A DNA stretch of 64,000 nt from Nitrospinales bacterium. GTDB taxonomy: Bacteria; Nitrospinota; Nitrospinia; Nitrospinales; VA-1. Each line of letters opens with the position of its first letter. Positions within the stretch are counted from its first letter, which is position 1. The stretch lies in contig OZ253582.1 of NCBI GenBank assembly GCA_965263085.1, forward strand, positions 1,848,385 through 1,912,384. The letters run 5' to 3'. The notes under the pieces were generated by a model, which saw nothing but the letters and a program-made list of their open reading frames with translations, did no database searches and was not told the DNA's origin. Of the stretch, positions 1-64,000 are shown in pieces. The translations under genes and the position numbers were made by a program.

Positions 1-46
1 ATTTTATAAGACCCATCCAACAAGGCTAATTATTTCCAGACAGTAA
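1..46 (+). CDS. 3-prime end of an ORF entering from upstream of the window (by position possibly dndC; only 15 codons visible)
   Basis: The frame is open from base 2 to TAA at 44-46. The TAA overlaps the next ATG (TAATG), which is operon-style coupling to dndD. Confidence 0.3.
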   Translation, partial: FYKTHPTRLIISRQ

Positions 47-2022
47 TGATAATTGACTCCATCGACATAGAAAATTTTGGGGTTTATTTAGGCAAGCAAA
101 CAGTTTTGTTAACACCGCCTTCCCAAAATAAACCGATAATCCTTTTTGGTGGCCAAAATGGAAGAGGTAAAACAACCCTCTTGAATGCCTTGCAACTTGG
201 TTTGTATGGAAAATTAGCCAGTTGTTCTAATAGAGGAAAACTTGGATACGAAGAGTATTTAAAGCGTTCAATCCATAGTTCGGCTGACCCAGCGCAGGGG
301 GCAAGCATAACTATAAGTTTTCGATACTTTACAAATGGAAGAGAAATAAAACATAAAATCATAAGGTCTTGGTTGTCTAACGGTAAAGGAACTAAAGAAG
401 GATTAGAGGTTTTTAAAAATGATAAGTTTGATCGCGTCCTTACAGATCAATGGGTAGAATTTTTTAGAGAATTTCTTCCTCCTAAACTGTCAAACTTATT
501 TTTCTTTGATGGAGAAAAAATAGAAAGTTTTGCGGATCTTGATAATGCCTCAAAATTATTATCTATAGGAATAAACTCACTACTGGGTGTTGATTTAATA
601 GAACAACTGTCCAAAGATTTGGTCGTTCTGGAAAGAAAAAAACAAACACCAAATTTAACCCCAACAGATAAAAAAGAAATAGAAGGGATTGAAAAAGAGA
701 TTAAACAAACCAACCAAAACATTGAATCTAAGAGAAATGAAATAGGAAAATTAAATAATGAGGTAACCCAAGTAAAGAACTCACTGGATAGCCTGCAAGA
801 GAAGTTTAGCCAAGAGGGTGGTGAAATCTACGAAAAAAGACATGAGCTGGAAGCAAGTAAAAATGAATTAAAAAAACAGATCGCTCAACTCGAAGTAGAG
901 TTGATTAGCGTTGCAAAAGGACCTGCGCCACTCTTTTTGTTGGGGAATCTTCTAGATTCAATATCATTGCAAGACAAAAAAGAATTAAGTGATACAAATA
1001 CTGCGGATTTAATAAATATTCTAGGCAAGCGAGATAAAGATATTATTGAACTTTGTAAAAAGGAAAAGGTGTCCCCTGCAATAATTACCAAATTGCAAAA
1101 AAAATTATGTGATGATATTGCGTCAAGAATTCCCAATGAAAGCTCCAAACCATATTTAGACCTAAATATGGATTCAAGGTTAAATTTAAATAACCTTAAT
1201 AATGTTGAATTACCGTCACTAGAAAAATCGATTGAGGCTACATTAAAAAAATATGATGAGGCAACTGAGCTTTTGAATATTAACAAGAAAAAATTAGGAA
1301 GTATTCCTAGTGACCAAGGGATAGCAGGGCTATTAGAAGAAATAAAAAAAATTAAAATAAAAGTAGAAGAAAATACTTTTAAAATAAAAAGAGCAGAAGA
1401 AGAGGCGAGTCGCTTAGACCGACAAAAAATTATTCTTGAAAAAGAATTAGAAAAAAAATATCTATTGTCTTTAGAAGAAAAATTTACTACCGAAGATAAT
1501 GAATTATTCCAAAAAAAATCTAAAACGGTAAGAGATACGTTGAATGTGTTTCATAAAGAGATATTAAAAAGACATATCGGTAAAATTCAAACCTTAATAC
1601 TGGATAGTTTTAATAAGCTGATAAGTAAAGATTCTTTAATCAAAGATTTTATTATTGATGTTAATGATTTTGGCATTACTTTGCAGGATTCAGGGGGAAG
1701 AACTATTTTACCAGAACGTCTTTCAGCTGGGGAAAGGCAGCTACTTGCGGTTTCAATGTTATGGGGATTAGCACGTGCATCAGGCCGAGCCCTTCCATCG
1801 GTCATTGATACACCCCTTGGAAGACTCGATTCTTCCCACCGCAAAAATATTGTTGAAAAATATTTTCCATTTTCGAGTCACCAAGTATTTTTATTGTCAA
1901 CAGACGAGGAAGTAGACCGAGAGCACTTTGAAAAATTAAAACCATGGATAGGCCATTCATATATATTAAATTTTGATGAATCAACAAATGCAACTAAAAT
2001 TGAAAAAGGATATTTTTGGTAA
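46..2022 (+). CDS. dndD: DNA phosphorothioation (sulfur modification) protein DndD, SMC/ABC-like ATPase
   Basis: 658 aa. It has Walker A GQNGRGKT, a long K/E-rich coiled-coil middle, an LSAGERQ signature and SVIDTPLGRLD Walker B. A DndE-like ORF overlaps its stop. Confidence 0.85.
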   Translation: MIIDSIDIENFGVYLGKQTVLLTPPSQNKPIILFGGQNGRGKTTLLNALQLGLYGKLASCSNRGKLGYEEYLKRSIHSSADPAQGASITISFRYFTNGREIKHKIIRSWLSNGKGTKEGLEVFKNDKFDRVLTDQWVEFFREFLPPKLSNLFFFDGEKIESFADLDNASKLLSIGINSLLGVDLIEQLSKDLVVLERKKQTPNLTPTDKKEIEGIEKEIKQTNQNIESKRNEIGKLNNEVTQVKNSLDSLQEKFSQEGGEIYEKRHELEASKNELKKQIAQLEVELISVAKGPAPLFLLGNLLDSISLQDKKELSDTNTADLINILGKRDKDIIELCKKEKVSPAIITKLQKKLCDDIASRIPNESSKPYLDLNMDSRLNLNNLNNVELPSLEKSIEATLKKYDEATELLNINKKKLGSIPSDQGIAGLLEEIKKIKIKVEENTFKIKRAEEEASRLDRQKIILEKELEKKYLLSLEEKFTTEDNELFQKKSKTVRDTLNVFHKEILKRHIGKIQTLILDSFNKLISKDSLIKDFIIDVNDFGITLQDSGGRTILPERLSAGERQLLAVSMLWGLARASGRALPSVIDTPLGRLDSSHRKNIVEKYFPFSSHQVFLLSTDEEVDREHFEKLKPWIGHSYILNFDESTNATKIEKGYFW

Positions 2023-2027
2023 TTGCG

Positions 2028-2396
2028 ATGATAGACCATGTACGATTATCACAGCAAGCTAAGGATCAGCTAGCGCAGTTAAAAAGAAAAACAAAACTTA
2101 CTCATTTTAATGAAATATGTCGGTGGGCATTTTGTCTTTCCTTAGCTGAGTCCTCTGCCCCATCAGTGAAGAACTTTAGAAATGATAACCCTCTTGAAAT
2201 GTCTTGGCGAGTGTTTGGAGGTAAATATCAGGATATTTACTTGGCATTACTCAAGCAAAGGTGTGTCAACGATGGCCTCGCTCTTGACTCAGAAACCTTA
2301 GCTGAACAACTTAAGCTCCACCTTCACCGAGGAATAGGATATTTAGCCGCAGATACCGAACTAAAAAATATATCGCACCTATTGAAAAAATATTGA
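2028..2396 (+). CDS. dndE: DNA phosphorothioation protein DndE
   Basis: The frame is open from 2016 (TTG, overlapping the dndD stop). The first ATG at 2028 gives 122 aa starting MIDHVRLSQQAKDQLAQLKRKT. Size, position and sequence match DndE as I remember it. Confidence 0.7.
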   Translation: MIDHVRLSQQAKDQLAQLKRKTKLTHFNEICRWAFCLSLAESSAPSVKNFRNDNPLEMSWRVFGGKYQDIYLALLKQRCVNDGLALDSETLAEQLKLHLHRGIGYLAADTELKNISHLLKKY

Positions 2397-2431
2397 CTGG
2401 TTCCAATTAGAAAAATTTATCTAGTTTGTGT

Positions 2432-2893
2432 TTAACGGACTAAATTGGTTATATCATCTAGGATGGATTGGTTTGAATTATCATTTTGCTCAAGCACAAG
2501 ATCTAATAATGATTCTCGCCCATCACCTGGCTTTTCATGGATCTTATTTTTAATTAATTCTAAGCCTCCGCAGGCATATTCTTCGAAGATTTTAATTTTT
2601 TCTTCCTCTCGTTTTTCTCCCATTATGTCTGCACTTTTTGTTGAGGCAATACCGATGTAGTTAAAAATGACGAAATCATAGTCACCTTTAAAAATATGAA
2701 CCCCAACTGGTTCAGATGACTTATCAAATGGAACCCTTTTGTTAGATTTAAATCCCAGACAAGCTGAAAAAACAAGAGCGTCTTTGTAAGTTAAAAATAT
2801 ATTTTTATTCTTGTCCTTATTTTGACAAAGCTCAAGAAGCATTTCTTCATATTCATCGGGACGTCTTACATCGTTAACCATAAAAACCCTCAT
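2432..2893 (-). CDS. Small dnd-linked protein of unknown function (resembles the family named dnd system-associated protein 4; assignment from memory)
   Basis: 153-aa ORF. Its start (ATG at 2893 or 2881) overlaps the stop (2874-2876) of the upstream ATPase gene. Confidence 0.6.
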   Translation of the reverse strand: MRVFMVNDVRRPDEYEEMLLELCQNKDKNKNIFLTYKDALVFSACLGFKSNKRVPFDKSSEPVGVHIFKGDYDFVIFNYIGIASTKSADIMGEKREEEKIKIFEEYACGGLELIKNKIHEKPGDGRESLLDLVLEQNDNSNQSILDDITNLVR

Positions 2894-4898
2894 TTATCAA
2901 AGTATATTCATAGCGGTCACTTTTTTTAACGCGTTCATTTGGTACATCTGGGCCTGGAGCATGGTAGACCAACGAAAACTCTTTGCCCATTCTCGGGCGA
3001 ATTTTATTTTCGATTTCACCGGACCAATGCGAATCAGACACCATGAGAACTACTTGTTCTGACATGCTAGGTATATATTCTGCAATTTTCTCTCTATATT
3101 CTGGGTCGAGAGGTCCATATGCTGAATCCATTACAATAGGGTATATTCCGCCCTTGAAGTAATAGTTTTTATCGCCTCGCTCTTTTGCCATCTGAACAAT
3201 GCTGGCAATAAAAGATAAGCTGGTGATTTGATTTTCGCCTGTAGACTTTTCATGTACCACCGTTTCGTGTTCTCCGACTTTTTTATAAATATCTAGAGTA
3301 TATTCATTGCTAATTTTAGCCCAATAATCTTTGCGGATAATTTTTTTAAATGTGTCATTCACTTTTCTAGATAATTTTTCGCGGACTTCACTGCCTAATG
3401 AGGTATACCATGACCCGATAAGGCCATATGTTTCTTCAGCAATAAAAATTCTACCTTGAGCTAATTTAACTTGCTCGTTTTGTGCGCTCAACTCTTCTCT
3501 TCGTTTTTTAAGGGTTGCGAGGTCTTTGTCTAATCCCTGTTTGGTTGCTTGTAGTGCTCCTTTTTCTAAAGTAGCACTGTCAATATCTTCATTAAGCTTC
3601 CCTCGTTTAGCTTCTAATCTCTGAACAGATTCTGAGTCAATCTTCCCAATTTTACTATTGATTTCATCAAGCTTACCGCTCATTGATTCAATTTTTTTCT
3701 CCATTTCTGTTCTTTTCAATTGGTCTGTCCGTAATCTATCGAATAGATCTTTTCGAGCTTGTTTTATAGGTAAAATTGCTCCAGAAGCGGTAATAAAAGA
3801 ACCCTCAATATCTTTGCCAGTAGTTGATTTTTTAAATTTAAGAACTTCATTAAAGGGTTGACTGCCTTCACTAAGTGCCCTTCCACAGATACATTGATTG
3901 GCTGCTAATAAATCATCTATAAATTGCTCTTTAACTTTAAACGGCAATTCTCCTTTTTTCCTTTTATCATCCAAAAAAGATTCACATGTATTAACCAATT
4001 CTTCAGTAAACGCTAAAAATCCAAAGCGGCTAATATAATCTCTTCGTTCTTTAATTAAAGAATCTTTGCTGGTAGAAGTAGCTGAAATTTCACCTTCTAA
4101 TTCGTTGCGTTTTGCTTGCAGCTCGGTTGAAGCCTTAGTGTCCGACAATTTTTTGTCAACAAGAGACAATTCCTCTCTAAATTGATTAATATTATTAGAC
4201 AAAAGCTTTAAATTTTTTTTACATTCATCTAATGAATCTTCCTTCTGGCTTTCATCTTCAGCCACTTGGCTTAAGTCACCCGTTGATAAATCTCTAAGTT
4301 CTTTTTTGAGAGTTTTAATTACAGGCTTTAAGTGTTCATATGCGCGATCGACAATCTGCAAACCCATTAAATTTTTAATAGCTATCTGTATATCGCTGCT
4401 TGAGTTTTTACGGGCTAGTTTTTCTATTCTTTCACCATTGAAGAAAAAATATGAGTGTAAGTTTTTCGGTAAAATTTGGTAAATATGAGTTTTGGGATTC
4501 TGAGATGTGATATGACCACCATTTGCATCAGTATGATTTAAAGTAAAATCCTCTGATTTGCTTTCATAATTTAGATTCGATTGTTTTATAAAAGTTTGGC
4601 TTCGCTTTGCAATATGTTTTTTATCATCATGCTCAAATATAATCTCAACGCTCATCTCCATTTGTTGGCCTTCCTTGGATTCATCAACAAGTCTTTCATT
4701 GAGAAGCTTCTCATTTTCACTATCAAAGTCTGTGATACCATAAAAACCCCATTTAAAACTATTGAGGATTGTTGTTTTGCCAGAGCCGTTTTCGCCATGT
4801 ATAACGGTTACATTTTGACCTGGATCGTTACTAAAATCTATTTTTTGAGTTCCGTAGAATTGTCGAAAGTTAGAAATTTTCAAAGAAATAAGTTTCAC
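2874..4898 (-). CDS. DndD-like SMC/ABC-type ATPase (second copy of the DndD architecture, outside the modification operon)
   Basis: 674 aa with a GTG start. It has Walker A GENGSGKT, a roughly 350-aa coiled-coil, an STGENQ signature and PIVMDSAYGPLD Walker B. This is the same layout as dndD at 46-2022. Confidence 0.8.
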   Translation of the reverse strand: MKLISLKISNFRQFYGTQKIDFSNDPGQNVTVIHGENGSGKTTILNSFKWGFYGITDFDSENEKLLNERLVDESKEGQQMEMSVEIIFEHDDKKHIAKRSQTFIKQSNLNYESKSEDFTLNHTDANGGHITSQNPKTHIYQILPKNLHSYFFFNGERIEKLARKNSSSDIQIAIKNLMGLQIVDRAYEHLKPVIKTLKKELRDLSTGDLSQVAEDESQKEDSLDECKKNLKLLSNNINQFREELSLVDKKLSDTKASTELQAKRNELEGEISATSTSKDSLIKERRDYISRFGFLAFTEELVNTCESFLDDKRKKGELPFKVKEQFIDDLLAANQCICGRALSEGSQPFNEVLKFKKSTTGKDIEGSFITASGAILPIKQARKDLFDRLRTDQLKRTEMEKKIESMSGKLDEINSKIGKIDSESVQRLEAKRGKLNEDIDSATLEKGALQATKQGLDKDLATLKKRREELSAQNEQVKLAQGRIFIAEETYGLIGSWYTSLGSEVREKLSRKVNDTFKKIIRKDYWAKISNEYTLDIYKKVGEHETVVHEKSTGENQITSLSFIASIVQMAKERGDKNYYFKGGIYPIVMDSAYGPLDPEYREKIAEYIPSMSEQVVLMVSDSHWSGEIENKIRPRMGKEFSLVYHAPGPDVPNERVKKSDRYEYTLINEGFYG

Positions 4899-5074
4899 GT
4901 CTTTATTTCCTCTCTAAATATATCTATTAATTTACCTATTATTTCTTGTTCTTTATTCCGGGGTATATCATTAAAGTGCTGATATTCTTTTTCAACTTCC
5001 AAAATTTTAGTAATAATACCTCTAACTTGGTCTGTTGTTGAAGCAATGACTTGACCTGGTTTTAAATCGTTCAT
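4895..5074 (-). CDS. 59-aa hypothetical protein (below the ORF-track length cutoff)
   Basis: ATG at 5074, TGA at 4895-4897. Hand translation: MNDLKPGQVIASTTDQVRGIITKILEVEKEYQHFNDIPRNKEQEIIGKLIDIFREEIKT. It starts 3 nt after the helicase-gene stop, and its TGA overlaps the GTG of the ATPase gene (GTGA). Confidence 0.5.
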   Translation of the reverse strand: MNDLKPGQVIASTTDQVRGIITKILEVEKEYQHFNDIPRNKEQEIIGKLIDIFREEIKT

Positions 5075-5077
5075 ATT

Positions 5078-7186
5078 TTAATAATCCAATAGATTCAATC
5101 TAGCCTTTATTGCTCGTAGGTTTTCTAAGACCTCACCTTTATTTATACAAATGTTCGCAAACTCATCTACTCTTTTTAATTCATTCTCCATTAACTTCCG
5201 TTCATAGCTAAAGTTTTGATTATTTGCTATGTCAGAGTTTGATTGTAATGGAGGTATCGCCAAAAAATCATAAATCTTTGCCTCTTTCTTACCCCGAGCT
5301 TGCCTCAGCACTCTTCCTCGACGCTGAATAAATTGTCTTGAGTTTGTTGAAGACGCTAAGATATAAGCTGTTTCAGTCCTAGGAACATCGACTCCTTCAT
5401 CTAAGCATTTTATGGCGACTAATACCTGAATTTTTCCTAAGCTAAAATCACTTAACAATTGCTGGCGAATATCATTTGTCTCCTGAGCAGTTATTTTATT
5501 TGCCTTTATTCCTAATTCAACGCCAACCATTTTTAGTATAGCTTCAACCTGTCTTTCACCTTCGTATATCATATCACCACAGTAAATCAAATTAAAATTA
5601 GAATCCAAATCCTTCTGCAGTAGTTCTTTTAGTATCGGGACTTTATTTTCAGCATTTGCAATCAATCGAGCTCTCTTAATCAGCAAGGTTTTTAAAGGTT
5701 TAGAGGTCAAATCATTATTATCATTATTTGAAGTACTTAATCGTGAAATAGAAATAGAAAGACTTCTATATTCATCCATCTCTTCTTCAGTGAGCGGAAC
5801 TTGGATCACGTGATAGTAATATGGACAAAGTGTGCCATCTGCAATGGCATCAGATATTTCATATTTAACAACTGTTTTGCTAAAATAATTTTTTAAGATC
5901 ATGGTACCTTCTTCATCATAAAACCTGTCAGGAGTTGCAGACAATCCAATCCGCCAAATAGCCTTATCAGGTAATAGCTCCTTGATCTCATTTCCACCTA
6001 AGTTATGCATTTCGTCAGCAATAAAAAGAAAATTCCCATTAAAGCTATCTAAAATATTTTGAAATGGTTCTCGGATAAATGTAGCGTTGGTAACAATAAA
6101 AAAAGAAATTGTAGATTGATTTAATTTTAGAGAATGTATACTATTCTTAGCTTTATCAAGCCAATTAGTGTAAGAGTCGTAGCATATTTGCGGATTGAAT
6201 CCAAATCCTTCAGCTTCTGTGTTCCATTGGTCAGCTAAATGTTTATAAGGCACAGCAACAGCTACCATTAAGTTACTATTTTTCGGATAAATAGCACCAT
6301 CTAAAATTCTAACAATCGAACTTAAAGCCGTGACCGTTTTACCCGAACCTGTTGCCATATGAAAAATTCCACGTCCATTATTCTTAAACCACTCATTAAT
6401 AGCCTTTTCTTGATGATCTCGTAACTTATTCTTTTGGTTTAAAAATTTATCTGGTATGCGTGGTGAGTTACCACTATCAGGAGCTTTTATTACTAGCCGA
6501 TAAGGTCGTGTTGTGGATTCAGTGATTTTAATAAATTTTTGGACAGCCTTATCTGTGGGTGTATATATCTCAAGATTTGGATCATTCTTGGACCACATTT
6601 TTTCAAAATCAGATTCTTTCCGATCAACTCTTTCACTTTCGCCAGGTTCCCAACTTCTATAAATATCTAAGACTTCCCAATTGGTATTAGCTGCGCTTGT
6701 TAAGTTGTATGAACCAGTAAATGCGATTTTATTGCCATCAAGATCATTTAGAATTCCAATTTTTGCATGAAAAATTCCACACAAAGCATTTTTTGGTACT
6801 GCTAGTTTAAATTCCAATATCTTATCGTTAATTAACCAACCAATAGTTGTTCTCGTTTCTAACTCGAGGGAAATCTGGAGTTCTTCGATGGATCGAATGG
6901 AAATATTTTCAATAATTCTTTTTTTATCCTCTAAATTTTTAGATTCTGATAGTAGCACCCAATCTTCTTCGTTTAATTGAGGGCTAATTATCCACCTAGA
7001 GTGCCCACCATTTTTAGCAAACATAGCAATTCCTTTGGCAGCGTCCCTTATCCACTTTGAGGAAAAATAACCGACCGCTATATCATAAGAAATAGATGTT
7101 GCTAAAACCGGGTCAAAAAATTCTTTTATAGGATCATTGGATGAGGTGGTTAAGGAAATAGGAATATTTAACTCAAGAAATGACAT
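5078..7186 (-). CDS. PLD-family (HKD) nuclease domain fused to an SF2 DExH helicase; resembles the family named DNA phosphorothioation system restriction enzyme
   Basis: 702 aa. HKD motif FHAKIGILNDLDGNKIAFTGSYNLT; helicase motif I MATGSGKT, II DEMH, III LSATP, VI QRRGRVLRQ. Confidence 0.8.
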   Translation of the reverse strand: MSFLELNIPISLTTSSNDPIKEFFDPVLATSISYDIAVGYFSSKWIRDAAKGIAMFAKNGGHSRWIISPQLNEEDWVLLSESKNLEDKKRIIENISIRSIEELQISLELETRTTIGWLINDKILEFKLAVPKNALCGIFHAKIGILNDLDGNKIAFTGSYNLTSAANTNWEVLDIYRSWEPGESERVDRKESDFEKMWSKNDPNLEIYTPTDKAVQKFIKITESTTRPYRLVIKAPDSGNSPRIPDKFLNQKNKLRDHQEKAINEWFKNNGRGIFHMATGSGKTVTALSSIVRILDGAIYPKNSNLMVAVAVPYKHLADQWNTEAEGFGFNPQICYDSYTNWLDKAKNSIHSLKLNQSTISFFIVTNATFIREPFQNILDSFNGNFLFIADEMHNLGGNEIKELLPDKAIWRIGLSATPDRFYDEEGTMILKNYFSKTVVKYEISDAIADGTLCPYYYHVIQVPLTEEEMDEYRSLSISISRLSTSNNDNNDLTSKPLKTLLIKRARLIANAENKVPILKELLQKDLDSNFNLIYCGDMIYEGERQVEAILKMVGVELGIKANKITAQETNDIRQQLLSDFSLGKIQVLVAIKCLDEGVDVPRTETAYILASSTNSRQFIQRRGRVLRQARGKKEAKIYDFLAIPPLQSNSDIANNQNFSYERKLMENELKRVDEFANICINKGEVLENLRAIKARLNLLDY

Positions 7187-7187
7187 A

Positions 7188-9587
7188 TTAAAAATTAAAT
7201 TCCCTTAGAATTTTATTAAGTTCGCTATTTTTGGAAACGATAGAATACGATTTATCATTCACCTGAAGGTTAAACCTAGGATCCATCTTGAAATATTTTT
7301 CAAATAAATTTCTATCAGGTTTTCTTGTCAAGGTATTTTTAATATTTTCTATGATAGCCTTAATGGCTTTTACGCTAGTTCCTTCTCCGAGAGCATTTTT
7401 AATAACTTTGTCATACAGGCGAAGGTTATTAGAAATTGTATCATTTTGGCAAATACCATTATTTAATTTAATAGCTGTTAATGAACTTAATATAGATCTT
7501 ATTACACAGGGATTTAGATTGAAAGAACTTACGTTATTAACTTTTTCAATGATCAACTGAAAGCTTTGAGGCCCACTAAGTAGAATTATTTGTATCTGCA
7601 AAACAAAGTCTTCATAGTCGTTTTCTGAAGCAAATACACCACAAAGTAAATCGTATTTGTCATTATCCACCTCAATTATGTTTTTGCTTTTTAGTATTGT
7701 TCTTTTTATTGTGTCATTAGCTAAAAACCTGGTTTTTAAAAATTCATTATGGATTTTCTTCAAGGTGGCAGGTCTGTTTCTTACAAGAAAGTCGATTATT
7801 TCTTCCTCTATAAATTTAAAAGATTTTTCCTTAAATGTTTTTAAGCCAACCATAAATCCTGGCCTAGTTAAAAATCGTTTATCATCTTGAACAATGCCAT
7901 GTAGCATGTGGCGGTTAAATTCCTGATCCCACTCTTTTGGATAATTGTTAAATAAATCTTCAAAAATAACTTTATTGCTCATAAATTTATTTTTATCCAT
8001 TAAGTAGTGATAAGTCTCATCTCTTATTTTTGCAATATTAGATTCCGAAAATTTTAAATTTTCATATGTATTATAGGTTCCAATATCAACAACTAATGTT
8101 TCTTCTAATCTTCCTAGTGTCGTGCTAACTAAGCGCTGAGAAATACTGCTATTAAATAATTTATTAAATATTCTCGTTGCTTCGGAAATATGCAAAGGTC
8201 TTTTTTCTTTTCTAAACATAAAAATATACTTTGCAACTAAAGGAATATTCCCACTTTCGAGCAGACCTTTTTGAAACCGGACTCCATATTTATTTTTTAG
8301 ATAGTTGGTTACAAAAAAAGGTGGGATATCTTGAGTTCGAGTGAGAATGTTTTTTAATGAAATAGGCCAATCCGAAGAAAAAAATTCTTTTCGTATTTTC
8401 GTTTTCCAGGTTTGTTTGGTTTCGTGTTCTGGTTCAATAAAAATATAACTATTGTCGACAGCAACATTTTCGAGATTTTTATTAATTGACTCTTTGTGAA
8501 GGTAAATAAAAATACGAAAATCCTTAACACCACATGAAAAACTTGTTGCTATATCTTTGATTTCAAGACCCCCACCTTTTTCTTTTATTTTGCATATTAT
8601 TTGGTTGTAAATAGTTATCGATTCATCAAGGTATAGTCTTTTATATTTTGATACTATTTTATGATCAATAATTTGCCTTGCTCGTTCACGTGTTATGCCA
8701 TAGCCACGTCCTATTTCTTCTAATGTTAAATTATGTGTTGTGCGCTCTACTAAAATCTTAAAATCTCTTTCTTTGAGAATCTCGGATAATTCATTTACAA
8801 TTTTATTAATATTTGGTTTCTCTGGAGCATCATCGACTTTTAATTCTTTTTTTGAGAATAGATCCTTTTTCTTCTTTACGCTATCAATAAGCTCTTGGAA
8901 TTCGAGAGCTGTTTTTCTTCCAAGATTTGTAACTTTTAATAATTTGTTTATTGCCCTTGGTCCGTCCTCTAAATAATCTCTTACTGTCTTATATGGAAAC
9001 TTCCCATTCGCGCAAATATGTTCTAAGCGAACACTAATATTTTTATTTTTTAGAAGTTCAATTATTGATAAATTCCCTAAACTATCATCTAAAGATGAAA
9101 TGCTTTCGGGACACGGTTCGTTTTTTGTCATTGCTTCGTCAATGTTCCTCTGGAATTCGAGAGCTGTTTTTCTTCCAAGATTTGTAACTTTTAATAATTT
9201 GTTTATTGCCCTTGGTCCGTCCTCTAAATAATCTCTTACTGTCTTATATGGAAACTTCCCATTCGCGCAAATATGTTCTAAGCGAACGCTAATATTTTTA
9301 TTTTTTAGAAATTCAATTATTGATAAATTCTCTAGACCACCATCAAAATTTGATTTTTCTTTTATGCGAGCTTCATATGAGGATGAAATCTGTAGTGTAG
9401 GCTTATTTTCCGGATGTGAATCTTTTTCAGTAATTGCCTCTGCATCTTGGCATGTCAGAGCAATCTTGATATTCTTTGTAGGTTTTCCATCAGAAGTGGC
9501 GGTTGAATGTCCATCCGAATGCGAAACAATTGTGCCGGAGTTTCCTCGGTATTTTTTATCTATTGTAAGATCTGAAAGTAAAGACAC
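7188..9587 (-). CDS. Large multi-HTH DNA-binding protein: two RNAP alpha-CTD-like helix-hairpin-helix modules, a sigma-70 region-4-like HTH and a ~480-aa C-terminal region of unknown function
   Basis: 799 aa. The module NLSIIE(F/L)LKNKNISVRLEHICANGKFPYKTVRDYLEDGPRAINKLLKVTNLGRKTALEFQ occurs twice (residues ~86-146 and ~171-231). LTLEEIGRGYGITRERARQIIDHK lies at ~287-310. The stop is 1 nt before the ATG of the next gene. Confidence 0.7.
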   Translation of the reverse strand: MSLLSDLTIDKKYRGNSGTIVSHSDGHSTATSDGKPTKNIKIALTCQDAEAITEKDSHPENKPTLQISSSYEARIKEKSNFDGGLENLSIIEFLKNKNISVRLEHICANGKFPYKTVRDYLEDGPRAINKLLKVTNLGRKTALEFQRNIDEAMTKNEPCPESISSLDDSLGNLSIIELLKNKNISVRLEHICANGKFPYKTVRDYLEDGPRAINKLLKVTNLGRKTALEFQELIDSVKKKKDLFSKKELKVDDAPEKPNINKIVNELSEILKERDFKILVERTTHNLTLEEIGRGYGITRERARQIIDHKIVSKYKRLYLDESITIYNQIICKIKEKGGGLEIKDIATSFSCGVKDFRIFIYLHKESINKNLENVAVDNSYIFIEPEHETKQTWKTKIRKEFFSSDWPISLKNILTRTQDIPPFFVTNYLKNKYGVRFQKGLLESGNIPLVAKYIFMFRKEKRPLHISEATRIFNKLFNSSISQRLVSTTLGRLEETLVVDIGTYNTYENLKFSESNIAKIRDETYHYLMDKNKFMSNKVIFEDLFNNYPKEWDQEFNRHMLHGIVQDDKRFLTRPGFMVGLKTFKEKSFKFIEEEIIDFLVRNRPATLKKIHNEFLKTRFLANDTIKRTILKSKNIIEVDNDKYDLLCGVFASENDYEDFVLQIQIILLSGPQSFQLIIEKVNNVSSFNLNPCVIRSILSSLTAIKLNNGICQNDTISNNLRLYDKVIKNALGEGTSVKAIKAIIENIKNTLTRKPDRNLFEKYFKMDPRFNLQVNDKSYSIVSKNSELNKILREFNF
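8896..9334. repeat. In-frame tandem duplication inside the 799-aa gene, period 255 bp
   Basis: The 184-bp cores at 8896-9079 and 9151-9334 differ at only 3 positions (9033/9288, 9056/9311, 9076/9331). The ~71-bp linker between them is not duplicated. Confidence 0.95.
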
Positions 9588-9667
9588 TATTTGCTCCAGA
9601 AAAAAATAGTAGATTAATAGCGATGGCCTTATAATAAGTCTTTTGAAAAAAATTGGTATGTTTTTTT

Positions 9668-10176
9668 ATGGAAATTCTTTGCCCCTTCTGCAAGCCTTAT
9701 AAATTTAAACTAATTCTGGAAGGCAATAATTTTCTAATTATTGAAGATTCCCATCCGATTTCCCTAGGACATCTTTTAATAATTACCAAAAGGCATGTAA
9801 AATCTTTTTTTTTAACTACGGACGAAGAAAAGGTCGCTTTATTCAATGGAATAGAGCAAGCAAAAGCTTTAATTGAAAAGGGATCACAAGCCCCAATGGA
9901 TATAATATTGGAATTAATGATGGTGAAGCGGCCGGCCAAACTATTAATCATCTACACATACATGTGATTCCTAGGTATAAAGGTGATTCTCGAGACCCAC
10001 GCGGAGAAATTTGGTGGGTCTTCCCTGATAAAGCCTCATATTGGCAAAATATTGAGGAGACTTTAGATGAGTTGCCAGATGCGTTTGGTAAAGACCTCTT
10101 CGACCAGAAATGCAATGTGGTTTTTCAACATGTTTATGAATCTTATTATGGGCAAGGGCAGAGTGTATATAGTTAG
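9668..10176 (+). pseudogene. HIT-family (histidine triad) hydrolase gene interrupted by a frameshift
   Basis: The N-terminal part (MEILCPFCKP...ALIEKGSQAP) is in one frame. The HIT core (NGYNIGINDGEAAGQTINHLHIHVIPRYKGD) is in the -1 frame, which only opens after a TGA at 9874-9876. The shift must lie in 9877-9897, most simply in the C4 run at 9891-9894. Confidence 0.7.
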
Positions 10177-10242
10177 CTCTATAGATGTAAACAAATCTAT
10201 GAAAATAGATGAAACGAAAATTATTTAGAGAAACCTTACCAA

Positions 10243-11712
10243 ATGCCCTGTGAATTCTTCATAAAGAATGCCCAACGTACACGTTGCCAATTTAATATTG
10301 GAGAAGGGTCATTGATTTCTCTATCTGATGGGAGGAGGGCTTGTCAATTTCATGCTCCACTACAAGATACCAATGGAAATGGAACAGAAAAGGCAAAATG
10401 GAATGAGGGCGGGAACAAGAATTTTAATGGTGAAGTTGGTAATCAAATCCGGAACGCTGGTAGAAAGAAAGTAGACCTATCTGGTGTTGTTTTTCCAGTG
10501 GAAATTAAGTTTTCCGATTGCGAATGTAGGCCAGATTTTGAGCAAGCCACATTTCATAAAGCGGTGGTTTTCCGAGGTGTCTCTTTTCCTGAAGAAAGTT
10601 CATTCAAGAAAACGAATTTTTTGGATGCGGTAGATTTTCAATATTCAAAGTTTGCTTCTACAACAAGTTTTGTCTCAGCTAAATTTAGCGGGGCATCCAA
10701 TTTCTCAAATACCGTATTTACAAAAGATGCGGATTTCACTGGATTGAAATTTAAAAATAAAACCTCATTTACTGAGACAACCTTCGAAGATAAAGCTACT
10801 TTTGAAAAGACGGTATTTGCGAAAGAAGCATCATTTGACCGCACTAAATTTATTGGTGATGCTGATTTTGTCGGGTCACAATTCAACTCCGAAGTTGACT
10901 TTGCAAATACAATATTCACAAAGAATGCAAATTTCTTCAATACGGTATTTAAAGGGTCTTTAAAGTTTACAGAGGTTCAATTTGAGGGACCTGCGAATTT
11001 TAACGTAGATGATGAGGGTCTTCCTTCATCTTTTCCAGAATTAGATTTTTCAAACTCAACATTCAAAGACTCCGTTTCATTCATCAATAGAAAATTTTTA
11101 ACAACCTCCAATTTTGATGAATGCGTGTTTTTTGTCGCACCTGAATTTCAAGGTTGCACACTCCATCAAGACACCAAGTTTCCTCAGGGCAGAAACTTCA
11201 AAGATCATAGCCCTGACGCCGCTCCCGCCTACAGAACTCTGAAGTTGGACATGGAAAATAGCCGTGCTCGTCAGGAAGAGGCTATGTTTTATGCTTTAGA
11301 GCAAAAATGTCAAGCGGCTGATTCCAAAACGGACTGCGTGGTGAAACGTTTTTCTCGCCTTTACGAACTAACCTCTAATTATGGGCAGAGTCTTGGGCGG
11401 CCTGTTGCTTCGATGTCAGGAGTTTCCGTGTCATTTTTCCTAATATATCTATTAATGGCTACAGGATTTTCTTGGAAAACTTTAGCTTCCATAGAATTTT
11501 CTTGGAAAACTTTAGGCCCCACTATTGGGTTCACTATCGAGCAGTCTGTAAGTCCATTTAAGGTTTGGAGGCTACCTGTTTCACCTGAATGGTTATCTAG
11601 TGGTGTTGATTTGGTTGTACTTAAAATTATTGCTACCCTACACTCGTCACTCTTCTTAGTTTTTTTTGGTCTATTCATTTTAGTTCTGCGTTGGAGATTT
11701 AAAAGAGGGTGA
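10243..11712 (+). CDS. Pentapeptide-repeat protein with a Cys-containing N-terminus and two C-terminal transmembrane segments
   Basis: 489 aa. It carries ~200 aa of F-rich pentads (ATFHKAVVFRGVSFPEESSFKKTNFLDAVDF...). The C-terminal hydrophobic stretches are VSVSFFLIYLLMATGF and SSLFLVFFGLFILVL. Confidence 0.8.
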   Translation: MPCEFFIKNAQRTRCQFNIGEGSLISLSDGRRACQFHAPLQDTNGNGTEKAKWNEGGNKNFNGEVGNQIRNAGRKKVDLSGVVFPVEIKFSDCECRPDFEQATFHKAVVFRGVSFPEESSFKKTNFLDAVDFQYSKFASTTSFVSAKFSGASNFSNTVFTKDADFTGLKFKNKTSFTETTFEDKATFEKTVFAKEASFDRTKFIGDADFVGSQFNSEVDFANTIFTKNANFFNTVFKGSLKFTEVQFEGPANFNVDDEGLPSSFPELDFSNSTFKDSVSFINRKFLTTSNFDECVFFVAPEFQGCTLHQDTKFPQGRNFKDHSPDAAPAYRTLKLDMENSRARQEEAMFYALEQKCQAADSKTDCVVKRFSRLYELTSNYGQSLGRPVASMSGVSVSFFLIYLLMATGFSWKTLASIEFSWKTLGPTIGFTIEQSVSPFKVWRLPVSPEWLSSGVDLVVLKIIATLHSSLFLVFFGLFILVLRWRFKRG

Positions 11713-11756
11713 ACATGCCTAATTCAAATGAATATATCTACCACGGAACAATTTAT

Positions 11757-11831
11757 AGGCTGTTAGCTCAACGGGCAGAGCACTGACTCTTAATCAGTAG
11801 GTCGAAGGTTCGATTTCTTCACGGCTTACCA
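11757..11831 (+). tRNA. tRNA-Lys(CUU)-like gene with non-canonical features (possibly degenerate)
   Basis: Hand-folded cloverleaf: acceptor AGGCTGT/ACGGCTT, D arm GCTC-AACGGGCA-GAGC, anticodon arm ACTGA-CTCTTAA-TCAGT, T arm GAAGG-TTCGATT-TCTTC, encoded CCA. Oddities are A1-T72, two G-T pairs in the acceptor stem, G53-T61 and one nucleotide missing at the D/anticodon junction. Confidence 0.55.
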
Positions 11832-12083
11832 AATTTTGGAAATTATCTGAATAAGTTTTTTTCAGTCTATTTCATTCCCTTTTATTCCTGGATAACCCCT
11901 ATAATATTTCCCCGTGAGGGCTTGCATTCATCCAGGAACTCAAGAAATTGTTGGAACGTCTGCCATCGACCCAAAGCAGGCATTCTTATGAAGAATAAAA
12001 AATGGGCTTACTGAGATGGTGCTAAGCTGGCTACCGTTTCTTTCAAAGCTTAACTGTACGATTTTTGGACCGACTCAACTAAC

Positions 12084-13964
12084 ATGGCAAGTCTAATTCC
12101 CTCTCTTAATAGTTGCGTTAAACGAATGCAATCGGGCGAGAAGCGTTTCGCTTGGCGCATAGAGAGCCATTTGGAGGACGACTACCTCTGCTGGTACGAT
12201 TTGCCTGTCGGCAAAAGACAGCGATATTTCGACTTCATTATCCTGCATCCGGCACGTGGTCTGTTGTTGCTGGAGGTGAAGGACTGGAAGCTGGATACCA
12301 TCCAGAAGATAGATAAGGCGACTGCAACTATCATCATCCCGCAGGGCGTCAAAACCGAAGTCAACCCTCTGGAACAGGCACGTCAATGCACCAATCAACT
12401 GATACAACAGCTGGAGAAGGACCCTCAATTGGTCCACCAAACAGGACGTTATAAGGGCCACGTGGTTTTTCCATACGGTTATGGGGTGGTATTGAGCAAT
12501 ATTACCCGTAGGCAGTTTGAATCTACTGACTTGGGAGAAGTGTTACCTGAGCACCAAGTTATCTGTAAGGATGAAATGGTTGAAAGCGTGGAGCCAGAGA
12601 TCTTTCAAGAGCGCTTATGGAACATGTTCAACGTCCAGTTTTCGCATCCTCTTACCCTACCGCAGATTGATCGTATCCGTTGGCACATGTTTCCCGAAGT
12701 TAGAATCAATACAGACGATCAGGGCAATCTTTTTTCAGAGGAGCCAGAAGAGGAGGATATAGAAGAGCTGCTACCTGACATTATAAAGGTCATGGATAGG
12801 CAGCAGGAAATGCTGGCACGCAGTCTTGGGGAAGGACACCGGGTCATCCATGGGGTGGCCGGTTCTGGCAAAACCTTGATCCTGGGTTATCGCTGTCTCT
12901 ACCTCGCCAAGATGCTGAACAAACCAATTCTTGTCCTCTGCTACAACATAACACTGGCCGCTAGGTTGCGCGAACTGATTGCTGGGCGAGGTCTTGGTGA
13001 TAAGGTCAGCGTCTATCACTTCCATGACTGGTGCGGTGAACAGCTACGCACCTACCATATTGATCGACCACAACAGCGGGGCGACAAGTATTTTGACCGG
13101 CTTGTTGAGACGGTCATTGCTGCAGCGGAGAAGGGTGAGATACCAAAATGTCAGTATGGCGCAGTAATGATCGACGAAGGCCATGACTTTAAGCCTGAAT
13201 GGCTGGAGCTTGTGGTAAGCATGGTTGATTCCAAGACCAATTCCCTACTGTTGCTTTATGACGATGCACAGTCGATCTACAGCAAGAAGAACCAGCTCGA
13301 CTTCAGCTTATCTAGTGTCGGAGTTCAGGCAAAGGGCCGGACAACTATACTAAAATTGAATTATCGGAATACCAAAGAAATTCTTGGTTTCGCTTACCAG
13401 TTTGTCCGCAGATACCTTAATCTAGATGCTAAGGGCGAGGATCATGTGCCGTTGGTTGAGCCTGAGGCGGCGGCGGGGCGTCATGGACCTGCACCCGTAG
13501 TAAAGACTTTTAACTCTTATGAAGAGGAAGTAGGCTATATCGCTCGTACCTTCAAGCGAATGCATGACGAACAGGGGATTCCCTGGTCCGATATGTGCGT
13601 AATATATTGGAATAACTGGATGGGAGAAAAACTGCATACCCAATTAACGTCCATAGGTGTTCCCTGTCAATGGCTCAGGGATTCAAAGGAGAAAAAGCTG
13701 TTTAAGTCCTCGGCTGACAGCGTGAAGTTAATGACAATGCACAGCAGTAAGGGTTTAGAATTCCCCATTGTTGCGGTATCAGGGATAGGGAATATGCCTG
13801 CTGACGGACAGGACCCAGTCTCAGCGGCCAAAGTGCTGTATGTTGCGATGACACGTTCCACAGAAAAACTGTTGCTTACCAGTCATAGAGAGACTGAGTT
13901 TCTTTCCCAATTGAAGCAGGTAGATCATGACCTTTCCACTATAAATTGGACAGTCAAAAAGTAG
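12084..13964 (+). CDS. NERD nuclease-like domain fused to a UvrD/PcrA-type SF1 helicase
   Basis: 626 aa. NERD-like FDFIILHPARGLLLLEVKDWK; Walker A GVAGSGKT; Walker B MIDEGHDF; C-terminal TMHSSKGLEFPIV and LYVAMTRS. Confidence 0.8.
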   Translation: MASLIPSLNSCVKRMQSGEKRFAWRIESHLEDDYLCWYDLPVGKRQRYFDFIILHPARGLLLLEVKDWKLDTIQKIDKATATIIIPQGVKTEVNPLEQARQCTNQLIQQLEKDPQLVHQTGRYKGHVVFPYGYGVVLSNITRRQFESTDLGEVLPEHQVICKDEMVESVEPEIFQERLWNMFNVQFSHPLTLPQIDRIRWHMFPEVRINTDDQGNLFSEEPEEEDIEELLPDIIKVMDRQQEMLARSLGEGHRVIHGVAGSGKTLILGYRCLYLAKMLNKPILVLCYNITLAARLRELIAGRGLGDKVSVYHFHDWCGEQLRTYHIDRPQQRGDKYFDRLVETVIAAAEKGEIPKCQYGAVMIDEGHDFKPEWLELVVSMVDSKTNSLLLLYDDAQSIYSKKNQLDFSLSSVGVQAKGRTTILKLNYRNTKEILGFAYQFVRRYLNLDAKGEDHVPLVEPEAAAGRHGPAPVVKTFNSYEEEVGYIARTFKRMHDEQGIPWSDMCVIYWNNWMGEKLHTQLTSIGVPCQWLRDSKEKKLFKSSADSVKLMTMHSSKGLEFPIVAVSGIGNMPADGQDPVSAAKVLYVAMTRSTEKLLLTSHRETEFLSQLKQVDHDLSTINWTVKK

Positions 13965-14114
13965 AGTTTTTCTGTTAAGATTCGGGTTTAAGGAGGATTC
14001 TATGAAACAGATTCGGTGACGAAGTGATGAAAGTTTTTGCGGTGTAGCTAAGGAAAGTTAGTTAAAGTTTAACGTTTCGTAACTTACTTAATAAATACTT
14101 GGGAGTTTAATCTA

Positions 14115-14354
14115 ATGACTTCAAATGACGATGATACGAGTAGAGAGTTGGAACGCCTCAGGGCAGAAAATGAAGCATTAAAGCAAAAAAAATCAGATAA
14201 CATCACTTTTAAGGTTGGCCAAAAAGGCGGTATGTCGATGTATGGTCTTGGCCGTTTTCCCGTAACTTTATACAAAAGTCAATGGCTCGTACTTTTAGAT
14301 GCCACAGACAAAATCAGAGAGTTTTTAAAAAACCATGACCATGAATTAAAGTAA
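14115..14354 (+). CDS. Hypothetical 79-aa protein (N-terminal coiled-coil, conserved-looking GLGRFPVTLYKSQW core)
   Basis: ORF with GGGAG 8 nt upstream of the ATG. I recognise no family. Confidence 0.5.
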   Translation: MTSNDDDTSRELERLRAENEALKQKKSDNITFKVGQKGGMSMYGLGRFPVTLYKSQWLVLLDATDKIREFLKNHDHELK

Positions 14355-14405
14355 CTCGGTGTTCACCGTTAGGTGTCTTAAAACCAAGGACTTTGAATTG
14401 CTATT

Positions 14406-14421
14406 TGGCATTCCTATTGTC
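14406..14421 (+). promoter_or_regulatory. Weak candidate sigma54 (-24/-12) promoter upstream of ureD
   Basis: TTGGCATTCCTATTGT has the GG-N10 spacing, but the -12 element reads TTGT instead of TTGC. It lies ~85 nt upstream of ureD. Confidence 0.3.
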
Positions 14422-14501
14422 AGAATTTGATTGGAATAACGCCGACTAAATGGGTTTGCGGGCCATGATTTTGATAGCAACCTTTCGCATAGGCGTTCAT
14501 T

Positions 14502-15362
14502 GTGTTTATGCCTCCGGCTAAACTACAGGAAAAAGAATCGGATACAGGATGGAAAGCTCAACTGGACTTGGAGTTTTCCGAGTCTGGCAATAGGACCATA
14601 CTGAGTCATCGCAAACACTATGGCCCTTTGCAGGTGCAAAAACCCTTTTACCCGGAGCTTAACGGAGCTTGCCATGTTTATATACTGCATCCTCCTGGTG
14701 GAGTGGTAGGGGGAGATCGTTTAAATATTTCTGTAGATGTGAATCCGAACGCTCATGCTTTGATCACAACTCCGGCGGCGGGAAAATTTTACCGGAGTGC
14801 GGGGCTAATGGCCATGCAGGAACAGAGGGTTAAAGTAGCATCAGGGGGAATATTGGAATGGTTCCCGTCGGAGAACATCCTGTTCTCGGGCGCCAGGGCG
14901 AAGATTCAAACGAAAATTGAATTGTCCCGCGATAGTCAATTTACCGGCTGGGAAATTTCATGCCTGGGGCGACCGGCTTCGAGTGAAAATTTTAATCGGG
15001 GTGAGTTAGATCAGCGTTTTGAGGTTTGGCGGGATGATAAACCTTTATGGATTGAGCGTCTCAGTTTAAAAGGAGATGGCCCGGCTCTTCGAGCTAAGTG
15101 GGGATTGCAAGGCTTCCCTGTTATTGGCAATATGGTTTGTGCGACCCATAAAACAGAATTAGTCGAGCCATTAAGAAAAATAACAATTCCCTCAAGGGAG
15201 CAAGAATTATTTTCAGTAACCCAAGCGGATGGTATTATCATTTGTTATTTTTTAGGGAATAGTGTGGAGAGAGCCCGGAGTTACTTTGTGAAGGCTTGGA
15301 AAATATTGCGCCAGAAGGTGATCCACCATGAAGCTGTTGAACCACGAATTTGGAGCACTTGA
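14502..15362 (+). CDS. ureD: Urease accessory protein UreD
   Basis: 286 aa (GTG at 14502, or ATG at 14508). YILHPPGGVVGGDRL motif and first position in the ure cluster. Confidence 0.85.
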   Translation: MFMPPAKLQEKESDTGWKAQLDLEFSESGNRTILSHRKHYGPLQVQKPFYPELNGACHVYILHPPGGVVGGDRLNISVDVNPNAHALITTPAAGKFYRSAGLMAMQEQRVKVASGGILEWFPSENILFSGARAKIQTKIELSRDSQFTGWEISCLGRPASSENFNRGELDQRFEVWRDDKPLWIERLSLKGDGPALRAKWGLQGFPVIGNMVCATHKTELVEPLRKITIPSREQELFSVTQADGIIICYFLGNSVERARSYFVKAWKILRQKVIHHEAVEPRIWST

Positions 15363-15424
15363 TATTGCCTGTTGATTGATTTTTATGACTAAGTATGTAG
15401 AAAAAACTGTGAAGAGAGGCAAAA

Positions 15425-15727
15425 ATGGAACTTTCCCCTAGAGAAAAGGATAAATTGATAGTTTTTACCGCTGGATTATTAGCGGAAAGACGGCTAACTC
15501 GCGGAGTGAAGCTCAACTATCCTGAAGCCATCGCTTATATTTCAGCCGCTATTCTGGAAGCCGCACGGGATGGGCAAAGTGTCGCCGATCTGATGAGCTA
15601 CGGAACTACTTTGCTCAAACGCGAACAGGTGATGGAGGGAATTCCAGAAATGATCCATGAAGTACAAGTGGAAGCTACTTTCCCGGATGGCACCAAACTG
15701 GTCACTGTTCACAACCCAATTCCATAA
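15425..15727 (+). CDS. ureA: Urease gamma subunit
   Basis: 100 aa with the typical [11 protein letters not shown]...[14 protein letters not shown] sequence. Confidence 0.95.
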
Positions 15728-15739
15728 ACGGAGAATAAA

Positions 15740-16057
15740 ATGATTCCGGGTGAAGTAAAAGTAAAAGAGGGGAAGATTATTCTCAATGAAAATGGAGAAA
15801 CGATCTGTCTGACTGTTTCCAATTCGGGCGATAGACCGATTCAGGTGGGATCACATTATCATTTTTTTGAAACCAATGGCGCGTTGCAATTCGATCGTGA
15901 AAAAACAAAAGGCTATCGCCTGAATATCCCTGCCGGAACAGCTGTTAGATTTGAGCCGGGACAAACGCGCGAAGTTAAACTGGTCGCTTTTTTAGGCTCC
16001 AGGCATATTTATGGGTTCAACGGAAAAATTATGGGACAGTTGGAAGGAGAAAAATGA
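15740..16057 (+). CDS. ureB: Urease beta subunit
   Basis: 105 aa with an MIPGE start and the SHYHFFE motif. Its stop overlaps the ureC start. Confidence 0.95.
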
Positions 16058-17757
16058 CTGAGATAAACAGGCGCGCTTATGCGGATATGTATGGTCCTAC
16101 TACGGGAGATCGTATACGTTTAGGGGATACGGCGCTTTGGATTGAAGTTGAAGATGATAAAACCTCCTATGGCGAGGAAGTTAAGTTTGGCGGTGGTAAG
16201 GTTATTCGAGATGGAATGGGGCAGAGCCAAAGAACTTCCAAAGAATCGGTCGATGTCGTCATTACGAATGCTTTGATCCTCGACCATTGGGGTATCGTCA
16301 AGGCCGATATTGGAATTAAGTCGGGTCGAATTGTGGGTATTGGAAAAGCCGGAAACCCTGACATTCAACCTGATGTTGACATTATTATTGGGCCTGGAAC
16401 AGAAGCGATTGCCGGAGAAGGTCTTATAACCACGGCTGGCGCCTTGGATGCCCATATCCATTTTATTTGTCCGCAACAAGTGGAAGAAGCGCTCATGTCG
16501 GGAACCACAACCATGCTGGGTGGTGGAACAGGACCGGCGGCGGGCACCAATGCTACAACCTGTACCCCTGGGCCTTGGAATATTCAGCGTATGTATCAGG
16601 CCGTGGAAGAACTTCCGATGAATTTTGGGTTTATGGGGAAAGGCAATGCCAGTCTTCCTGCCGCTCTTGAAGAACAAGTGATTGCGGGTGCAATGGGTTT
16701 GAAGTTGCATGAAGATTGGGGGACGACTCCCGCATCCATCGATAATTGTTTAACCGTTGCTGATAATTTTGATGTGCAAGTTGCCATTCATACAGATACC
16801 TTAAATGAATCGGGTTTTGTCGAAGATACATTGGCGGCATTTAAGGGGCGGGCGATTCATACGTATCATACGGAAGGTGCTGGTGGTGGGCATGCGCCGG
16901 ATATCATTAAAGCGTGTGGTGTGGCGAATGTATTGCCTTCATCGACAAACCCCACTCGTCCCTATACGATAAATACTATTGATGAACATTTAGACATGCT
17001 CATGGTGTGCCACCATCTTGACCCAAAAATTCCTGAAGATGTTGCGTTTGCTGAGTCGCGCATAAGGCGTGAAACCATAGCGGCGGAAGATATTCTTCAT
17101 GACTTGGGAGCCTTTAGCATGATAGCTTCCGATTCTCAAGCTATGGGACGCATTGGAGAGGTGATCTGCCGAACCTGGCAAACGGCTCACAAAATGAAAG
17201 TTCAACGTGGACCGTTACGCCCGGACTCTTCACAAAATGATAATTTCCGCGCCAAGCGATACGTCGCCAAGTATACGATCAACCCTGCCATTACTCATGG
17301 GATCAGCCATGAAGTGGGTTCCATCGAAGTGGGGAAACTGGCGGATATTGTTTTATGGAAACCGGCATTTTTTGGGGCTAAACCGGCTCTAATTATTAAA
17401 GGTGGAATGATTGCGGCGGCTCCGATGGGAGACCCTAACGCTTCAATCCCTACCCCTCAGCCTGTTCACTATCGTATGATGTTTGGCGCGCTCGGGGGAG
17501 CACGGAGTGAGACCTGTGTGAGTTTTGTATCCAAAGCGGCTTCTGAAACTGGAATGAGGGAGAACCTGCGATTGAATAAACGATTGGTTGCGGTTAAAGA
17601 TACCCGTCGTGTTACCAAACAGGACCTTGTCCATAATAACTACCTTCCAAGAATAGAAGTGGATTCACAAACTTATGAAGTCCGGGCGGATGGTGAACTT
17701 TTAACCTGTGAGCCAGCGAGAGAATTGCCTCTGGCACAGCGTTATTTTCTTTTTTAA
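16054..17757 (+). CDS. ureC: Urease alpha (catalytic) subunit
   Basis: 567 aa. Motifs [20 protein letters not shown] and [15 protein letters not shown]. Confidence 0.97.
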
Positions 17758-17771
17758 CAGAACTCGATTAA

Positions 17772-18230
17772 ATGCTAACCATCATAGAAAAGCTCGGCAC
17801 TCCTGCCACGCCTTCTGTAAGCCTGACTCTTCCCTTTGAAAAAAGACAGAAAAGCCGATTGCGAACTTCTCTGGATGATAATCAGGAAGTGGCATTGATG
17901 CTGGAGCGGGGAAGTGTTTTACGCCATGGTGATTTTTTGCGTGCGGATAATGGATTGATTGTCGAAGTTTGTGCTGCCAACGAAGAAGTTGCCGTCATTT
18001 CTACAAAGGATTCTTTCCTTTTAGCTCGCGCTTGTTATCATCTTGGTAACCGGCATATTCCTCTTCAAATAGGGGACGGCTGGTTAAGAATTCAAAGAGA
18101 TCATGTGCTGGAAGAGATGGTTCAATCGCTGGGGCTTGTTGTAAAGCATGAACTGTCGCCTTTTGAACCAGAAGCGGGTGCCTATAGTGGGCACACCCGT
18201 CATTCGCATTCTCATCACGGCGAAACATAA
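17772..18230 (+). CDS. ureE: Urease accessory protein UreE
   Basis: 152 aa. YHLGNRH motif and a His-rich tail (HTRHSHSHHGET). Confidence 0.9.
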   Translation: MLTIIEKLGTPATPSVSLTLPFEKRQKSRLRTSLDDNQEVALMLERGSVLRHGDFLRADNGLIVEVCAANEEVAVISTKDSFLLARACYHLGNRHIPLQIGDGWLRIQRDHVLEEMVQSLGLVVKHELSPFEPEAGAYSGHTRHSHSHHGET

Positions 18231-18911
18231 ATGAATTCTGATCGGTCTAAAGAAACTTTACGTTTAATGCAATTGTGCAGTCCGATGCTTCCTGTTGGTG
18301 CTTACGCCTATTCCCAGGGTTTGGAATTTGCGGTCTCTTCAGGCTGGATAAAAGATGAGGGTTCTACGTCATTATGGATTCAGGGTCTCTTGGAAAACTC
18401 TTTGACTTATTTAGATGTGCCGTTATTATCCCGCCTGTACAATGCCTGGACGATCCATGATAAAAAAAATGTGTTCTATTGGAATGATTATCTCTTTGCC
18501 AGTCGTGGTTCTAGAGAGTTTCAGGAAGAGGAGCAACAGTTAGCTCATGCGTTAGCTAGATTGTTGGAGGATATGGGTATTTTAGAAGCGGTTGAGTGGA
18601 AGGATAAACCTCGAATCTGCTTCCTGTCGTTATTTTCCCTGGGAGCCGTGCGTTGGAAGATATCTCTTAATGATGCATCCTTGGGATATTTATGGATGTG
18701 GGCTGAAAATCAGGTTCTGGCCGCAATCAAATTGGTACCTCTAGGGCAAACCTGTGGTCAGAAGATGTTATCTTCTTTCATTGAAATTATTCCGGAGCTT
18801 GTTGAAAAAGGTTTATCATTAAAAGATGAAGAGATGGGGTATACCTCTCCGGGTCAGGGTATAGCCAGTGCTCTTCATGAAACTCAATACACCCGATTAT
18901 TTAGATCGTAA
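18231..18911 (+). CDS. ureF: Urease accessory protein UreF
   Basis: 226 aa. [21 protein letters not shown] motif and position in the cluster. Confidence 0.9.
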
Positions 18912-18918
18912 ATTTAAT

Positions 18919-19527
18919 ATGGCAACGAAACAAGTGTTACGTGTTGGGGTTGGGGGCCCGGTAGGGTCAGGAAAGACGGCTTTGGTTAATGCCTTATGCA
19001 AGCGTATGAGAAGCAACTATCAAATTGCTGTAGTGACCAACGATATTTATACGAAGGAAGACGCCCAGTTCCTGATTCGAAATGAAGCTCTGGAAGAAGA
19101 AAGAATTCGAGGTGTTGAGACCGGAGGCTGTCCGCATACTGCTATTCGTGAAGATGCCTCCATAAACTTATCCGCTATTGATGATTTATGCCATAAGTTC
19201 CCCAATCTGGATATTATCATCGTGGAAAGCGGGGGCGATAATCTTGCCGCGACATTTAGTCCTGAACTCTCCGACTTGACCCTTTATGTAATTGATGTTG
19301 CGGCCGGAGATAAAATCCCTCGCAAAGGAGGGCCAGGTATAACCAAATCCGATTTGCTTATCATTAATAAAATAGATCTGGCTCCCCATGTGGGGGCTTC
19401 TCTGGACATAATGGAGCGTGATGCTAAAAAGATGCGCGGTGAAAAACCTTTCATCTTCACTAACTTAAAAAATGGCATTGGAACGAATGAGATAGAAAGA
19501 TTTATTATTAATCAGGGGTTGTTGTGA
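18919..19527 (+). CDS. ureG: Urease accessory GTPase UreG
   Basis: The ATG at 18919 gives [29 protein letters not shown] and INKIDL motifs are present. The track start at 18868 overlaps ureF and is unlikely. Confidence 0.92.
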
Positions 19528-19563
19528 ATCTCATCCAAATATATTAAAAGCATTTTCAAAAGT

Positions 19564-20337
19564 ATGGATTTAATTCGCCGATATTTAATAGTAATGATAT
19601 TTTTGCTTTTTTGCGCTCCTTTTGTTTTTGGGATCGCGGAAAGCTCGGATTTGGGAAAAAATGATATCAAGGTCGATCTTAGCTATATATCGAAACTTCA
19701 TGGAAACTTTAACGTCAAGAAGTTCAGATTAAACCATCCTGTGAAAATTTCACATGCGGAGATAGTCAACCAACTGGTTTCGCTCAGGTACAAAGGCACA
19801 TTTCTGGGAAACAAAGAAGAGCCGGTTTTTTCAAAACCTGAAATTAAAAAATTAGCCCTGCTGCTTAAGAAAATGTTTGAAGGTGTGACCCCTGATAAAA
19901 TTATTCATATTGAGTTAAAGAGCGAAGGCGGAATTACATCTGGCGATATTTTTTCTTTCAGAAAACATTTGAACTGGCGTTTTGACTCGATTCATGGTGA
20001 AGAATTTTTTCAAAGAAATGATCTCCGTGGATGGAATATTTTTGCTTGGAAACTAATTCCTCATCCAGGGCAACTTTATTTTAAGTCCGGCGCTGAAAAA
20101 GGTAAGCGCATACGGAAAAACTGGATAGTCGCAAAAATACAACTTCCTGTTCCAGGGCAACAGAATGTGGAAGAAGGTGAGCCCTCTAAAAACTTTAAAA
20201 TAAACTCTTCAAACGAAAAGTTTAACCCCGAATTGGAGAAAAAGCTGGAGCATCTAAAGTATCTTCATGATAGGAAACTTCTTGACGATGAAGAATATAA
20301 AATCCAGCAGAATAAACTTTTCGAAGAATTGCTTTAA
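19564..20337 (+). CDS. Secreted or membrane-anchored hypothetical protein with a C-terminal SHOCT-like motif
   Basis: 257 aa. N-terminal hydrophobic signal (IVMIFLLFCAPFVFG) and the C-terminal motif LHDRKLLDDEEYKIQQNKLFEEL. Confidence 0.6.
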   Translation: MDLIRRYLIVMIFLLFCAPFVFGIAESSDLGKNDIKVDLSYISKLHGNFNVKKFRLNHPVKISHAEIVNQLVSLRYKGTFLGNKEEPVFSKPEIKKLALLLKKMFEGVTPDKIIHIELKSEGGITSGDIFSFRKHLNWRFDSIHGEEFFQRNDLRGWNIFAWKLIPHPGQLYFKSGAEKGKRIRKNWIVAKIQLPVPGQQNVEEGEPSKNFKINSSNEKFNPELEKKLEHLKYLHDRKLLDDEEYKIQQNKLFEELL

Positions 20338-20602
20338 ATGGATTATCTGTTCCGGTATATTTGTGGAACTAAGACGCAGTTTTAATCCGTTCCTCCTTCA
20401 AAAAGCTTCTATTTAAAGACATTAGCACCGCAAGATAGCGGCTCAAATCTCCTGCATTGACCCTCCTCCCCCGCCACAAAGCTAAGCACTATAAAATTAA
20501 ATGCCTAAATATAGGGCATTTCTGATCTTAGAATCAACGCTTCCGTTGAGTATTAACTCTATAGAGCGGGGCTGATCTGCCTTTTATTCGGGTTAATCAA
20601 AA

Positions 20603-20619
20603 AGGCACGGGTCTTGCTT
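20603..20619 (+). promoter_or_regulatory. Candidate sigma54 (-24/-12) promoter for the porin-urt genes
   Basis: AGGCACGGGTCTTGCTT has GG at 20604-20605 and GC at 20616-20617 with exact N10 spacing, close to TGGCAC-N5-TTGCW. It lies 65 nt upstream of the porin ATG. Confidence 0.55.
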
Positions 20620-20681
20620 TATACAAAAATAAGTTTAGTTCATAGAATTAATATAGGGCAAATCGATAGGAGGATTTAAGA

Positions 20682-21818
20682 ATGATTTTAGATATTAAAC
20701 GAAAGCTTTACAGTGTGCTGGCGGTGCTTTTGCTGGGCTTGGGGTCTCCAACTTTGGCTGTTGCTGGTGCGAAGATTAAAATTGATGACACGCGCTGGTT
20801 CAGTATCGGTTTAGGGCTTAAAAGTTCTTTTGCGGTTACGGAAGACGGAGCCCCTAGTGGAACTGATACTTCTTCAGGTGTAACCCTTGATAATATGAGG
20901 CTTTATACCGCCGCAAAGGTACATGAAAATATAACGCTGGAGTTTAATACTGAGCGTTCAGGGGGACCGAACAATCAAGGCGATATCCGTGTTTTGGACG
21001 CGGTTGCCAAGTTTTCCATAAAAGGGTTTGATGTTTGGGCCGGAAGATACTTACCCCCCAGCGACAGGTCTAACCTGGACGGTCCATACTATCTGAACGT
21101 ATACGATTTCCCGGTTGTTCAAGCTTATCCAGCTCTTTTTGCCGGACGCGATCATGGTTTGACAATTATGAAAGAATATGCGGGAGGTAAATTCAAATGG
21201 TCTTATGGATTCTTCGAAGGCCGGACAGATTCTACGCATGAAGGCGAGGAGAACGACTCTGATCAATCGGACAACTTGCTTCATACTGCCCGGATTACTT
21301 ATAACTTTTGGGATCCGGAGCCCGGTTATTACACCACCAGTTCCTATTATGGGGCGAAAGATGTTCTGGCGGTGGCCTTTGTTATTCAGCACGAGGAAGA
21401 TGGCGCAGGGACCAAATTGGAGGCGGGCGATTTTACCGGCTGGAATGTTGATGTTCTCATGGAGAAAAAACTAGGGAACGGCGGTGTTGTTAATCTGGAA
21501 GGTGCCTATTATGACTATGATCTGGATGACAAGACGGATGTCAGCCTGACTCAGGGTGAAGGTTACTTTGCCTTGGGAAGTTATTTGATCCCCAAGCAAA
21601 TAGGATGGGGAAAGTTTCAACCCTATGTTCGATACCAGCATTTTGCCAGGGATAATATAACGGAAGATGGCGGAAACCGCTCGGTTACGGAAGGTGGCGT
21701 GAACTACATTATTGATGGGCAAAACGCAAAAATTAATATGGTTTACTCTGCGGACCGCAATGGGTCGAATGCCGATTCAAAGAATACATTTAAGATTGGC
21801 CTTCAGTTCCAATTGTAG
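20682..21818 (+). CDS. Putative outer-membrane beta-barrel porin
   Basis: 378 aa. Signal peptide ending LAVAGA, alternating amphipathic strands rich in Y/G/D/N, and the C-terminal KIGLQFQL. It sits directly upstream of urtA. Confidence 0.55.
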   Translation: MILDIKRKLYSVLAVLLLGLGSPTLAVAGAKIKIDDTRWFSIGLGLKSSFAVTEDGAPSGTDTSSGVTLDNMRLYTAAKVHENITLEFNTERSGGPNNQGDIRVLDAVAKFSIKGFDVWAGRYLPPSDRSNLDGPYYLNVYDFPVVQAYPALFAGRDHGLTIMKEYAGGKFKWSYGFFEGRTDSTHEGEENDSDQSDNLLHTARITYNFWDPEPGYYTTSSYYGAKDVLAVAFVIQHEEDGAGTKLEAGDFTGWNVDVLMEKKLGNGGVVNLEGAYYDYDLDDKTDVSLTQGEGYFALGSYLIPKQIGWGKFQPYVRYQHFARDNITEDGGNRSVTEGGVNYIIDGQNAKINMVYSADRNGSNADSKNTFKIGLQFQL

Positions 21819-21845
21819 TTGGCAAAAGTAAACGAGTAGATAATT

Positions 21846-21869
21846 AGAGGGGAGATTTAACTCCTCTCT
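21846..21869 (+). terminator. Imperfect hairpin between the porin gene and urtA (possible attenuator or processing site)
   Basis: AGAGGGGAG-atttaa-CTCCTCTCT forms 9 bp with one G-T pair. There is no T-tract. Confidence 0.3.
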
Positions 21870-21902
21870 CCTTACGATAACAAAAATTAGGAGAGGTTTA
21901 AT

Positions 21903-23195
21903 ATGAAATATATAAAATCAGAAAATTTAAAGTCCCTGTTTTTAGCATTTGTGTTTTTCCTGGTCAGCGCAACAGCGCAGGCTGACACCATTAAAGTAGG
22001 TATACTGCATTCCCTTTCAGGAACCATGGCAATCAGTGAGACGTCATTAAAAGATGTGGCTTTGATGGCGATTGAAGAGATAAATGCTAACGGTGGCGTT
22101 CTCGGTAAGAAACTGGAACCTGTTGTGGTTGATCCCGCTTCAGATTGGCCTTTGTTTGCAGAAAAAGCACGGGAGCTAATCCAAAAACAAAAAGTCGCGG
22201 TAACATTTGGTTGCTGGACTTCTGTTTCACGCAAATCAGTTCTTCCTGTGTTTGAAGAATTAAACGGATTACTGTTTTATCCCGTACAATACGAAGGCGA
22301 GGAGTCATCCTATAATGTATTTTATACTGGCGCGGCTCCAAACCAACAAGCTATTCCCGCAGTTGAATATTTAATGAGTGAAGACGGTGGCGGAGCAAAA
22401 CGGTTTGTCTTGTTAGGGACTGATTATGTTTATCCTCGAACGACAAACAAAATTCTTAACTATTTTCTGAAGTCTAAGGGAGTAGCTGGGAAAGATATTA
22501 TGGAAACCTATACCCCATTTGGTCACAGTGATTACCAGACAATCGTGGCGAATATCAAAAAGTTTGCAGGGGGTAAACCGACCGCGGTCATTTCCACCAT
22601 CAATGGCGATTCCAATGTGCCATTTTATAAAGAACTCTCTAATCAGGGGCTTAAGGCTGAAGATATTCCTGTGGTAGCTTTTTCGGTTGGAGAAGAAGAG
22701 TTGCGTGGTATAGATGCGAAACCTTTGGTGGGGCATTTAGCTGCCTGGAATTACTTCATGTCAATCAAAACTCCAGAAAATAAGGCCTTCATTAAAAAAT
22801 GGAATGCCTATGTGAAGAAAAAGAAACTTCCTGGCGGGAGCAAGCGTGTCACCAACGACCCTATGGAAGCCACTTATATTGGAATTAAGATGTGGGCACA
22901 AGCGGTTGAACAAGCTGGTACTACGAACGTTGACGCTGTTCGCCAGGCCGTCGGTGGTCAAACTGTCCAATCTCCTTCTGGGTTTAAGATCACGATGGAT
23001 GCTAAGAACCACCATTTGCATAAACCAGTAGTTATTGGAGAAATCCAGGAAGATGGGCAATTTGAAGTGGTTTGGAAAACTGATGGGCCTATAAGAGCGC
23101 AGGCGTGGAGTCCTTTTATTCCGGATAGTGCAAAAAAAGTTGCTGATTGGACTTACCCCTGGGTATGCGGTAATTGCAAAAAGTCCAGATTCTAA
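21903..23195 (+). CDS. urtA: Urea ABC transporter substrate-binding protein
   Basis: 430 aa. Signal peptide followed by ADTIKVGILHSLSGTMAISE. It comes first in a five-gene urt set. Confidence 0.9.
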   Translation: MKYIKSENLKSLFLAFVFFLVSATAQADTIKVGILHSLSGTMAISETSLKDVALMAIEEINANGGVLGKKLEPVVVDPASDWPLFAEKARELIQKQKVAVTFGCWTSVSRKSVLPVFEELNGLLFYPVQYEGEESSYNVFYTGAAPNQQAIPAVEYLMSEDGGGAKRFVLLGTDYVYPRTTNKILNYFLKSKGVAGKDIMETYTPFGHSDYQTIVANIKKFAGGKPTAVISTINGDSNVPFYKELSNQGLKAEDIPVVAFSVGEEELRGIDAKPLVGHLAAWNYFMSIKTPENKAFIKKWNAYVKKKKLPGGSKRVTNDPMEATYIGIKMWAQAVEQAGTTNVDAVRQAVGGQTVQSPSGFKITMDAKNHHLHKPVVIGEIQEDGQFEVVWKTDGPIRAQAWSPFIPDSAKKVADWTYPWVCGNCKKSRF

Positions 23196-23298
23196 TTTAC
23201 TGAAAAATCCTCCTCCGGTTCCAGATACATTGTGGTTTTCCTCCAAGGCAAGTTGATGGGCCCGGGGGGGGATATAGTTAAATTAACTTTTAACGCAA

Positions 23299-23335
23299 AG
23301 AATTTCATCCATGATAGGATGAAATTTTGTTGTTT
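23299..23335 (+). terminator. Intra-operon hairpin plus T-rich tail after urtA (partial terminator or attenuator)
   Basis: AATTTCATCC-atgata-GGATGAAATT is a perfect 10-bp stem at 23301-23326, followed by TTGTTGTTT. Confidence 0.5.
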
Positions 23336-23352
23336 GGGGAAGTTTTATACGA

Positions 23353-25038
23353 ATGCAAAAAACCCGCCTGTTATTTAAATCCCATAAACTGACAGATATC
23401 CTGAAAGGCCGAAAATTATTTGCGCGGTTTCTTGGGGTTTTTGTGTTTTTGATTGTGGGGTTACTTTCATTTTCTTTAGGCGAGGCCAATGATTTTGAAT
23501 CGACCCTCAAAGACCTGGGAAACACAAGCCGATCCAAGATAAAGCTGGCCGCGCAGCGTCTGGGGAATATGGGAAACGTTGCCGCGCTTCCTGCCTTGGA
23601 GGCCTTGAAAAGCAAACGCTTGCAAATCAGTAAAGATGGCATACTTATTATTCTTAGCGAGATAGAGGGTCAAGGCCACGATGCGTTAAATGGAAACCTC
23701 GTCGATTTGAATTCTCTAACTCTCCGCGAACCCAGAATTAATAGTTCGGTTCGAAAGGCTTTATCCATTGCAATAGGGAAGTTGAAGCTGAACTCGGATT
23801 CCTCAGAGGTGCGTTTAAAAGCCGCGAAGGAATTATTAAAGAGTCCATCCAGTGACTTGGCTGGGTTAGTAGAGAAAGCTTTGGACAAAGAGAGTGATAT
23901 TGATGTTCGTAAAGTATGCATGTTGATTTTGGCGAAAGTAAGATTAAACAGCGATGATAAAAAAAAGCGTCTTCAATCGTTAGATACTATCAATGAATTT
24001 GGAAACAATGATTTTAAAATAGATCTGGAAGCTCTACTGGAAAAAAATGATGCGGGAGAGTTTTTAGAAAGTGATGTCGAAATTCGTGATGGTGCGGCCA
24101 AAGCAATTTTAAAGATCAAGAATCGACAGTTCTTCATTAACCAGTTCGCCAGCTTATTTTATGGTTTGAGTTTGGGAAGTATATTGCTCCTTGCTTCTTT
24201 AGGTTTGGCGATAACTTTTGGCTTGATGGGAGTTATCAACATGGCTCATGGCGAAATGTTGATGCTTGGTGCATATTCCACGTTTGTTGTTCAAAACCTG
24301 TTTAAAGAATTCTTGCCCGGTTTTTTTGACTGGTATCTAATAGCAGCCATTCCAATTGCGTTCATAGTAAGCGCCATTATCGGGGTCCTCTTGGAAAGGA
24401 CTATCATCCGCTATCTTTATGGACGACCCCTGGAAACTCTTTTGGCTACTTGGGGAATCAGCCTGGTTTTGATTCAAAGTGTCAGGATGGTTTTTGGTGC
24501 GCAAAATGTTGGAGTTGCCAACCCTTCTTTTCTTTCAGGTGGATTGGAAGTTTTTCATGGAGTGGTTCTTCCTTTTAATCGAATTGCCATCATTATATTC
24601 GTGGTCTTTGTTGTGGCCTCCGTTTGGGCATTATTACAAAAAACTTCATTAGGATTACAAGTACGCGCTGTAACACAAAATAGGGAGATGTCGTCTTGCA
24701 TGGGAATATCAAGGCATAAGGTTGATATGTATACTTTTGGATTGGGATCAGGCGTGGCTGGGTTGGGGGGTCTTGCCTTGTCTCAGATTGGAAATGTTGG
24801 TCCAGAGCTAGGGCAACTGTATATCGTGGATTCTTTCATGGTTGTCGTGGTAGGGGGTGTTGGGAAAATAGCCGGTACCGTAGCAGGTGCATTAGGCTTG
24901 GGTATTTTCAGTAAATTTTTGGAGCCTGTTGCAGGCGCGGTGTTAGGGAAAATTATCGTTCTTGTTCTCATTATTATTTTGATTCAAAAACGACCGCAGG
25001 GTTTATTTGCCCTTAAAGGTCGTATGGTCGATAACTAA
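23353..25038 (+). CDS. urtB: Urea ABC transporter permease UrtB with a ~250-aa N-terminal extension
   Basis: 561 aa. The branched-chain-type permease core starts at ~residue 260. The N-terminus has one TM and HEAT-like helical repeats. Confidence 0.85.
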   Translation: MQKTRLLFKSHKLTDILKGRKLFARFLGVFVFLIVGLLSFSLGEANDFESTLKDLGNTSRSKIKLAAQRLGNMGNVAALPALEALKSKRLQISKDGILIILSEIEGQGHDALNGNLVDLNSLTLREPRINSSVRKALSIAIGKLKLNSDSSEVRLKAAKELLKSPSSDLAGLVEKALDKESDIDVRKVCMLILAKVRLNSDDKKKRLQSLDTINEFGNNDFKIDLEALLEKNDAGEFLESDVEIRDGAAKAILKIKNRQFFINQFASLFYGLSLGSILLLASLGLAITFGLMGVINMAHGEMLMLGAYSTFVVQNLFKEFLPGFFDWYLIAAIPIAFIVSAIIGVLLERTIIRYLYGRPLETLLATWGISLVLIQSVRMVFGAQNVGVANPSFLSGGLEVFHGVVLPFNRIAIIIFVVFVVASVWALLQKTSLGLQVRAVTQNREMSSCMGISRHKVDMYTFGLGSGVAGLGGLALSQIGNVGPELGQLYIVDSFMVVVVGGVGKIAGTVAGALGLGIFSKFLEPVAGAVLGKIIVLVLIIILIQKRPQGLFALKGRMVDN

Positions 25039-25047
25039 TATTGCTCA

Positions 25048-26154
25048 ATGATTAAAAAAATTACCACTTTGCATTCCGTTAAAGGATGGCTGTTCATCTT
25101 TTTTCTGTTGGGCATTACTGTGGTTCTTCTTCCTCTTTTAAATATATTAGTGCCTGAAGAATCTGTTTTGCATGTCCCAGATTATATGTTTGCTTTAATG
25201 GGCAAATATTTGTGCTATGCCCTGGTAGCTCTAGCGATTGATTTGATTTGGGGCTACACCGGCATCCTCAGCCTGGGTCATGGCGTTTTCTTTTCCATAG
25301 GCGGATATGCCATAGGTATGCACCTGATGAGGAGTGTTGGAAAAGAAGGTGTTTATAAGAGTGACCTGCCCGATTTTATGGTCTTTTTAGACTGGAAAGA
25401 ATTGCCCTGGTATTGGTATGGGTTCGATTACTTTGCTTTTACTTTATTGGTTATCCTGATATTGCCCGGCTTATTTGCTTTTACTTTTGGTTATTTTGCT
25501 TTCAAGTCACGCATCAAAGGTGTTTACTTTGCCATCATTACACAGGCGATGACATACGCGCTCATGCTTTTATTCTTTCGTAATAATACGGGTTTTGGCG
25601 GGAATAATGGCCTTACAGATTTTAAACGTATTTTAGGATATTCGTTACAGGAACCTTCCACTAAAATGAGTCTATATATAATTACTGCTTTCGTCCTGTT
25701 TTTTAGTTATGTCCTATCCCGTTATGTAGTTAAATCCAAGTTGGGCAGGATTCTTACCGCGATCCGGGATGCTGAAAGTCGGGTGATGTTTTCTGGATAT
25801 AATACCGTTCACTACAAACTTTTTATCTGGACTTTGTCGGCATTTTTATGCGGCATTGCCGGTGCTCTTTACGTCCCACAAGTTGGAATCATTAACCCCA
25901 GTGAGATGCAACCTTCCAACTCAATTGAAATGGCTATTTGGGTCGCGGTCGGAGGTCGAGGAACTCTAAGCGGTGCTTTGGTTGGAGCTGGTTTGGTCAA
26001 TGGAGCCAAGAGTTGGTTTACGGTTGCGGCTCCCGATTACTGGCTTTATTTTTTGGGCGCCTTATTTATTATCGTAACATTATTTTTTCCAAAGGGGCTT
26101 GTTGGTGTTTTTGCTCGTTTTTCTCCAAAGGATAAAGTCAAGGAGCCTGCTTAA
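25048..26154 (+). CDS. urtC: Urea ABC transporter permease UrtC
   Basis: 368 aa, a polytopic LivM-type permease. The stop overlaps the urtD start. Confidence 0.9.
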   Translation: MIKKITTLHSVKGWLFIFFLLGITVVLLPLLNILVPEESVLHVPDYMFALMGKYLCYALVALAIDLIWGYTGILSLGHGVFFSIGGYAIGMHLMRSVGKEGVYKSDLPDFMVFLDWKELPWYWYGFDYFAFTLLVILILPGLFAFTFGYFAFKSRIKGVYFAIITQAMTYALMLLFFRNNTGFGGNNGLTDFKRILGYSLQEPSTKMSLYIITAFVLFFSYVLSRYVVKSKLGRILTAIRDAESRVMFSGYNTVHYKLFIWTLSAFLCGIAGALYVPQVGIINPSEMQPSNSIEMAIWVAVGGRGTLSGALVGAGLVNGAKSWFTVAAPDYWLYFLGALFIIVTLFFPKGLVGVFARFSPKDKVKEPA

Positions 26155-26939
26155 TGGTTAGCTCAAGACCTCGTATCCAGGATGGTTCAGTTGACACGAC
26201 ACATGGTTGTATCCTTTATGTGGAAGATGTAACCGTCAGCTTTGACGGGTTCAAAGCGCTTAATGGTTTAAACCTGTATATTGATGACGGTGAACTTCGT
26301 TGCATCATAGGCCCCAATGGTGCTGGGAAAACCACCATGATGGACGTAATCACCGGGAAAACCCGCCCAGATCATGGCACCATTTTTTTTGGACAAAACC
26401 ATGACCTCACTAAAATGACGGAGTATGAAATTTCTCATGCAGGAATAGGTCGCAAATTTCAAAAGCCGACAGTTTTTCTTAACCATACTGTTTTTGAAAA
26501 TCTCGAGCTGGCTTTTCATACTCAAAAAGATGTTTGGCAATCCCTAACCGTATCTTTAACGGGTGAGCAAAGAGACATGATTGAAGAAAATTTGAAAACC
26601 ATCGGGTTGATGGATCAAAGACATCTCCGCGCAGGTTTGTTATCTCATGGTCAGAAGCAATGGTTGGAAATAGGGATACTACTGGTCCAAAACCCAAGAC
26701 TTTTATTGATTGATGAGCCTGTGGCGGGAATGACACATCAGGAAACCGAGCGTACAGCCGAACTATTAAAATCTCTTGCGGGAAAACATTCTGTGGTGGT
26801 AGTCGAACATGAAATGGATTTTATCAGGTCTATAGCCAATAGAGTGACTGTTTTGCATGAAGGCCATGTGTTAGCAGAAGGAAAAATGGAAGAGATACAA
26901 AATAATCCAAAAGTTATTGAGGTTTATTTGGGGAGTTAG
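26154..26939 (+). CDS. urtD: Urea ABC transporter ATP-binding protein UrtD
   Basis: 261 aa. Walker A GPNGAGKT, signature LSHGQKQ, Walker B LLLIDEP. Confidence 0.9.
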   Translation: MVSSRPRIQDGSVDTTHGCILYVEDVTVSFDGFKALNGLNLYIDDGELRCIIGPNGAGKTTMMDVITGKTRPDHGTIFFGQNHDLTKMTEYEISHAGIGRKFQKPTVFLNHTVFENLELAFHTQKDVWQSLTVSLTGEQRDMIEENLKTIGLMDQRHLRAGLLSHGQKQWLEIGILLVQNPRLLLIDEPVAGMTHQETERTAELLKSLAGKHSVVVVEHEMDFIRSIANRVTVLHEGHVLAEGKMEEIQNNPKVIEVYLGS

Positions 26940-26941
26940 GA

Positions 26942-27637
26942 GTGTTAAAAGTTCAAAAACTAAATCAATTTTATGGGGAAAGTCATACTCTTTGGGATAT
27001 TGATCTGGATGTCTTGCCCGGAACCTGCACCTGTCTGATGGGAAGAAATGGAGTGGGGAAAACTACCTTACTCAAAACTATTATGGGACTTTTACCCACC
27101 GACTCAGGTTCTATTAGTTTGGAGAGCGAAGCGCTTGAGAATAAACCTGCCGAGTTGCGCGCTCATCAGGGAATTGGTTATGTACCACAAGGTCGCGAAA
27201 TATTCACTCAATTAAGCGTTGAGGAAAATCTCCGTGTGGGTCTCCTGGCACGTGGAGATGGATTACGTGAAATCCCTGAATTTATATTTAATATTTTTCC
27301 TGTATTAAAGCAGATGCTCAATCGCCGCGGAGGCGACCTTTCCGGGGGGCAGCAACAACAACTGGCTATTGGAAGGGCTTTGACCCTTGACCCTAAACTT
27401 TTAATTTTAGATGAACCGACAGAAGGTATTCAGCCCAATATCGTACACGAAATAGGGGATATCATCATTCACCTTAATCAGGAAAAAGGGTTGACCATTT
27501 TGCTTGTGGAACAAAAGCTGCCATTTGCGCGTCGGGTAGCACAAAGGTTTTGCGTTCTGGATAAAGGCCGGAATGTAGCTACAGGTGATATAAAAAACCT
27601 GGGAGAGGAAGTCATAAATAGCTACTTGACAGTCTAA
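26942..27637 (+). CDS. urtE: Urea ABC transporter ATP-binding protein UrtE
   Basis: 231 aa. Walker A GRNGVGKT, signature LSGGQQQ, Walker B LLILDEP. Confidence 0.9.
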   Translation: MLKVQKLNQFYGESHTLWDIDLDVLPGTCTCLMGRNGVGKTTLLKTIMGLLPTDSGSISLESEALENKPAELRAHQGIGYVPQGREIFTQLSVEENLRVGLLARGDGLREIPEFIFNIFPVLKQMLNRRGGDLSGGQQQQLAIGRALTLDPKLLILDEPTEGIQPNIVHEIGDIIIHLNQEKGLTILLVEQKLPFARRVAQRFCVLDKGRNVATGDIKNLGEEVINSYLTV

Positions 27638-27787
27638 ACAAACCCGTTCAACCAGTGCTCTCCTTGTAATACTTGCCACAATCAGATGAAGTCTGAAATT
27701 TTACTTCCTGCATGGGTATTATTTATGAGACCCGTGTTACCCTTTTTGTTTAGGGATCCGCTACTCAGGCCCTTTCGGTTTTCGCCC

Positions 27788-29923
27788 CTAAAAATAGTCT
27801 CTTCGCCAGCGGTTGATTCTCTCCCCCCATGCCAGAGTGCTTTCTGAAACCTGATTCTTTTTCCAATTACCGGCGGCAAATTTATTGGCTTCTGCCAGGG
27901 TGGGATAGATATGAATCGTGCCCAAGATTTTGTTCATGCCAAATCCGTTTTTCATTGCGGCGACATACTCCGCAATGATATCCCCGGCATGCACTCCAGC
28001 AATAGTGACACCGATGATCTTGTCTTTTCCGGGCACTGTTAACACTTTAACAATTCCATAGGCCGCTTCATCGGCGATAGCACGGTCCAAGTCATCGATT
28101 CCATAAGTAGTGACATCATAGGGGATCCCCTGTTCTTTGGCTTCCAACTCATTCAATCCGGACCGAGCCACCTCCGGGTCGGTAAAAGTTGACCATGGGA
28201 CAGTGCTGTAGTCGACTTTAAAGCCATAGAAGGGGCTTATCATCGAATTGACAGCACAATACCAGGCCTGATGAGACGCAATGTGGGTAAACTGATAGGG
28301 CCCTGCAACATCTCCACAGGCATAAATATTGGGGATATTAGTTTTCATGTATGCGTCAACCTTAATCGTTTTCTGGGGAGTTAACTCAACACCCAGTTCT
28401 TCCAACCCGAAGCCAGTTGTGTTGGCTTTTCTTCCCAGCGCGACCAGGAGAGTATCAAACTCGACTTCTACAGAGTTGCCATTGTTCTCACATTCCAGGA
28501 AATCTTTTCCATCGCGTTTAAAGAATCTTTTAGGAGTGTGTGCTGTCAATACATTGATCTCTTCGCTTTGGAAACTTTCCAGAAGCATTTGTGATATTTC
28601 AGGGTCTTCTTTGGGAATCAACCGCTTGTTTCGCTGGACCTGGGTCACGGAGCATCCTAGCCGAGCAAACGCCTGGGTCAACTCGGAGCCAATGGGTCCA
28701 CCGCCCAGCACCAGTAACTTTCCCGGTTTTTCGCGAATATCCCAAACGGTGTCAGAAGTCAGATAGCCGACATTTTCAATGCCTTCAATCGGTGGAATGG
28801 CAGGGCGGGCTCCGGTGCCAATGACAATATTCCTTGTGGTAAGAGTTTTCCCATTCACTGACACTTCGTAAGGAGACAGTATTTTAGCCTCGCCAGTGTG
28901 ACACTCGACTCCCAGAGAAGTGTATCGTTCTATCGAGTCATGAGGCTCGACGGTTTTGATGACCCGTTGGACCCGCTCCATCACATCGGCAAAATCAAAT
29001 TCAACCTGAGCGTTTTTGAATCCCAGTTTTTGACACTTTTTAGCATCAGCCATGAATTTAGCAGACCGGATGAGTGCTTTACTTGGAACGCACCCGGTGT
29101 TCAGGCAGTCTCCACCCATCTTATGTTTTTCTATCAATGCGACTTTCCCCTTGGTTGCCGCACCGATATAGCTGGTCACTAAACCGGCTGATCCAGCCCC
29201 AATAACCACCATGTTGTAATCGAAAGAATTTGGTTTTTTAAATTTGCTCATAACTCTTCTTCTTTGATAGGAACTCACAAGCTTTTTTGCCAGCAATGGG
29301 AAAACCCCTAACAAGACAAATGAAAAGATAATTTCTGCAGAGAGGATACCCCCTAAAGATTCGATTTGAGCGAGTTGCGTTCCAGCATTTACAAAAACAA
29401 TGGTGCCTGCGAGCATTCCTATCTGGCTCACCAGAAAGAATGATAGTGTCTTCATGGAAGTCAGACCCATGACTAGATTGATGACGAAGAAGGGAACAGC
29501 GGGAATCAATCTAAGTGTGAACAGGTAAAAAGCTCCATCCTTTTTGACGCCGTCATTGAAGGTGCTCAGATAACTGCCGAATTTATCTTGAACCCAGTCA
29601 CGTAGCAGTAAACGTGAAACAAGAAAAGCAAGAGTCGCCCCGATGGTGCTGGAAAAGGAAACCAGAATGGTTCCAATCATCAACCCGAACAAAGCACCGC
29701 CAAGCAATGTCATGAAGACGGCTCCCGGTAGGGAAAGAGCTGTCACTACAATATAAACTGCGCAATAAGCCCCAATCGCTAATAAAGTGTTTTCCTTATA
29801 AAAGGCTGAGAAATCCGTTTGCTGCGCCTTTAGATATTCAAGCGTAAGGTATTGGCCGACGTCAAAGTGAAAAAAGGCCCATAAGAGACTGGCAATAAAC
29901 CCTAGTATAATTATTTTTTTCAT
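27788..29923 (-). CDS. Fusion of a DedA/TVP38-type membrane domain and an FAD-dependent pyridine nucleotide-disulfide oxidoreductase
   Basis: 711 aa. The ~230-aa N-terminus is polytopic. It is followed by GAGSAGL, redox-active GGDCLNTGCVPSK and a C-terminal dimerisation-type region. Confidence 0.8.
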   Translation of the reverse strand: MKKIIILGFIASLLWAFFHFDVGQYLTLEYLKAQQTDFSAFYKENTLLAIGAYCAVYIVVTALSLPGAVFMTLLGGALFGLMIGTILVSFSSTIGATLAFLVSRLLLRDWVQDKFGSYLSTFNDGVKKDGAFYLFTLRLIPAVPFFVINLVMGLTSMKTLSFFLVSQIGMLAGTIVFVNAGTQLAQIESLGGILSAEIIFSFVLLGVFPLLAKKLVSSYQRRRVMSKFKKPNSFDYNMVVIGAGSAGLVTSYIGAATKGKVALIEKHKMGGDCLNTGCVPSKALIRSAKFMADAKKCQKLGFKNAQVEFDFADVMERVQRVIKTVEPHDSIERYTSLGVECHTGEAKILSPYEVSVNGKTLTTRNIVIGTGARPAIPPIEGIENVGYLTSDTVWDIREKPGKLLVLGGGPIGSELTQAFARLGCSVTQVQRNKRLIPKEDPEISQMLLESFQSEEINVLTAHTPKRFFKRDGKDFLECENNGNSVEVEFDTLLVALGRKANTTGFGLEELGVELTPQKTIKVDAYMKTNIPNIYACGDVAGPYQFTHIASHQAWYCAVNSMISPFYGFKVDYSTVPWSTFTDPEVARSGLNELEAKEQGIPYDVTTYGIDDLDRAIADEAAYGIVKVLTVPGKDKIIGVTIAGVHAGDIIAEYVAAMKNGFGMNKILGTIHIYPTLAEANKFAAGNWKKNQVSESTLAWGERINRWRRDYF

Positions 29924-30829
29924 ATTCTTTTATCCGGTTAATTTTCTTCTAAAGCCAGTTAATAGTTAGACAACGCCGTGCCGATGAATACCGTTTACGT
30001 ATTGCCGTACGAAGGTAGCAGAACATTACAAATAAAGGTACCAAAACATTACAAGTAAGTGAAGGATCAAGGAAATTTGAGACCGCGCCTATTGTTTTTC
30101 AGGCACGAATTATGACCAGAAAAACTTCAAATTTTAATGGGACATGCCTTGTGCGCAGGATGTGGGAATGACCGGTGTTCTTGGTTTTCGCTAGAACAGA
30201 AACGCTAAACTTCAGGGGGATGATCTTTGCTGAGGTGTAAAACATAGTCTCCCTCATCTTTGGTCAATAAAGGAGGTTTTGGGGTGTCGGGTTGTGCATT
30301 ACTTTGAGGATTCGGTGCCGTGGTTTGGGATTTGGAAATGACGGACACGCGGTCTCCGGCTTTCCAGGGGTCGGGCTCTCCGGCTTTGCGTTCGAGAGAG
30401 ATGACCATAATGTGATGGTTGGAAGGTTGGGAATCGTGCGTACGATTATTTCTTTGGCGCCGTTCCGGCTTCGGTGATTCAGGTGGGGAAAGATGTTTGC
30501 GCCGCTCATTCAGGCGGGTATCCCTCACCCTTAATTATGATGCCTTCACCGGAATGGGATGGATTGAAGTTTTGAGGAGTACCCAATCCGCCATAGCTGG
30601 GTAGGGTCCAGTAAGGAGAATTGATCCGACCTATATGTTTCTCCGGGTCCGGTTTTTTATTACGGTCTATCGGCGAAATCAGCATGGCTCTTTTTAGTAC
30701 CGGGTTTTAGAGGAAATAGGCTCCTTTATATTAAGGAAACAATTCCTATAATAAATATAGGGTCATGACCCTAAATATATTCCCTTTTGCCAATATATTC
30801 CAATAAACTAAGGCCATATCTGTGGATAT

Positions 30830-31393
30830 TCAGACCCGTTTCAGGGTGTTTTTATCGGTGTGGTGGAACGGTTCGCTCTGGCCTTTGATCTGGAGTTGAG
30901 TGTCTTCTTCATAATCGAAGCTGTTTTCATCGTGGACAGTGACCTTCAGGTCATAGCGAATTGTTTTGAATTCCCGATCGAGGAACTGGTTGGAGCAGAT
31001 GCCGTAGGTTTCCGATCCCGCATCGGCGGCTAATTTGAATTCCCGTGCATCCGGTTCCACCGTGCCGCCTGCGATCACCGTCACTCCACGGGGCACGATG
31101 AAACATCGAAGCACCTGTTTTTCTGCCGGATCCCAAAGCCAGTACCCCAACTCTTCATGAAAAGGGTCCTCCGCATCCAACCGCCATGCCATGGTTGAGT
31201 ACCTCAAGCCGTATAGAGTCTGCGCGTGGTTGTTCACCGGGTCAAATGGTTCCAGCACCAACCGTTCGCGATATTTATTGTTTTCTATATCCCTGGGGTT
31301 TTCGTCGGGGGCAATATCGTCTCCCTTATTGCCTTCCCAGATTCCTGCCAGTGGAGCCAGAGGCCCAAGGTTTGCTATCAGTTCCTCATTCAT
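30830..31393 (-). CDS. Nitrobindin/THAP4-like heme-binding beta-barrel (DUF1794-type) protein
   Basis: 187 aa. LGPLAPLAGIWEGNKG start motif and beta-rich sequence. Family assignment is from memory. Confidence 0.55.
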   Translation of the reverse strand: MNEELIANLGPLAPLAGIWEGNKGDDIAPDENPRDIENNKYRERLVLEPFDPVNNHAQTLYGLRYSTMAWRLDAEDPFHEELGYWLWDPAEKQVLRCFIVPRGVTVIAGGTVEPDAREFKLAADAGSETYGICSNQFLDREFKTIRYDLKVTVHDENSFDYEEDTQLQIKGQSEPFHHTDKNTLKRV

Positions 31394-31591
31394 GATTTTT
31401 CCTCATAATACGGCGGATGATTTAAATATGGTCAATAATTACAATTTTTATGGATGAAAGCAATGTAAGAATCTTTTTGCTTTTTCGACAAACTTTGAGA
31501 ATTTATATGCTCAAAGCTTACCTGATATGGAAAATAGACAGAAATGATGATAGTTTATTTTCTGGATTTACTCAAACATGAGGAAAACTAA

Positions 31592-33205
31592 ATGAAGAAG
31601 GTAGTGATTGCTGACTGGGGTAGCCTGAAAGATCGTGAACCTTCCTATGCTCTGGTGGCGAACGTGGACTTGGTCGTTGTCCGTTACGATGACGAGGTGT
31701 CGGTGTTATACGGCCGATGCCTCCACCGCGGTGCGCTACTGGCGGATGGACATATCCAAGGCCAAAACCTCATTTGTGGCGTTCATCAATGGGATTTCAA
31801 ATATGAAACCGGCGTCAGCGAATATGACAATGACGAAAGACTGCATAAATTCTCAGCCTGGGTCGAGGGCGGTCATGTTCTGGTGGATGAAGCGGAAATA
31901 TTCGAATGGGAACAAGAAAATCCACAGCCTTACAATCGAGACGAATACCTGGGGCTCTATGCGGACACTCACGGGACCGATGCAGAACCTCATACGGGTT
32001 TTATTCAGAAACTGGCCAAAGATGGTTTATCCAAACTGGGGCACCATGGTCGTGTTGCGGCCATGGGTGTGCCTCGGCAGGAGCTTCCAAAATGGGAAGA
32101 TATCCAATTCGTCACGGCGCAATTAGCGACCATGCCTTTGTTGGATGATGAGCCGGTCGGCACAGAAATTGTTATAGGTCCCAGAGCGCGTAAACCCCTT
32201 AAGTTGGAAATTCCTTTATTTGTTTCTGATATGAGCTTCGGAGCGCTCTCTGAAGAAGCCAAAATCGCATTGGCGATGGGCGCAGAAATGGCGGGGACCG
32301 GCATCTGTAGCGGGGAGGGCGGAATGCTTCCTGAAGAGCAGGGTGCCAACAGCAGATATTTCTACGAACTGGCTTCCGGTCGATTTGGATATTCGATGGA
32401 TAAAGTTAAGCGTTGTCAGGCGTTTCATTTTAAAGGTGGACAGGGTGCCAAGACCGGCATCGGCGGTCACCTGCCCGGACATAAAGTGACGGGGAAAATC
32501 GCTGAGGTGCGAGGATTAAAAGAAGAGGAGGCCGCAATTTCTCCACCGCGTTTCCCCGATTGGACAGATATCAAACCGGTCAGAGAGTTTGCCGATCAGG
32601 TTAGAGAGGCGACCGGGGGTATTCCTATTGGATACAAGCTCTCTGCCCAACATATCGAAAAGGATATTGATGCTGCTATAGAAGTTGGCGTCGATTACAT
32701 TATCCTTGATGGACGCGGTGGTGGAACGGGAGCGGCACCACTTCTATTTCGTGACAACATATCCGTGCCTACCATTCCGGCTCTAGCCAGGGCAAGACGC
32801 CACCTTGACAGTCTGTGGAAAAAAGATGTGACGTTAATCATCACAGGTGGATTAAGAACCCCCGCCGACTTTGCCAAGGCTCTCGCTTTAGGGGCGGACG
32901 CGATTGCCCTTTCCAATTCGGCCTTACAGGCCATTGGTTGCATCGGGATGCGAGCCTGCAACACCAACAATTGTCCCGTTGGTATTGCTACCCAGAAAGA
33001 TCATTTGAGACAAAGATTGATCGTTGAAGAATCTGCCAACCGTCTCAAAAACTTTTTTCAGGCATCTGTAGAGTTGATAAACGTAATGGCAAGAGCTTGT
33101 GGTCATAGACATGTGAATGAATTTCAAATCAATGACTTGACGACCTGGAACCAGAATATGGCGAACCTGTCGGGAATTTCTTATGGGGGTGTGAGCAATA
33201 CCTGA
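31592..33205 (+). CDS. Rieske [2Fe-2S] domain fused to a glutamate-synthase-type FMN (GltS domain 2-like) domain
   Basis: 537 aa. Rieske CLHRG...CGVHQW; then ISDMSFGALS-type FVSDMSFGALSEEAK and DYIILDGRGGGTGAAP. Confidence 0.75.
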   Translation: MKKVVIADWGSLKDREPSYALVANVDLVVVRYDDEVSVLYGRCLHRGALLADGHIQGQNLICGVHQWDFKYETGVSEYDNDERLHKFSAWVEGGHVLVDEAEIFEWEQENPQPYNRDEYLGLYADTHGTDAEPHTGFIQKLAKDGLSKLGHHGRVAAMGVPRQELPKWEDIQFVTAQLATMPLLDDEPVGTEIVIGPRARKPLKLEIPLFVSDMSFGALSEEAKIALAMGAEMAGTGICSGEGGMLPEEQGANSRYFYELASGRFGYSMDKVKRCQAFHFKGGQGAKTGIGGHLPGHKVTGKIAEVRGLKEEEAAISPPRFPDWTDIKPVREFADQVREATGGIPIGYKLSAQHIEKDIDAAIEVGVDYIILDGRGGGTGAAPLLFRDNISVPTIPALARARRHLDSLWKKDVTLIITGGLRTPADFAKALALGADAIALSNSALQAIGCIGMRACNTNNCPVGIATQKDHLRQRLIVEESANRLKNFFQASVELINVMARACGHRHVNEFQINDLTTWNQNMANLSGISYGGVSNT

Positions 33206-33345
33206 CGGTGTTATTTGTCGCCAAAACTAATGGGCGAAGAACCTTCGCTGGCAACAAGCAATATCTTTATTTAACAAGCAAACATTATTTCGGCTTGTGA
33301 TACTTCTTCATTAGCCTTCATGCCACGGAGGGGTACAGCAAGCCA

Positions 33346-33573
33346 TTACTCACTACCTACACGGCTAGTGGGTTTTTCATTTTCACCGGGCGATGCCTGG
33401 TCGACGATAAACTCCTCGCTCCCCATGGTGAAACAGTCTGCTTCGATCCGCACCATGTCTGGGAATTTTGAGGTTTGCGATTGAGCCGGGGGCGAAACGG
33501 CAAGGAAGAATAAAACGGCTAACCCGCCCATGCAATTTTTCAATATATGATTTTGCGATAAAACCCAGATCAT
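33346..33573 (-). pseudogene. N-terminal fragment of an FGE/SUMF1-family gene (signal peptide plus the first ~35 aa of the domain)
   Basis: The sequence GLAVLFFLAVSPPAQS...MVRIEADCFTMGSEEF...ENEKPTSRV is followed by a stop. No continuation of the domain is seen in any frame downstream. A full-length family member lies at 54715-55557. Confidence 0.4.
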
Positions 33574-33649
33574 AATGTTTCTTCCCAAACCTGACGACCC
33601 GCATTTCCTGTTAGCCCATAAAAAAACTAAACTGATATTGGCTTTATAA

Positions 33650-34264
33650 TCAGTTAGCAAGAAAAGTCTTCACAACTTCTTTAGCATCCTTAAATATTGA
33701 TACCCCATCTCCAACTAATAAGGTTTCAAATTCATAATCCATCAGTCGATTCAAATCGGCCTTGGCTTTCACGGGGTCTTGGTATTTGTCTGAAGGTAAC
33801 ATATTTACCTGGCCAGGAACTTTGCCGATCAAAGCATCTCCCACAAGCATGATATTTTGATCCTTTATATAAAAAGCCGTTTCACCCGGTGACTTTTGAT
33901 GGTCCAATTGAATCGCCTGGATACCGCAAAACAAATTATCTCCTCCCTTAAAGGTTTTATCGGCAGGCACTTCCAACGCTTCCTTGTCCAGCGCATTCAC
34001 CCAAACCGGGACAGAAAATCGATTCTTTAATAAATCACCGGCTCTTTCATGGTGAACATTGGTCAACAATATTCCCTTTAACGGGCAGGATGAATGACTG
34101 TTAATAAGATCCTCTAATTTTTTCTCGTCATCCTTCCCTAAGTCCGGGGGATCTATAATAACGGACTCGTCCTTTCCAATTATCAGGTAACCATTGAAGT
34201 CCAGTTTTTTTTCTCCGGAGTATTCGCTCCAGTTATATAAATTAGGTAGGATTTCTTTAATCAT
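33650..34264 (-). CDS. MBL-fold metallo-hydrolase-like protein
   Basis: 204 aa. The general MBL layout is present with a degenerate first metal motif (LLTNVHHERAGD). Confidence 0.55.
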   Translation of the reverse strand: MIKEILPNLYNWSEYSGEKKLDFNGYLIIGKDESVIIDPPDLGKDDEKKLEDLINSHSSCPLKGILLTNVHHERAGDLLKNRFSVPVWVNALDKEALEVPADKTFKGGDNLFCGIQAIQLDHQKSPGETAFYIKDQNIMLVGDALIGKVPGQVNMLPSDKYQDPVKAKADLNRLMDYEFETLLVGDGVSIFKDAKEVVKTFLAN

Positions 34265-34284
34265 AAAAAACTTTCCCTTTGAGT

Positions 34285-35082
34285 TCAGGCTTGGTTGTTA
34301 AAAACACTTTTCCTGGCTCGTTGAATCAGCGCATCAACAATCATATCATGATGCTTGAGGCAGGTGGCTTTGAGAAATTCGATATTCGGGTGTTTTTTCT
34401 GAAAAGTGTCGGCGAGGGCATGCACGTGTTTGACCCAGAATCCGGTAAACAAAAAAAAGGGTAATAGAATAACACGGTGAAATCCTTGTGGGCTGAATTT
34501 TTCCTGCATGTCTTCCAGGGAATGTTCAGAGGCTCCGGCAAAGCAGATAACGGTTTTGCCAAATCCCAGTTTTGTTCCCAATCTGGAAAGGTTTCTTTCG
34601 ACCTGGGAGTTGAAGTCTGTGTCTCGGCTTCCATGCCCAACAATCATGAGTAATGTTTCTGAGCGGAGAATGGATTTTTTTTGGGATTTCTCCCCTTCTT
34701 CGATGCGTGCCTGGCAGACTTCCATAATCTCAGGTTGCGTGCCCAGTGGTTCTGCAAAAATCAGATTGATTTCAGGATGATCTCGGAATATTTCGCGGAC
34801 AATCCCGGGGATACCCTTTTGCGTGTGTTCACCGGAAAATAAAATACTCGGCAATATAATAATGTTTTTAATATCGTTGCAATGACAGGTGGACATAGCT
34901 TCAGCGACAGTGGGTTCGGCGAACTCAAGAAATCCGCCTGCGGTGATTTGGCAGAAGTTTCTTTCGCGCAATTTTTTCCACAGGATCAGGAATTCCTCAA
35001 TGCCTTCGGGGTCCCGACTCCCGTGGCCAAGAAGGCAAAGGGCGTATGAGTCGGGGAGTCTGTCATCTGTAAAAATATCCAT
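34285..35082 (-). CDS. cbiX: Sirohydrochlorin chelatase, double-domain CbiX type
   Basis: 265 aa. LLGHGSRD and IVGHGSRD are repeated in the two halves. Confidence 0.75.
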   Translation of the reverse strand: MDIFTDDRLPDSYALCLLGHGSRDPEGIEEFLILWKKLRERNFCQITAGGFLEFAEPTVAEAMSTCHCNDIKNIIILPSILFSGEHTQKGIPGIVREIFRDHPEINLIFAEPLGTQPEIMEVCQARIEEGEKSQKKSILRSETLLMIVGHGSRDTDFNSQVERNLSRLGTKLGFGKTVICFAGASEHSLEDMQEKFSPQGFHRVILLPFFLFTGFWVKHVHALADTFQKKHPNIEFLKATCLKHHDMIVDALIQRARKSVFNNQA

Positions 35083-35148
35083 GCGGGATTGTTTATCCGG
35101 TAGAATAAGGATTCCCTGATAATAACCGTATTAACCTGTGAATAGAAA

Positions 35149-35946
35149 GTGAATATCATGACTTCATCTTGGTCTTTGCCTGAAAACGACCCTTGGTCCA
35201 CCCCTTTTGCACAACTGTTGATGCATAAACTGGAACTGCAACCGGGCGACTCGGTGCTGGACATTGCCGCTGGGGGAGGTGTCCCGGCATTTCATCTGGC
35301 GGAACAGGTAGGACCGGAAGGAAGTGTTCTGGCTATTGACATCCATCAATCCCAAGTGCTTCGTTCCCGGTCAATCCAGGGTCGACATATGCCATGGTTG
35401 CAGTTTGAGGTCGGAGATATGCGCTTTTTGCCGCCGACACTGCCCCGTTTTGATCGCATTACCGGCAACCTTTCTTTCATGTTTTTTCGCCCGAATCGGT
35501 TTGAGGCTCTTAGTAACCTGATTCGGTTCTTAAAACCGGGCGGACAAATTGTGCTGACCTTTCCTTCGCTGGGAACGTTTGATTCTTTATGGAATCTCGT
35601 CGACGAGGAGATGAGGCAAAGAAACCTGGTGGACGAGCAACAGGCCTTGAATGAATATATAGAAGAACGTCCTTCTGCCAGTCGGGCAAAACAATGGTTA
35701 GAAGACCTGGGCCTGAAACGGGTTGAAGTGACCGAATGGCCGCTGGAAATTTTTACCCGGTCAGGGAGGGATTTTCTTGAGCATCCGCTTTTGCGCGGCG
35801 GATTTCTGGATGATGTTTACGAATGTTTTGAAGACCAGAATTTAGCCAATGGGTTTATGGAAGATATTTCACGGGATACTGACCGTTTCACCCCTTTGTT
35901 GGCGCAAAGATGCGCGATGTCCGGATTTGCTTCGGTACAAAAATAG
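35149..35946 (+). CDS. Class I SAM-dependent methyltransferase
   Basis: 265 aa. Motif I VLDIAAGGG. Confidence 0.7.
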   Translation: MNIMTSSWSLPENDPWSTPFAQLLMHKLELQPGDSVLDIAAGGGVPAFHLAEQVGPEGSVLAIDIHQSQVLRSRSIQGRHMPWLQFEVGDMRFLPPTLPRFDRITGNLSFMFFRPNRFEALSNLIRFLKPGGQIVLTFPSLGTFDSLWNLVDEEMRQRNLVDEQQALNEYIEERPSASRAKQWLEDLGLKRVEVTEWPLEIFTRSGRDFLEHPLLRGGFLDDVYECFEDQNLANGFMEDISRDTDRFTPLLAQRCAMSGFASVQK

Positions 35947-35965
35947 TCCGAATTTTACGCGTTAA

Positions 35966-36319
35966 ATGATAGGATCGTGTATGGATGATGAAGGTAGAGT
36001 AGAACTAAAAAAGAAAATTGTTGAAGAAATCGAGGTGCAAAAGCACCTGATAGAAAGCTTCACTGCAACCTCCAAGCCGGTTGCGCCAGACAACGCCATA
36101 GGTCGTCTCACCCGAATGGAAGCGATCAGCAGTCAGGGTATTAGCGAGGCTTCGTTAAATTCGGCGAAGGCCAAGCTCATCAAACTTGAAAAAGCTCTGA
36201 GCAGGGTGGACTTGTCGGATTTTGGAATCTGCGCTCGTTGCGCCAACCCGATTCCGCATGACCGTATCATGCTCATGCCGGAGAATGTTCTGTGTGTATC
36301 CTGCGCAGAAAAAAATTAG
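35966..36319 (+). CDS. TraR/DksA-family C4 zinc-finger protein
   Basis: 117 aa (or ATG at 35981). CARCANPIPHDRIMLMPENVLCVSC. Confidence 0.7.
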   Translation: MIGSCMDDEGRVELKKKIVEEIEVQKHLIESFTATSKPVAPDNAIGRLTRMEAISSQGISEASLNSAKAKLIKLEKALSRVDLSDFGICARCANPIPHDRIMLMPENVLCVSCAEKN

Positions 36320-36346
36320 CAACCCACCATTGCGAACCAGACCATT

Positions 36347-37396
36347 GTGCTGACTCAACAGACCCTGGAAAATTTTCAGCAGGAGGATTTCCCAATAGGC
36401 AAGGCAAGAGAGTTGGTGAAAAATCTCTTTCGGCCCAACCCTGTTATTTACTGGTCGGATTTTTTATGTAGCGTCGTTCTGGGGTGGGGCGCTTTTGTTA
36501 TGGCCCTTATAGCCCCTGTTTTTTCTTTCCGGCAAATTCTTTTTGTGGTTTTCTCCTGTCTGGCTTTGTATCGGGCGGCTTTATTCATCCATGAAATTGT
36601 TCATTTCAAAAAGGGTACCTTCAAGGTATTCCGTTGGATTTGGAATATACTTTGCGGTTTCCCTCTTATGATCCCAGTTTTTCTTTATCAATCCGTTCAT
36701 TTCGATCACCATAAGCAGAGTTTTTATGGAACCAAAAAAGATGGGGAATATTTCCCCTTTGCTTTGAATGGAAGGAGATGGATTGTCATTCATGTTCTTT
36801 TTTCTTTTCTGGTCCCGGTTTTATTTTTGGTACGTTTTTCAGTTTTAACTCCACTATCTTTGGCCAGTAAAAAGCTGAGATCGTTCCTGATGGCCAGGAT
36901 GTCGGCGCTGATCATAGCCCTGGATTATCGGCGGCCAGAGTCTTCCTGGAAGAATATGGAAGATTGGAAAACTCAGGAGTTTTTGGCGTGTCTTTTTACC
37001 TGGGCATTTCTGGGGAGCCTTCTGGCGCAAATTATTCCTGTGATAACCCTGTTCCTATGGTACTGTGTCGGAGCGTTGATTTTTATGGTTAATTCTATTA
37101 GAACCTTAGTGGCTCACCGCTACCAAAACCCCAAGGAAAATGCGATGAGCTACCCAAGCCAAGTGTTGGACTCGGTCAATATTCCCGGCAATAGATGGAT
37201 GACTCCTTTATGGGCGCCGGTGGGTCTTCGCTTTCACGCAACGCACCACCTGTTTCCCGATCTGCCTTATCACGCTTTAGGAGAGGCGCATCGCCGGCTG
37301 ATTCGAGATCAGGGAAGGAATTCTTTATACGGTCAAACCGTTTGTTCGGGATTGCTTCCAGCATTGAACCAGTTGTGGAAGCATGCCTCCGTTTGA
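36347..37396 (+). CDS. Membrane fatty-acid desaturase/hydroxylase family protein
   Basis: 349 aa. His boxes HEIVH, HFDHH and HATHH, with several TM segments. Confidence 0.8.
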   Translation: MLTQQTLENFQQEDFPIGKARELVKNLFRPNPVIYWSDFLCSVVLGWGAFVMALIAPVFSFRQILFVVFSCLALYRAALFIHEIVHFKKGTFKVFRWIWNILCGFPLMIPVFLYQSVHFDHHKQSFYGTKKDGEYFPFALNGRRWIVIHVLFSFLVPVLFLVRFSVLTPLSLASKKLRSFLMARMSALIIALDYRRPESSWKNMEDWKTQEFLACLFTWAFLGSLLAQIIPVITLFLWYCVGALIFMVNSIRTLVAHRYQNPKENAMSYPSQVLDSVNIPGNRWMTPLWAPVGLRFHATHHLFPDLPYHALGEAHRRLIRDQGRNSLYGQTVCSGLLPALNQLWKHASV

Positions 37397-37434
37397 AACT
37401 ATAGACCCTGGTTTAAATTTCTGGTGAGAAACTT

Positions 37435-38766
37435 ATGACAAAACCTTTTACTCTGCTCAATGAACTCGCGAGTGATGACAACGAACCAACTCATTTAAAA
37501 AAGAATAAAATCACCTCCTTGTTGAAAAAGAAGTTTGATTTTGAAAATTCTCACCTGCGCCCTCCCAACAGTAAAGAAAAAGGGATACTGGCAAAGTGTT
37601 TTGGCTATTTTGCTCCAGAGCAGGCCAAGGAACTGGGGATTTATCCGTATTTCAGGGAAATTCAGGAAATTGATGGATGCCACGTCGTTATTGACGGTAA
37701 ACCGGCTATTTCTATCTCGACTAATAATTATCTGGGATTGGCTCAGGAACCTCGTGTGGTCTCAGCGGCTTGCGAGGCGTTGAAAAAATTCGGCATTGGT
37801 TGTACCGGCAGTCGTTTTCTCAATGGTACTTTCAATTTGCATAAGATCCTGGAACGGGAGCTTTCCTCTTTCTTGAGCCGAGAAGACACCATTGTCATGT
37901 CCACGGGGTTCCAGGCAAATCAGGGGACGATTGCTTGTCTCCTGGGGAGAAAAGATGTGGCTTTTTCGGACCGGGAAAACCATGCCAGTATTTACGAAGG
38001 CTGTAGCGTGGCACAAGGAAAGACTGTCCGCTATCAGCATAATGATATGGATCACTTGGAATATTATTTAAAAAAATATTCAGATGTTGAAGGAAAGATA
38101 ATTATTACTGACAGTGTGTTTAGTATGAGCGGCGATATTGCCAACCTTCCAGCTATTGTCAAATTGGCGAAAGACTATGGAGCCAAGGTTATGGTTGATG
38201 AGGCTCACGGTCTGGGTGTTGTGGGTGAGAGTGGCAGGGGCGTTGCCAATTACTATAACCTGGAAGACGAAATAGATATTTATATGGGGACGTTTTCCAA
38301 AAGTCTGGGTTCCATCGGCGGATTTGTTTCCGCAAAGTCCAAGGTCACCGAGTTCATTCGCCATAAAGCTTCAGCGTTTATTTTTACTGCGGCCCTGCCG
38401 CCTGCATCGGTTGCGGGAGTTATTGCCGGTCTGGATATTATGATGAGTGAGCCGGAACGTCTCGAAAAGTTGCAGAAAAATACCGCTTATATAAAAAGAG
38501 GTTTTTTTGATATGGGTTTTCAGGTGAACAATACCTCCATTCCTATAGTTCCCATAAAGATAGGAGAAGAAGCTCTCACGCTTTATTTAAACAGGCTCCT
38601 TTTTGATGCCGGAGTTTTTGCCGGGGTCGCGGTGTCGCCGGTTGTGCCACCCCTCAATGCCATGATACGGACCAGCTATACCTCTACCCATAACCAAAAG
38701 GATCTTGATAAAGTTCTTAGCTCTTTCAAGAAATTGGGGACAAAGCTTGGCATCATACCCGTGTAA
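37435..38766 (+). CDS. Alpha-oxoamine synthase family PLP enzyme, serine-palmitoyltransferase-like
   Basis: 443 aa. The PLP-lysine motif GTFSKSLGSIGGF is the GTFSKS form I associate with bacterial Spt rather than BioF or Kbl. Confidence 0.7.
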   Translation: MTKPFTLLNELASDDNEPTHLKKNKITSLLKKKFDFENSHLRPPNSKEKGILAKCFGYFAPEQAKELGIYPYFREIQEIDGCHVVIDGKPAISISTNNYLGLAQEPRVVSAACEALKKFGIGCTGSRFLNGTFNLHKILERELSSFLSREDTIVMSTGFQANQGTIACLLGRKDVAFSDRENHASIYEGCSVAQGKTVRYQHNDMDHLEYYLKKYSDVEGKIIITDSVFSMSGDIANLPAIVKLAKDYGAKVMVDEAHGLGVVGESGRGVANYYNLEDEIDIYMGTFSKSLGSIGGFVSAKSKVTEFIRHKASAFIFTAALPPASVAGVIAGLDIMMSEPERLEKLQKNTAYIKRGFFDMGFQVNNTSIPIVPIKIGEEALTLYLNRLLFDAGVFAGVAVSPVVPPLNAMIRTSYTSTHNQKDLDKVLSSFKKLGTKLGIIPV

Positions 38767-38768
38767 CA

Positions 38769-39890
38769 ATGGGTTTTAAACTCGTAAAGATTGAGACCCG
38801 TCAGGATCTGGATCGATTCATCCGCCTTCCCTGGAAAATTTATAAAGACCAGTCGTGCTGGGTTCCTCCTCTTATCCAGGAACGTAAAACGTTCTTAAAT
38901 CCCGACATCAACCCGTTTTTCGAACATGCGGAAGTCGATCTTTTTCTGGCGATGGATGACAACTCGTCACCGGTAGGGAGAATTGCTCTGATTCATGATC
39001 GAAACTATCAGGAGATTCATTCGGAATCTGTTGGTATGTTCGGCATGTTTGAGTCGGTGGATGACTCGAATCTCTCCCGGTTTTTATTGGATAAGGCTTA
39101 TCAATGGTGTGAGGAAAGAAGATATACCCGTCTTATGGGGCCGATGAATTTTTCGACTAATCATGAGTGTGGCCTCCTGATAGAGGGGTTTGACTCTCCC
39201 ACTATGTTTGGCATTCCCTATAATCCAGAATATTATGGAAAGCATTTCGAGGCGTGGGGTCTGCGAAAGGCTAAAGATCTTGTGGCTTTAAGGTTGGATT
39301 TGATTAAGATTCCGGATTACCTGATGCGCACCGTAGCAAAATTAAAAAAAAGGGATCACTTCAACGTCAGGCCTTTGGATATGGGGCGATTTGAGGAGGA
39401 AGTTTCCATCCTTTGGGATATCTACAACTCGGCATGGAGCATGAATTGGGGATTCGTTCCAATGACTCGAAAGGAGTTTGAGTTTTCTGTAAAGAAAATG
39501 AAACCCATCATACATCCTGAGTTTTGCTTGATTGCCGAAGTCAAGGGCGAGCCGGCGGGTTTTTCACTGGCTATTCCCGATGTCAATCAGGTGCTGAAAG
39601 GAATGGATGGAAGGCTGTTTCCCTTTGGTTGGGCTCGGTTCTTATGGAATAAAAATAAAATTGATGCTTACCGGGTGCTGACTCTCGGGGTGAAGAAAAA
39701 ATTCCGCAGGTTGGGTATTGATGCTTGGTTTTATTATGAAACCTATAGATTATTTCTGGAGAAAAAGGTACAGTGGTGCGAAATGTCTTGGCTGCTAGAG
39801 GATAACAAAAGTATTCTCGAACCGATGTACCGGATAGGGGGAACTATTTATAAAAAGCATCGCATCTATGAGCGCCTTATCACACCTTGA
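38769..39890 (+). CDS. GNAT-like N-acyltransferase family protein
   Basis: 373 aa. It starts 2 nt after the previous stop and overlaps the next gene. The GNAT-type core is VGRIALIHD...GMFGMFE. Confidence 0.6.
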   Translation: MGFKLVKIETRQDLDRFIRLPWKIYKDQSCWVPPLIQERKTFLNPDINPFFEHAEVDLFLAMDDNSSPVGRIALIHDRNYQEIHSESVGMFGMFESVDDSNLSRFLLDKAYQWCEERRYTRLMGPMNFSTNHECGLLIEGFDSPTMFGIPYNPEYYGKHFEAWGLRKAKDLVALRLDLIKIPDYLMRTVAKLKKRDHFNVRPLDMGRFEEEVSILWDIYNSAWSMNWGFVPMTRKEFEFSVKKMKPIIHPEFCLIAEVKGEPAGFSLAIPDVNQVLKGMDGRLFPFGWARFLWNKNKIDAYRVLTLGVKKKFRRLGIDAWFYYETYRLFLEKKVQWCEMSWLLEDNKSILEPMYRIGGTIYKKHRIYERLITP

Positions 39891-40875
39891 AGGCACCACA
39901 GCTCTAGTTACTGGCGCGAATGGTTTTATCGGCAGTCATTTGGTAGATCGGCTTTTGGCCTCAGGTTGCACGGTTCATGGACTGGTAAGAGAATCTTCTG
40001 ACCTTAAATGGCTAGATTCTTCCCGAGTTCATCTGCACAAAGTGGATATGGTGCAACCGGATTTTATGATCCCCGCTTTGGAGGAGTTAGACTATATTTT
40101 TCATTGTGCAGGACTGACCAATGCAAAATCCCGTTCTAGCTATTTTCAAGTCAACGCCACTGCTTGTTCAAACCTATATGAGCAGTGTCAGAAACGCGTC
40201 CGCCGGATCAAGAGCATCGTTCACTTAAGCAGTCTGGCCGCAGTCGGCCCTTGTCTTCAGGGCGACCTCGTTGATGAAAGCACCTCTTGTAGACCCGTGA
40301 CTCTTTATGGCGAGTCCAAACTTGCGGGAGAAGAGATAGCCTTGCGGTTTTCTGGGTCGCTTCCTGTTACTGTTATACGCCCTCCTGTGGTGTACGGTCC
40401 CCGGGAAAAAAACTTTTTTACCTTCATCAAATTGATACAGAAAGGGTGGGGACTACAGATTGGCCGGGCGGGCAAAGAGCTTTCCCTGATTTATGTTTCT
40501 GATCTGGTTCAGGCAATGCTCAAAGCTTGCCATCCCTCGAAACAGCAAGGCCGTAGCTATTTTGTTACAGATGGCCGTGTTTATGCTTGGGAGCGGGTCG
40601 CAAAAGAATGTGCGCGCATTATGAATGTTAAGGTGAAAACCTTGAGAATTCCTGAGGCGGCACTGGTCCCGGTAGCTCTGTTCTTTGAGGCCTGGGCCAG
40701 TTTCAGTTCCAAGCCACCACTGTTTAACCGGGAGAGGATGATTGATATTCGGCAAAATTCATGGTCTGCATCACCGGTAAAGTTTTTTAAGACGTTTGAC
40801 TTTGAACCTCAGTATGGATTGAATCAGGGATTGGTCGAGACGATTAACTGGTATCGACAGGAAAAATGGTTATAG
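39868..40875 (+). CDS. NAD(P)-dependent epimerase/dehydratase (extended SDR) family protein
   Basis: 335 aa. Contains GANGFIGSHL and YGESK. Confidence 0.8.
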   Translation: MSALSHLEGTTALVTGANGFIGSHLVDRLLASGCTVHGLVRESSDLKWLDSSRVHLHKVDMVQPDFMIPALEELDYIFHCAGLTNAKSRSSYFQVNATACSNLYEQCQKRVRRIKSIVHLSSLAAVGPCLQGDLVDESTSCRPVTLYGESKLAGEEIALRFSGSLPVTVIRPPVVYGPREKNFFTFIKLIQKGWGLQIGRAGKELSLIYVSDLVQAMLKACHPSKQQGRSYFVTDGRVYAWERVAKECARIMNVKVKTLRIPEAALVPVALFFEAWASFSSKPPLFNRERMIDIRQNSWSASPVKFFKTFDFEPQYGLNQGLVETINWYRQEKWL

Positions 40876-40878
40876 GCT

Positions 40879-41724
40879 ATGAGTGGTGCGTCAAGGCAAA
40901 CATCCGTAAATCTGGTGGAGCCAATCAATCGTTATATTCAGGACCCGATTGCGAAACAAATTGTTGGTTTTTTGAAAGGCACTCTGGTGACTCCCAATCA
41001 GGTGACTTATTTTTCTGTTCTGATGGGGTTTGCTTCTGGCTACGCATTCAGCTTTGCTAGTTCGACCTTCCTGATTCTGGGAGGAATTTTACTGGAAGTC
41101 ACTTTGGTGCTGGATTGTGTAGATGGACAACTGGCCAGGGCCAAAGGAATGGCCAGCGATTGGGGCAGGTTGATTGATGGTATCGCCGGTTATTTTGCCT
41201 ATCTTGCAGTGGTGGTTGGGCTTATCAAAGGGTTTCCTGAACACGCACAAGTCCTGAAAATCATTGCGGGACTGATTATCTTGCGGGCTATCTCTTATGA
41301 TTATTACAAGCAGAGCTTGGGTATCTTGCTAGTGCATGGCTATGATGGGATGGAACGAGAAATTCAAAACACCCGCCAAAAGCTTCGAGCTAAAATGTCA
41401 TGGGTGTTGGTGCTTTATTTTTATTATATGCAGGCTCAGCAATTGTTTTTTCGGGGTCAATGGAGTTTTTTGCGCGATGTAGAAACGGAGAGGCGAGACC
41501 CGCAACCGGATTTGACCTTTGAGCAGCGCCAAGCCTGCTATGAGAAAATAAAACCCCTACTGACGCTTTGGCGCTGGAATGGGCTCGACCTTCCACTTTT
41601 CCTGCTTGCCCTGTTTGCCGTTCTTGGCATCCTTTCAGCCAGCCTGGTTCCCTTTGCCTGTGTTATGGCAGGTCAATATTTTTTGGCTTTAGTGGCGCAT
41701 CATTTTTTTATGCGTAGACTCTAA
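40879..41724 (+). CDS. CDP-alcohol phosphatidyltransferase family protein
   Basis: 281 aa. The signature DGQLAR-x8-G-x3-D-x3-G has Gly in the last position where the family signature has Asp. The protein is polytopic. Confidence 0.7.
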   Translation: MSGASRQTSVNLVEPINRYIQDPIAKQIVGFLKGTLVTPNQVTYFSVLMGFASGYAFSFASSTFLILGGILLEVTLVLDCVDGQLARAKGMASDWGRLIDGIAGYFAYLAVVVGLIKGFPEHAQVLKIIAGLIILRAISYDYYKQSLGILLVHGYDGMEREIQNTRQKLRAKMSWVLVLYFYYMQAQQLFFRGQWSFLRDVETERRDPQPDLTFEQRQACYEKIKPLLTLWRWNGLDLPLFLLALFAVLGILSASLVPFACVMAGQYFLALVAHHFFMRRL

Positions 41725-41746
41725 ACTTTAATAGTTTATAAGAAAA

Positions 41747-42805
41747 CTAGCAACAGGCACTATTGCCGTTGGTGGAGGAGATGCCTTCTTGTGGCTGAGG
41801 GGTACTACAGTCAAAAGGTCCGTAGTGGGTTGAGAAATCCCCAACTACATTAAAATGTTCGTTGAACCGGGTTTCACTCAGCATCTTGCTGGTATTGCCG
41901 CAAACTGGGACGGGAATTCCGGTCTGGAAGTAATGATGGTCGTCAAGGCTGAACCCGTGCGGGAATTCGGGAATGCTACCTCTATAGTAGGCGACATGGC
42001 CGAAATTTTCGCAAATGTCTTCGAACTCACATTTGAAGCTACGCACGGTCATGGAATAAAAATCGATCATGCCAACCTTGCGTTGGATATCCTCATTGTT
42101 GAGAGTGAGAGGGTTTTTGGAAACCACCCGGTAATCAAGGGAACCCGCGCTTCTCAATATGCGCCTGAAGTCTTCTATGTACATGGCACCTCCCAGGCAT
42201 TCGCCGAGCAAAACCGGGTCAGTGGTCAGGGGTTCCGGCACCCGTCGTCCGGAAAAAACGTCTGAGAGATACAGTTCTCCGCCGGGTTTAAGAACCCGGA
42301 AAATTTCACGAAATACACTTTTCTTATCGGGAGACAGGTTGATCACGCAGTTGGAGATAATCACATCAACTGAACTGTCTGCCAGATTCGCCGAAGTGAG
42401 GTCTTCAATCCAGCCTTTGCGAAAATCGACGTTGGATTTTTCCATGTTAAATTTTTCCGTATGAAAATCGATGTGCTTTCTTGCAACCGCCAGTTGTTCA
42501 TCGGTCATGTCAATACCAATGACCATTCCATCAGGGCCCACCAATTGAGCCAGCAGGTAGCAATCGCGTCCGGAACCGCAACCGAGGTCCACCACGGTTT
42601 TTCCACGAATGCTTGAAGGGAACGTGGAAACGCAACCGTAGAACCGGGATTGTACTTCCTCATGTATATTTTTCAAATAAGGGCGCAGGTAGGCAGGCAG
42701 GGTGTCTACCGCACAACACGCGCTGGTCTGAAGGTCATTTTTGGTTTTAAGAATTTTTCCGTAATAATTTTGAACATCTTGAAGAATTTTGGAGTGAGTA
42801 TTCAC
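41747..42805 (-). CDS. arsM: Arsenite S-adenosylmethionine methyltransferase
   Basis: 352 aa. YYGKIL...LQTSACC N-terminus, VVDLGCGSGRD SAM motif and a Cys-rich tail. Confidence 0.8.
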   Translation of the reverse strand: MNTHSKILQDVQNYYGKILKTKNDLQTSACCAVDTLPAYLRPYLKNIHEEVQSRFYGCVSTFPSSIRGKTVVDLGCGSGRDCYLLAQLVGPDGMVIGIDMTDEQLAVARKHIDFHTEKFNMEKSNVDFRKGWIEDLTSANLADSSVDVIISNCVINLSPDKKSVFREIFRVLKPGGELYLSDVFSGRRVPEPLTTDPVLLGECLGGAMYIEDFRRILRSAGSLDYRVVSKNPLTLNNEDIQRKVGMIDFYSMTVRSFKCEFEDICENFGHVAYYRGSIPEFPHGFSLDDHHYFQTGIPVPVCGNTSKMLSETRFNEHFNVVGDFSTHYGPFDCSTPQPQEGISSTNGNSACC

Positions 42806-43224
42806 TATCTGTCTCCTGAAAATTACTAAGTAATAGTCCCTGCCGAGGCCCTTGTAATTCTACCGATTTAGTTAGACCTTGAATATATCTGTATTCGTTA
42901 TTCTATACAAAACCTTTTATATATTGAAATTTTTTTTAGGTTTCATGAGCAGTCCTTTTAATTCAACACCAGCCGGAGTCAGAAAATTTTTGATGATCTT
43001 GGTGGTGATTAGTGAGTTGTCAGTGACTAACGCTTTTTTGCTTTGAAAAACTGTTTTCATGCTGATAATTGTAGTCGAAGAAACATTAGAAGTTATTCGT
43101 TATCCCCGACTCAACTGTTACAATTATATTAAGTTTTGCACAGGAATGTTTGCGGTGATTGTTTTTTAATGACTGAAGCTTTTTATAGTAGGCAGAAAAA
43201 ATGAGGGCACCCATCTGCAAACCG

Positions 43225-43431
43225 CTAATCAATTTCATCTTTTTCAATAAGGTCTTCCGCAATTCCACGCTCTATAATTTCATCGGCGATATCCCCATAT
43301 CCTCCGGGGTCATAGTCGTCTACATTTTGTTCGTCAAAATCATCAAAATAAACGGTGTGATCCTCCTCACACCATTCCCTTATGGAATTACTGAATCGCA
43401 GAACTTTCTGTACAGCTTCCAGTTTTTCCAT
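43225..43431 (-). CDS. Hypothetical small acidic protein
   Basis: 68-aa ORF in an AT-rich gap. It is D/E-rich and I recognise no family. Confidence 0.35.
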   Translation of the reverse strand: MEKLEAVQKVLRFSNSIREWCEEDHTVYFDDFDEQNVDDYDPGGYGDIADEIIERGIAEDLIEKDEID

Positions 43432-43493
43432 TGGTCGATGTTTTCAAATATCAGTGAGTATCAGGTTTGTGAATATGAAGGGGGGATAGAGCT

Positions 43494-43661
43494 TCAGTTT
43501 AAGGCCAGTAGTATTTTATGATTGTTAGCGGTTTTTTGTATCTGATAGGGCTGGATGCTGGAGATTTCTATTCCGTCTCTTAAACGGAGTACCTCTTTAA
43601 GGGTGAGAGGCCGGGCTCTCATTCGGGAGCGTCCATCATAGTAAAAGGGGCGGGTTTTCAT
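43494..43661 (-). CDS. Hypothetical 55-aa basic protein (below the ORF-track cutoff)
   Basis: ATG at 43661 preceded by GAGGAAAA. Hand translation: MKTRPFYYDGRSRMRARPLTLKEVLRLRDGIEISSIQPYQIQKTANNHKILLALN. Confidence 0.3.
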   Translation of the reverse strand: MKTRPFYYDGRSRMRARPLTLKEVLRLRDGIEISSIQPYQIQKTANNHKILLALN

Positions 43662-43770
43662 TTTTCCTCGGGTCCATGTTTAATAGATACGCTTTTTAGA
43701 TGCAAAATACCTTCCGAAGTCTTAAAAAATCTAGCAAAAATAATAAGATTTTTGGAAAAAAATAGGGAGG

Positions 43771-45267
43771 TTAGGTTTTAAACCCGACCGCCCCCTGAAA
43801 CCGGGTGTCTGTGGTGTCGGCAAAATCCATTTTGGTTCCGGTCAGGTCGGCATCTATGAACAGGCTCTCACTCATTTTAGCTCCCGTAAAGTTCGCCGAG
43901 TTCAGCTTTGCTTTGGAGAAGTCAGCATGTTCCAAATCCGCTCGCCGCAAATCTACCTGTTTTAAGTTAGCGTTCTGCAAATTAGCGTTCCTCAATTTTG
44001 TTCCTGCCATGTCCGCATTTTCCAGATTGACCCCTTCCAAGTTCGCTTTTTGAAGATTTGCTCCAGTCAGGAAAGCGTTTTTCAAGTTGGCGTTTGTCAA
44101 AATGGCTTCGGTCAAGTTTGCCCGGCTGAGATCAGCTTTTTCCAGAATGGCTTCATTCAATTCTGCCCCACTCAAGTTTGCCCCGCTTAAATCTGCTCCG
44201 GTCAAATCAACCAGCGTTAATTTTGCCTTGGTCATCCGTGCGCCACTTAATTGCGCGCCATTTAATTTAGCTTGATTTAGTTTAATGCGGTCTAAATTGG
44301 CGCCGGCCAGTTTGGCCCCAACCAGATTAGCGCTGGTCAGGTCTGCGATATTTAAATCCGCTTCGGATAAATCTGAGTTCTTAAGATCCGTTCTCCTTAA
44401 TATGGCACCATTTAATTTAGCGCGACTCAAATCTGCGTTGTGAAAGCTGGCATCGGTGAGATCTGCCCCAGTGAGATCGGCACGGGTGAGATGGGCATTG
44501 GTAAAATTTCCTCCCGCAAGTTTTGCTCCTTTGATCAAGGCGCGGTTGAGGTTTGCGGTTTTAAAGTTTGCCTCAAAAAAGACCCCCATGCTTAACCGTG
44601 AATCGGTAAAATCGGTTCCCTCAAAGTTAGTGCCATTGAACCGGGCTCGGCTCAGGTCGCTCTCGGTAATTTTTGCGTCTTTTAGGTCTGCCCGCGAGAA
44701 ATCAGAGTTGCTGAAATCAGTATTATCAAGATTGCATTGGACCAGCTTGGTTTCCATGGACTTTGACCTTCTGAAATTGGCTTTTTCCAGATTGGATTTA
44801 CTGAAATCAGTTCCCAGAAGTTTAGCGCCTTGAAGGTTTGTAGATTCCATATTGGCGTTAGTCATTACGCCTTCCAGGCAACTTATATTTTCCAGATCCG
44901 CGTCGCTGAGGTTGGCTTGATCCAGATTGGTTTGGTCCAGATTCGATTCTGCGAGTGTGCAATCGGACAGATTGGTATTTTTTAAATTAGTTTTTTGCAA
45001 GCTGATGCCGAGGAAATTAAGTCCCGAAAGATCCAATCCGGACAGGTCTTTTCCCTCAAACATATTTCCCAGACCGGGTTCTTCTTCTACGGCTTCATCT
45101 TCCTGATTTTCGTCTTGGTCGGAACCTTCTTCTTCCTCACTGACGGCTGCTTCATTTTCCTCATCGGGTTCATCATCTATGAGTTCGTCTTCATCTTCCT
45201 GGGATGCGAGTAGTTCGGCGTATTCTTCCAATTTCTCTTCAATTTCTTCGCGTGTGAAATCAGCCAT
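43771..45267 (-). CDS. Pentapeptide-repeat protein with an acidic N-terminal region
   Basis: 498 aa. The first ~65 aa are D/E-rich, followed by >400 aa of uninterrupted A(D/N)LxG-type pentads. Confidence 0.85.
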   Translation of the reverse strand: MADFTREEIEEKLEEYAELLASQEDEDELIDDEPDEENEAAVSEEEEGSDQDENQEDEAVEEEPGLGNMFEGKDLSGLDLSGLNFLGISLQKTNLKNTNLSDCTLAESNLDQTNLDQANLSDADLENISCLEGVMTNANMESTNLQGAKLLGTDFSKSNLEKANFRRSKSMETKLVQCNLDNTDFSNSDFSRADLKDAKITESDLSRARFNGTNFEGTDFTDSRLSMGVFFEANFKTANLNRALIKGAKLAGGNFTNAHLTRADLTGADLTDASFHNADLSRAKLNGAILRRTDLKNSDLSEADLNIADLTSANLVGAKLAGANLDRIKLNQAKLNGAQLSGARMTKAKLTLVDLTGADLSGANLSGAELNEAILEKADLSRANLTEAILTNANLKNAFLTGANLQKANLEGVNLENADMAGTKLRNANLQNANLKQVDLRRADLEHADFSKAKLNSANFTGAKMSESLFIDADLTGTKMDFADTTDTRFQGAVGFKT

Positions 45268-45536
45268 TGAATCCTTCCTGAAACGATCAAAGATGCTTTA
45301 AAGGGTGCTTCTAATCATGGGTAAAGTGAGTGAAGTAGAGAAGCTATCTTAGCTTGGCTCGGAACGCAAGCCAGAACCGTCCATTTACGAAAATTCTTTC
45401 AGGGAGATAAGGGAGCGCCGGACTCATGGGCTGTTTTGTAGAGAAAATAGGCTTGGGATAGAGGCTATAATAAGGAAGACTTATGTGAGTGGTAGGTTTT
45501 GTAAGCCGATGGCCCGGCTCTCTTCTGGAAGTGTCT

Positions 45537-47372
45537 ATGGAAAGTGCAAACGATAAACCGGTTTTAATCTACGACGGCGATTGTGGGTTTTGCTGTTTAT
45601 GGGTAGCTCGTTGGAGCCCACTTACAGAAGAGGCTGTCGTTTATCGCTCTTCTCAGGAGGCAGGGGACAAGTACCCGCAGATTTCTCCCGAACGTTTTAC
45701 GTCCTCTGTCTATTTTGTCGCTTCTGATGGGAGTTTTTGTTCAGGGGCAAAAGCCGTGTTCAAGACGCTGGCTTATGCCCCAAATGGAAAATGGTTTCTC
45801 AGGGCTTATGAAAGTATGCCGGGGTTTGGCCCGGTTTCAGAATGGGTTTACAGACAGGTTGCCGAAAACCGAAAAGTTTTTAGTGGGCTCACCCGATGGA
45901 TTTGGGGAGGTTCCATGAAAGCACCTACCTGGTTTCTGACACGCCGTGTGTTTCTCTTTCTATTAGGCTTGATTTATTTCCTTGCCTTTTTATCTCTTTG
46001 GACTCAAATCGAGGGTCTAGTTGGACAAGAAGGCATTTATCCGGTCAAGACGTATTTAAAAGATGCCGCCTCGCACTGGGGATCGGAACGTTTTTGGAAA
46101 GTGCCCACTTTATTTTGGTTTCATGCCGGGGATGGGTTTCTGCGAGCGGTCTGCCTGCTGGGAGCGGTGGCTTCTCTGTTGGTCATGGCCAACCGTGCTG
46201 TAGGTTGGGCCTTGCTTATAATGTGGGGATTTTATCTTTCACTTTTTCAGGTAGCTCAACCCTTTTTAGGGTTTCAGTGGGATACTCTGCTTCTTGAAAC
46301 GGGATTCCTGAGCCTCTTTCTGGTCCCTTGGGCTGGCCGGGCACCGCTTCCATCTACTTTAATCCTTTTTCTATTAAGGTTTCTACTGTTTCGCGTTGTG
46401 TTTTCTTCAGGACTGGTCAAGGTTATCAGCAAGGATCCCACCTGGAATGATTTCACTGCACTTTATTATCATTATGAAACCCAACCGCTTCCAACCTGGA
46501 TAGGCTGGTACGTGCACCAACTGCCGCACGGGTTCCAGGAGTTTTCGGTGGCCTGTGTTTTTATCATTCAACTTGGGGTAGTGTTCCTGATATTCGGCCC
46601 CAGACGTATTCGTTATATTGGTTGTGCGGTGCTGGTATTTCTTGAAGTGTTGATTCTTCTGACCGGTAACTATTGTTTTTTTAATTTGTTGACCATAGCT
46701 CTATGCCTTCTTCTACTGGATGACTCGGTGCTTTCAAGGTGGATTCCTGGTAGCTGGAATTTTTCCGATATGAAAAAGCCCAAACCCAAACGTGTTTCCG
46801 TTTGGAGAAAAAGGTTGTTGGCGACGGCGGGATCAGGGGTGGTAGGGCTCTGCATCATGCTTTATGCGGTTCCTTTACTCGTTAATCCCGGCAATTATCC
46901 CGCCACTTATGTTTCCATCGCTAATGCGATTCGTCCTCTGCATATCTTTAATTCGTATAGCCTGTTCGCGGTGATGACAACATCAAGGCCGGAAATCATT
47001 ATTCTGGGAAGTAGTGACCGGGAGAACTGGTTTCCTTATGAGTTTAAATGGAAACCTGGCGATGTGACGAAGAAGCCGGAATTTGTTGCCCCGCACCAGC
47101 CTCGGCTGGATTGGCAAATGTGGTTTGCCGCTCTCAGTAATTATGAAAGAAACCCCTGGTTGATCCAGTTCATGACCCGCCTTTTGCAGGGCTCTCCTCC
47201 AGTAATTGGTTTGCTGGAGAATAACCCGTTTCCCGATAGTCCACCAAAATACCTGCAGGCAATGGTCTACGATTACCAGTTTTCAGACCTTGAAACCCTG
47301 AACCAGAACGGCTCTTGGTGGACCCGAAAACTTCTGCGCCCCTACACCCCTATCTTGCAATTACCAGAGTGA
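45537..47372 (+). CDS. DCC-type thiol-disulfide oxidoreductase (DUF393) domain fused to a lipase-maturation-factor (LMF) family membrane domain
   Basis: The ATG at 45537 gives MESANDKPVLIYDGDCGFC. It is followed by a polytopic region with LMF-like FQWDTLLLETGFL and PHQPRLDWQMWFAAL. Confidence 0.7.
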   Translation: MESANDKPVLIYDGDCGFCCLWVARWSPLTEEAVVYRSSQEAGDKYPQISPERFTSSVYFVASDGSFCSGAKAVFKTLAYAPNGKWFLRAYESMPGFGPVSEWVYRQVAENRKVFSGLTRWIWGGSMKAPTWFLTRRVFLFLLGLIYFLAFLSLWTQIEGLVGQEGIYPVKTYLKDAASHWGSERFWKVPTLFWFHAGDGFLRAVCLLGAVASLLVMANRAVGWALLIMWGFYLSLFQVAQPFLGFQWDTLLLETGFLSLFLVPWAGRAPLPSTLILFLLRFLLFRVVFSSGLVKVISKDPTWNDFTALYYHYETQPLPTWIGWYVHQLPHGFQEFSVACVFIIQLGVVFLIFGPRRIRYIGCAVLVFLEVLILLTGNYCFFNLLTIALCLLLLDDSVLSRWIPGSWNFSDMKKPKPKRVSVWRKRLLATAGSGVVGLCIMLYAVPLLVNPGNYPATYVSIANAIRPLHIFNSYSLFAVMTTSRPEIIILGSSDRENWFPYEFKWKPGDVTKKPEFVAPHQPRLDWQMWFAALSNYERNPWLIQFMTRLLQGSPPVIGLLENNPFPDSPPKYLQAMVYDYQFSDLETLNQNGSWWTRKLLRPYTPILQLPE

Positions 47373-47524
47373 GTGGATGTTGTGCCTTATAATTCCTGGT
47401 TATACGGCATACGTCAAACTATCCATCAAGTTGCGATTATTGAAAGGTTGTCGCTATTTTGGACGATGTTGGATGTTTGACGTTTCTTTGTTCTGGCTAA
47501 TATTCTCATAATATATTGAAAATT

Positions 47525-47552
47525 TTGATAGCTTTTATATTTTGGTTATAAT
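47525..47552 (+). promoter_or_regulatory. Candidate sigma70 promoter for the sigma54-activator gene
   Basis: TTGATA (47525-47530), a 16-nt spacer, then TATAAT (47547-47552). The ATG at 47562 is only 9 nt after the -10 hexamer. Confidence 0.45.
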
Positions 47553-47561
47553 AGGCCTATC

Positions 47562-48623
47562 ATGAAGATAAAAATTGACACAGATAGTTTCAGCATTATT
47601 GGAGAAAGCCCACAGATTCGCGAGGTTTTTGACACTGTGACCCGTGCCGCAGGTTCCCAAAGCGCTGTGATGATTTATGGGGAAAGCGGAACGGGAAAGG
47701 AACTGATTGCCCGAGCTTTGCATTTAAACAGTCCGCGTGCTTCCCAGCCTTTCATTACTGTCAACTGTGCTGCTATTCCTCATGACTTGCTGGAGAGCGA
47801 ATTATTTGGTTATGAAAAAGACGCGTTCACGGGTGCTGTGAATACTCATATCGGTCGGATGGAGTTAGCAAATCAGGGAACGGTCTTTCTCGATGAAATC
47901 GGCGATATGCCTCTGACTTTGCAAGTAAAGTTGTTAAGAGTTCTGGCGGAAAGGAAGATCGATCGCATTGGCAGTACCAAGTCGATGCCGCTCGACATTC
48001 GGGTGATCACCGCCACGCGCCAGAATCTGGAAACCGCCATTGAGGAGAGTCGGTTTCGGGAAGACTTGTATTACCAACTCAATATCATTCCTCTCAATCT
48101 TCCTCCTTTACGCGAACGGAAAATGGACATTCCGCTTTTGGTTAACCATTTTCTTGCGCGGTTCAATAGGTCCGGCAGTCCTAAAGCCATTAGTGATGAA
48201 GCGATGAACGTATTGGTGAACTATTCCTGGCCGGGAAACATTCGGGAACTGGCGAACTTCGTCGAGCGCATGGTGGTGCTGGGTATTGGCTCGACGATCA
48301 CCCCGAGAGACTTGCCGGATAAAGTCATGGGCGAAGCCCTCAGAGAAAAATGGACCCCTCTTGCAGAAGAGCCTCAGCCGGAAGGAAACCCTGCCCAGAT
48401 TCTGCAACGGTCACTAAAGCAGTCCTTCCGCGTAGGAATTCCCGATAAAGGTGTCAACCTGAAAAAACTGGCGGCGGATTTCGAGAAGGAACTTCTCATC
48501 GAAGCGTTGGAAAAAACCGATTGGGTGAAAAACAAGGCGGCAATTTTGCTGGGCCTCAACCGTACCACTCTGGTCGAAAAACTCAAAAAACTGAAAATCA
48601 CCAACCCGGAAACCAGGCGCTAG
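47562..48623 (+). CDS. Sigma54-dependent transcriptional activator (bEBP) without an N-terminal sensory domain
   Basis: 353 aa. The AAA+ domain starts at ~residue 10 (GESGTGKE, FLDEIGDM). The GAFTGA loop reads DAFTGA. The C-terminal Fis-type HTH is AAILLGLNRTTLVEKLKKL. Confidence 0.85.
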   Translation: MKIKIDTDSFSIIGESPQIREVFDTVTRAAGSQSAVMIYGESGTGKELIARALHLNSPRASQPFITVNCAAIPHDLLESELFGYEKDAFTGAVNTHIGRMELANQGTVFLDEIGDMPLTLQVKLLRVLAERKIDRIGSTKSMPLDIRVITATRQNLETAIEESRFREDLYYQLNIIPLNLPPLRERKMDIPLLVNHFLARFNRSGSPKAISDEAMNVLVNYSWPGNIRELANFVERMVVLGIGSTITPRDLPDKVMGEALREKWTPLAEEPQPEGNPAQILQRSLKQSFRVGIPDKGVNLKKLAADFEKELLIEALEKTDWVKNKAAILLGLNRTTLVEKLKKLKITNPETRR

Positions 48624-48784
48624 CGTGATGCCCACTCGGTGTACCCCTCCGGGGCGCGAGGGCTAAGGTAATATTATGGCTGAGGAAAAATATCACGCAA
48701 CTTGCTTCCCTTGCAAGAGGGTCGGCGAGCAAAGATGCTATTGGCTCAATGGGCTATTGCCCATTGCTCGTCCCTGCTAAGGGG

Positions 48785-48985
48785 TTATTCGATGCGGGCG
48801 TCTGCGAGTTCTTGCGCCACCTTGGTGACATCTTTGACAAATTTCGCGAAGGCTTTGTCGTCGTCTTTGTGTTGGGTTTGCCTGCGGATTTGTTCCCCAT
48901 CCGTGTCAATAACAATATCCAGGACATTGACCCCGGGAGTCACGTGATGTTTTCTGATCTCCACTCTAATTTCATTGACTTCCAT
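48785..48985 (-). CDS. Hypothetical 66-aa protein
   Basis: The ATG at 48985 has GGAGAG 7-8 nt upstream. I recognise no family. Confidence 0.35.
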   Translation of the reverse strand: MEVNEIRVEIRKHHVTPGVNVLDIVIDTDGEQIRRQTQHKDDDKAFAKFVKDVTKVAQELADARIE

Positions 48986-49173
48986 AGGTTGCTCTCCAAA
49001 TTTTACCAACAACAATTTTTAATAATATCTCTCTCTCGCTGGGAGAGTATTTAATATCATTTTGGGATAAGGCGGTCAAGTCCCTAAAACCGAGATAACC
49101 TGTTGCCTGCCTACATGGCTAGTGTGGTACTATCCTTCCTTTAATTTAAAAATATTTTTTATCGGTTTCCTCT

Positions 49174-50643
49174 ATGATTTGTGTCCCTGTTGTTGGTCCC
49201 TCCATGTCCAAAGCCCGAGAGCAGATCGCGTTAGCCTCTGCGATCGCCGATATCCTGGAACTGCGCCTGGATTTGATAGAGGCCCCCGACCTGAACACGT
49301 TGCTTGATTTGGCCAGCTTGCCGGTCATCGTCACTAACCGCTCGAAACACGATGGTGGACAATTTAAGGGGCTGGATGGAGACCGCGTGCAGTTGCTTCG
49401 CAATGCTCTGAAAGCCGGAGCCGATTATGTAGATATTGAAGTCTCCACGCCCCGGGAATATTTACAACCTTTCCTGGAAGAAGGCGACCCCTCAAAAATC
49501 ATTCTTTCTTATCACGACTTCTCACACACACCCGAAGATTTCAATCCGCTTTATGAAACCATGTGCGAACTGCCGGGAGAAATTATCAAGATCGTTACTT
49601 ACGCCCGGGACCTTGGTGATAACCTGAAAATGTTTGAACTGCTTAAACGCGCCCGGCAGGAGAAGCAAAAACTGATCGGACTTTGCATGGGTGACTTGGG
49701 CGAAATCAGTCGCATCCTTTCTCCTCTCTTTGGCGGATTCCTGACCTTTGGCAGTCTCGAATCCGGTCAGGAGAGTGCTCCCGGTCAGATTCCCGCAACA
49801 ACCCTCAAGGATATTTACCAGGTCAACACCGAGCGTTCCGATTTTAAAATTTATGGTGTTATTGGCAATCCGGTATCGAAGAGCCTTGGTTATCTGGTAC
49901 ATAACCGGGCTTTCCAGGAAAAGTTATCTCAAGACATTTATGTTTCTTTTCTGGTCGATAATGTGGAAAAGTTTTTCAATGATTTTAAGGACTTCTTCAT
50001 CGGACTGAGTGTCACCATGCCTGCCAAGGAAAAGATCATACCCCTATTGGACAGGATCGATGATACAGCCCGAAAAATCGGCGCGGTCAATACGGTGGTG
50101 AAAGAAGGAACGGACTGGGTGGGTTATAACACCGACTGCTCCGGTGCCATTTCAGCTCTTGAAACTTGTACGTCGTTGCGGGATAAAAATGTTCTCATCA
50201 TTGGCTCTGGCGGAACCGCCAAGGCCATTGGTTTTGGTGTGAAAGAAAAAGGCGGTCGATTGACCGTCACCTACAATAAAAATAAAGAACGAGGCGAAAG
50301 ACTGGCAAAGGAGTTGGACTGCGAACTGGTGCATGCACGTGATGCGGGAACTCGTACCATAGATGTGTTGATCAATTGTTCGCCGGTTGGCATGAGTCCG
50401 AAGGTCGATGAAAGTCCGTTTCCGGCAGGGAACTTCAAAGAAGGCATGGTGGTGTTCGACTCAGTCTATAATCCGTTAGAGACAAGACTTTTGCGCGAGG
50501 CCAAATCTGCCAGGTGCACGGTCATTCCGGGCTATGAGTTGTTCATCAATCAGGCGGCCCGCCAGTTTGAACTGTGGACCGGTCAACCCGCCCCCATCGA
50601 CACTATGCGCGAAGTACTGTTGGAAAATCTTAGAAGCCACTAG
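49174..50643 (+). CDS. Bifunctional 3-dehydroquinate dehydratase (type I) / shikimate dehydrogenase
   Basis: 489 aa. AroD-like N-terminal half (ICVPV...LELRLD...). The AroE-like C-terminal half has VIGNPVSKSL, NVTMP-like LSVTMP and GSGGTAKA. Confidence 0.8.
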   Translation: MICVPVVGPSMSKAREQIALASAIADILELRLDLIEAPDLNTLLDLASLPVIVTNRSKHDGGQFKGLDGDRVQLLRNALKAGADYVDIEVSTPREYLQPFLEEGDPSKIILSYHDFSHTPEDFNPLYETMCELPGEIIKIVTYARDLGDNLKMFELLKRARQEKQKLIGLCMGDLGEISRILSPLFGGFLTFGSLESGQESAPGQIPATTLKDIYQVNTERSDFKIYGVIGNPVSKSLGYLVHNRAFQEKLSQDIYVSFLVDNVEKFFNDFKDFFIGLSVTMPAKEKIIPLLDRIDDTARKIGAVNTVVKEGTDWVGYNTDCSGAISALETCTSLRDKNVLIIGSGGTAKAIGFGVKEKGGRLTVTYNKNKERGERLAKELDCELVHARDAGTRTIDVLINCSPVGMSPKVDESPFPAGNFKEGMVVFDSVYNPLETRLLREAKSARCTVIPGYELFINQAARQFELWTGQPAPIDTMREVLLENLRSH

Positions 50644-50649
50644 GTGGAG

Positions 50650-50988
50650 TTAGCCTTGAGGACGGTAACGAGGCACAGTGGGGTCCACTATTTGCGACCA
50701 TGCATCAATGCCACCGACCAGATTGTGGACAGTTTTGAATCCACATTCGATCAATTCATTGGCCGCTCTTTGCGAGCGTTCGCCGTAGTGGCAGATCACT
50801 ACAATTTCTTCCTCAAAAATAAATTCCTGCTGTCGGTCAACGACCTCAGCTAGAGGAAAATTTTCTGATCCGTCAATGGCGGCAAGGGAAAACTCCCAAG
50901 GCTCCCGCACATCAAGCAGAAAAATATCTTCTCCGTTATCCAGTTTCTTTTTCAACTCAACGGGTTGCAGTTGTTGGATGGAAGGCAT
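50650..50988 (-). CDS. Single-domain rhodanese sulfurtransferase
   Basis: The ATG at 50988 gives MPSIQQLQPVELKKKL...; the active-site loop is CHYGERS. The longer track ORF (to 51342) runs into the SLC13 gene and is rejected. Confidence 0.8.
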   Translation of the reverse strand: MPSIQQLQPVELKKKLDNGEDIFLLDVREPWEFSLAAIDGSENFPLAEVVDRQQEFIFEEEIVVICHYGERSQRAANELIECGFKTVHNLVGGIDAWSQIVDPTVPRYRPQG

Positions 50989-50996
50989 CGGTGTGA

Positions 50997-52451
50997 TTAT
51001 TGAAAGCCAATCATTGGCCAGTAGAACATGAGCAGGAGCAGGTAGAAAGCCAGGCCCAGTAAACTTAGGACGCTTCCTGACCAGACCATCTCCTTCAAGG
51101 TCAAGAACCTCGAAGAGTATGCCAGCGCCGAGGCTGGAGTGGCGATCGGTAAAATGAAAGCAAAGTTGCTGGGCAGAATCACCGTCATGGTGGCCAGTGC
51201 CGGATTGATACCATAGGCTGGACTCATGCTGATAGCTGTTGGCAGAAGTATGGCGATGACTGCCGAATTGCTCATGAAAGTGGTGAACAGGGTTGACAAC
51301 AATGCGATGGCCAGCAGAAAGCCGGTGCCTGAATCGACCCATCCGGAAAACAGTTTTTCAGCCAGCCATAATGCTGCTCCCGATTCCGACATGACCTCCC
51401 CCAGGCAGATGGCGCCACCATACATCAAGACAATAGCCCAGTTGATATGGGCTTCCACCATTTTCCAAGTGATGAGGTTCAGCACGAATAACAGAACGAT
51501 GGAAATGATAGCGATGTTAGCGATGCCCAACTGGTCGCCATACCCGAACCAGCAAAAAAGCGTGGCTCCCATCACCATGGCGATGCCTTTTTCCTGAAAG
51601 GTCAACTTCCCCATGACCACAGCTTTTTGTTTCAATGTTTTTCGCGCTTGATCGATGTCCTGAATATCCGGGGGAAATAAAATTTTCAAGGCGGCCCACC
51701 CGGCTACGAACAGGAGTAGTACCAGTGGGAAACTTAACTGGGTGTATTGCAGAATACCCAGGGTTTGTTGTCCTGCGGTGGCTTTTTCCAGCATCTCTAC
51801 GCCGAGAGGCACGCGTCCCCCACCGAGTACGGTCATGGACCCGCCGATGATACATCCCCATGCCATAGCAAAGTACAGGGACTTGCCAAAGACGGAATTG
51901 TCGCGTTTTAAATTCAAGGACTGTGCGATTTCATGGATGATGGGAAGCAGGATGACAGCCACTGCGTGCTCGGACATGAAGCAGGAACTGACTGCTGCAA
52001 AGCAATAGGTAGAGGTGACCAGTCGCCCAGGAGTTGCGCTCCAGTGTTCCATGACCCAGATGGAAACGCGGGTGCTGAGTCCACAGGCGATCATTGCCGC
52101 AGACAGGATGAAGACGCCCAGTATAAAGAAGACTGCTTTGTTACCAAAATAACTGTAAGCCTGAGTGGCCTCCATAATTCCCAGCAGTGGAACTGCGGCG
52201 ATGGCCAGCAGACTGGTGATCGAGAGGGGAATAAGGTTGGTCGCCCAAAGACAGACACAGAGAATAAAAAGGCAAAGAACTTTATAGCCTTCGTGTGAAA
52301 GGTCGTCAGGGCCTTCCAGCCCCAGCAACAAGGCAAAAGTGCCAAAAAACAGGGCTAGAAAAATATAGCGGCGCAGGCGGTCAAACAGCACAATCCATAG
52401 AGGGCGTTTGTCGACAAAGATCTGCGGGTTATTTGATGAGGAATCGGTCAT
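50997..52451 (-). CDS. SLC13/DASS-family anion:sodium symporter
   Basis: 484 aa and polytopic. SNSA/SNxA-type hairpin motifs FMSNSAV and the overall layout. Confidence 0.7.
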   Translation of the reverse strand: MTDSSSNNPQIFVDKRPLWIVLFDRLRRYIFLALFFGTFALLLGLEGPDDLSHEGYKVLCLFILCVCLWATNLIPLSITSLLAIAAVPLLGIMEATQAYSYFGNKAVFFILGVFILSAAMIACGLSTRVSIWVMEHWSATPGRLVTSTYCFAAVSSCFMSEHAVAVILLPIIHEIAQSLNLKRDNSVFGKSLYFAMAWGCIIGGSMTVLGGGRVPLGVEMLEKATAGQQTLGILQYTQLSFPLVLLLFVAGWAALKILFPPDIQDIDQARKTLKQKAVVMGKLTFQEKGIAMVMGATLFCWFGYGDQLGIANIAIISIVLLFVLNLITWKMVEAHINWAIVLMYGGAICLGEVMSESGAALWLAEKLFSGWVDSGTGFLLAIALLSTLFTTFMSNSAVIAILLPTAISMSPAYGINPALATMTVILPSNFAFILPIATPASALAYSSRFLTLKEMVWSGSVLSLLGLAFYLLLLMFYWPMIGFQ

Positions 52452-52806
52452 AAATTTAAACGTTGCTAAAAATAAATACGCCAGCAGTGGTTCTTTTAAC
52501 TGGGATAACGCTCTGCTAGCCAGATGCGGTGGTTACCTCTCTGGGCATGAGGGTTAAGCTGGGTATTGCAGCTACGGAAGAATATCATGTGCTCGTTGAG
52601 CCTAGCATCACGCTGTGATGATAACCTGCTGATAGTTAAAGAGCTATAACAAACTTGCCGATCACGCAAAAAAGTCAGGAGATAAAAATTTTATATAGTT
52701 TGGTTGTTTTCAATGGTATCTTACTTGTTCATAGCCTTTTCGGAAGCCTAAAAGAAAAACTGAAGCACCTTGCGGGGTTATTGCCCGCTTTGGAGGAACC
52801 TGTTTG

Positions 52807-54108
52807 ATGGGGATGACGATTACAGAAAAGATTTTAGCCGCGCATGCGGGTAAAGAGTCGGTTCGACCCGGCGACAATATCTGGGTAGATGTGGATGTGT
52901 TGATGACTCATGACGTTTGCGGGCCGGGCACTTTTGCGATTTTTAAAAAGCAGTTTGGCGAAAACGCCAAAGTATGGGACCGGGACAAGGTGGTGATCAT
53001 CCCCGATCATTTTATCTTTACCAAGGACACCCATGCCAATAGAAATATAGACATCCTGCGCCAGTTTGTGAAGGAGCAGTCCCTGCCGCATTATTTTGAT
53101 GTTGGGACGGATAATTATAAAGGAGTGTGCCACATCGCCTTGGCTCAGGAAGGGTTTAACAGACCTGGCGAAGTGTTGTTTGGCACGGATTCGCATACCA
53201 GCACCTCCGGCGCGTTCGGCATGTTTTCTACAGGTATTGGCAATACCGATGCGGCGTTTATTATGGGTACCGGCAAGCTCTGGGTCAAGGTTCCCGAGTC
53301 GATGTGTTTTGAGTTTACAGGCACATTTCCCGAGCATGTTATGGCCAAGGATGTGATCCTCAATGTGATTGGTGACATCGGGGTGGACGGTGCGACCTAC
53401 CGGGCGATGGAATGGCGGGGTGATGCGGTTATGAGCCTCTCAATGGAAGAGCGCATGACTCTGTGCAACATGGCGATTGAGGCAGGCGGGAAAAATGGCA
53501 TCATCGAAGCGGATGACGTGACTCTCGACTATGTTCGGCAGAGAACGGATGCGCCCTACAAAATTTATAAGTCTGATGACGACGCGCGGTATTTTTTCAA
53601 AAAAACCTACAATGCCAGTGAGATGGAACCGATTGTGGCCAAGCCGCATTCTCCCGACAACAAGGCCAAAGTCAGTGATTGTGTGGATGTCAAACTCGAT
53701 CGGGCCTATATCGGTTCTTGTACCGGTGGCAAGCTCACCGATTTTATGGCGGCAGCCAGACTCCTGAAAGGTAAGAAAGTAAAGATTGATACCTTCATTG
53801 TGCCTGCGACTCGTGAAGTCGAGCAAGACTTGCATAAGGAAGAATTAGGCGGTGAAAAGTTGATAGACATTTTCAAAAATGCCGGAGCCTATCTGGGCGA
53901 CCCCTCCTGCGCGGCGTGTCTTGGTGGGCCGCAAGATACTTTTGGCCGGGCTAGGGACAATCAGGTGGTCATCTCGACCACCAACCGGAACTTTCCCGGA
54001 CGTATGGGTTCCAAGCAGTCGCATGTTTATCTCGCCTCGCCTTACACGGCGGCGGCTTCCGCTTTGACCGGGCACATTACCAATCCCGCGGAGTTTTTCA
54101 ATAACTAA
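52807..54108 (+). CDS. leuC: Aconitase-family dehydratase large subunit (LeuC/HacA type, 3-isopropylmalate or homoaconitate)
   Basis: ~433 aa. Motifs MTITEKILA, GTDSHT and IGSCTGG. Substrate specificity is not decidable from sequence by eye. Confidence 0.8.
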   Translation: MGMTITEKILAAHAGKESVRPGDNIWVDVDVLMTHDVCGPGTFAIFKKQFGENAKVWDRDKVVIIPDHFIFTKDTHANRNIDILRQFVKEQSLPHYFDVGTDNYKGVCHIALAQEGFNRPGEVLFGTDSHTSTSGAFGMFSTGIGNTDAAFIMGTGKLWVKVPESMCFEFTGTFPEHVMAKDVILNVIGDIGVDGATYRAMEWRGDAVMSLSMEERMTLCNMAIEAGGKNGIIEADDVTLDYVRQRTDAPYKIYKSDDDARYFFKKTYNASEMEPIVAKPHSPDNKAKVSDCVDVKLDRAYIGSCTGGKLTDFMAAARLLKGKKVKIDTFIVPATREVEQDLHKEELGGEKLIDIFKNAGAYLGDPSCAACLGGPQDTFGRARDNQVVISTTNRNFPGRMGSKQSHVYLASPYTAAASALTGHITNPAEFFNN

Positions 54109-54120
54109 AACCATAAAAAA

Positions 54121-54687
54121 ATGAATAAAGTGATTGAAGGTGTTGCCTATGTTCTGGGTAATGATATTGATACGGATCAGATCATTCCTGCCGAACATCT
54201 GGTGTACAGTTTGAGTGACCCTGAAGAACGCAAGAATTATGGCAAGTTTGCTTTGTCGGGTGTGCCTGCCGACCAGGCGGGTTTGCCGGATGGGAATGTC
54301 CTTTTTACTGAAAATGGGCAGAGCGAGTCGAAATATTCCATCATTATAGGCGGAAAAAATTTTGGTTGTGGGTCTTCCCGCGAGCATGCTCCCGCTTGTA
54401 TGGAGATTGCCGGAGTTCGGGCGGTCGTCGCGGAATCGTACGCGCGCATTTTTTACCGCAATTCAGTGGATGGCGGGTTCTTCATTCCATTTGAATCCGT
54501 CACACGCATGGTCGAAGAGATCAAAACGGGGGATGACCTGGTCATTGATTTGAACGCGAGTACTCTCACCAACCGCTCTGCCAATAAAACTTATGAACTG
54601 AAATCGTTGGGTGAGGTGATTGAGATTATTGAAGCGGGTAATATTTTTGAGTATGCCCGAAAGACAGGGATGATTCCATCGGCCTGA
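54121..54687 (+). CDS. leuD: Aconitase-family dehydratase small subunit (LeuD/HacB type)
   Basis: 188 aa. GKNFGCGSSREHA motif, adjacent to the large subunit. Confidence 0.8.
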   Translation: MNKVIEGVAYVLGNDIDTDQIIPAEHLVYSLSDPEERKNYGKFALSGVPADQAGLPDGNVLFTENGQSESKYSIIIGGKNFGCGSSREHAPACMEIAGVRAVVAESYARIFYRNSVDGGFFIPFESVTRMVEEIKTGDDLVIDLNASTLTNRSANKTYELKSLGEVIEIIEAGNIFEYARKTGMIPSA

Positions 54688-54714
54688 ATCGGTTTGCTTT
54701 GCTGAAAATAAATT

Positions 54715-55557
54715 TTGAGCTTCATGACGTGGTGGACAAAAATGGGCACTGAAAAAACCCTTAGATATCCTGTGTTTAAGATTTTGATGTTCCTGTTTGT
54801 TATTTTGCTTTTGAGTCAGGGAGTCTCCGGGATTTTAAAGGCAGAAGCCGGGGAGATGGTCCTGGTTCCTGAAGGTCCCTTCACGAGAGGAAGTTCCGAG
54901 GCGGATATTCTATGGGTGGCGAAGCAATTTCATTCCGAATCGCTGGACTGGTACCGCGATGAAACCCCGGCTCATAATGTGACTCTGCCTGCGTTTGAGA
55001 TCGACAAATTTGAAGTCACCTTTAGGGATTACGCTTTATTTATGGAGGCCACGGGTAAGCAACCCCCGCGGGAATTTGAGAATTCACGTTTGAACCATCC
55101 CCTGCAACCTGTGGTGAGCGTTTCTTGGCAGGACGCGAAGGATTATTGCGCTTGGGAGAAGAAACGCCTGCCAACAGAAGCGGAATGGGAAAAGGCGGCA
55201 CGGGGTACCGATAAACAGCATTATCCATGGGGTAACGAACCGGACGCTCTCAATGCTAATATTCGTGGCAAGGGAGATAATTTTCGCAATACCAGTCCGG
55301 GAGGTAAGTTTCCGGAAGGAGTCAGCCCTTATGGGGCAATGGATATGTCCGGCAATGTCTGGGAGTGGACCGAGGATTGGTATCAACCGTATCCGGGCAA
55401 TGAACACCCGAACGATTTCTATGGCGAGCGGTTTAAAGTGATCAAAGGTGGTTCGTGGGATTCCAATCTGGATCTGGCTCGCCCGGCAATTCGTGGTAAA
55501 GCGTTTCTGGATCAGAAAAAAAACTATATTGGCTTTCGTTGCGTAGCCCCGAAATAA
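54715..55557 (+). CDS. Formylglycine-generating-enzyme (SUMF1) family protein, secreted
   Basis: 280 aa (TTG at 54715; alternative ATG at 54724). MVLVPEGPFTRGS, the NVWEWTEDWY motif and RGGSW-like KGGSW. Confidence 0.8.
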   Translation: MSFMTWWTKMGTEKTLRYPVFKILMFLFVILLLSQGVSGILKAEAGEMVLVPEGPFTRGSSEADILWVAKQFHSESLDWYRDETPAHNVTLPAFEIDKFEVTFRDYALFMEATGKQPPREFENSRLNHPLQPVVSVSWQDAKDYCAWEKKRLPTEAEWEKAARGTDKQHYPWGNEPDALNANIRGKGDNFRNTSPGGKFPEGVSPYGAMDMSGNVWEWTEDWYQPYPGNEHPNDFYGERFKVIKGGSWDSNLDLARPAIRGKAFLDQKKNYIGFRCVAPK

Positions 55558-55573
55558 ACAGGAGAACCTTATC

Positions 55574-56425
55574 GTGTTGATTCATAAAAAAGTAGTACAG
55601 GCAGTTTTGGTGTTGGCTTGGTTGGTCTGGTCTCTGCCCGCAATTGGAGCCGGGGAGCATTCGCCTCATGAAGGCAAATCTATGGGGCACGATTCTGGAA
55701 AACAAGGCGGCCACACTGGCGCGGCAAAAAAAGGACATAGTGACGGTGGAAAGCATGGCGGGCATGGTTATGGCCGACCAAAAGGACCGCCTGCGGATAT
55801 CCCGGCCCATATCAGGGAAAGACTGGATGCGGATGGCACAAAAATCAATTTAAACCGATCATTGATAGGCGTGAAGGGCATGCGGATCCTTGCCGATATG
55901 CCTGAATTAAGAAATGTAAAGTCTCTGGCTTTGCAGGGAAACAAGTTGGGGGATGACGGAGTGCGGATTCTTACACAATCGGAAACCTTCAAGCATACTG
56001 AGAATCTTTCCTTGTGGGAAAACAAGGTTTCTGCTCAGGGAGCAAAGATGATTGCCGAGTCGCCCAATATGAAAAACCTGAAAGAACTCAAACTGACCCG
56101 CAACCAGATAGGGGATGCAGGTGTGGAGGCACTGGCCGCATCAGAAAATTCCACAGCCATGACCTTTATGGATTTGAGCGCCAATGAGATCAGCGACCGT
56201 GGAGCTTTGGCGATTGCCAACTCACCCCGGTTTGCCAACCTGAAAACCCTGGATCTTTATAATAACCGTATCACTACAGAGGGAATGAAGGCTCTGTTAC
56301 AATCCAAAAACCTGAAGAGTCTGGAAATGCTCATTTTGGTGCGCAACGAGATTGACCTGGCAAAAGCCGATGAACTCGCCAAAAACCAAAGCCTGCCGAG
56401 TTTGAGAAGGCTGGAACTGGAGTGA
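55574..56425 (+). CDS. Secreted leucine-rich-repeat (RNI-like) protein with a His/Gly-rich linker
   Basis: 283 aa with a GTG start and a signal peptide. It carries ~28-aa repeats (LxLxxNxIGDxGxxxLA). Confidence 0.6.
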   Translation: MLIHKKVVQAVLVLAWLVWSLPAIGAGEHSPHEGKSMGHDSGKQGGHTGAAKKGHSDGGKHGGHGYGRPKGPPADIPAHIRERLDADGTKINLNRSLIGVKGMRILADMPELRNVKSLALQGNKLGDDGVRILTQSETFKHTENLSLWENKVSAQGAKMIAESPNMKNLKELKLTRNQIGDAGVEALAASENSTAMTFMDLSANEISDRGALAIANSPRFANLKTLDLYNNRITTEGMKALLQSKNLKSLEMLILVRNEIDLAKADELAKNQSLPSLRRLELE

Positions 56426-56434
56426 CCGGTTTCT

Positions 56435-56620
56435 TTAACGATATCGGCGGTCGTTATATTGGTCTATTTTTTCCTGCACCTGATGAGCGCCTCGCATCAG
56501 AGCATCCAGCATTTCCTTGAGTGCTTCGACTTCCTCAGCCGTGGATTCAGCGGCTTTTAAATTTTCCGCTTCATCTTTTACTTCCTCAATAATGGTGTCG
56601 ATTTCTTTAAGCAATTCCAT
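56435..56620 (-). CDS. Hypothetical 61-aa helical acidic protein
   Basis: ORF convergent with the LRR gene. I recognise no family. Confidence 0.35.
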   Translation of the reverse strand: MELLKEIDTIIEEVKDEAENLKAAESTAEEVEALKEMLDALMRGAHQVQEKIDQYNDRRYR

Positions 56621-56849
56621 AGTATTTAACCGGGTTTTTGTTCGTCATACCTCTTGGCAACAGGTCTGTTACTCATCAATACCCCTTCTACCTGTTTTGG
56701 ATATGAAGTCATGAAAAAATATCACAGACCTATGAAATTTATGCAAGGGTATATCACAGTTCCATGTCTGTTGGTCTGTTTTTAGATTCAAATTCTCAAG
56801 GAAAGTTTTAGAAAATTTTTTGCGCGTTGTTTTCCTTGCTTCGGTGGCT

Positions 56850-57368
56850 TTAAAAAATAAATGCCAGAAATAGAAACAGTAAAATACATGTGATAATAAT
56901 TGTGAATAGGCCTGCTGCGCAGCCGTCAGCAGTTTCGTGTTGGACAATGTTTGGATTTTTAAATGGCTTCGGTTTCATTTTGGTTTTTTCTTCGAACTGA
57001 TAGTCTCTTTTGTCGCGCCAGCACTTAAGCACAGCCTCATAACGGGCGGCGGCTTCGCGTGTTTTAAATGGGCTTGATTGCCATACTTTCGTTGGATAGC
57101 CGCCAGCAGTTTGAAATGAACCGTTTGCTAAATGTGTGCGAATCCGGGCTTCTATATTTCCTGTGTGCCCGACATAATGTCCGTAATCGGTTTTAAGAAT
57201 GTAAACATAGAACGGGCGGCTATGCTGTGCATCAGAATTTTCAAAAATGGAATGATCTTCTGGGTCATGCCATCCACCACGTTTTCGAGCCTCATTACAC
57301 TGGTAACATCTGGTATAATATGCTTTAATTTCTCGCCCACAAACAATACAAGCGTGGTATGAAAACAT
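56850..57368 (-). CDS. Zinc-ribbon / GIY-YIG nuclease-domain protein with a C-terminal transmembrane helix
   Basis: The ATG at 57368 gives 172 aa. CIVCG...CYQCN; GIY-YIG core FYVYILKTDYGHYVGHTGNIEARIRTH; tail GLFTIIITCILLFLFLAFIF. The track ORF's extra N-terminus is a read-through of tRNA-Phe. Confidence 0.7.
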   Translation of the reverse strand: MFSYHACIVCGREIKAYYTRCYQCNEARKRGGWHDPEDHSIFENSDAQHSRPFYVYILKTDYGHYVGHTGNIEARIRTHLANGSFQTAGGYPTKVWQSSPFKTREAAARYEAVLKCWRDKRDYQFEEKTKMKPKPFKNPNIVQHETADGCAAGLFTIIITCILLFLFLAFIF

Positions 57369-57463
57369 GTTGGAAACTTCCTTGATTGGATTGAAGGTAA
57401 AAAAAGTAGAAATGCAAAGGGGTAATCGCAGGGGTTTTTCAGGTTTCCCCGGCAAAGAAAAAG

Positions 57464-57539
<76 letters not shown>

Positions 57540-57570
57540 AACACAATTTTGTTGCAATCAAAAGAGCGAA

Positions 57571-57599
57571 AATTAACACAATTTCCCTAATCCTGTCAA
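57571..57599 (-). promoter_or_regulatory. Candidate sigma70 promoter for tRNA-Phe
   Basis: On the minus strand: TTGACA (57594-57599), a 17-nt spacer, then TTAATT (57571-57576). It lies ~31 nt upstream of the tRNA 5-prime end. Confidence 0.4.
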
Positions 57600-57755
57600 T
57601 TGGGATCGGGGCTATAAATTATTATTTTTTCAGAGTTTTGTTGATTTGTAGCAGGTTTTTATCAGCTTTCCTTATTCATGAAGATATCAAAATAACCGTT
57701 ATAGATGCAAAAAGGCAAGAACATTACCTGATGAAATAAGGTTTTTCTCGACGCG

Positions 57756-59063
57756 CTAGCTGGAGTTCTTGCGGAACTGGTTCAGGTAGGTAGCCAGTTG
57801 CGCGTCATCGCAGTTGGCATCTACATAGAGATAGGTGTTGCGGGAACTGGAATTGAGGGCGAAGTTGATCCGGTCCAGTTGTACGCCATCGACAAACATG
57901 AGGGTGTCCCAGGGTGCTTGCACCCGATAGTCGCGGTTCTTCTTCACAAAGCGGATAAAGGTTTCGAAGGAACTGGCGCAAAGATCAGCTCGCAAGCCTT
58001 CCAGATCGCAGACGGCTCTTAATTGCGTTGGATTATTTTTGGTTTGCCCCTCCAGTTTTACAGCCAGCGTTGCCTTTTTAGTCGCCTGGGTTTTTAGGGC
58101 TTTGCGGGAAAAGTATTTTTGGATTTCTTGCGGTGGAAGATCGTACCGGATGAAGGCGTGAAAATCGCCATGGATCAGGGTGTTATAACGATTGAGGGTC
58201 ACCTGTCCCCAATGCCGCATCCTGAAATCGGTACTCTGACTGGCTTTGGCAAGGTTGCTGGCTCCCTGTTCGCACTCTTCCATAGAAATATCTACAGCGC
58301 AGACCAGATTTTCTAATTGCAGTTTGTTTTTAAAAACGGTTCCATATTTTTCCTGAATTTTTTCATACATTTTTTTCCGGGGATTCCAGGTTTTAAGCGG
58401 ATCCTTTACTAGGTACTCCCGCATTTTTGCGGGAGAATCGTTAAAGCCCAGAATTAGTTTTCCGGGGCTATCTGGCTCAGTGTGGGAGCGGGTGATGACA
58501 ACTTCCTGCCAGCCTATGGTTCTGAGGCTGGCAGGAAGTCTCACAAAAGCCAGATTTTCGTATCCTTTCAGGCAATCGTCGTTGGAAACTTCCTGTGAGC
58601 AGTAAAGTTGTTTTATCTTGAGTTTTCTGAAAATACCCTGTTTCAACCCACGAATTTTATCGAGAAAGGCGGTTTGTTCTTCCCGGCTCCGCCGCGTGTT
58701 GAAGAATTGTATGACTTCATCCTTAGTGGCGTTCCAGGGGATCAGAATGGTGTGAAACCCCGCGGTTTGTAAAAATCGGTTACTGATACCAATAACTTTA
58801 GCGGGATATTTAGAATCGGCAAAAGCTTCTCTCAAAGTACGGGTGCCGGTCAAACACTGCTTGATGAGCGGGACCTGGTCTTCCGTGAAACCGATTTTCT
58901 TTATAAAAGGGAAACATTCAAGTGTTTGCACACCGAATTGTTTTTCCAGTGCCAGTTTTTCTTCAAGGAGGTGGTGAAACGCGTTAGCGGTAGCAGGGGA
59001 TGGAATAAATAAGAACCCCGCCCAAAACGCTGAAAAAATTCGTAAAAAAAGTTGTATTACCAT
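57756..59063 (-). CDS. Secreted hypothetical protein built from 3-4 ~95-aa modules, each with a Cys pair
   Basis: The ATG at 59063 gives the signal peptide MVIQLFLRIFSAFWAGFLFIPSPATANA. Repeated motifs are LYCSQEVSNDDCLKG, LVCAVDISMEECEQG and AVCDLEGLRADLCASS. Confidence 0.65.
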   Translation of the reverse strand: MVIQLFLRIFSAFWAGFLFIPSPATANAFHHLLEEKLALEKQFGVQTLECFPFIKKIGFTEDQVPLIKQCLTGTRTLREAFADSKYPAKVIGISNRFLQTAGFHTILIPWNATKDEVIQFFNTRRSREEQTAFLDKIRGLKQGIFRKLKIKQLYCSQEVSNDDCLKGYENLAFVRLPASLRTIGWQEVVITRSHTEPDSPGKLILGFNDSPAKMREYLVKDPLKTWNPRKKMYEKIQEKYGTVFKNKLQLENLVCAVDISMEECEQGASNLAKASQSTDFRMRHWGQVTLNRYNTLIHGDFHAFIRYDLPPQEIQKYFSRKALKTQATKKATLAVKLEGQTKNNPTQLRAVCDLEGLRADLCASSFETFIRFVKKNRDYRVQAPWDTLMFVDGVQLDRINFALNSSSRNTYLYVDANCDDAQLATYLNQFRKNSS

Positions 59064-59143
59064 ACTCCAATTGTACCACCCGCCAAGCTTAGGAAGCAAA
59101 CCGCCGACTGTAGAGGTGGGGGATTATTAACCAAACTTACTTA

Positions 59144-61681
59144 TTACCATTCAATAAGTCCGCTGGCCTGTTCTTTCCATGTATCTTCAAACATCATACT
59201 GAAAGTGGCCGATGGCTCATTGACCATCATTTCACCTCTGTCAAGGGCGATCCTGTATGTTTTCTCAAGTGTATCCAGCAATTTTTTCTTGTAATCCGTA
59301 TCTTCATTTCCTTTTAAGTGGATGCCCTTTGTTTCCAGAATCAGAAGTTTTCCGTTATCTTTTCGGCAGGCCACAAAATCGGGATACACGCGGTGTCGTC
59401 GCCAGCCTTGCAGAGAATATGCTTGCCCTGTGGCGATTCTGTGCCACCAGTATATGGCGTCGCTCTTATCCAGATAGAGTGCGAAGTCTCGTTCCAAACC
59501 GTTAAAACCGCTTTCATAAACAGGGTTAAAAAGGCTTTGCTGTATGGGCCTGCCATGTTCGCTCTGCAATGATCTTTCTTGACTGGAAACAACGACCTCG
59601 AACGACTTGCTCAGCTCGTAGTCCAATCGCTCATCGGTCTCAAGATGAAACCTGATTTCATTTTGTCCGACTTTGTCGCGGAAAACCGATTCGGCTTTGC
59701 CATCTATGTCATCTTTCACTCGGTGTCGCAAAACTTCCGAAAGATAAATCCGGTTATTCAACAGTTTTGAATTATTGTGTTCTTTTCTCCTGTGCTTTTG
59801 AGTAAAACTCTCCGCCACACGCGCCGCCTGCCAAGGGTTGGGAACCATGTCCGCCAGTCGCCGGACAAAATAATCCAGGTTCAACCGCTCTCCGGTATCA
59901 ATCATTTCCTCGGAAGGTTTGCTTTCGGACTGTATATCAACCGTGACCTTGATCTCTCGAATGGTGTCTTCATCGTCAAGATTAACCGCTTCGCCTGCGT
60001 CAATAGCACCCCAGTTCACCGCGCTTAATATGTCGCGATCATAATCAATTGGACGCCATTTCTTTCCGTCTTTGTGCAGAACCTGTGGCAGAAATATATT
60101 TAATTTTTTGTATTTGCCCCGGCGTTTGACGGTTGTCCGCTCCGGCGCGTCTCCACTGCCGTATCCGTGAATAGAACCACCGAGTCCTGTAAGCCCCTCG
60201 TTTTCCAGCCCCGCCTTAATCCCTTTAACTGCATTACCTACGTCTTGGTTGTAGCAATAGATATAACATTGGTTCAGAGAGGCATATTTTTTGATTCTGC
60301 GGGCCTGTGGTTGTCTCATTACCCGCCCGACCATCTGCGTCATTGCTGTTGTCGCTGTCGTGTTATCCAGCAATGCAAGTACATAGGCAAACGAGCAATC
60401 CCAACCCTCTTTGAGCGCGTCTTTTGTGATAATCCAACGGACAGAACTTATTTCGCTCAGTAAATTCTCGCCCGCAAGCTCCTTCTGGTCCGATGATTGA
60501 ACCCTTATTTCAGTTTCTGGAACGGAAAGATTCCGTATCAGGTATTGGCGTGCGTCTTCGGAATGAATATACCCTTGCCGTCTTTGATCCCTGCCGGTTC
60601 TCTGTACTCTCACCAAAGCAATCGGGCGAATATAGCGGTCTTCTCTTTCTTTTAACTTTTGCGTCGCACTTTCCAACTGGTTCAATTTCTTCTGTGTTTC
60701 GGCAAGTGTGTGCTTCCAGTCGGAGTTACTGAAACTGTGAATCTCAACAGGCAGTTTAATCATTTCCTCGTCCTGAAGCTCGCTACCCGATGTGTTGACC
60801 AGGATATTGCTGATCCCGATTTTGGGCGTGGCGGACAGTTCAAGAGTAAAGCGGGGATTAAGCCGGTTGACGGACTTTACAAATTGCTTATTGTTATCAT
60901 CATTCTTGCCATACGCTTTGTGGGCTTCATCCAGAATTACCGTGGGACGGATCAGTTTGAGCACATTGATCAGGCTTTGCTTCACCGAGTCACCGCTGTT
61001 GCTTTTCTCCAGATCGGGATGTTGTTCTGAAAGTATTTTATTTGCGGTCGAATCATCCTGTTCCGGAAAAAATGACGTATATCCGCCGCTGTCCCGGAAT
61101 ATCTTGAGAAAATTCTTGTTCTTTTGCCGGTTAGCAGATGGCAGCATCAGCATCATGATGCAGAGATAGTTTTCAATATCCTGTTTCGTAAAACGGTCGG
61201 TTTTTTGAAGTAGTTTGACTTTGCCGCCGGAAATTCTTTCCAGCATCTGCCGGTAGGGATGTTCGCGGGTTTTGAAAGCCTTGATGGTCTGTTCATAGAT
61301 CGCTCTGGTCGGCACAATCCACAGGACAAAACCCGTTTCCTGTTTGACGCGCTCAAGTGCGGCGACACCCAGAAGCGTCTTGCCGCCGCCGGTCGGCACT
61401 TTCAGGCAGACATGCGGAATCGGCTCACCCGAATCTGCGGTTCGGGAGATGTATTCGGGGACTGCCATGTTTCCGTCTTGCGGAATGCCAGGGAGGATAT
61501 TTTGGTCTTTCAAACTTTGCCATGCGGAACGCGGATAGTTTTTCAATGCTTCGGGAAGATCAATTCCTGATTCCGAGAGAACTTTACCCGCTTTTTCACC
61601 TTCCAGCCGTGCTTCCTTGAGCGCGTCAAGCCAGCGGTCTAACTGCTCAAGAGCCTGTTGCTGGTAGTTTTTGAGTTGCAT
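59144..61681 (-). CDS. res: Type III restriction enzyme Res-like subunit (SF2 helicase plus C-terminal PD-(D/E)xK nuclease)
   Basis: 845 aa. Motif I VPTGGGKT, II LDEAHKA, VI QMVGRVMRQ. The C-terminal nuclease motif is YPDF...LILETKG. Confidence 0.8.
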   Translation of the reverse strand: MQLKNYQQQALEQLDRWLDALKEARLEGEKAGKVLSESGIDLPEALKNYPRSAWQSLKDQNILPGIPQDGNMAVPEYISRTADSGEPIPHVCLKVPTGGGKTLLGVAALERVKQETGFVLWIVPTRAIYEQTIKAFKTREHPYRQMLERISGGKVKLLQKTDRFTKQDIENYLCIMMLMLPSANRQKNKNFLKIFRDSGGYTSFFPEQDDSTANKILSEQHPDLEKSNSGDSVKQSLINVLKLIRPTVILDEAHKAYGKNDDNNKQFVKSVNRLNPRFTLELSATPKIGISNILVNTSGSELQDEEMIKLPVEIHSFSNSDWKHTLAETQKKLNQLESATQKLKEREDRYIRPIALVRVQRTGRDQRRQGYIHSEDARQYLIRNLSVPETEIRVQSSDQKELAGENLLSEISSVRWIITKDALKEGWDCSFAYVLALLDNTTATTAMTQMVGRVMRQPQARRIKKYASLNQCYIYCYNQDVGNAVKGIKAGLENEGLTGLGGSIHGYGSGDAPERTTVKRRGKYKKLNIFLPQVLHKDGKKWRPIDYDRDILSAVNWGAIDAGEAVNLDDEDTIREIKVTVDIQSESKPSEEMIDTGERLNLDYFVRRLADMVPNPWQAARVAESFTQKHRRKEHNNSKLLNNRIYLSEVLRHRVKDDIDGKAESVFRDKVGQNEIRFHLETDERLDYELSKSFEVVVSSQERSLQSEHGRPIQQSLFNPVYESGFNGLERDFALYLDKSDAIYWWHRIATGQAYSLQGWRRHRVYPDFVACRKDNGKLLILETKGIHLKGNEDTDYKKKLLDTLEKTYRIALDRGEMMVNEPSATFSMMFEDTWKEQASGLIEW

Positions 61682-61942
61682 TTAATTTGTGTTGCTATTT
61701 GGGTTTCGTTTCTCGGCGATGACCATTAATTTTTTTCTGTATATCTCTATAGAATGTTCTGTGAATGCGGCCCTAAAACTGCCATGGTGATTCCTTATTG
61801 AGCCGTACTCCATTGAATCCATGCTTTTATTCTATACCAGCTAGTCAGGTATCAGAATTGTCAGCACCAGTAGTTCCAGCATTTTTCCAACATTGATCCC
61901 TTTGTTTGCTTATACTTTTGACCACTAGATAGGGCAGTACGC

Positions 61943-62633
61943 CTATGTCAGCGTCATAGTATCCATATTGCCACCATGCATGTAACCTCTGAGTGGCAAG
62001 ATGGTCACACTATCAGCCGCGTTAACCAGTCTGTAGACAGGCGTCTTGATATGCGCTATCCATTCCTTATCACCCACTCTCGGTGACCCGAAGGTATAGC
62101 ACGCGGCGATACCGCTTTTATGAGACAATTTCTTTGCGGCGACAGTCGCCAAGGCGCCACCTAAGCTGTGCCCGGTAACAAGTAAAGGCTTATCCTTTAA
62201 CGCGCTTTCATCTAATTTTTTTGAATATCCAGAATGGCAACTTCATCAAAAGCTTCTTTAAATCCTGTGTGAATTTTCCCTCCTGTCTCACATCGCATGG
62301 TTTTTATTTTTGCGTCTGTTTTTAGATCTTTTAGGATGCTTTCGGTGCCGCGAAAGGCCAGGACAATAAATTCATCATTTCCCGCTAAAATTGCCTGGGT
62401 AGTCTGTCGATAATTTCAATATGTCAAATGTTTCAAGAAGCTTGATTCCTAAAACATCCAATCCCGCGTTTAGCTCTTATCCCTGCAAGACTGGTAGGCC
62501 AATTCCGACAGACATGCCATAAGCCAGGCGGTTCTATCGCTGTATGCCTGCCTGTAAGATGGTATCTTTTTGTCCAGTAAATCTTTAACTCGATTTAACT
62601 CTTTCTCGGTGGATCAGCAAGTATGCTGGTCAT
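61943..62633 (-). pseudogene. Decayed class-3 lipase (alpha/beta hydrolase) gene
   Basis: Recognisable segments lie in different frames: YSDRTAWLMACLSELAY; LDVLGIKLLETFD; TQAILAGNDEFIVLAFRGTES...KIHTGFKEAF; KPLLVTGHSLGGALATVAA...YTFGSPRVGD...VNAADSV. There are at least four frame interruptions, one of them in the A/T7 run near 62215-62221. Confidence 0.75.
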
Positions 62634-62725
62634 TATTATCTCCCGACGTATTGTTTATAAATAATTGTGTTGATTGTAGAGCCGATTGATCATCGTCGTT
62701 TGTAAAATAGTTGGAGCCAGAGTTG

Positions 62726-64000
62726 TCACCCAAATGCTTCGTAAGGCAAACCGCAAAATGTGATCCCCATTTCCGTCAATTCTTTTTGCCCGATAAACTT
62801 GTGGGTGGCAAACACTACTGCGGTTTTCTTTTTTGTCTTCGCCTGTTTGGCGATATGTTCGGCGCGGATGCTGTTCAGGGCAGAACCCGTGCTACGCAGA
62901 AAATCAAGGTTCGGCTCGTAGATCAGGTAGAATATTCTGTCAGCGGCTTCATAAAAGAAGCTGTCTTTGCCTCTGCGGATTTTGTCCGGCGATTGTCCGG
63001 TTGCCGTATAGACCAGATGACGGGCTAATGTTTCATAGTCCGGCAGGTTCTTTCCCGTGAGCATATTTTCAATGCTCATTTCATCGCCCAATGCACACCA
63101 GGTAAAACTGCCACCCAGTCCGTTTTTCAGATTTTCGTCTTTTGCTTTTGGCACGCCCTTTATCACGCGGCGAACACGCTCGGCGGTGATTTTGTCGGCA
63201 TAGTCTTCACATTCTACCAAGATAAATTTGCGATTGCCGCCGTCTTCTTTGTTCAGCGCAAGAACGGCATGGGCAGTGGTGCCAGAACCAGCAAAGGAGT
63301 CGAGGATTATGGCGTTTTTATCTGCCGCTATGGTTAATATTCTCTGCAACAATCCCAACGCTTTCGGGTTATCGAAGGGTAGCTGTTGGTCGCTGAAAAT
63401 CTCCTTCAAGAGTTTGCGGGCACCATCCGTGTGGCCCACCTCATCATAAGTCCAGACGGTCAGAGGAACTATTCCCTGTTGCACTTCTTGAAGATACCTT
63501 TTCAACTGTGGTGCGCCTTTGCCGTTGTGTCCGAAGAACACGCGGGTTTCCTTCAGCCACACCTGCATTTGTTTTTTGCTTGTTCTCCAACACGTTCCCT
63601 GTGGCGGATTGTATTCTTTGCCGGTTTTGGGATTTACGATTGGATAATCATATTCAGGCGAGTAAGACTTGACGGTCAGATTGTCGGTACGCCAAAGCCC
63701 TTTGCCATCCTTGTCGTCATACTTATAGAGCCTGTCCTGTTTTTCGGTGCGCGGTAAAAGCCGCCGCTCCCAGGTTGCTTTATCCGTGCCGTTAGCGCGG
63801 GTTTTCGCATAACACAGAACAAAATCGTGATTGTCGGAAAAATACTTTGTGTCATTGGCAGGTGCATATTTCTTTTGCCAAACGATATTGGCTACAAAAT
63901 TCTCTTCCCCAAAAATCTCATCCATCATCATTCGCAGGCGGTGCTGTTCATTGTCGTCAATGGAAATAAAAATCACGCCGTCCTCGGCCAGCAGTTCTCT
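62726..64000 (-). CDS. mod: Type III-like Mod DNA methyltransferase (N6/N4 family), 5-prime end outside the window
   Basis: The frame is open to the window edge (…RELLAEDGVIFISIDDNEQHRLRMMMDEIFGEENF...). The AdoMet motif SFAGSGTTAHAV lies in the C-terminal part. The DPPY motif would be upstream and is not visible. Confidence 0.8.
   Translation of the reverse strand, partial: RELLAEDGVIFISIDDNEQHRLRMMMDEIFGEENFVANIVWQKKYAPANDTKYFSDNHDFVLCYAKTRANGTDKATWERRLLPRTEKQDRLYKYDDKDGKGLWRTDNLTVKSYSPEYDYPIVNPKTGKEYNPPQGTCWRTSKKQMQVWLKETRVFFGHNGKGAPQLKRYLQEVQQGIVPLTVWTYDEVGHTDGARKLLKEIFSDQQLPFDNPKALGLLQRILTIAADKNAIILDSFAGSGTTAHAVLALNKEDGGNRKFILVECEDYADKITAERVRRVIKGVPKAKDENLKNGLGGSFTWCALGDEMSIENMLTGKNLPDYETLARHLVYTATGQSPDKIRRGKDSFFYEAADRIFYLIYEPNLDFLRSTGSALNSIRAEHIAKQAKTKKKTAVVFATHKFIGQKELTEMGITFCGLPYEAFG

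Follow-up and report, generated by a model that had tools for sequence, protein, structure and literature searches.

The best-described relative of the locus analysed here is PbeABCD of Haloterrigena jeotgali A29 (Xiong et al. 2019), an operon downstream of dndCDEA whose four genes encode a PLD, ResIII and Helicase_C protein, a 66-aa protein, an AAA_23 ATPase and a 152-aa protein. In this archaeal type system phosphorothioate (PT) made by the dnd genes marks host DNA and PbeABCD keeps viral DNA without the mark from replicating, for which each of the four pbe genes is needed; no DNA cleavage was seen, and a catalytic DndA mutant abolished defence, so that PT modification itself is needed (Xiong et al. 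2019). PT-dependent antiviral protection has been shown only for this H. jeotgali system, expressed in Natrinema (Xiong et al. 2019). The same system appears in work of the Aravind laboratory (2020/2024) as one centred on a CxC ABC ATPase, and the 2024 reappraisal re-annotated its components as an HKD-SF2 protein, a small protein, a CxC ABC protein and a DndE cognate, predicted nuclease activity from the HKD motif, and argued that CxC systems in general act independently of phosphorothioation; cleavage by PbeA is disputed.

We analysed a window of 64,000 nucleotides from a Nitrospinales bacterium that contains a five-gene cassette (genes A to E, 2432–9587), which an earlier sequence-only reading had put forward as an uncharacterised PT-linked restriction or defence system. 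As judged from sequence comparison, the cassette is very probably a PbeABCD-type operon beside dnd genes that carries an extra first gene, A, encoding a putative accessory DNA-reading subunit. The features of the locus are as follows.

46..2022, plus strand: dndD, DNA sulfur-modification ABC ATPase (TIGR03185, 594.9 bits against a cut-off of 245.85)
2016..2396, plus strand: dndE (Pfam DndE, 137 bits; TIGR03184, 131 bits)
2432..2893, alternative start 2881, minus strand: gene E, pbeD, 153 aa (TIGR04062, DNA phosphorothioation-associated protein 4)
2874..4898, minus strand: gene D, pbeC, 674 aa, GTG start (PADLOC PbeC)
4895..5074, minus strand: gene C, pbeB, 59 aa (position between pbeA and pbeC; phmmer homologues)
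5078..7186, minus strand: gene B, pbeA, 702 aa (PADLOC PbeA; Pfam PLDc_2, ResIII and Helicase_C)
7188..9587, minus strand: gene A, 799 aa, putative accessory non-enzymatic protein (Pfam Sigma70_r4, AlphaFold2, Foldseek, synteny)
8863–9098 and 9118–9353, minus strand: 236-nt tandem direct repeat in gene A, 90% identical, 255-nt period (repeat search)
9588..9667, no strand: divergent intergenic region between gene A and the HIT gene, 80 bp, presumed operon promoter region (from position only)
9668..10176, plus strand: HIT-family gene, divergent from gene A, frameshifted (three-frame translation)
11757..11831, plus strand: tRNA-Lys(CTT), right-hand edge of the low-GC dnd/pbe island (ARAGORN, Rfam, GC step)

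All five minus-strand ORFs, convergent with dndD and dndE, are present where they had been placed, and their junctions are as tight as claimed, with a 1-nt gap between A and B, a 3-nt gap between B and C, a 4-nt GTGA overlap between C and D, and an overlap between D and E that measures 20 nt with the ATG at 2893 and 8 nt with that at 2881. This spacing supports the prediction that the five genes form one operon, in which the pbe genes follow the expected A-B-C-D order and gene A begins at a GTG with GGAG 8 nt upstream. Because homologues keep the same five-gene order in 18 genomic loci and two plasmids (and in two metagenomic contigs, as matched by gene size and domains), the ORFs are real genes and not chance open frames. 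The AT-rich island is likewise borne out, with a GC content of 0.30–0.37 over positions 1–11,000 against 0.43–0.52 in the remaining window, and one figure needs correcting: the convergent dndE and pbeD stops are 35 nt apart (2396 versus 2432) rather than 36, and on the P0003 contig the two genes overlap. No dndA, dndB or dndC is visible in the window, where dndD already starts at base 46; the remaining genes of the dnd cluster, if present, would lie to its left. A consensus scan of 9588–9667 gave no promoter-like site above chance, and the repeat search and promoter scan revealed no palindromic operator upstream of gene A. The neighbouring HIT gene is split into an N-terminal half (9668–9967) and a C-terminal half with HLHIHVIPR in another frame (9877–10176), and intact 129-aa HIT genes occupy the same position beside the two closest gene A homologues.

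Genes B, C, D and E are, on sequence grounds, PbeA, PbeB, PbeC and PbeD. The sequence-only reading took the gene contents of PbeABCD to differ and the cassette to be a candidate uncharacterised system; that central claim fails for four of the five genes, which map onto a named and characterised system because B and D match the PADLOC models end to end (PbeA, 758 bits, residues 5–686, 682-position model; PbeC, 743 bits, residues 1–646, 651-position model) and the type PbeABCD content is that of B-C-D-E. Its domain calls were right (PLDc_2, ResIII and Helicase_C in B; AAA_23/SMC_N with a DndD-like architecture in D), as was the assignment of B and E to dnd-associated TIGRFAM families (TIGR04095, 553 bits, just below the cut-off of 600; TIGR04062, 112.3 bits, cut-off 74.25), and the analysis also favours its views of the cassette as a phosphorothioation-linked defence cassette, of B as a predicted nuclease/translocase and of D and E as a putative DndD/DndE-like DNA-handling pair. 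Gene B carries the HKD motif HxK...GSYN at residues 140–161 (H140-x-K142, coded at 6704–6769), which is present in 95 of 95 sampled PbeA sequences, together with the SF2 helicase motifs GSGKT and DEMH. Gene D, which encodes a coiled-coil ABC ATPase, has the Walker A motif GENGSGKT at residue 35 and a CxC zinc hook, C336-I-C338 (coded at 3885–3893); CxC occurs in 77 of 77 sampled PbeC sequences against 0 of 13 DndD sequences, and it is absent from the product of the adjacent dndD. With phmmer, 14 of 18 loci have a gene C homologue in the corresponding place, and the window protein is 27% identical to its orthologues; in 17 of 18 genomic loci a gene E homologue comes after pbeC. The products of E and C are close in size to type PbeD and PbeB (153 versus 152 aa and 59 versus 66 aa), and an hhalign comparison of PbeD and DndE profiles (28 versus 15 sequences) gave a weak alignment over 107 collinear columns (E 1.8e-4, probability 48%). 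Genes B–E thus have the order, sizes and domains of the type operon and fit the scheme of the Aravind laboratory, and none of the five proteins has a PADLOC match to DndF/G/H or SspE/F/G/H. Both operons adjoin dnd modification genes, but the window operon is bacterial and convergent to dndDE whereas the type operon is archaeal and lies downstream of its dnd genes, and the window operon alone has the extra gene, translationally coupled to pbeA. The cassette is therefore not uncharacterised as regards B–E, which are already known as PbeABCD; gene A and the five-gene arrangement have no description in the literature searched, and we found no mention of gene A in the published lists of Pbe components covered by that search.

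The product of gene A, rightly called a DNA binder with several HTH modules, comprises a disordered N-terminus (residues 1–81), two alpha-CTD-like repeats (coded at 9123–9338 and 8868–9086), a sigma region 4 with a long helix (8580–8810), about six tandem winged helices (7443–8570) and a helical C-terminus (7191–7430). Its AlphaFold2 model (pLDDT 84, pTM 0.62) matches the winged-helix arrays of SelB and UFL1 and sigma-A region 4 in Foldseek, and this confident model contains only DNA- or protein-binding folds and no enzymatic domain. The Pfam Sigma70_r4 hit reaches 32 bits (cut-off 24.1), and in alignment the −35 recognition helix of region 4.2, TRERxRQI, is the same as in region 4 of Taq sigma-A; of the 36 columns conserved at 90% or more in the family, whose mean column identity is 19%, 9 fall in this helix. 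RpoD and SigA chains are matched by the family profile at E ~1e-19, and the sigma4 of gene A is closest to primary sigma factors. Region 2 is missing from gene A, in which only Sigma70_r4 was detected, and from the Pfam table of 60 family members, whereas the true sigma factors that sit beside some Pbe loci show r1.1, r2 and r4; gene A is therefore not a sigma factor, as database names would have it. Lacking sigma regions 2 and 3 and the alpha N-terminal domain, it cannot bind core polymerase as either sigma or alpha.

The alpha-CTD-like assignment rests on the family: PF03118 is found in 18 of 60 members (best E 1e-40) and the family repeat HMM matches residues 257–307 of E. coli RpoA (E 8.5e-10), while a single repeat from the window, compared with the PDB by sequence, gave no alpha-CTD match. 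From the DNA-binding '265 determinant' of RNA polymerase alpha (R265, N268, G296, K298, S299) the repeats keep R, G and K and replace S with T; the N268 equivalent is N in the family consensus and H in the window copy, and the R265 equivalent is invariant. The two repeats, which are encoded by the 236-nt direct repeat, are 91% identical to each other compared with 43–72% to those of orthologues, which indicates concerted evolution. The conserved residues and modelled folds suggest that gene A binds DNA.

Association with pbe genes is complete among close members of the family, where the gene adjoins pbeA in all 22 other contexts (18 genomic, 2 plasmid, 2 metagenomic) and directly precedes pbeA-B-C-D at every one of the 18 genomic loci and on both plasmids; one of the two metagenomic contigs ends inside pbeC. 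Of 14 junctions measured, 13 have the gene A stop within −4 to +2 nt of the pbeA start. Among 59 independent metagenomic Pbe loci, 10 have a more distantly related gene with sigma4 (some with alpha-CTD repeats as well) directly beside pbeA, and ~83% of the sampled loci have no such gene. The type system functions without gene A (Xiong et al. 2019), which makes it dispensable for core activity. Gene A is also the fastest-evolving of the five, at 23% identity against 40–47% for PbeA, PbeC and PbeD; no relatives were found in the phage collection, and PADLOC offers no model for it beyond a 12.5-bit MzaA match. Its product is a conserved companion protein that is apparently undescribed.

One likeness outside Pbe is MzaA of the Mza anti-phage system (MzaABCDE), which shares the alpha-CTD-like and sigma-70 region 4 module: residues 178–306 of gene A match MzaA profile positions 571–693, and 55 of 60 family members also match MzaA. 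Each protein is a non-enzymatic accessory that some, not all, systems of its kind possess, and each belongs to a defence operon of several genes. The module nevertheless sits near the C-terminus of MzaA and near the N-terminus of gene A, the other ~500 aa of gene A, winged-helix array included, have no match to the MzaA model, and the partner genes of the two systems are entirely different. We reject the identification of gene A as MzaA, given a partial match of 33.5 bits to the equivalog NF041931 (cut-off 800), confined to those profile positions, and neighbours that are pbe rather than mzaBCDE. In BREX, PglW combines an alpha-CTD-like helical domain with three winged helices (wHTH) and BrxL has a sigma-HTH-like domain; these have been interpreted as DNA-scanning or recognition modules of modification-based defence, with the sensory parts evolving faster, and provide a precedent for gene A as a putative DNA reader. 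The BREX modules form part of enzymes, a kinase or a Lon-like ATPase, whereas gene A is a stand-alone protein, and no sequence homology was detected beyond the domain level. The triple winged-helix readers of the DndG/SspB/FokI type in PT and restriction systems, tandem arrays through which a PT-linked restriction module recognises DNA, resemble the array of about six winged helices with alpha-CTD and sigma4 heads in gene A by analogy only, and neither the top 50 Foldseek PDB matches nor PADLOC returned DndG, SspB or FokI for gene A.

The proposed mechanism has the PbeC-PbeD pair looping DNA and scanning its modification state, PbeA acting as an ATP-driven translocase/nuclease effector and PbeB serving as a modulator. 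Gene A would be a co-translated accessory subunit without enzyme activity, supplying DNA-reading heads (two alpha-CTD-like minor-groove modules, one sigma region 4 and about six winged helices) that probably guide or license the Pbe core on particular, promoter-like DNA.

That the cassette is an uncharacterised PT-dependent restriction system separate from PbeABCD, as the sequence-only reading proposed, is scarcely credible: the five-gene arrangement is new to the literature searched and gene A is nearly invisible to PADLOC, but B–E pair off in turn with PbeA, PbeB, PbeC and PbeD, B and D by model score and domains, E by TIGR04062 and all four by size and order, and the PADLOC matches and type gene content refute a separate identity for B–E. 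It is improbable, though with more to recommend it, that the operon works without reliance on phosphorothioation, either stand-alone or by suicide, with PbeB keeping the HKD nuclease in check until infection. The location beside dndDE would then reflect clustering in an island rather than dependence, and in its favour only 42% of PbeAC pairs lay within 10 kb of dndCD in a published survey (Xiong et al. 2019), while dndD/E were seen within 10 kb at roughly half of the 18 genomic loci with gene A and at only 10 of 80 metagenomic PbeA loci (6-kb flanks); the 2024 reappraisal also notes frequent independence from Dnd and proposes cleavage of self DNA. The requirement of the type system for PT itself argues against this, as do the dnd genes immediately adjacent to the operon in the window, on the P0003 contig and on both plasmids.

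Gene A is most likely a DNA-reading accessory subunit, and two other roles have to be weighed. It might regulate transcription of the operon, binding its own promoter through the sigma4 and alpha-CTD-like heads without being part of the Pbe machine; we consider this unlikely but conceivable, since gene A has DNA-binding folds only, comes first in the operon beside a divergent intergenic region, and has no counterpart in the functional type system or at most Pbe loci. Upstream regulators are, besides, common in defence operons. Family members of 700–1100 aa with about nine nucleic-acid-binding modules are, however, far above the size of a typical regulator, the stop/start contact with pbeA points to stoichiometric co-translation and not to a separately controlled regulator, the invariance of the −35-reading helix within so divergent a family would be unexpected if each protein recognised its own operator, and the upstream palindrome and promoter signals do not exceed chance. 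Alternatively, gene A could be a decoy of the promoter-recognition head of RNA polymerase that switches on PbeA when engaged by phage factors, a role that seems decidedly improbable; the triggers would include region 4-binding anti-sigma proteins and enzymes with alpha-CTD R265 as their target for modification. With a pair of alpha-CTD-like modules and a single sigma4, gene A reproduces the holoenzyme stoichiometry of the upstream-promoter-reading parts, the sigma4 is closest to primary sigma factors, the R265 equivalent is invariant, gene A evolves fastest with repeats changing in concert, and the same module recurs in MzaA and other large proteins. Against this, the case is purely inferential: plain DNA binding explains the same conserved residues equally well, no phage partner is known, the phage collection yielded no relative of gene A, and the activator-contact patch that sigma70 carries after this recognition helix shows no conservation in the alignment to Taq SigA.

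A broader, speculative idea, which we regard as doubtful, is that gene A and its relatives constitute an unrecognised class of defence accessory copying the upstream-promoter-reading head of RNA polymerase, either to aim Pbe or as a decoy. Members would share two alpha-CTDs and a sigma region 4 with frozen −35-reading residues, fused in gene A to a winged-helix array, and the class might extend to the alpha-CTD-sigma4 module of MzaA and to several other large proteins. If so, the mimic could steer the HKD-helicase/CxC-ABC machine towards sites resembling promoters on invading DNA that lacks the modification, which would explain a block of replication without bulk degradation; or it could be a decoy detecting phage factors that hijack sigma4 or alpha-CTD.

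The alpha-CTD-sigma4 module occurs in two or more defence systems, Pbe and Mza among them, and the names 'sigma factor' and 'RNA polymerase primary sigma factor' given to gene A relatives in databases are misleading for proteins without region 2. PbeABCD blocks viral replication, apparently without degrading DNA, and on this and on PT reading the sole experimental paper and the later computational reappraisal disagree. The sigma4 helix of gene A predicts a concrete target, −35-like DNA, and a Pbe sub-lineage with a dedicated, co-translated subunit predicted to read DNA would offer a tractable handle on Pbe.

The five minus-strand ORFs A-E occupy exactly the positions assigned to them in the sequence-only reading. 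The dnd genes visible within the 64-kb window are dndD and dndE, which converge on the cassette; dndA, dndB and dndC are not in the window. The features of the block are as follows:

46-2022, converging on the cassette: dndD
2016-2396, converging on the cassette: dndE
2432-2893, minus strand: gene E (pbeD)
2874-4898, minus strand: gene D (pbeC)
4895-5074, minus strand: gene C (pbeB)
5078-7186, minus strand: gene B (pbeA)
7188-9587, minus strand: gene A
11757-11831, plus strand: tRNA-Lys(CTT), at the island end and at the step from island to chromosomal GC

Genes A and B are separated by 1 nt and genes B and C by 3 nt, C and D share a GTGA overlap, D and E overlap by 8 or 20 nt, and the stop codons of dndE and gene E lie 35 nt apart. 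The whole dnd/pbe block sits within a low-GC island (GC 0.30-0.37 vs about 0.45 for the chromosome) on the 5' side of tRNA-Lys, and promoter and terminator scans performed no better than on shuffled sequence.

To establish the identity of genes B-E we compared them with defence-system and protein-family models. The PADLOC models for PbeA and PbeC matched B and D end to end (758 and 743 bits, respectively). PADLOC searches at E<=10 returned nothing for PbeB or PbeD. Gene B scored 553 bits against NCBIfam TIGR04095 ("DNA phosphorothioation system restriction enzyme"), slightly below the cut-off of 600, and gene E scored 112 bits against TIGR04062 ("DNA phosphorothioation-associated protein 4"; cut-off 74). 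In the type system, PbeA combines PLD (pfam13091), ResIII (pfam04851) and Helicase_C (pfam00271) domains, PbeB has 66 aa, PbeC is an AAA_23 (pfam13476) ATPase and PbeD has 152 aa; the four genes are co-transcribed, and each is needed for the approximately 10^4-fold protection against virus SNJ1 (Xiong et al. 2019). B and D carry the Pfam domains of type PbeA and PbeC, and C and E, at 59 and 153 aa, are close in size to type PbeB and PbeD. A 2024 reappraisal relabels the four products: PbeA as an HKD endoDNase-SF2 helicase, PbeB as a small protein that evolves rapidly, PbeC as a CxC-type ABC ATPase and PbeD as a cognate of DndE. Profile comparison by hhalign aligned PbeD with DndE collinearly but weakly (E 1.8e-4, probability 48%). 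The CxC motif of the window PbeC is C336-I-C338 and the adjacent DndD has none; across all sequences gathered, CxC fell within the middle third in 77/77 PbeC and 0/13 DndD proteins. CxC systems were reportedly first described by Krishnan and colleagues in 2020. The window PbeA shows H140-x-K142...GSYN, GSGKT and DEMH, the HKD motif was present in all 95 PbeA sequences gathered, and the sequence shows no loss of any catalytic or structural motif in the Pbe core. Since models, domains, sizes and motifs all fit Pbe, the earlier statement that PbeABCD differs in gene content was wrong, and the proposal of a system not yet named does not hold for four of the five genes. Thus, the cassette is the known PbeABCD system in a five-gene variant with A.

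Gene A is the component without such a counterpart. Its only Pfam match is Sigma70_r4 (residues 271-307), and NCBIfam MzaA gave a weak partial match confined to profile positions 571-693 (33.5 bits vs a cut-off of 800). A word-indexed search found two relatives only (60% and 44% identity), whereas a full HMMER scan yielded 262 representative clusters, with E<1e-30 for 82. Sigma70_r4 occurs in 60/60 aligned family members and a recognisable RNA_pol_A_CTD in 18 (best E 1e-40). Part of the protein is duplicated almost perfectly, and at the DNA level this duplication corresponds to a 236-nt direct repeat (two copies at 8863-9098 and 9118-9353, 90% identical). An AlphaFold2 model built on the 60-member alignment (mean pLDDT 84, pTM 0.62, pLDDT >90 over most of residues 260-770) predicted the following arrangement:

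Residues 1-81: disordered N-terminus
Residues 84-155 and 168-240: two helical alpha-CTD-like modules
Residues 260-336: sigma region 4, continuing as a long helix
Residues 340-715: about six winged-helix units
C-terminus: helical

A Foldseek search of the model against the PDB recovered tandem winged-helix arrays (the SelB C-terminus, 1LVA, E 2e-4; UFL1; RPC62) together with sigma-A region 4, and no enzyme fold. Sigma region 2 is absent from the Pfam families matched by the 60 aligned members, and we therefore ruled out a sigma factor.

The modules shared with RNA polymerase retain most of their characteristic residues. The family repeat HMM matches genuine E. coli RpoA residues 257-307 at E 8.5e-10; a single repeat of A searched by sequence against the PDB gave no alpha-CTD match. 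In the repeat, the R265, G296 and K298 positions are retained, R102 and R187 of A being the R265 equivalents; S299 is replaced by T, and the N268 position is N in the family consensus and H in the window copy. In the sigma4 helix, A has TLEEIG..YGITRERARQI where the Taq sigma-A region 4 construct has TLEEVG..FGVTRERIRQI, and T299, R300, E301, R302, R304 and Q305 of A are invariant or nearly so in a family with a mean column identity of 19%. In sigma70 and alpha-CTD, the corresponding residues are established as those that contact the -35 and UP elements.

We then asked where A-family genes reside. A scan of a genome collection with A as a single-protein query found no relative, nor did a search of a phage collection. 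With a query pattern from an 11-member subset (the 60-member alignment being too diverse) and one genome per species, the scan returned 18 loci in Rhodobacterales, Sphingorhabdus, Geothermobacter, Haliea, Nitrosomonas, Flavobacteria and Verrucomicrobia. The gene after A is pbeA in 18/18 loci, followed by pbeC in 18/18, pbeD in 17/18 and a recognisable pbeB in 14/18, and the interval from the A stop to the pbeA start is -4 to +2 nt in 13 of the 14 loci measured. Two Rhodobacterales plasmids (L100 and L101) have the same A-pbeABCD order beside dndBCDE and a desulfurase, and PGAP labels their A a "sigma factor-like helix-turn-helix DNA-binding protein". Among 80 metagenomic pbeA loci sampled independently, with a bias towards PbeA similar to that of the window, 59 had enough upstream sequence; in 10 of these a large (492-1098 aa) sigma4-bearing ORF abuts pbeA, some with two strong alpha-CTD repeats and one with an HNH domain. 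Elsewhere, scanned ORFs at the position of A encode a DndA-type desulfurase or GmrSD-type nucleases, and further loci are empty there. ORFs of about 381 aa abutting pbeA were considered as methylases and rejected, the one scanned with Pfam being a class-V aminotransferase (DndA-type desulfurase).

Several loci depart from this arrangement. At L046 (405-3701) the A-like protein 5' of pbeA has HNH and His-Me finger matches besides sigma4; at L067 (70-4328) the gene order is permuted to pbeC-pbeD-pbeA; and at L017 (10034-16758), a Nitrosomonas MAG, A-pbeABCD lies in many short ORF fragments, through decay of the copy or through poor assembly. On the two plasmids, A-pbeABCD is followed by a small hypothetical gene and "DNA phosphorothioation-associated DGQHR protein 1", which has DpdB/DndB-like PADLOC matches (L100 16499-18273, L101 16041-17836); this dnd-linked pair is absent from the window. 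Ten loci (L056, L068, L070, L071, L088-L090, L093, L094 and L097), several from human-gut metagenomes, carry a sigma4-matching ORF of 232-397 aa directly 3' of pbeD, at about 10.85-12.1 kb. A second A-like partner was rejected here: the two ORFs scanned with Pfam (L056 and L089) have regions 2 and 4, one also region 1.1, and are complete sigma-70-type factors, so the post-pbeD sigma factor is probably a lineage-specific neighbour; it is nevertheless curious that sigma-related genes turn up repeatedly next to Pbe loci.

By gene size and domain content, the two close metagenomic relatives show a divergent HIT gene followed by A, pbeA and pbeB; the longer contig runs on through pbeC, pbeD and convergent dndE and dndD, and the shorter stops inside pbeC. 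In the window the HIT-family hydrolase gene (9668-10176, plus strand), divergent from A, is frameshifted: its N-terminal half ends at 9967 and the HLHIHVIPR half is open in another frame (9877-10176). The HIT genes beside the two closest homologues are intact (129 aa), and thus this partner is conserved in the sub-lineage and broken in the window, unless by sequencing error. Between the HIT gene and the tRNA, the island holds a 489-aa pentapeptide-repeat protein (10243-11712, plus strand), where the close metagenomic relative P0003 has a 481-aa Methyltransf_23 protein. Directly right of tRNA-Lys lies a NERD nuclease and UvrD-type helicase protein (12084-13964, plus strand), then ordinary urease and urea-transport operons. 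The NERD-UvrD gene may be the second defence gene of a hotspot here, given a 598-bit match to the PADLOC candidate defence model C3a187 (NERD+UvrD). A full-length match to Rfam 5_ureB_sRNA (RF02514; 16204-16489, minus strand; 94 bits vs a gathering score of 40) runs antisense within the urease structural genes; conservation of the urease coding sequence, and not a genuine antisense sRNA, may account for it. Farther right, an 845-aa ResIII/DEAD protein (59144-61681, minus strand) scores 723 bits against the PADLOC Type III restriction enzyme model, with neighbouring minus-strand ORFs at 57756-59099 and 62726-63976.

Neither a sigma nor an alpha-CTD component of Pbe/CxC systems is listed in the 2019 or the 2024 paper, sigma and RpoA are likewise missing from one supplement of the latter, and PADLOC lacks a model for A. 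MzaA is described no further than as "a sigma factor" that a few Mza-like systems contain. A is real and conserved and, as far as we checked, undescribed. Other large proteins (683-1380 aa) recovered by the deep search (P0120, P0124, P0140, P0142, P0143, P0148, P0149, P0111 and P0114) have only the alpha-CTD-sigma4 module in common with A, and the module thus appears mobile; they score just 60-77 bits against MzaA, none being a true MzaA, and one has a weak SNF2/DrmD-like region. Relative to its orthologues the window copy of A is 23% identical, compared with 27% for PbeB, 40% for PbeC, 43% for PbeD and 47% for PbeA, making A the fastest-evolving of the five components; within A, conservation is highest in the WH3-4 block (residues 450-582). 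Within a single protein, the alpha-CTD-like repeats share 91% identity (window copy) or 85% (P0003), compared with 43-72% between orthologues, and judged by these identities the two repeats evolve in concert.

In the archaeal type system, antiviral activity requires PT modification itself, and viral DNA replication is blocked with no cleavage detected. Following published proposals, PbeC and PbeD would scan DNA, PbeB would modulate, and PbeA would act as an ATP-driven translocase and, because its HKD motif is universally conserved, probably as a nuclease. A might simply regulate its operon, an explanation we consider unlikely, and it is more doubtful still that A mimics the RNA polymerase head as a decoy for sensing phage takeover factors. 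Translational coupling to pbeA, the size and module count of the protein, and DNA-contact residues that stay fixed while the protein as a whole diverges fast argue instead for a subunit role. BREX offers a precedent, where PglW has an alpha-CTD-like domain with three wHTH and BrxL a sigma-HTH. We tentatively favour, at somewhat short of an even chance, a role for A as a co-translated, non-catalytic DNA-reading subunit that would direct or license the Pbe core on promoter-like DNA.

Follow-up and report, generated by a model that had tools for sequence, protein, structure and literature searches.

CxC systems were reportedly first described by Krishnan et al. in 2020. The described system closest to the locus studied here is PbeABCD (Xiong et al. 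2019, PMC6459918; Aravind group 2024, PMC10853773), for which methylases and MTaX1 have been listed as accessory genes (PMC10853773). In the first experimental work DNA was not seen to be degraded (PMC6459918); a later analysis argued for cleavage (PMC10853773). Our locus resembles the described system in its four downstream genes, their usual order, their tight spacing and their position next to dndD and dndE. It differs in that PbeABCD as described has four genes, whereas a large fifth gene leads the operon here and at 23 further loci. We use X as a working name for the 799-aa product of this lead gene. The archaeal Pbe system that was tested lacks X (PMC6459918). Neither X nor any sigma-like or alpha-CTD-like protein is mentioned in PMC10853773 or one supplement to it.

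The window is the whole stretch of DNA that was analysed, 64,000 nt long. X had been predicted to head a nuclease/ATPase operon, and PbeA, PbeB, PbeC and PbeD indeed lie downstream of it in one operon (Table 1). PbeA also matched TIGR04095 (553 bits) and the Pfam families PLDc_2, ResIII and Helicase_C. The PbeB-like ORF matched no library model; homologous small ORFs occupy the same position in 14 loci (E 1e-11 to 4e-4). X matches no PADLOC PbeA-D model and is an additional gene; it was rejected as a candidate for PbeB, which is the separate 59-aa ORF. Part of the phosphorothioate modification module, dndD and dndE (46..2396, plus strand) converge on the pbe operon, and dndC would lie outside the window. 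The predicted span of the X gene (7188-9587) stood, and the strand, which had been left unstated, is minus. A Shine-Dalgarno-like GGAG lies 6 nt upstream of the GTG start. The stop codon occupies 7188-7190 and the ATG of PbeA follows at 7186, one base beyond. A lead-gene position such as that of X is also typical of operon regulators.

Table 1. Features of the X-pbe locus and of the neighbouring dnd genes, in window coordinates.
Feature	Residues	Position	Strand	Basis
dndD		46-2022	(+)	TIGR03185, 595 bits
dndE		2016-2396	(+)	TIGR03184, 131 bits
PbeD, DNA phosphorothioation-associated protein 4 (cognate DndE)		2432..2893	(-)	TIGR04062, 112 bits (cutoff 74)
PbeC, CxC-type ABC ATPase		2874..4898	(-)	PADLOC PbeC, 743 bits; CIC motif in ...ANQCICGRAL...
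PbeB-like small protein	59 aa	4895..5074	(-)	ORF and positional homologues
PbeA, HKD (phospholipase D-like) nuclease fused to SF2 helicase		5078..7186	(-)	PADLOC PbeA, 758 bits
X, whole gene	799 aa	7188..9587	(-)	GTG start at 9587; homologues found
X, N-terminal residues	1-81	9345..9587	(-)	disordered, pLDDT 31-38
X, alpha-CTD-like domain A	86-154	9126..9332	(-)	repeat profile, model
X, alpha-CTD-like domain B	168-239	8871..9086	(-)	repeat profile, direct repeat, model
X, sigma-70 region 4 helix-turn-helix	258-318	8634..8816	(-)	Pfam, PDB sequence matches, model
X, six tandem winged-helix domains	322-715	7443..8624	(-)	AlphaFold2, Foldseek
X, helical tail	720-799	7191..7430	(-)	model, family motif

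A word-indexed protein search found three relatives of X (two with a profile), which first suggested a near-orphan; an exhaustive HMMER search returned 262. A 10-sequence core alignment worked for finding loci, whereas an 18-sequence C-terminal alignment was too divergent. At all 24 loci examined, which come from several phyla, an X-family member lies immediately upstream of a PbeA homologue, so the homologues are not stand-alone regulators. The full order, X followed by PbeA-PbeB-PbeC-PbeD, was present at 18 of 18 genome loci, also from several phyla. Two metagenome contigs and two plasmids show this order as well (pTHAF33_d of Ruegeria sp. THAF33 is an example of a five-gene system), and a distant sister branch (hhalign 96%) takes the same position on two Rhizobium plasmids. 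X-Pbe loci usually sit beside dnd genes. The ends of X and pbe genes abut or overlap, which suggests co-translation; a fusion of X to PbeA was not found among family members. The gene is missing from 27 of 31 PbeA-bearing plasmids, with no substitute in that position. The X family appears to be an undescribed fifth Pbe component.

Family members are 700-1300 residues long with nine or more domains, and public annotation gives them as DNA-binding proteins with transcription GO terms. Some 150 protein clusters that at present bear the label of sigma factor or generic HTH protein could be re-annotated as Pbe-associated. Two proteins carry the N-terminal modules of X together with enzymes in a single chain: P0142, in another lineage, combines alpha-CTD (aligned to the query as two repeat copies), sigma-4, an SF2 helicase and a methyltransferase, and P0135 combines alpha-CTD, sigma-4 and a DEAD helicase. 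These fusions tie the alpha-CTD/sigma-4 cassette physically to SF2-type restriction motors.

From the N-terminus, X consists of a disordered segment, two alpha-CTD-like domains, sigma-70 region 4, six winged helices and a conserved C-terminal peptide. Two independent AlphaFold2 runs gave pLDDT of 86.4 and 85.5 and pTM of 0.67 and 0.66, and these are predictions, not solved structures. The original prediction had placed alpha-CTD-like modules at residues ~86-146 and ~171-231, a sigma-70 region 4-like HTH at ~287-310 and winged-helix segments beyond them. These domain assignments were supported, that of the alpha-CTD-like modules by family sequence profiles, and the two peptides quoted as winged helices fall in units 3 and 5. 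Residues 1-81 are rich in S/T/K and show no conservation; the closest homologues have, by alignment, a degenerate third alpha-CTD copy at this position. Other family members have Ank, GcrA-HTH, Sel1 or Zn-finger extensions at the N-terminus. This variation includes protein-binding modules (Ank, Sel1) that would suit a sensor.

The coding DNA of X contains a 236-nt direct repeat (8863-9098 and 9118-9353; spacing 255, identity 90%). The direct-repeat search reports this duplication, and at its 255-bp period it is absent from Tandem Repeats Finder output. The cores encoding residues 86-146 and 171-231 are 97.8% identical at the DNA level, and the linkers have diverged. Since the family median for identity between alpha-CTD copies within one protein is 39%, the near-identity in X reflects a recent, lineage-specific event over an old two-copy architecture. 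Copy number in the family ranges from 1 to 4, with recent re-duplication.

Judged by profile matches, the alpha-CTD assignment is weak for X alone and firm for the family. X scores 15 bits against Pfam RNA_pol_A_CTD (PF03118), below the cutoff of 23.8 (E = 0.021), and many family members likewise fall under the Pfam threshold. The same model is matched at E < 0.001 by 23 of 51 members, with a best value of 1e-40. When a profile of 80 X-family repeats was used, the RNAP alpha CTD accounted for 42 of the 44 PDB matches, and the best of them (E = 7.6e-6) covered the whole domain. Domain library searches did not find the alpha N-terminal (dimerisation) domain in X, and the domains sit in a protein other than RpoA.

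Positions conserved in at least 90% of the aligned repeats are the S, R, L and N of SVRLxN and the G and E of NxGxKxxxE. In an alignment to solved alpha CTDs, these columns correspond to E. coli R265, N268, G296 and E302, and the neighbouring K and S to K298 and S299. In the E. coli domain these six residues contact the UP element. By alignment, the DNA-contact residues R265, N268, G296, K298 and S299 are kept across the family repeats. In domain A, SVR102 and NLGRKT are the equivalents of R265 and N294-S299; the N268 equivalent is His in both X copies. The domains are also longer by ~9 residues and contain a PFxTVxDYLxAG segment peculiar to the family. Together with the His, these departures are not what a DNA-targeting adaptor would lead one to expect.

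Pfam Sigma70_r4 (PF04545) matches residues 271-307 of X with 32 bits (E = 9e-8), which exceeds the Pfam cutoff of 24.1. The match spans profile positions 5-41, which take in 4.1-like and 4.2-like helices, and region 4 was found in all 51 scanned members. PDB sequence matches of this part of X are all sigma-factor chains, nearly all of them primary sigma (SigA/RpoD/HrdB), over region 4 (TLEEIGRGYGITRERARQI aligned with TLEEVGAYFGVTRERIRQI). Foldseek matched X to the sigma-A r4/beta-flap chimera 8d5v_D with a probability of 1.0. The recognition helix, TRERARQI, is the local version of a family-conserved TRERxRQ: across 91 sequences R300 and R302 are invariant, and T299, E301, R304 and Q305 reach a conservation of 90% or more. 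These residues are the equivalents of R584, R586, E585, R588 and Q589 of E. coli sigma-70, which contact the -35 element. The same conservation of residues would be expected if the modules had to mimic RNA polymerase. Region 4 is the most basic module of the protein (family mean net charge +3.2). In the model its last helix continues into the first winged helix, unlike in sigma, where it ends. Sigma70_r2 and Sigma70_r3 had no match in X, and neither is in the list of families found in the 51 members. With region 2 missing, X was rejected as a true sigma factor, and public names such as 'RNA polymerase primary sigma factor' are misleading.

Both AlphaFold2 runs predict six consecutive H-H-H-beta-beta units at residues 340-715 and, after them, the helical tail. 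The best Foldseek matches are tandem winged-helix proteins (UFL1/DDRGK1, the SelB C-terminus, RPC62, Dcc1 and ScpB), with probabilities of 0.99-1.0 for the top five with the C-terminal model and 0.95-1.0 for the top four with the full-length model. A profile of the C-terminal 478 aa found no sequence relative among solved structures, and comparing the fold with viral proteins was uninformative. Conservation is highest in winged helices 3 and 4. Their motifs, ALIVxRGxYxLYENL and GIxQDDxRFxxxRGLMxGL, may be reminiscent of HARE-HTH, a likeness for which there is no Pfam or PDB sequence match. The winged helices are mostly acidic or neutral across the family, so that the array is more probably a scaffold than a series of DNA-binding units. 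A low-confidence linker precedes the C-terminal motif common to the family, [ST]E[LI]xx[IL]LxEFx[FI], which reads SELNKILREFNF in X.

In this five-gene variant of phosphorothioate-linked PbeABCD (CxC ABC-ATPase) restriction, we propose that X serves as a non-catalytic adaptor subunit that targets the system to DNA, and we put the probability of this at about 0.5. The N-terminal half would rebuild, in one chain, the part of the RNA polymerase holoenzyme that reads promoter-upstream DNA. A possible structural template is PDB entry 3n97, which is found among the alpha-CTD matches, grouped with chain 1lb2_B, and also as the top sigma-4 match (3n97_A); it is reported to contain alpha CTD and sigma region 4 on UP/-35 DNA. 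Flexibly tethered alpha-CTDs would bind the A/T-rich minor groove, as at UP elements, and a -35-like hexamer would be the target of sigma region 4. The winged-helix array and C-terminal peptide may hold the PbeA helicase-nuclease, the PbeC-PbeD pair or both. The X-Pbe complex would be loaded onto DNA at promoter-like sites, where phosphorothioate marks would next tell self from foreign DNA. X is dispensable for the core mechanism, since most PbeA-bearing plasmids and the tested archaeal system do without it. If X is a DNA reader, promoter-like DNA is indicated as the entry site of the complex, and R102, R187, R300, R302 and the C-terminal EFxF peptide become targets for mutation.

The alpha CTD and sigma region 4 are the RNA polymerase surfaces most often targeted by phage take-over factors. 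X could be a decoy or guard that displays copies of both, so that a take-over factor binding or modifying X would release or activate the Pbe nuclease-helicase. This we consider unlikely, although the modules are specifically RNAP-derived, the sigma part is closest to primary sigma, and the Arg equivalent to R265 is retained. Variable N-terminal extensions with protein-binding repeats among them would also fit, as would the changing number and recent re-duplication of alpha-CTD copies, which are typical of host-virus interface parts. Release by a viral factor has moreover been proposed already for PbeB by Aravind and co-workers (PMC10853773). As mimics, however, the alpha-CTD-like domains are poor, given their inserted residues and the many members below the Pfam threshold. 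DNA contacts, and not known protein-contact patches, are best conserved, and to our knowledge there is no phage partner. Of the two roles first suggested, a DNA-scanning subunit and a decoy or sensor of phage interference, the data lean to DNA reading, because in both kinds of module conservation is strongest at the residues that contact DNA and because the cassette is fused elsewhere to a helicase-methyltransferase, which fits DNA recognition better than a decoy. X might also be an effigy of the promoter-recognition face of RNA polymerase that AsiA-like or Alt/ModA-like phage early proteins bind or modify, switching on the PbeA nuclease-helicase. We regard this as rather improbable; if true, no earlier defence system would have been shown to use RNAP-derived bait domains to guard the transcription machinery. 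A bait role for X would link phosphorothioate-based immunity to the detection of transcription take-over by phages.

Promoter-binding modules and winged helices in the first protein of an operon could instead belong to a transcriptional autoregulator. X would then bind the pbe or dnd promoter region, or both, through sigma-4 and alpha-CTD and repress a toxic nuclease system until infection. Public annotation as a DNA-binding protein with transcription terms agrees with such a role. The size and domain number of the family are, however, far above those usual for defence regulators, and X is tightly coupled to PbeA, with stop and start 1 nt apart here and overlapping elsewhere. P0142 and P0135 join the cassette to enzymes, most Pbe operons have neither this gene nor a substitute there, and scanning the operon for promoters and terminators yielded no more hits than chance would. 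We regard an autoregulator as quite improbable. Very doubtful is a tether, in which the sigma region 4 of X would bind the beta-flap tip of core RNA polymerase and couple Pbe to transcribing or initiating polymerase. Region 4 has both 4.1-like and 4.2-like helices and its structural match is a sigma-4/beta-flap chimera, but the sigma region 2 or 3 needed for stable core binding is missing, and the helix after the recognition helix, which in sigma would end, runs on into the winged helices.

Among known systems, DndG/DptG, SspB and the FokI recognition domain resemble X, by their descriptions in PMC10853773, as non-catalytic multi-winged-helix subunits beside a phosphorothioate-linked nuclease or ATPase; they have three winged helices and no RNAP-derived modules. 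The array of X resembles tandem arrays of the UFL1, SelB and RPC62 type by fold only. MzaA (NF041931), the sigma-70-family first gene of the anti-phage system mzaABCDE, likewise bears region 4 and leads a defence operon. The second alpha-CTD and sigma-4 of X (residues 178-306) align to positions 571-693 of the 726 in this model. The cassette is C-terminal in MzaA and N-terminal in X; outside it the two proteins are different, as are their partner genes. X was rejected as MzaA, with 33.5 bits against an 800-bit cutoff for NF041931, from the alpha-CTD/sigma-4 part only, and 12.5 bits for PADLOC MzaA. The cassette appears to be a module that recurs in three or more settings of restriction or defence, namely Pbe, Mza and the helicase-methyltransferase fusion. 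Two alpha-CTDs and one sigma-4 are also the stoichiometry of the holoenzyme itself. Compared with the RNAP alpha CTD and primary sigma region 4 on UP/-35 DNA (3n97, 1lb2, 1ku7), the modules of X are homologous and keep the DNA-contact residues. In X, however, a single polypeptide holds all of them, the alpha N-terminal domain and sigma regions 1-3 are absent, there are insertions in the alpha-CTD copies, and sigma-4 passes without a break into a winged-helix array.

The lead gene of the pbe operon begins with a GTG codon at 9587, with a GGAG 6 nt upstream, and a single base lies between the end of its stop codon and the ATG of PbeA (7186). As the frame lacks any Met codon ahead of residue 153, we accepted this start and the resulting 81-residue N-terminus, which is poorly conserved in the alignment and disordered in the model. 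PbeA, the ORF in the place of PbeB, PbeC and PbeD all follow on the same strand. Downstream of the lead gene, the operon is PbeABCD, which Xiong et al. described (PMC6459918) and the Aravind group re-described as a CxC ABC-ATPase system (PMC10853773). The ORF between PbeA and PbeC has no match among Pfam, NCBIfam and PADLOC models. We assigned it as PbeB-type because homologous small ORFs occupy the same position at 14 other loci. The lead protein itself matches none of the four components defined by the PADLOC PbeA-D models.

Features of the dnd-pbe region and its surroundings
Feature	Coordinates	Strand	Basis or remark
Lead gene	7188-9587	-	799-codon ORF
C-terminal motif of lead protein (residues 786-799)	7191-7232	-	
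PbeA, HKD nuclease + SF2 helicase	5078-7186	-	PADLOC PbeA 758 bits; TIGR04095 553 bits
PbeB-type small protein, 59-aa ORF between PbeA and PbeC	4895-5074	-	Position in operon
PbeC, with CIC zinc-hook motif	2874-4898	-	PADLOC PbeC 743 bits
PbeD (dnd-associated protein 4)	2432-2893	-	TIGR04062 112 bits
dndD + dndE	46-2396		Converging on pbe operon from opposite side
HIT-family gene, split	9641-10110	+	Divergent from lead gene
Pentapeptide-repeat protein, 489 aa	10243-11712	+	Pentapeptide_3, 7 stretches; hydrophobic C-terminal end
NERD nuclease + UvrD-like helicase	12084-13964	+	PADLOC candidate C3a187, 598 bits
Urease and urea ABC transporter genes	14500-27000	+	Chromosomal neighbourhood
Urease alpha subunit	16054-17757	+	
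UrtB	23353-25038	+	

The original prediction read the lead protein as duplicated alpha-CTD-like modules, a sigma-70 region-4-like helix-turn-helix and winged-helix units. All three parts of this observation were confirmed, and its interpretation, a DNA-scanning subunit or a decoy or sensor for phage interference with RNAP, was supported in part. Sigma region 4 matches Pfam PF04545 (aa 271-307) with 32 bits against a cutoff of 24.1. Its sequence matches among solved structures are all sigma-factor chains, nearly all of primary sigma (SigA/RpoD/HrdB), and Foldseek pairs the predicted model with a sigma-A r4/beta-flap chimera (probability 1.0). Public labels for the family are 'sigma factor-like helix-turn-helix DNA-binding protein', 'YlxM' and 'primary sigma factor'. 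The name 'primary sigma factor' is mistaken: neither the protein nor the list of families matched by 51 scanned relatives includes sigma region 2.

Since the alpha-CTD Pfam match of the single sequence is sub-threshold (15 bits), we built a family repeat profile. An exhaustive search found 262 cluster representatives at E <= 0.001, where a word-indexed search found only two. Repeats were gathered by iterated HMM from the best 152 of the 262, and 80 diverse copies were aligned. Compared with all PDB sequences, this profile gave 44 matches, 42 of them to RNAP alpha CTD; the best (E = 7.6e-6) spans the whole domain. PF03118 is matched directly by 23 of 51 relatives at E < 0.001 (best 1e-40).

Most family members carry two alpha-CTD copies (87 proteins), and some carry 1, 3 or 4. 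Within a protein, the copies typically share only 39% identity, and first copies are closer to other first copies than to second copies. On these sequence relationships, the two-copy plan is old. The two cores of the lead protein are 97.8% identical in DNA, with diverged linkers; the near-identical copies here and in the closest relatives, P0003 and P0004, reflect a re-duplication or gene conversion that took place recently in this clade. The closest relatives also retain, at the N-terminus, a further degenerate copy that is absent from the lead protein.

The C-terminal region has no sequence relative in the PDB, and no Pfam family passes E = 0.001 there, either for the protein itself or in the family lists of 51 scanned relatives. 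AlphaFold2 models of the C-terminal half (18 sequences; pLDDT 86.4, pTM 0.67) and of the full-length protein (91 sequences; pLDDT 85.5, pTM 0.66) predict six tandem winged helices (aa 340-715) followed by a helical tail. The best Foldseek matches are tandem winged-helix proteins (UFL1/DDRGK1, SelB C-terminus, RPC62, Dcc1 and ScpB), with low TM-scores, as expected for a flexible array. Because the units are mostly acidic or neutral across the family and mildly basic in unit 3 only, we read the array as a putative scaffold and not as a set of six DNA-binding units. At its very C-terminus the protein carries a family-wide motif, [ST]E[LI]xx[IL]LxEFx[FI]. This acidic peptide, with an aromatic last residue and a low-confidence linker before it, looks like a partner-docking motif.

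The six-winged-helix region is common to 134 of the best 152 relatives. A sister branch (11 of the best 152) has the same N-terminal cassette of alpha-CTD-like repeats and sigma region 4, and a distantly homologous C-terminal region (hhalign probability 96%, E = 3e-9). That the protein leads a nuclease/ATPase operon was borne out: it directly precedes PbeA, PbeB, PbeC and PbeD at 18 of 18 reference-genome loci, where gene ends often overlap; at least 11 of these loci have dnd genes within 10 kb. Hosts include Rhodobacterales, Sphingomonadales, Nitrosomonas, Geothermobacter, Verrucomicrobiales and Flavobacteriales. The same order occurs in the two closest metagenomic relatives and two roseobacter plasmids, and the sister-branch protein precedes a divergent PbeA/PbeB/PbeC/PbeD set on two Rhizobium plasmids. 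At one such locus (L020; Rhizobium leguminosarum plasmid NZ_CP007048.1, 7341-15498), the gene homologous to PbeA is annotated as encoding a helicase of 593 aa, which matches only ~90% of the window PbeA (aa 9-642), and a RelA/SpoT-domain gene lies directly upstream. Because 27 of 31 plasmids bearing a PbeA homologue lack the lead protein, as does the experimentally tested archaeal system (PMC6459918), it is a fifth and optional subunit, present in particular Pbe clades. Two such plasmids that we inspected carry nothing comparable in its position.

G+C content is 30-37% in the dnd-pbe cluster (1-12000) versus 43-49% from ~12 kb on (12000-20000), which suggests a horizontally acquired island. 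The NERD-UvrD gene adjoins this island, so this may be a small defence island; the pentapeptide-repeat gene sits between the two. A frameshift near 9880-9890 splits the HIT-family gene, leaving its N-terminal part (…ALIEKG) and catalytic INHLHIHVIP part in different frames; this reflects either a pseudogene or an error in the sequencing. Beside the two closest homologues of the lead gene, the same position is occupied by an intact HIT gene of 129 aa.

RNAP holoenzyme places on UP/-35 DNA the set of modules that the lead protein carries, two tethered alpha-CTDs and one sigma region 4, which likewise points to DNA reading. The best-conserved repeat positions align with E. coli alpha R265, N268, G296, K298 and S299, the UP-element DNA contacts. 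In the family alignment two arginines, R300 and R302, never vary, and T299, E301, R304 and Q305 are almost invariant; these residues match the -35 contacts of sigma-70. PDB 3n97, which we take to be alpha CTD and sigma region 4 on UP/-35 DNA, is common to both match lists. Judged from the alignments, these contact positions point to DNA reading. We propose, with a probability of about 0.5, that the lead protein is a targeting adaptor that would recruit PbeA, the motor-nuclease, and the pair PbeC-PbeD to promoter-like DNA. Architecture and pbe linkage are the only demonstrated parts of this proposal; we infer binding, partners and the effect on defence.

The RNAP origin of the modules, the varied N-terminal extensions (Ank + GcrA-type HTHs, Sel1, Zn finger) and an alpha-CTD copy number in flux would also suit a decoy or sensor for phage proteins targeting alpha CTD or sigma region 4. 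However, the alpha-CTD copies fall short of close mimicry, and fusions of the cassette favour DNA recognition: P0142, a 1380-aa relative from another lineage, combines it in a single chain with an SF2 helicase plus a methyltransferase, and P0135 (889 aa) with a DEAD helicase. We consider this role unlikely. Leading the operon would befit an autoregulator, but such enzyme fusions, the size of the protein and its tight coupling to PbeA fit poorly, making this role rather improbable. We give very little credence to a tether to the RNAP beta flap.

The window system is of the PbeABCD/CxC kind, to which the adaptor candidate is an addition. It goes without mention in the accessible PbeABCD/CxC descriptions; the founding 2020 CxC paper lies outside that scope and may hold an earlier mention. 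Among named proteins the closest is MzaA, encoded by the sigma-like first gene of mzaABCDE (PMC9523054), which has the alpha-CTD/sigma-4 cassette in common with the lead protein. At 33.5 bits, the lead protein falls far short of the MzaA cutoff of 800. In function it may recall DndG and SspB, subunits with several winged helices. The system is thus a variant of a known defence system in which, unusually, transcription-machinery modules are re-used.
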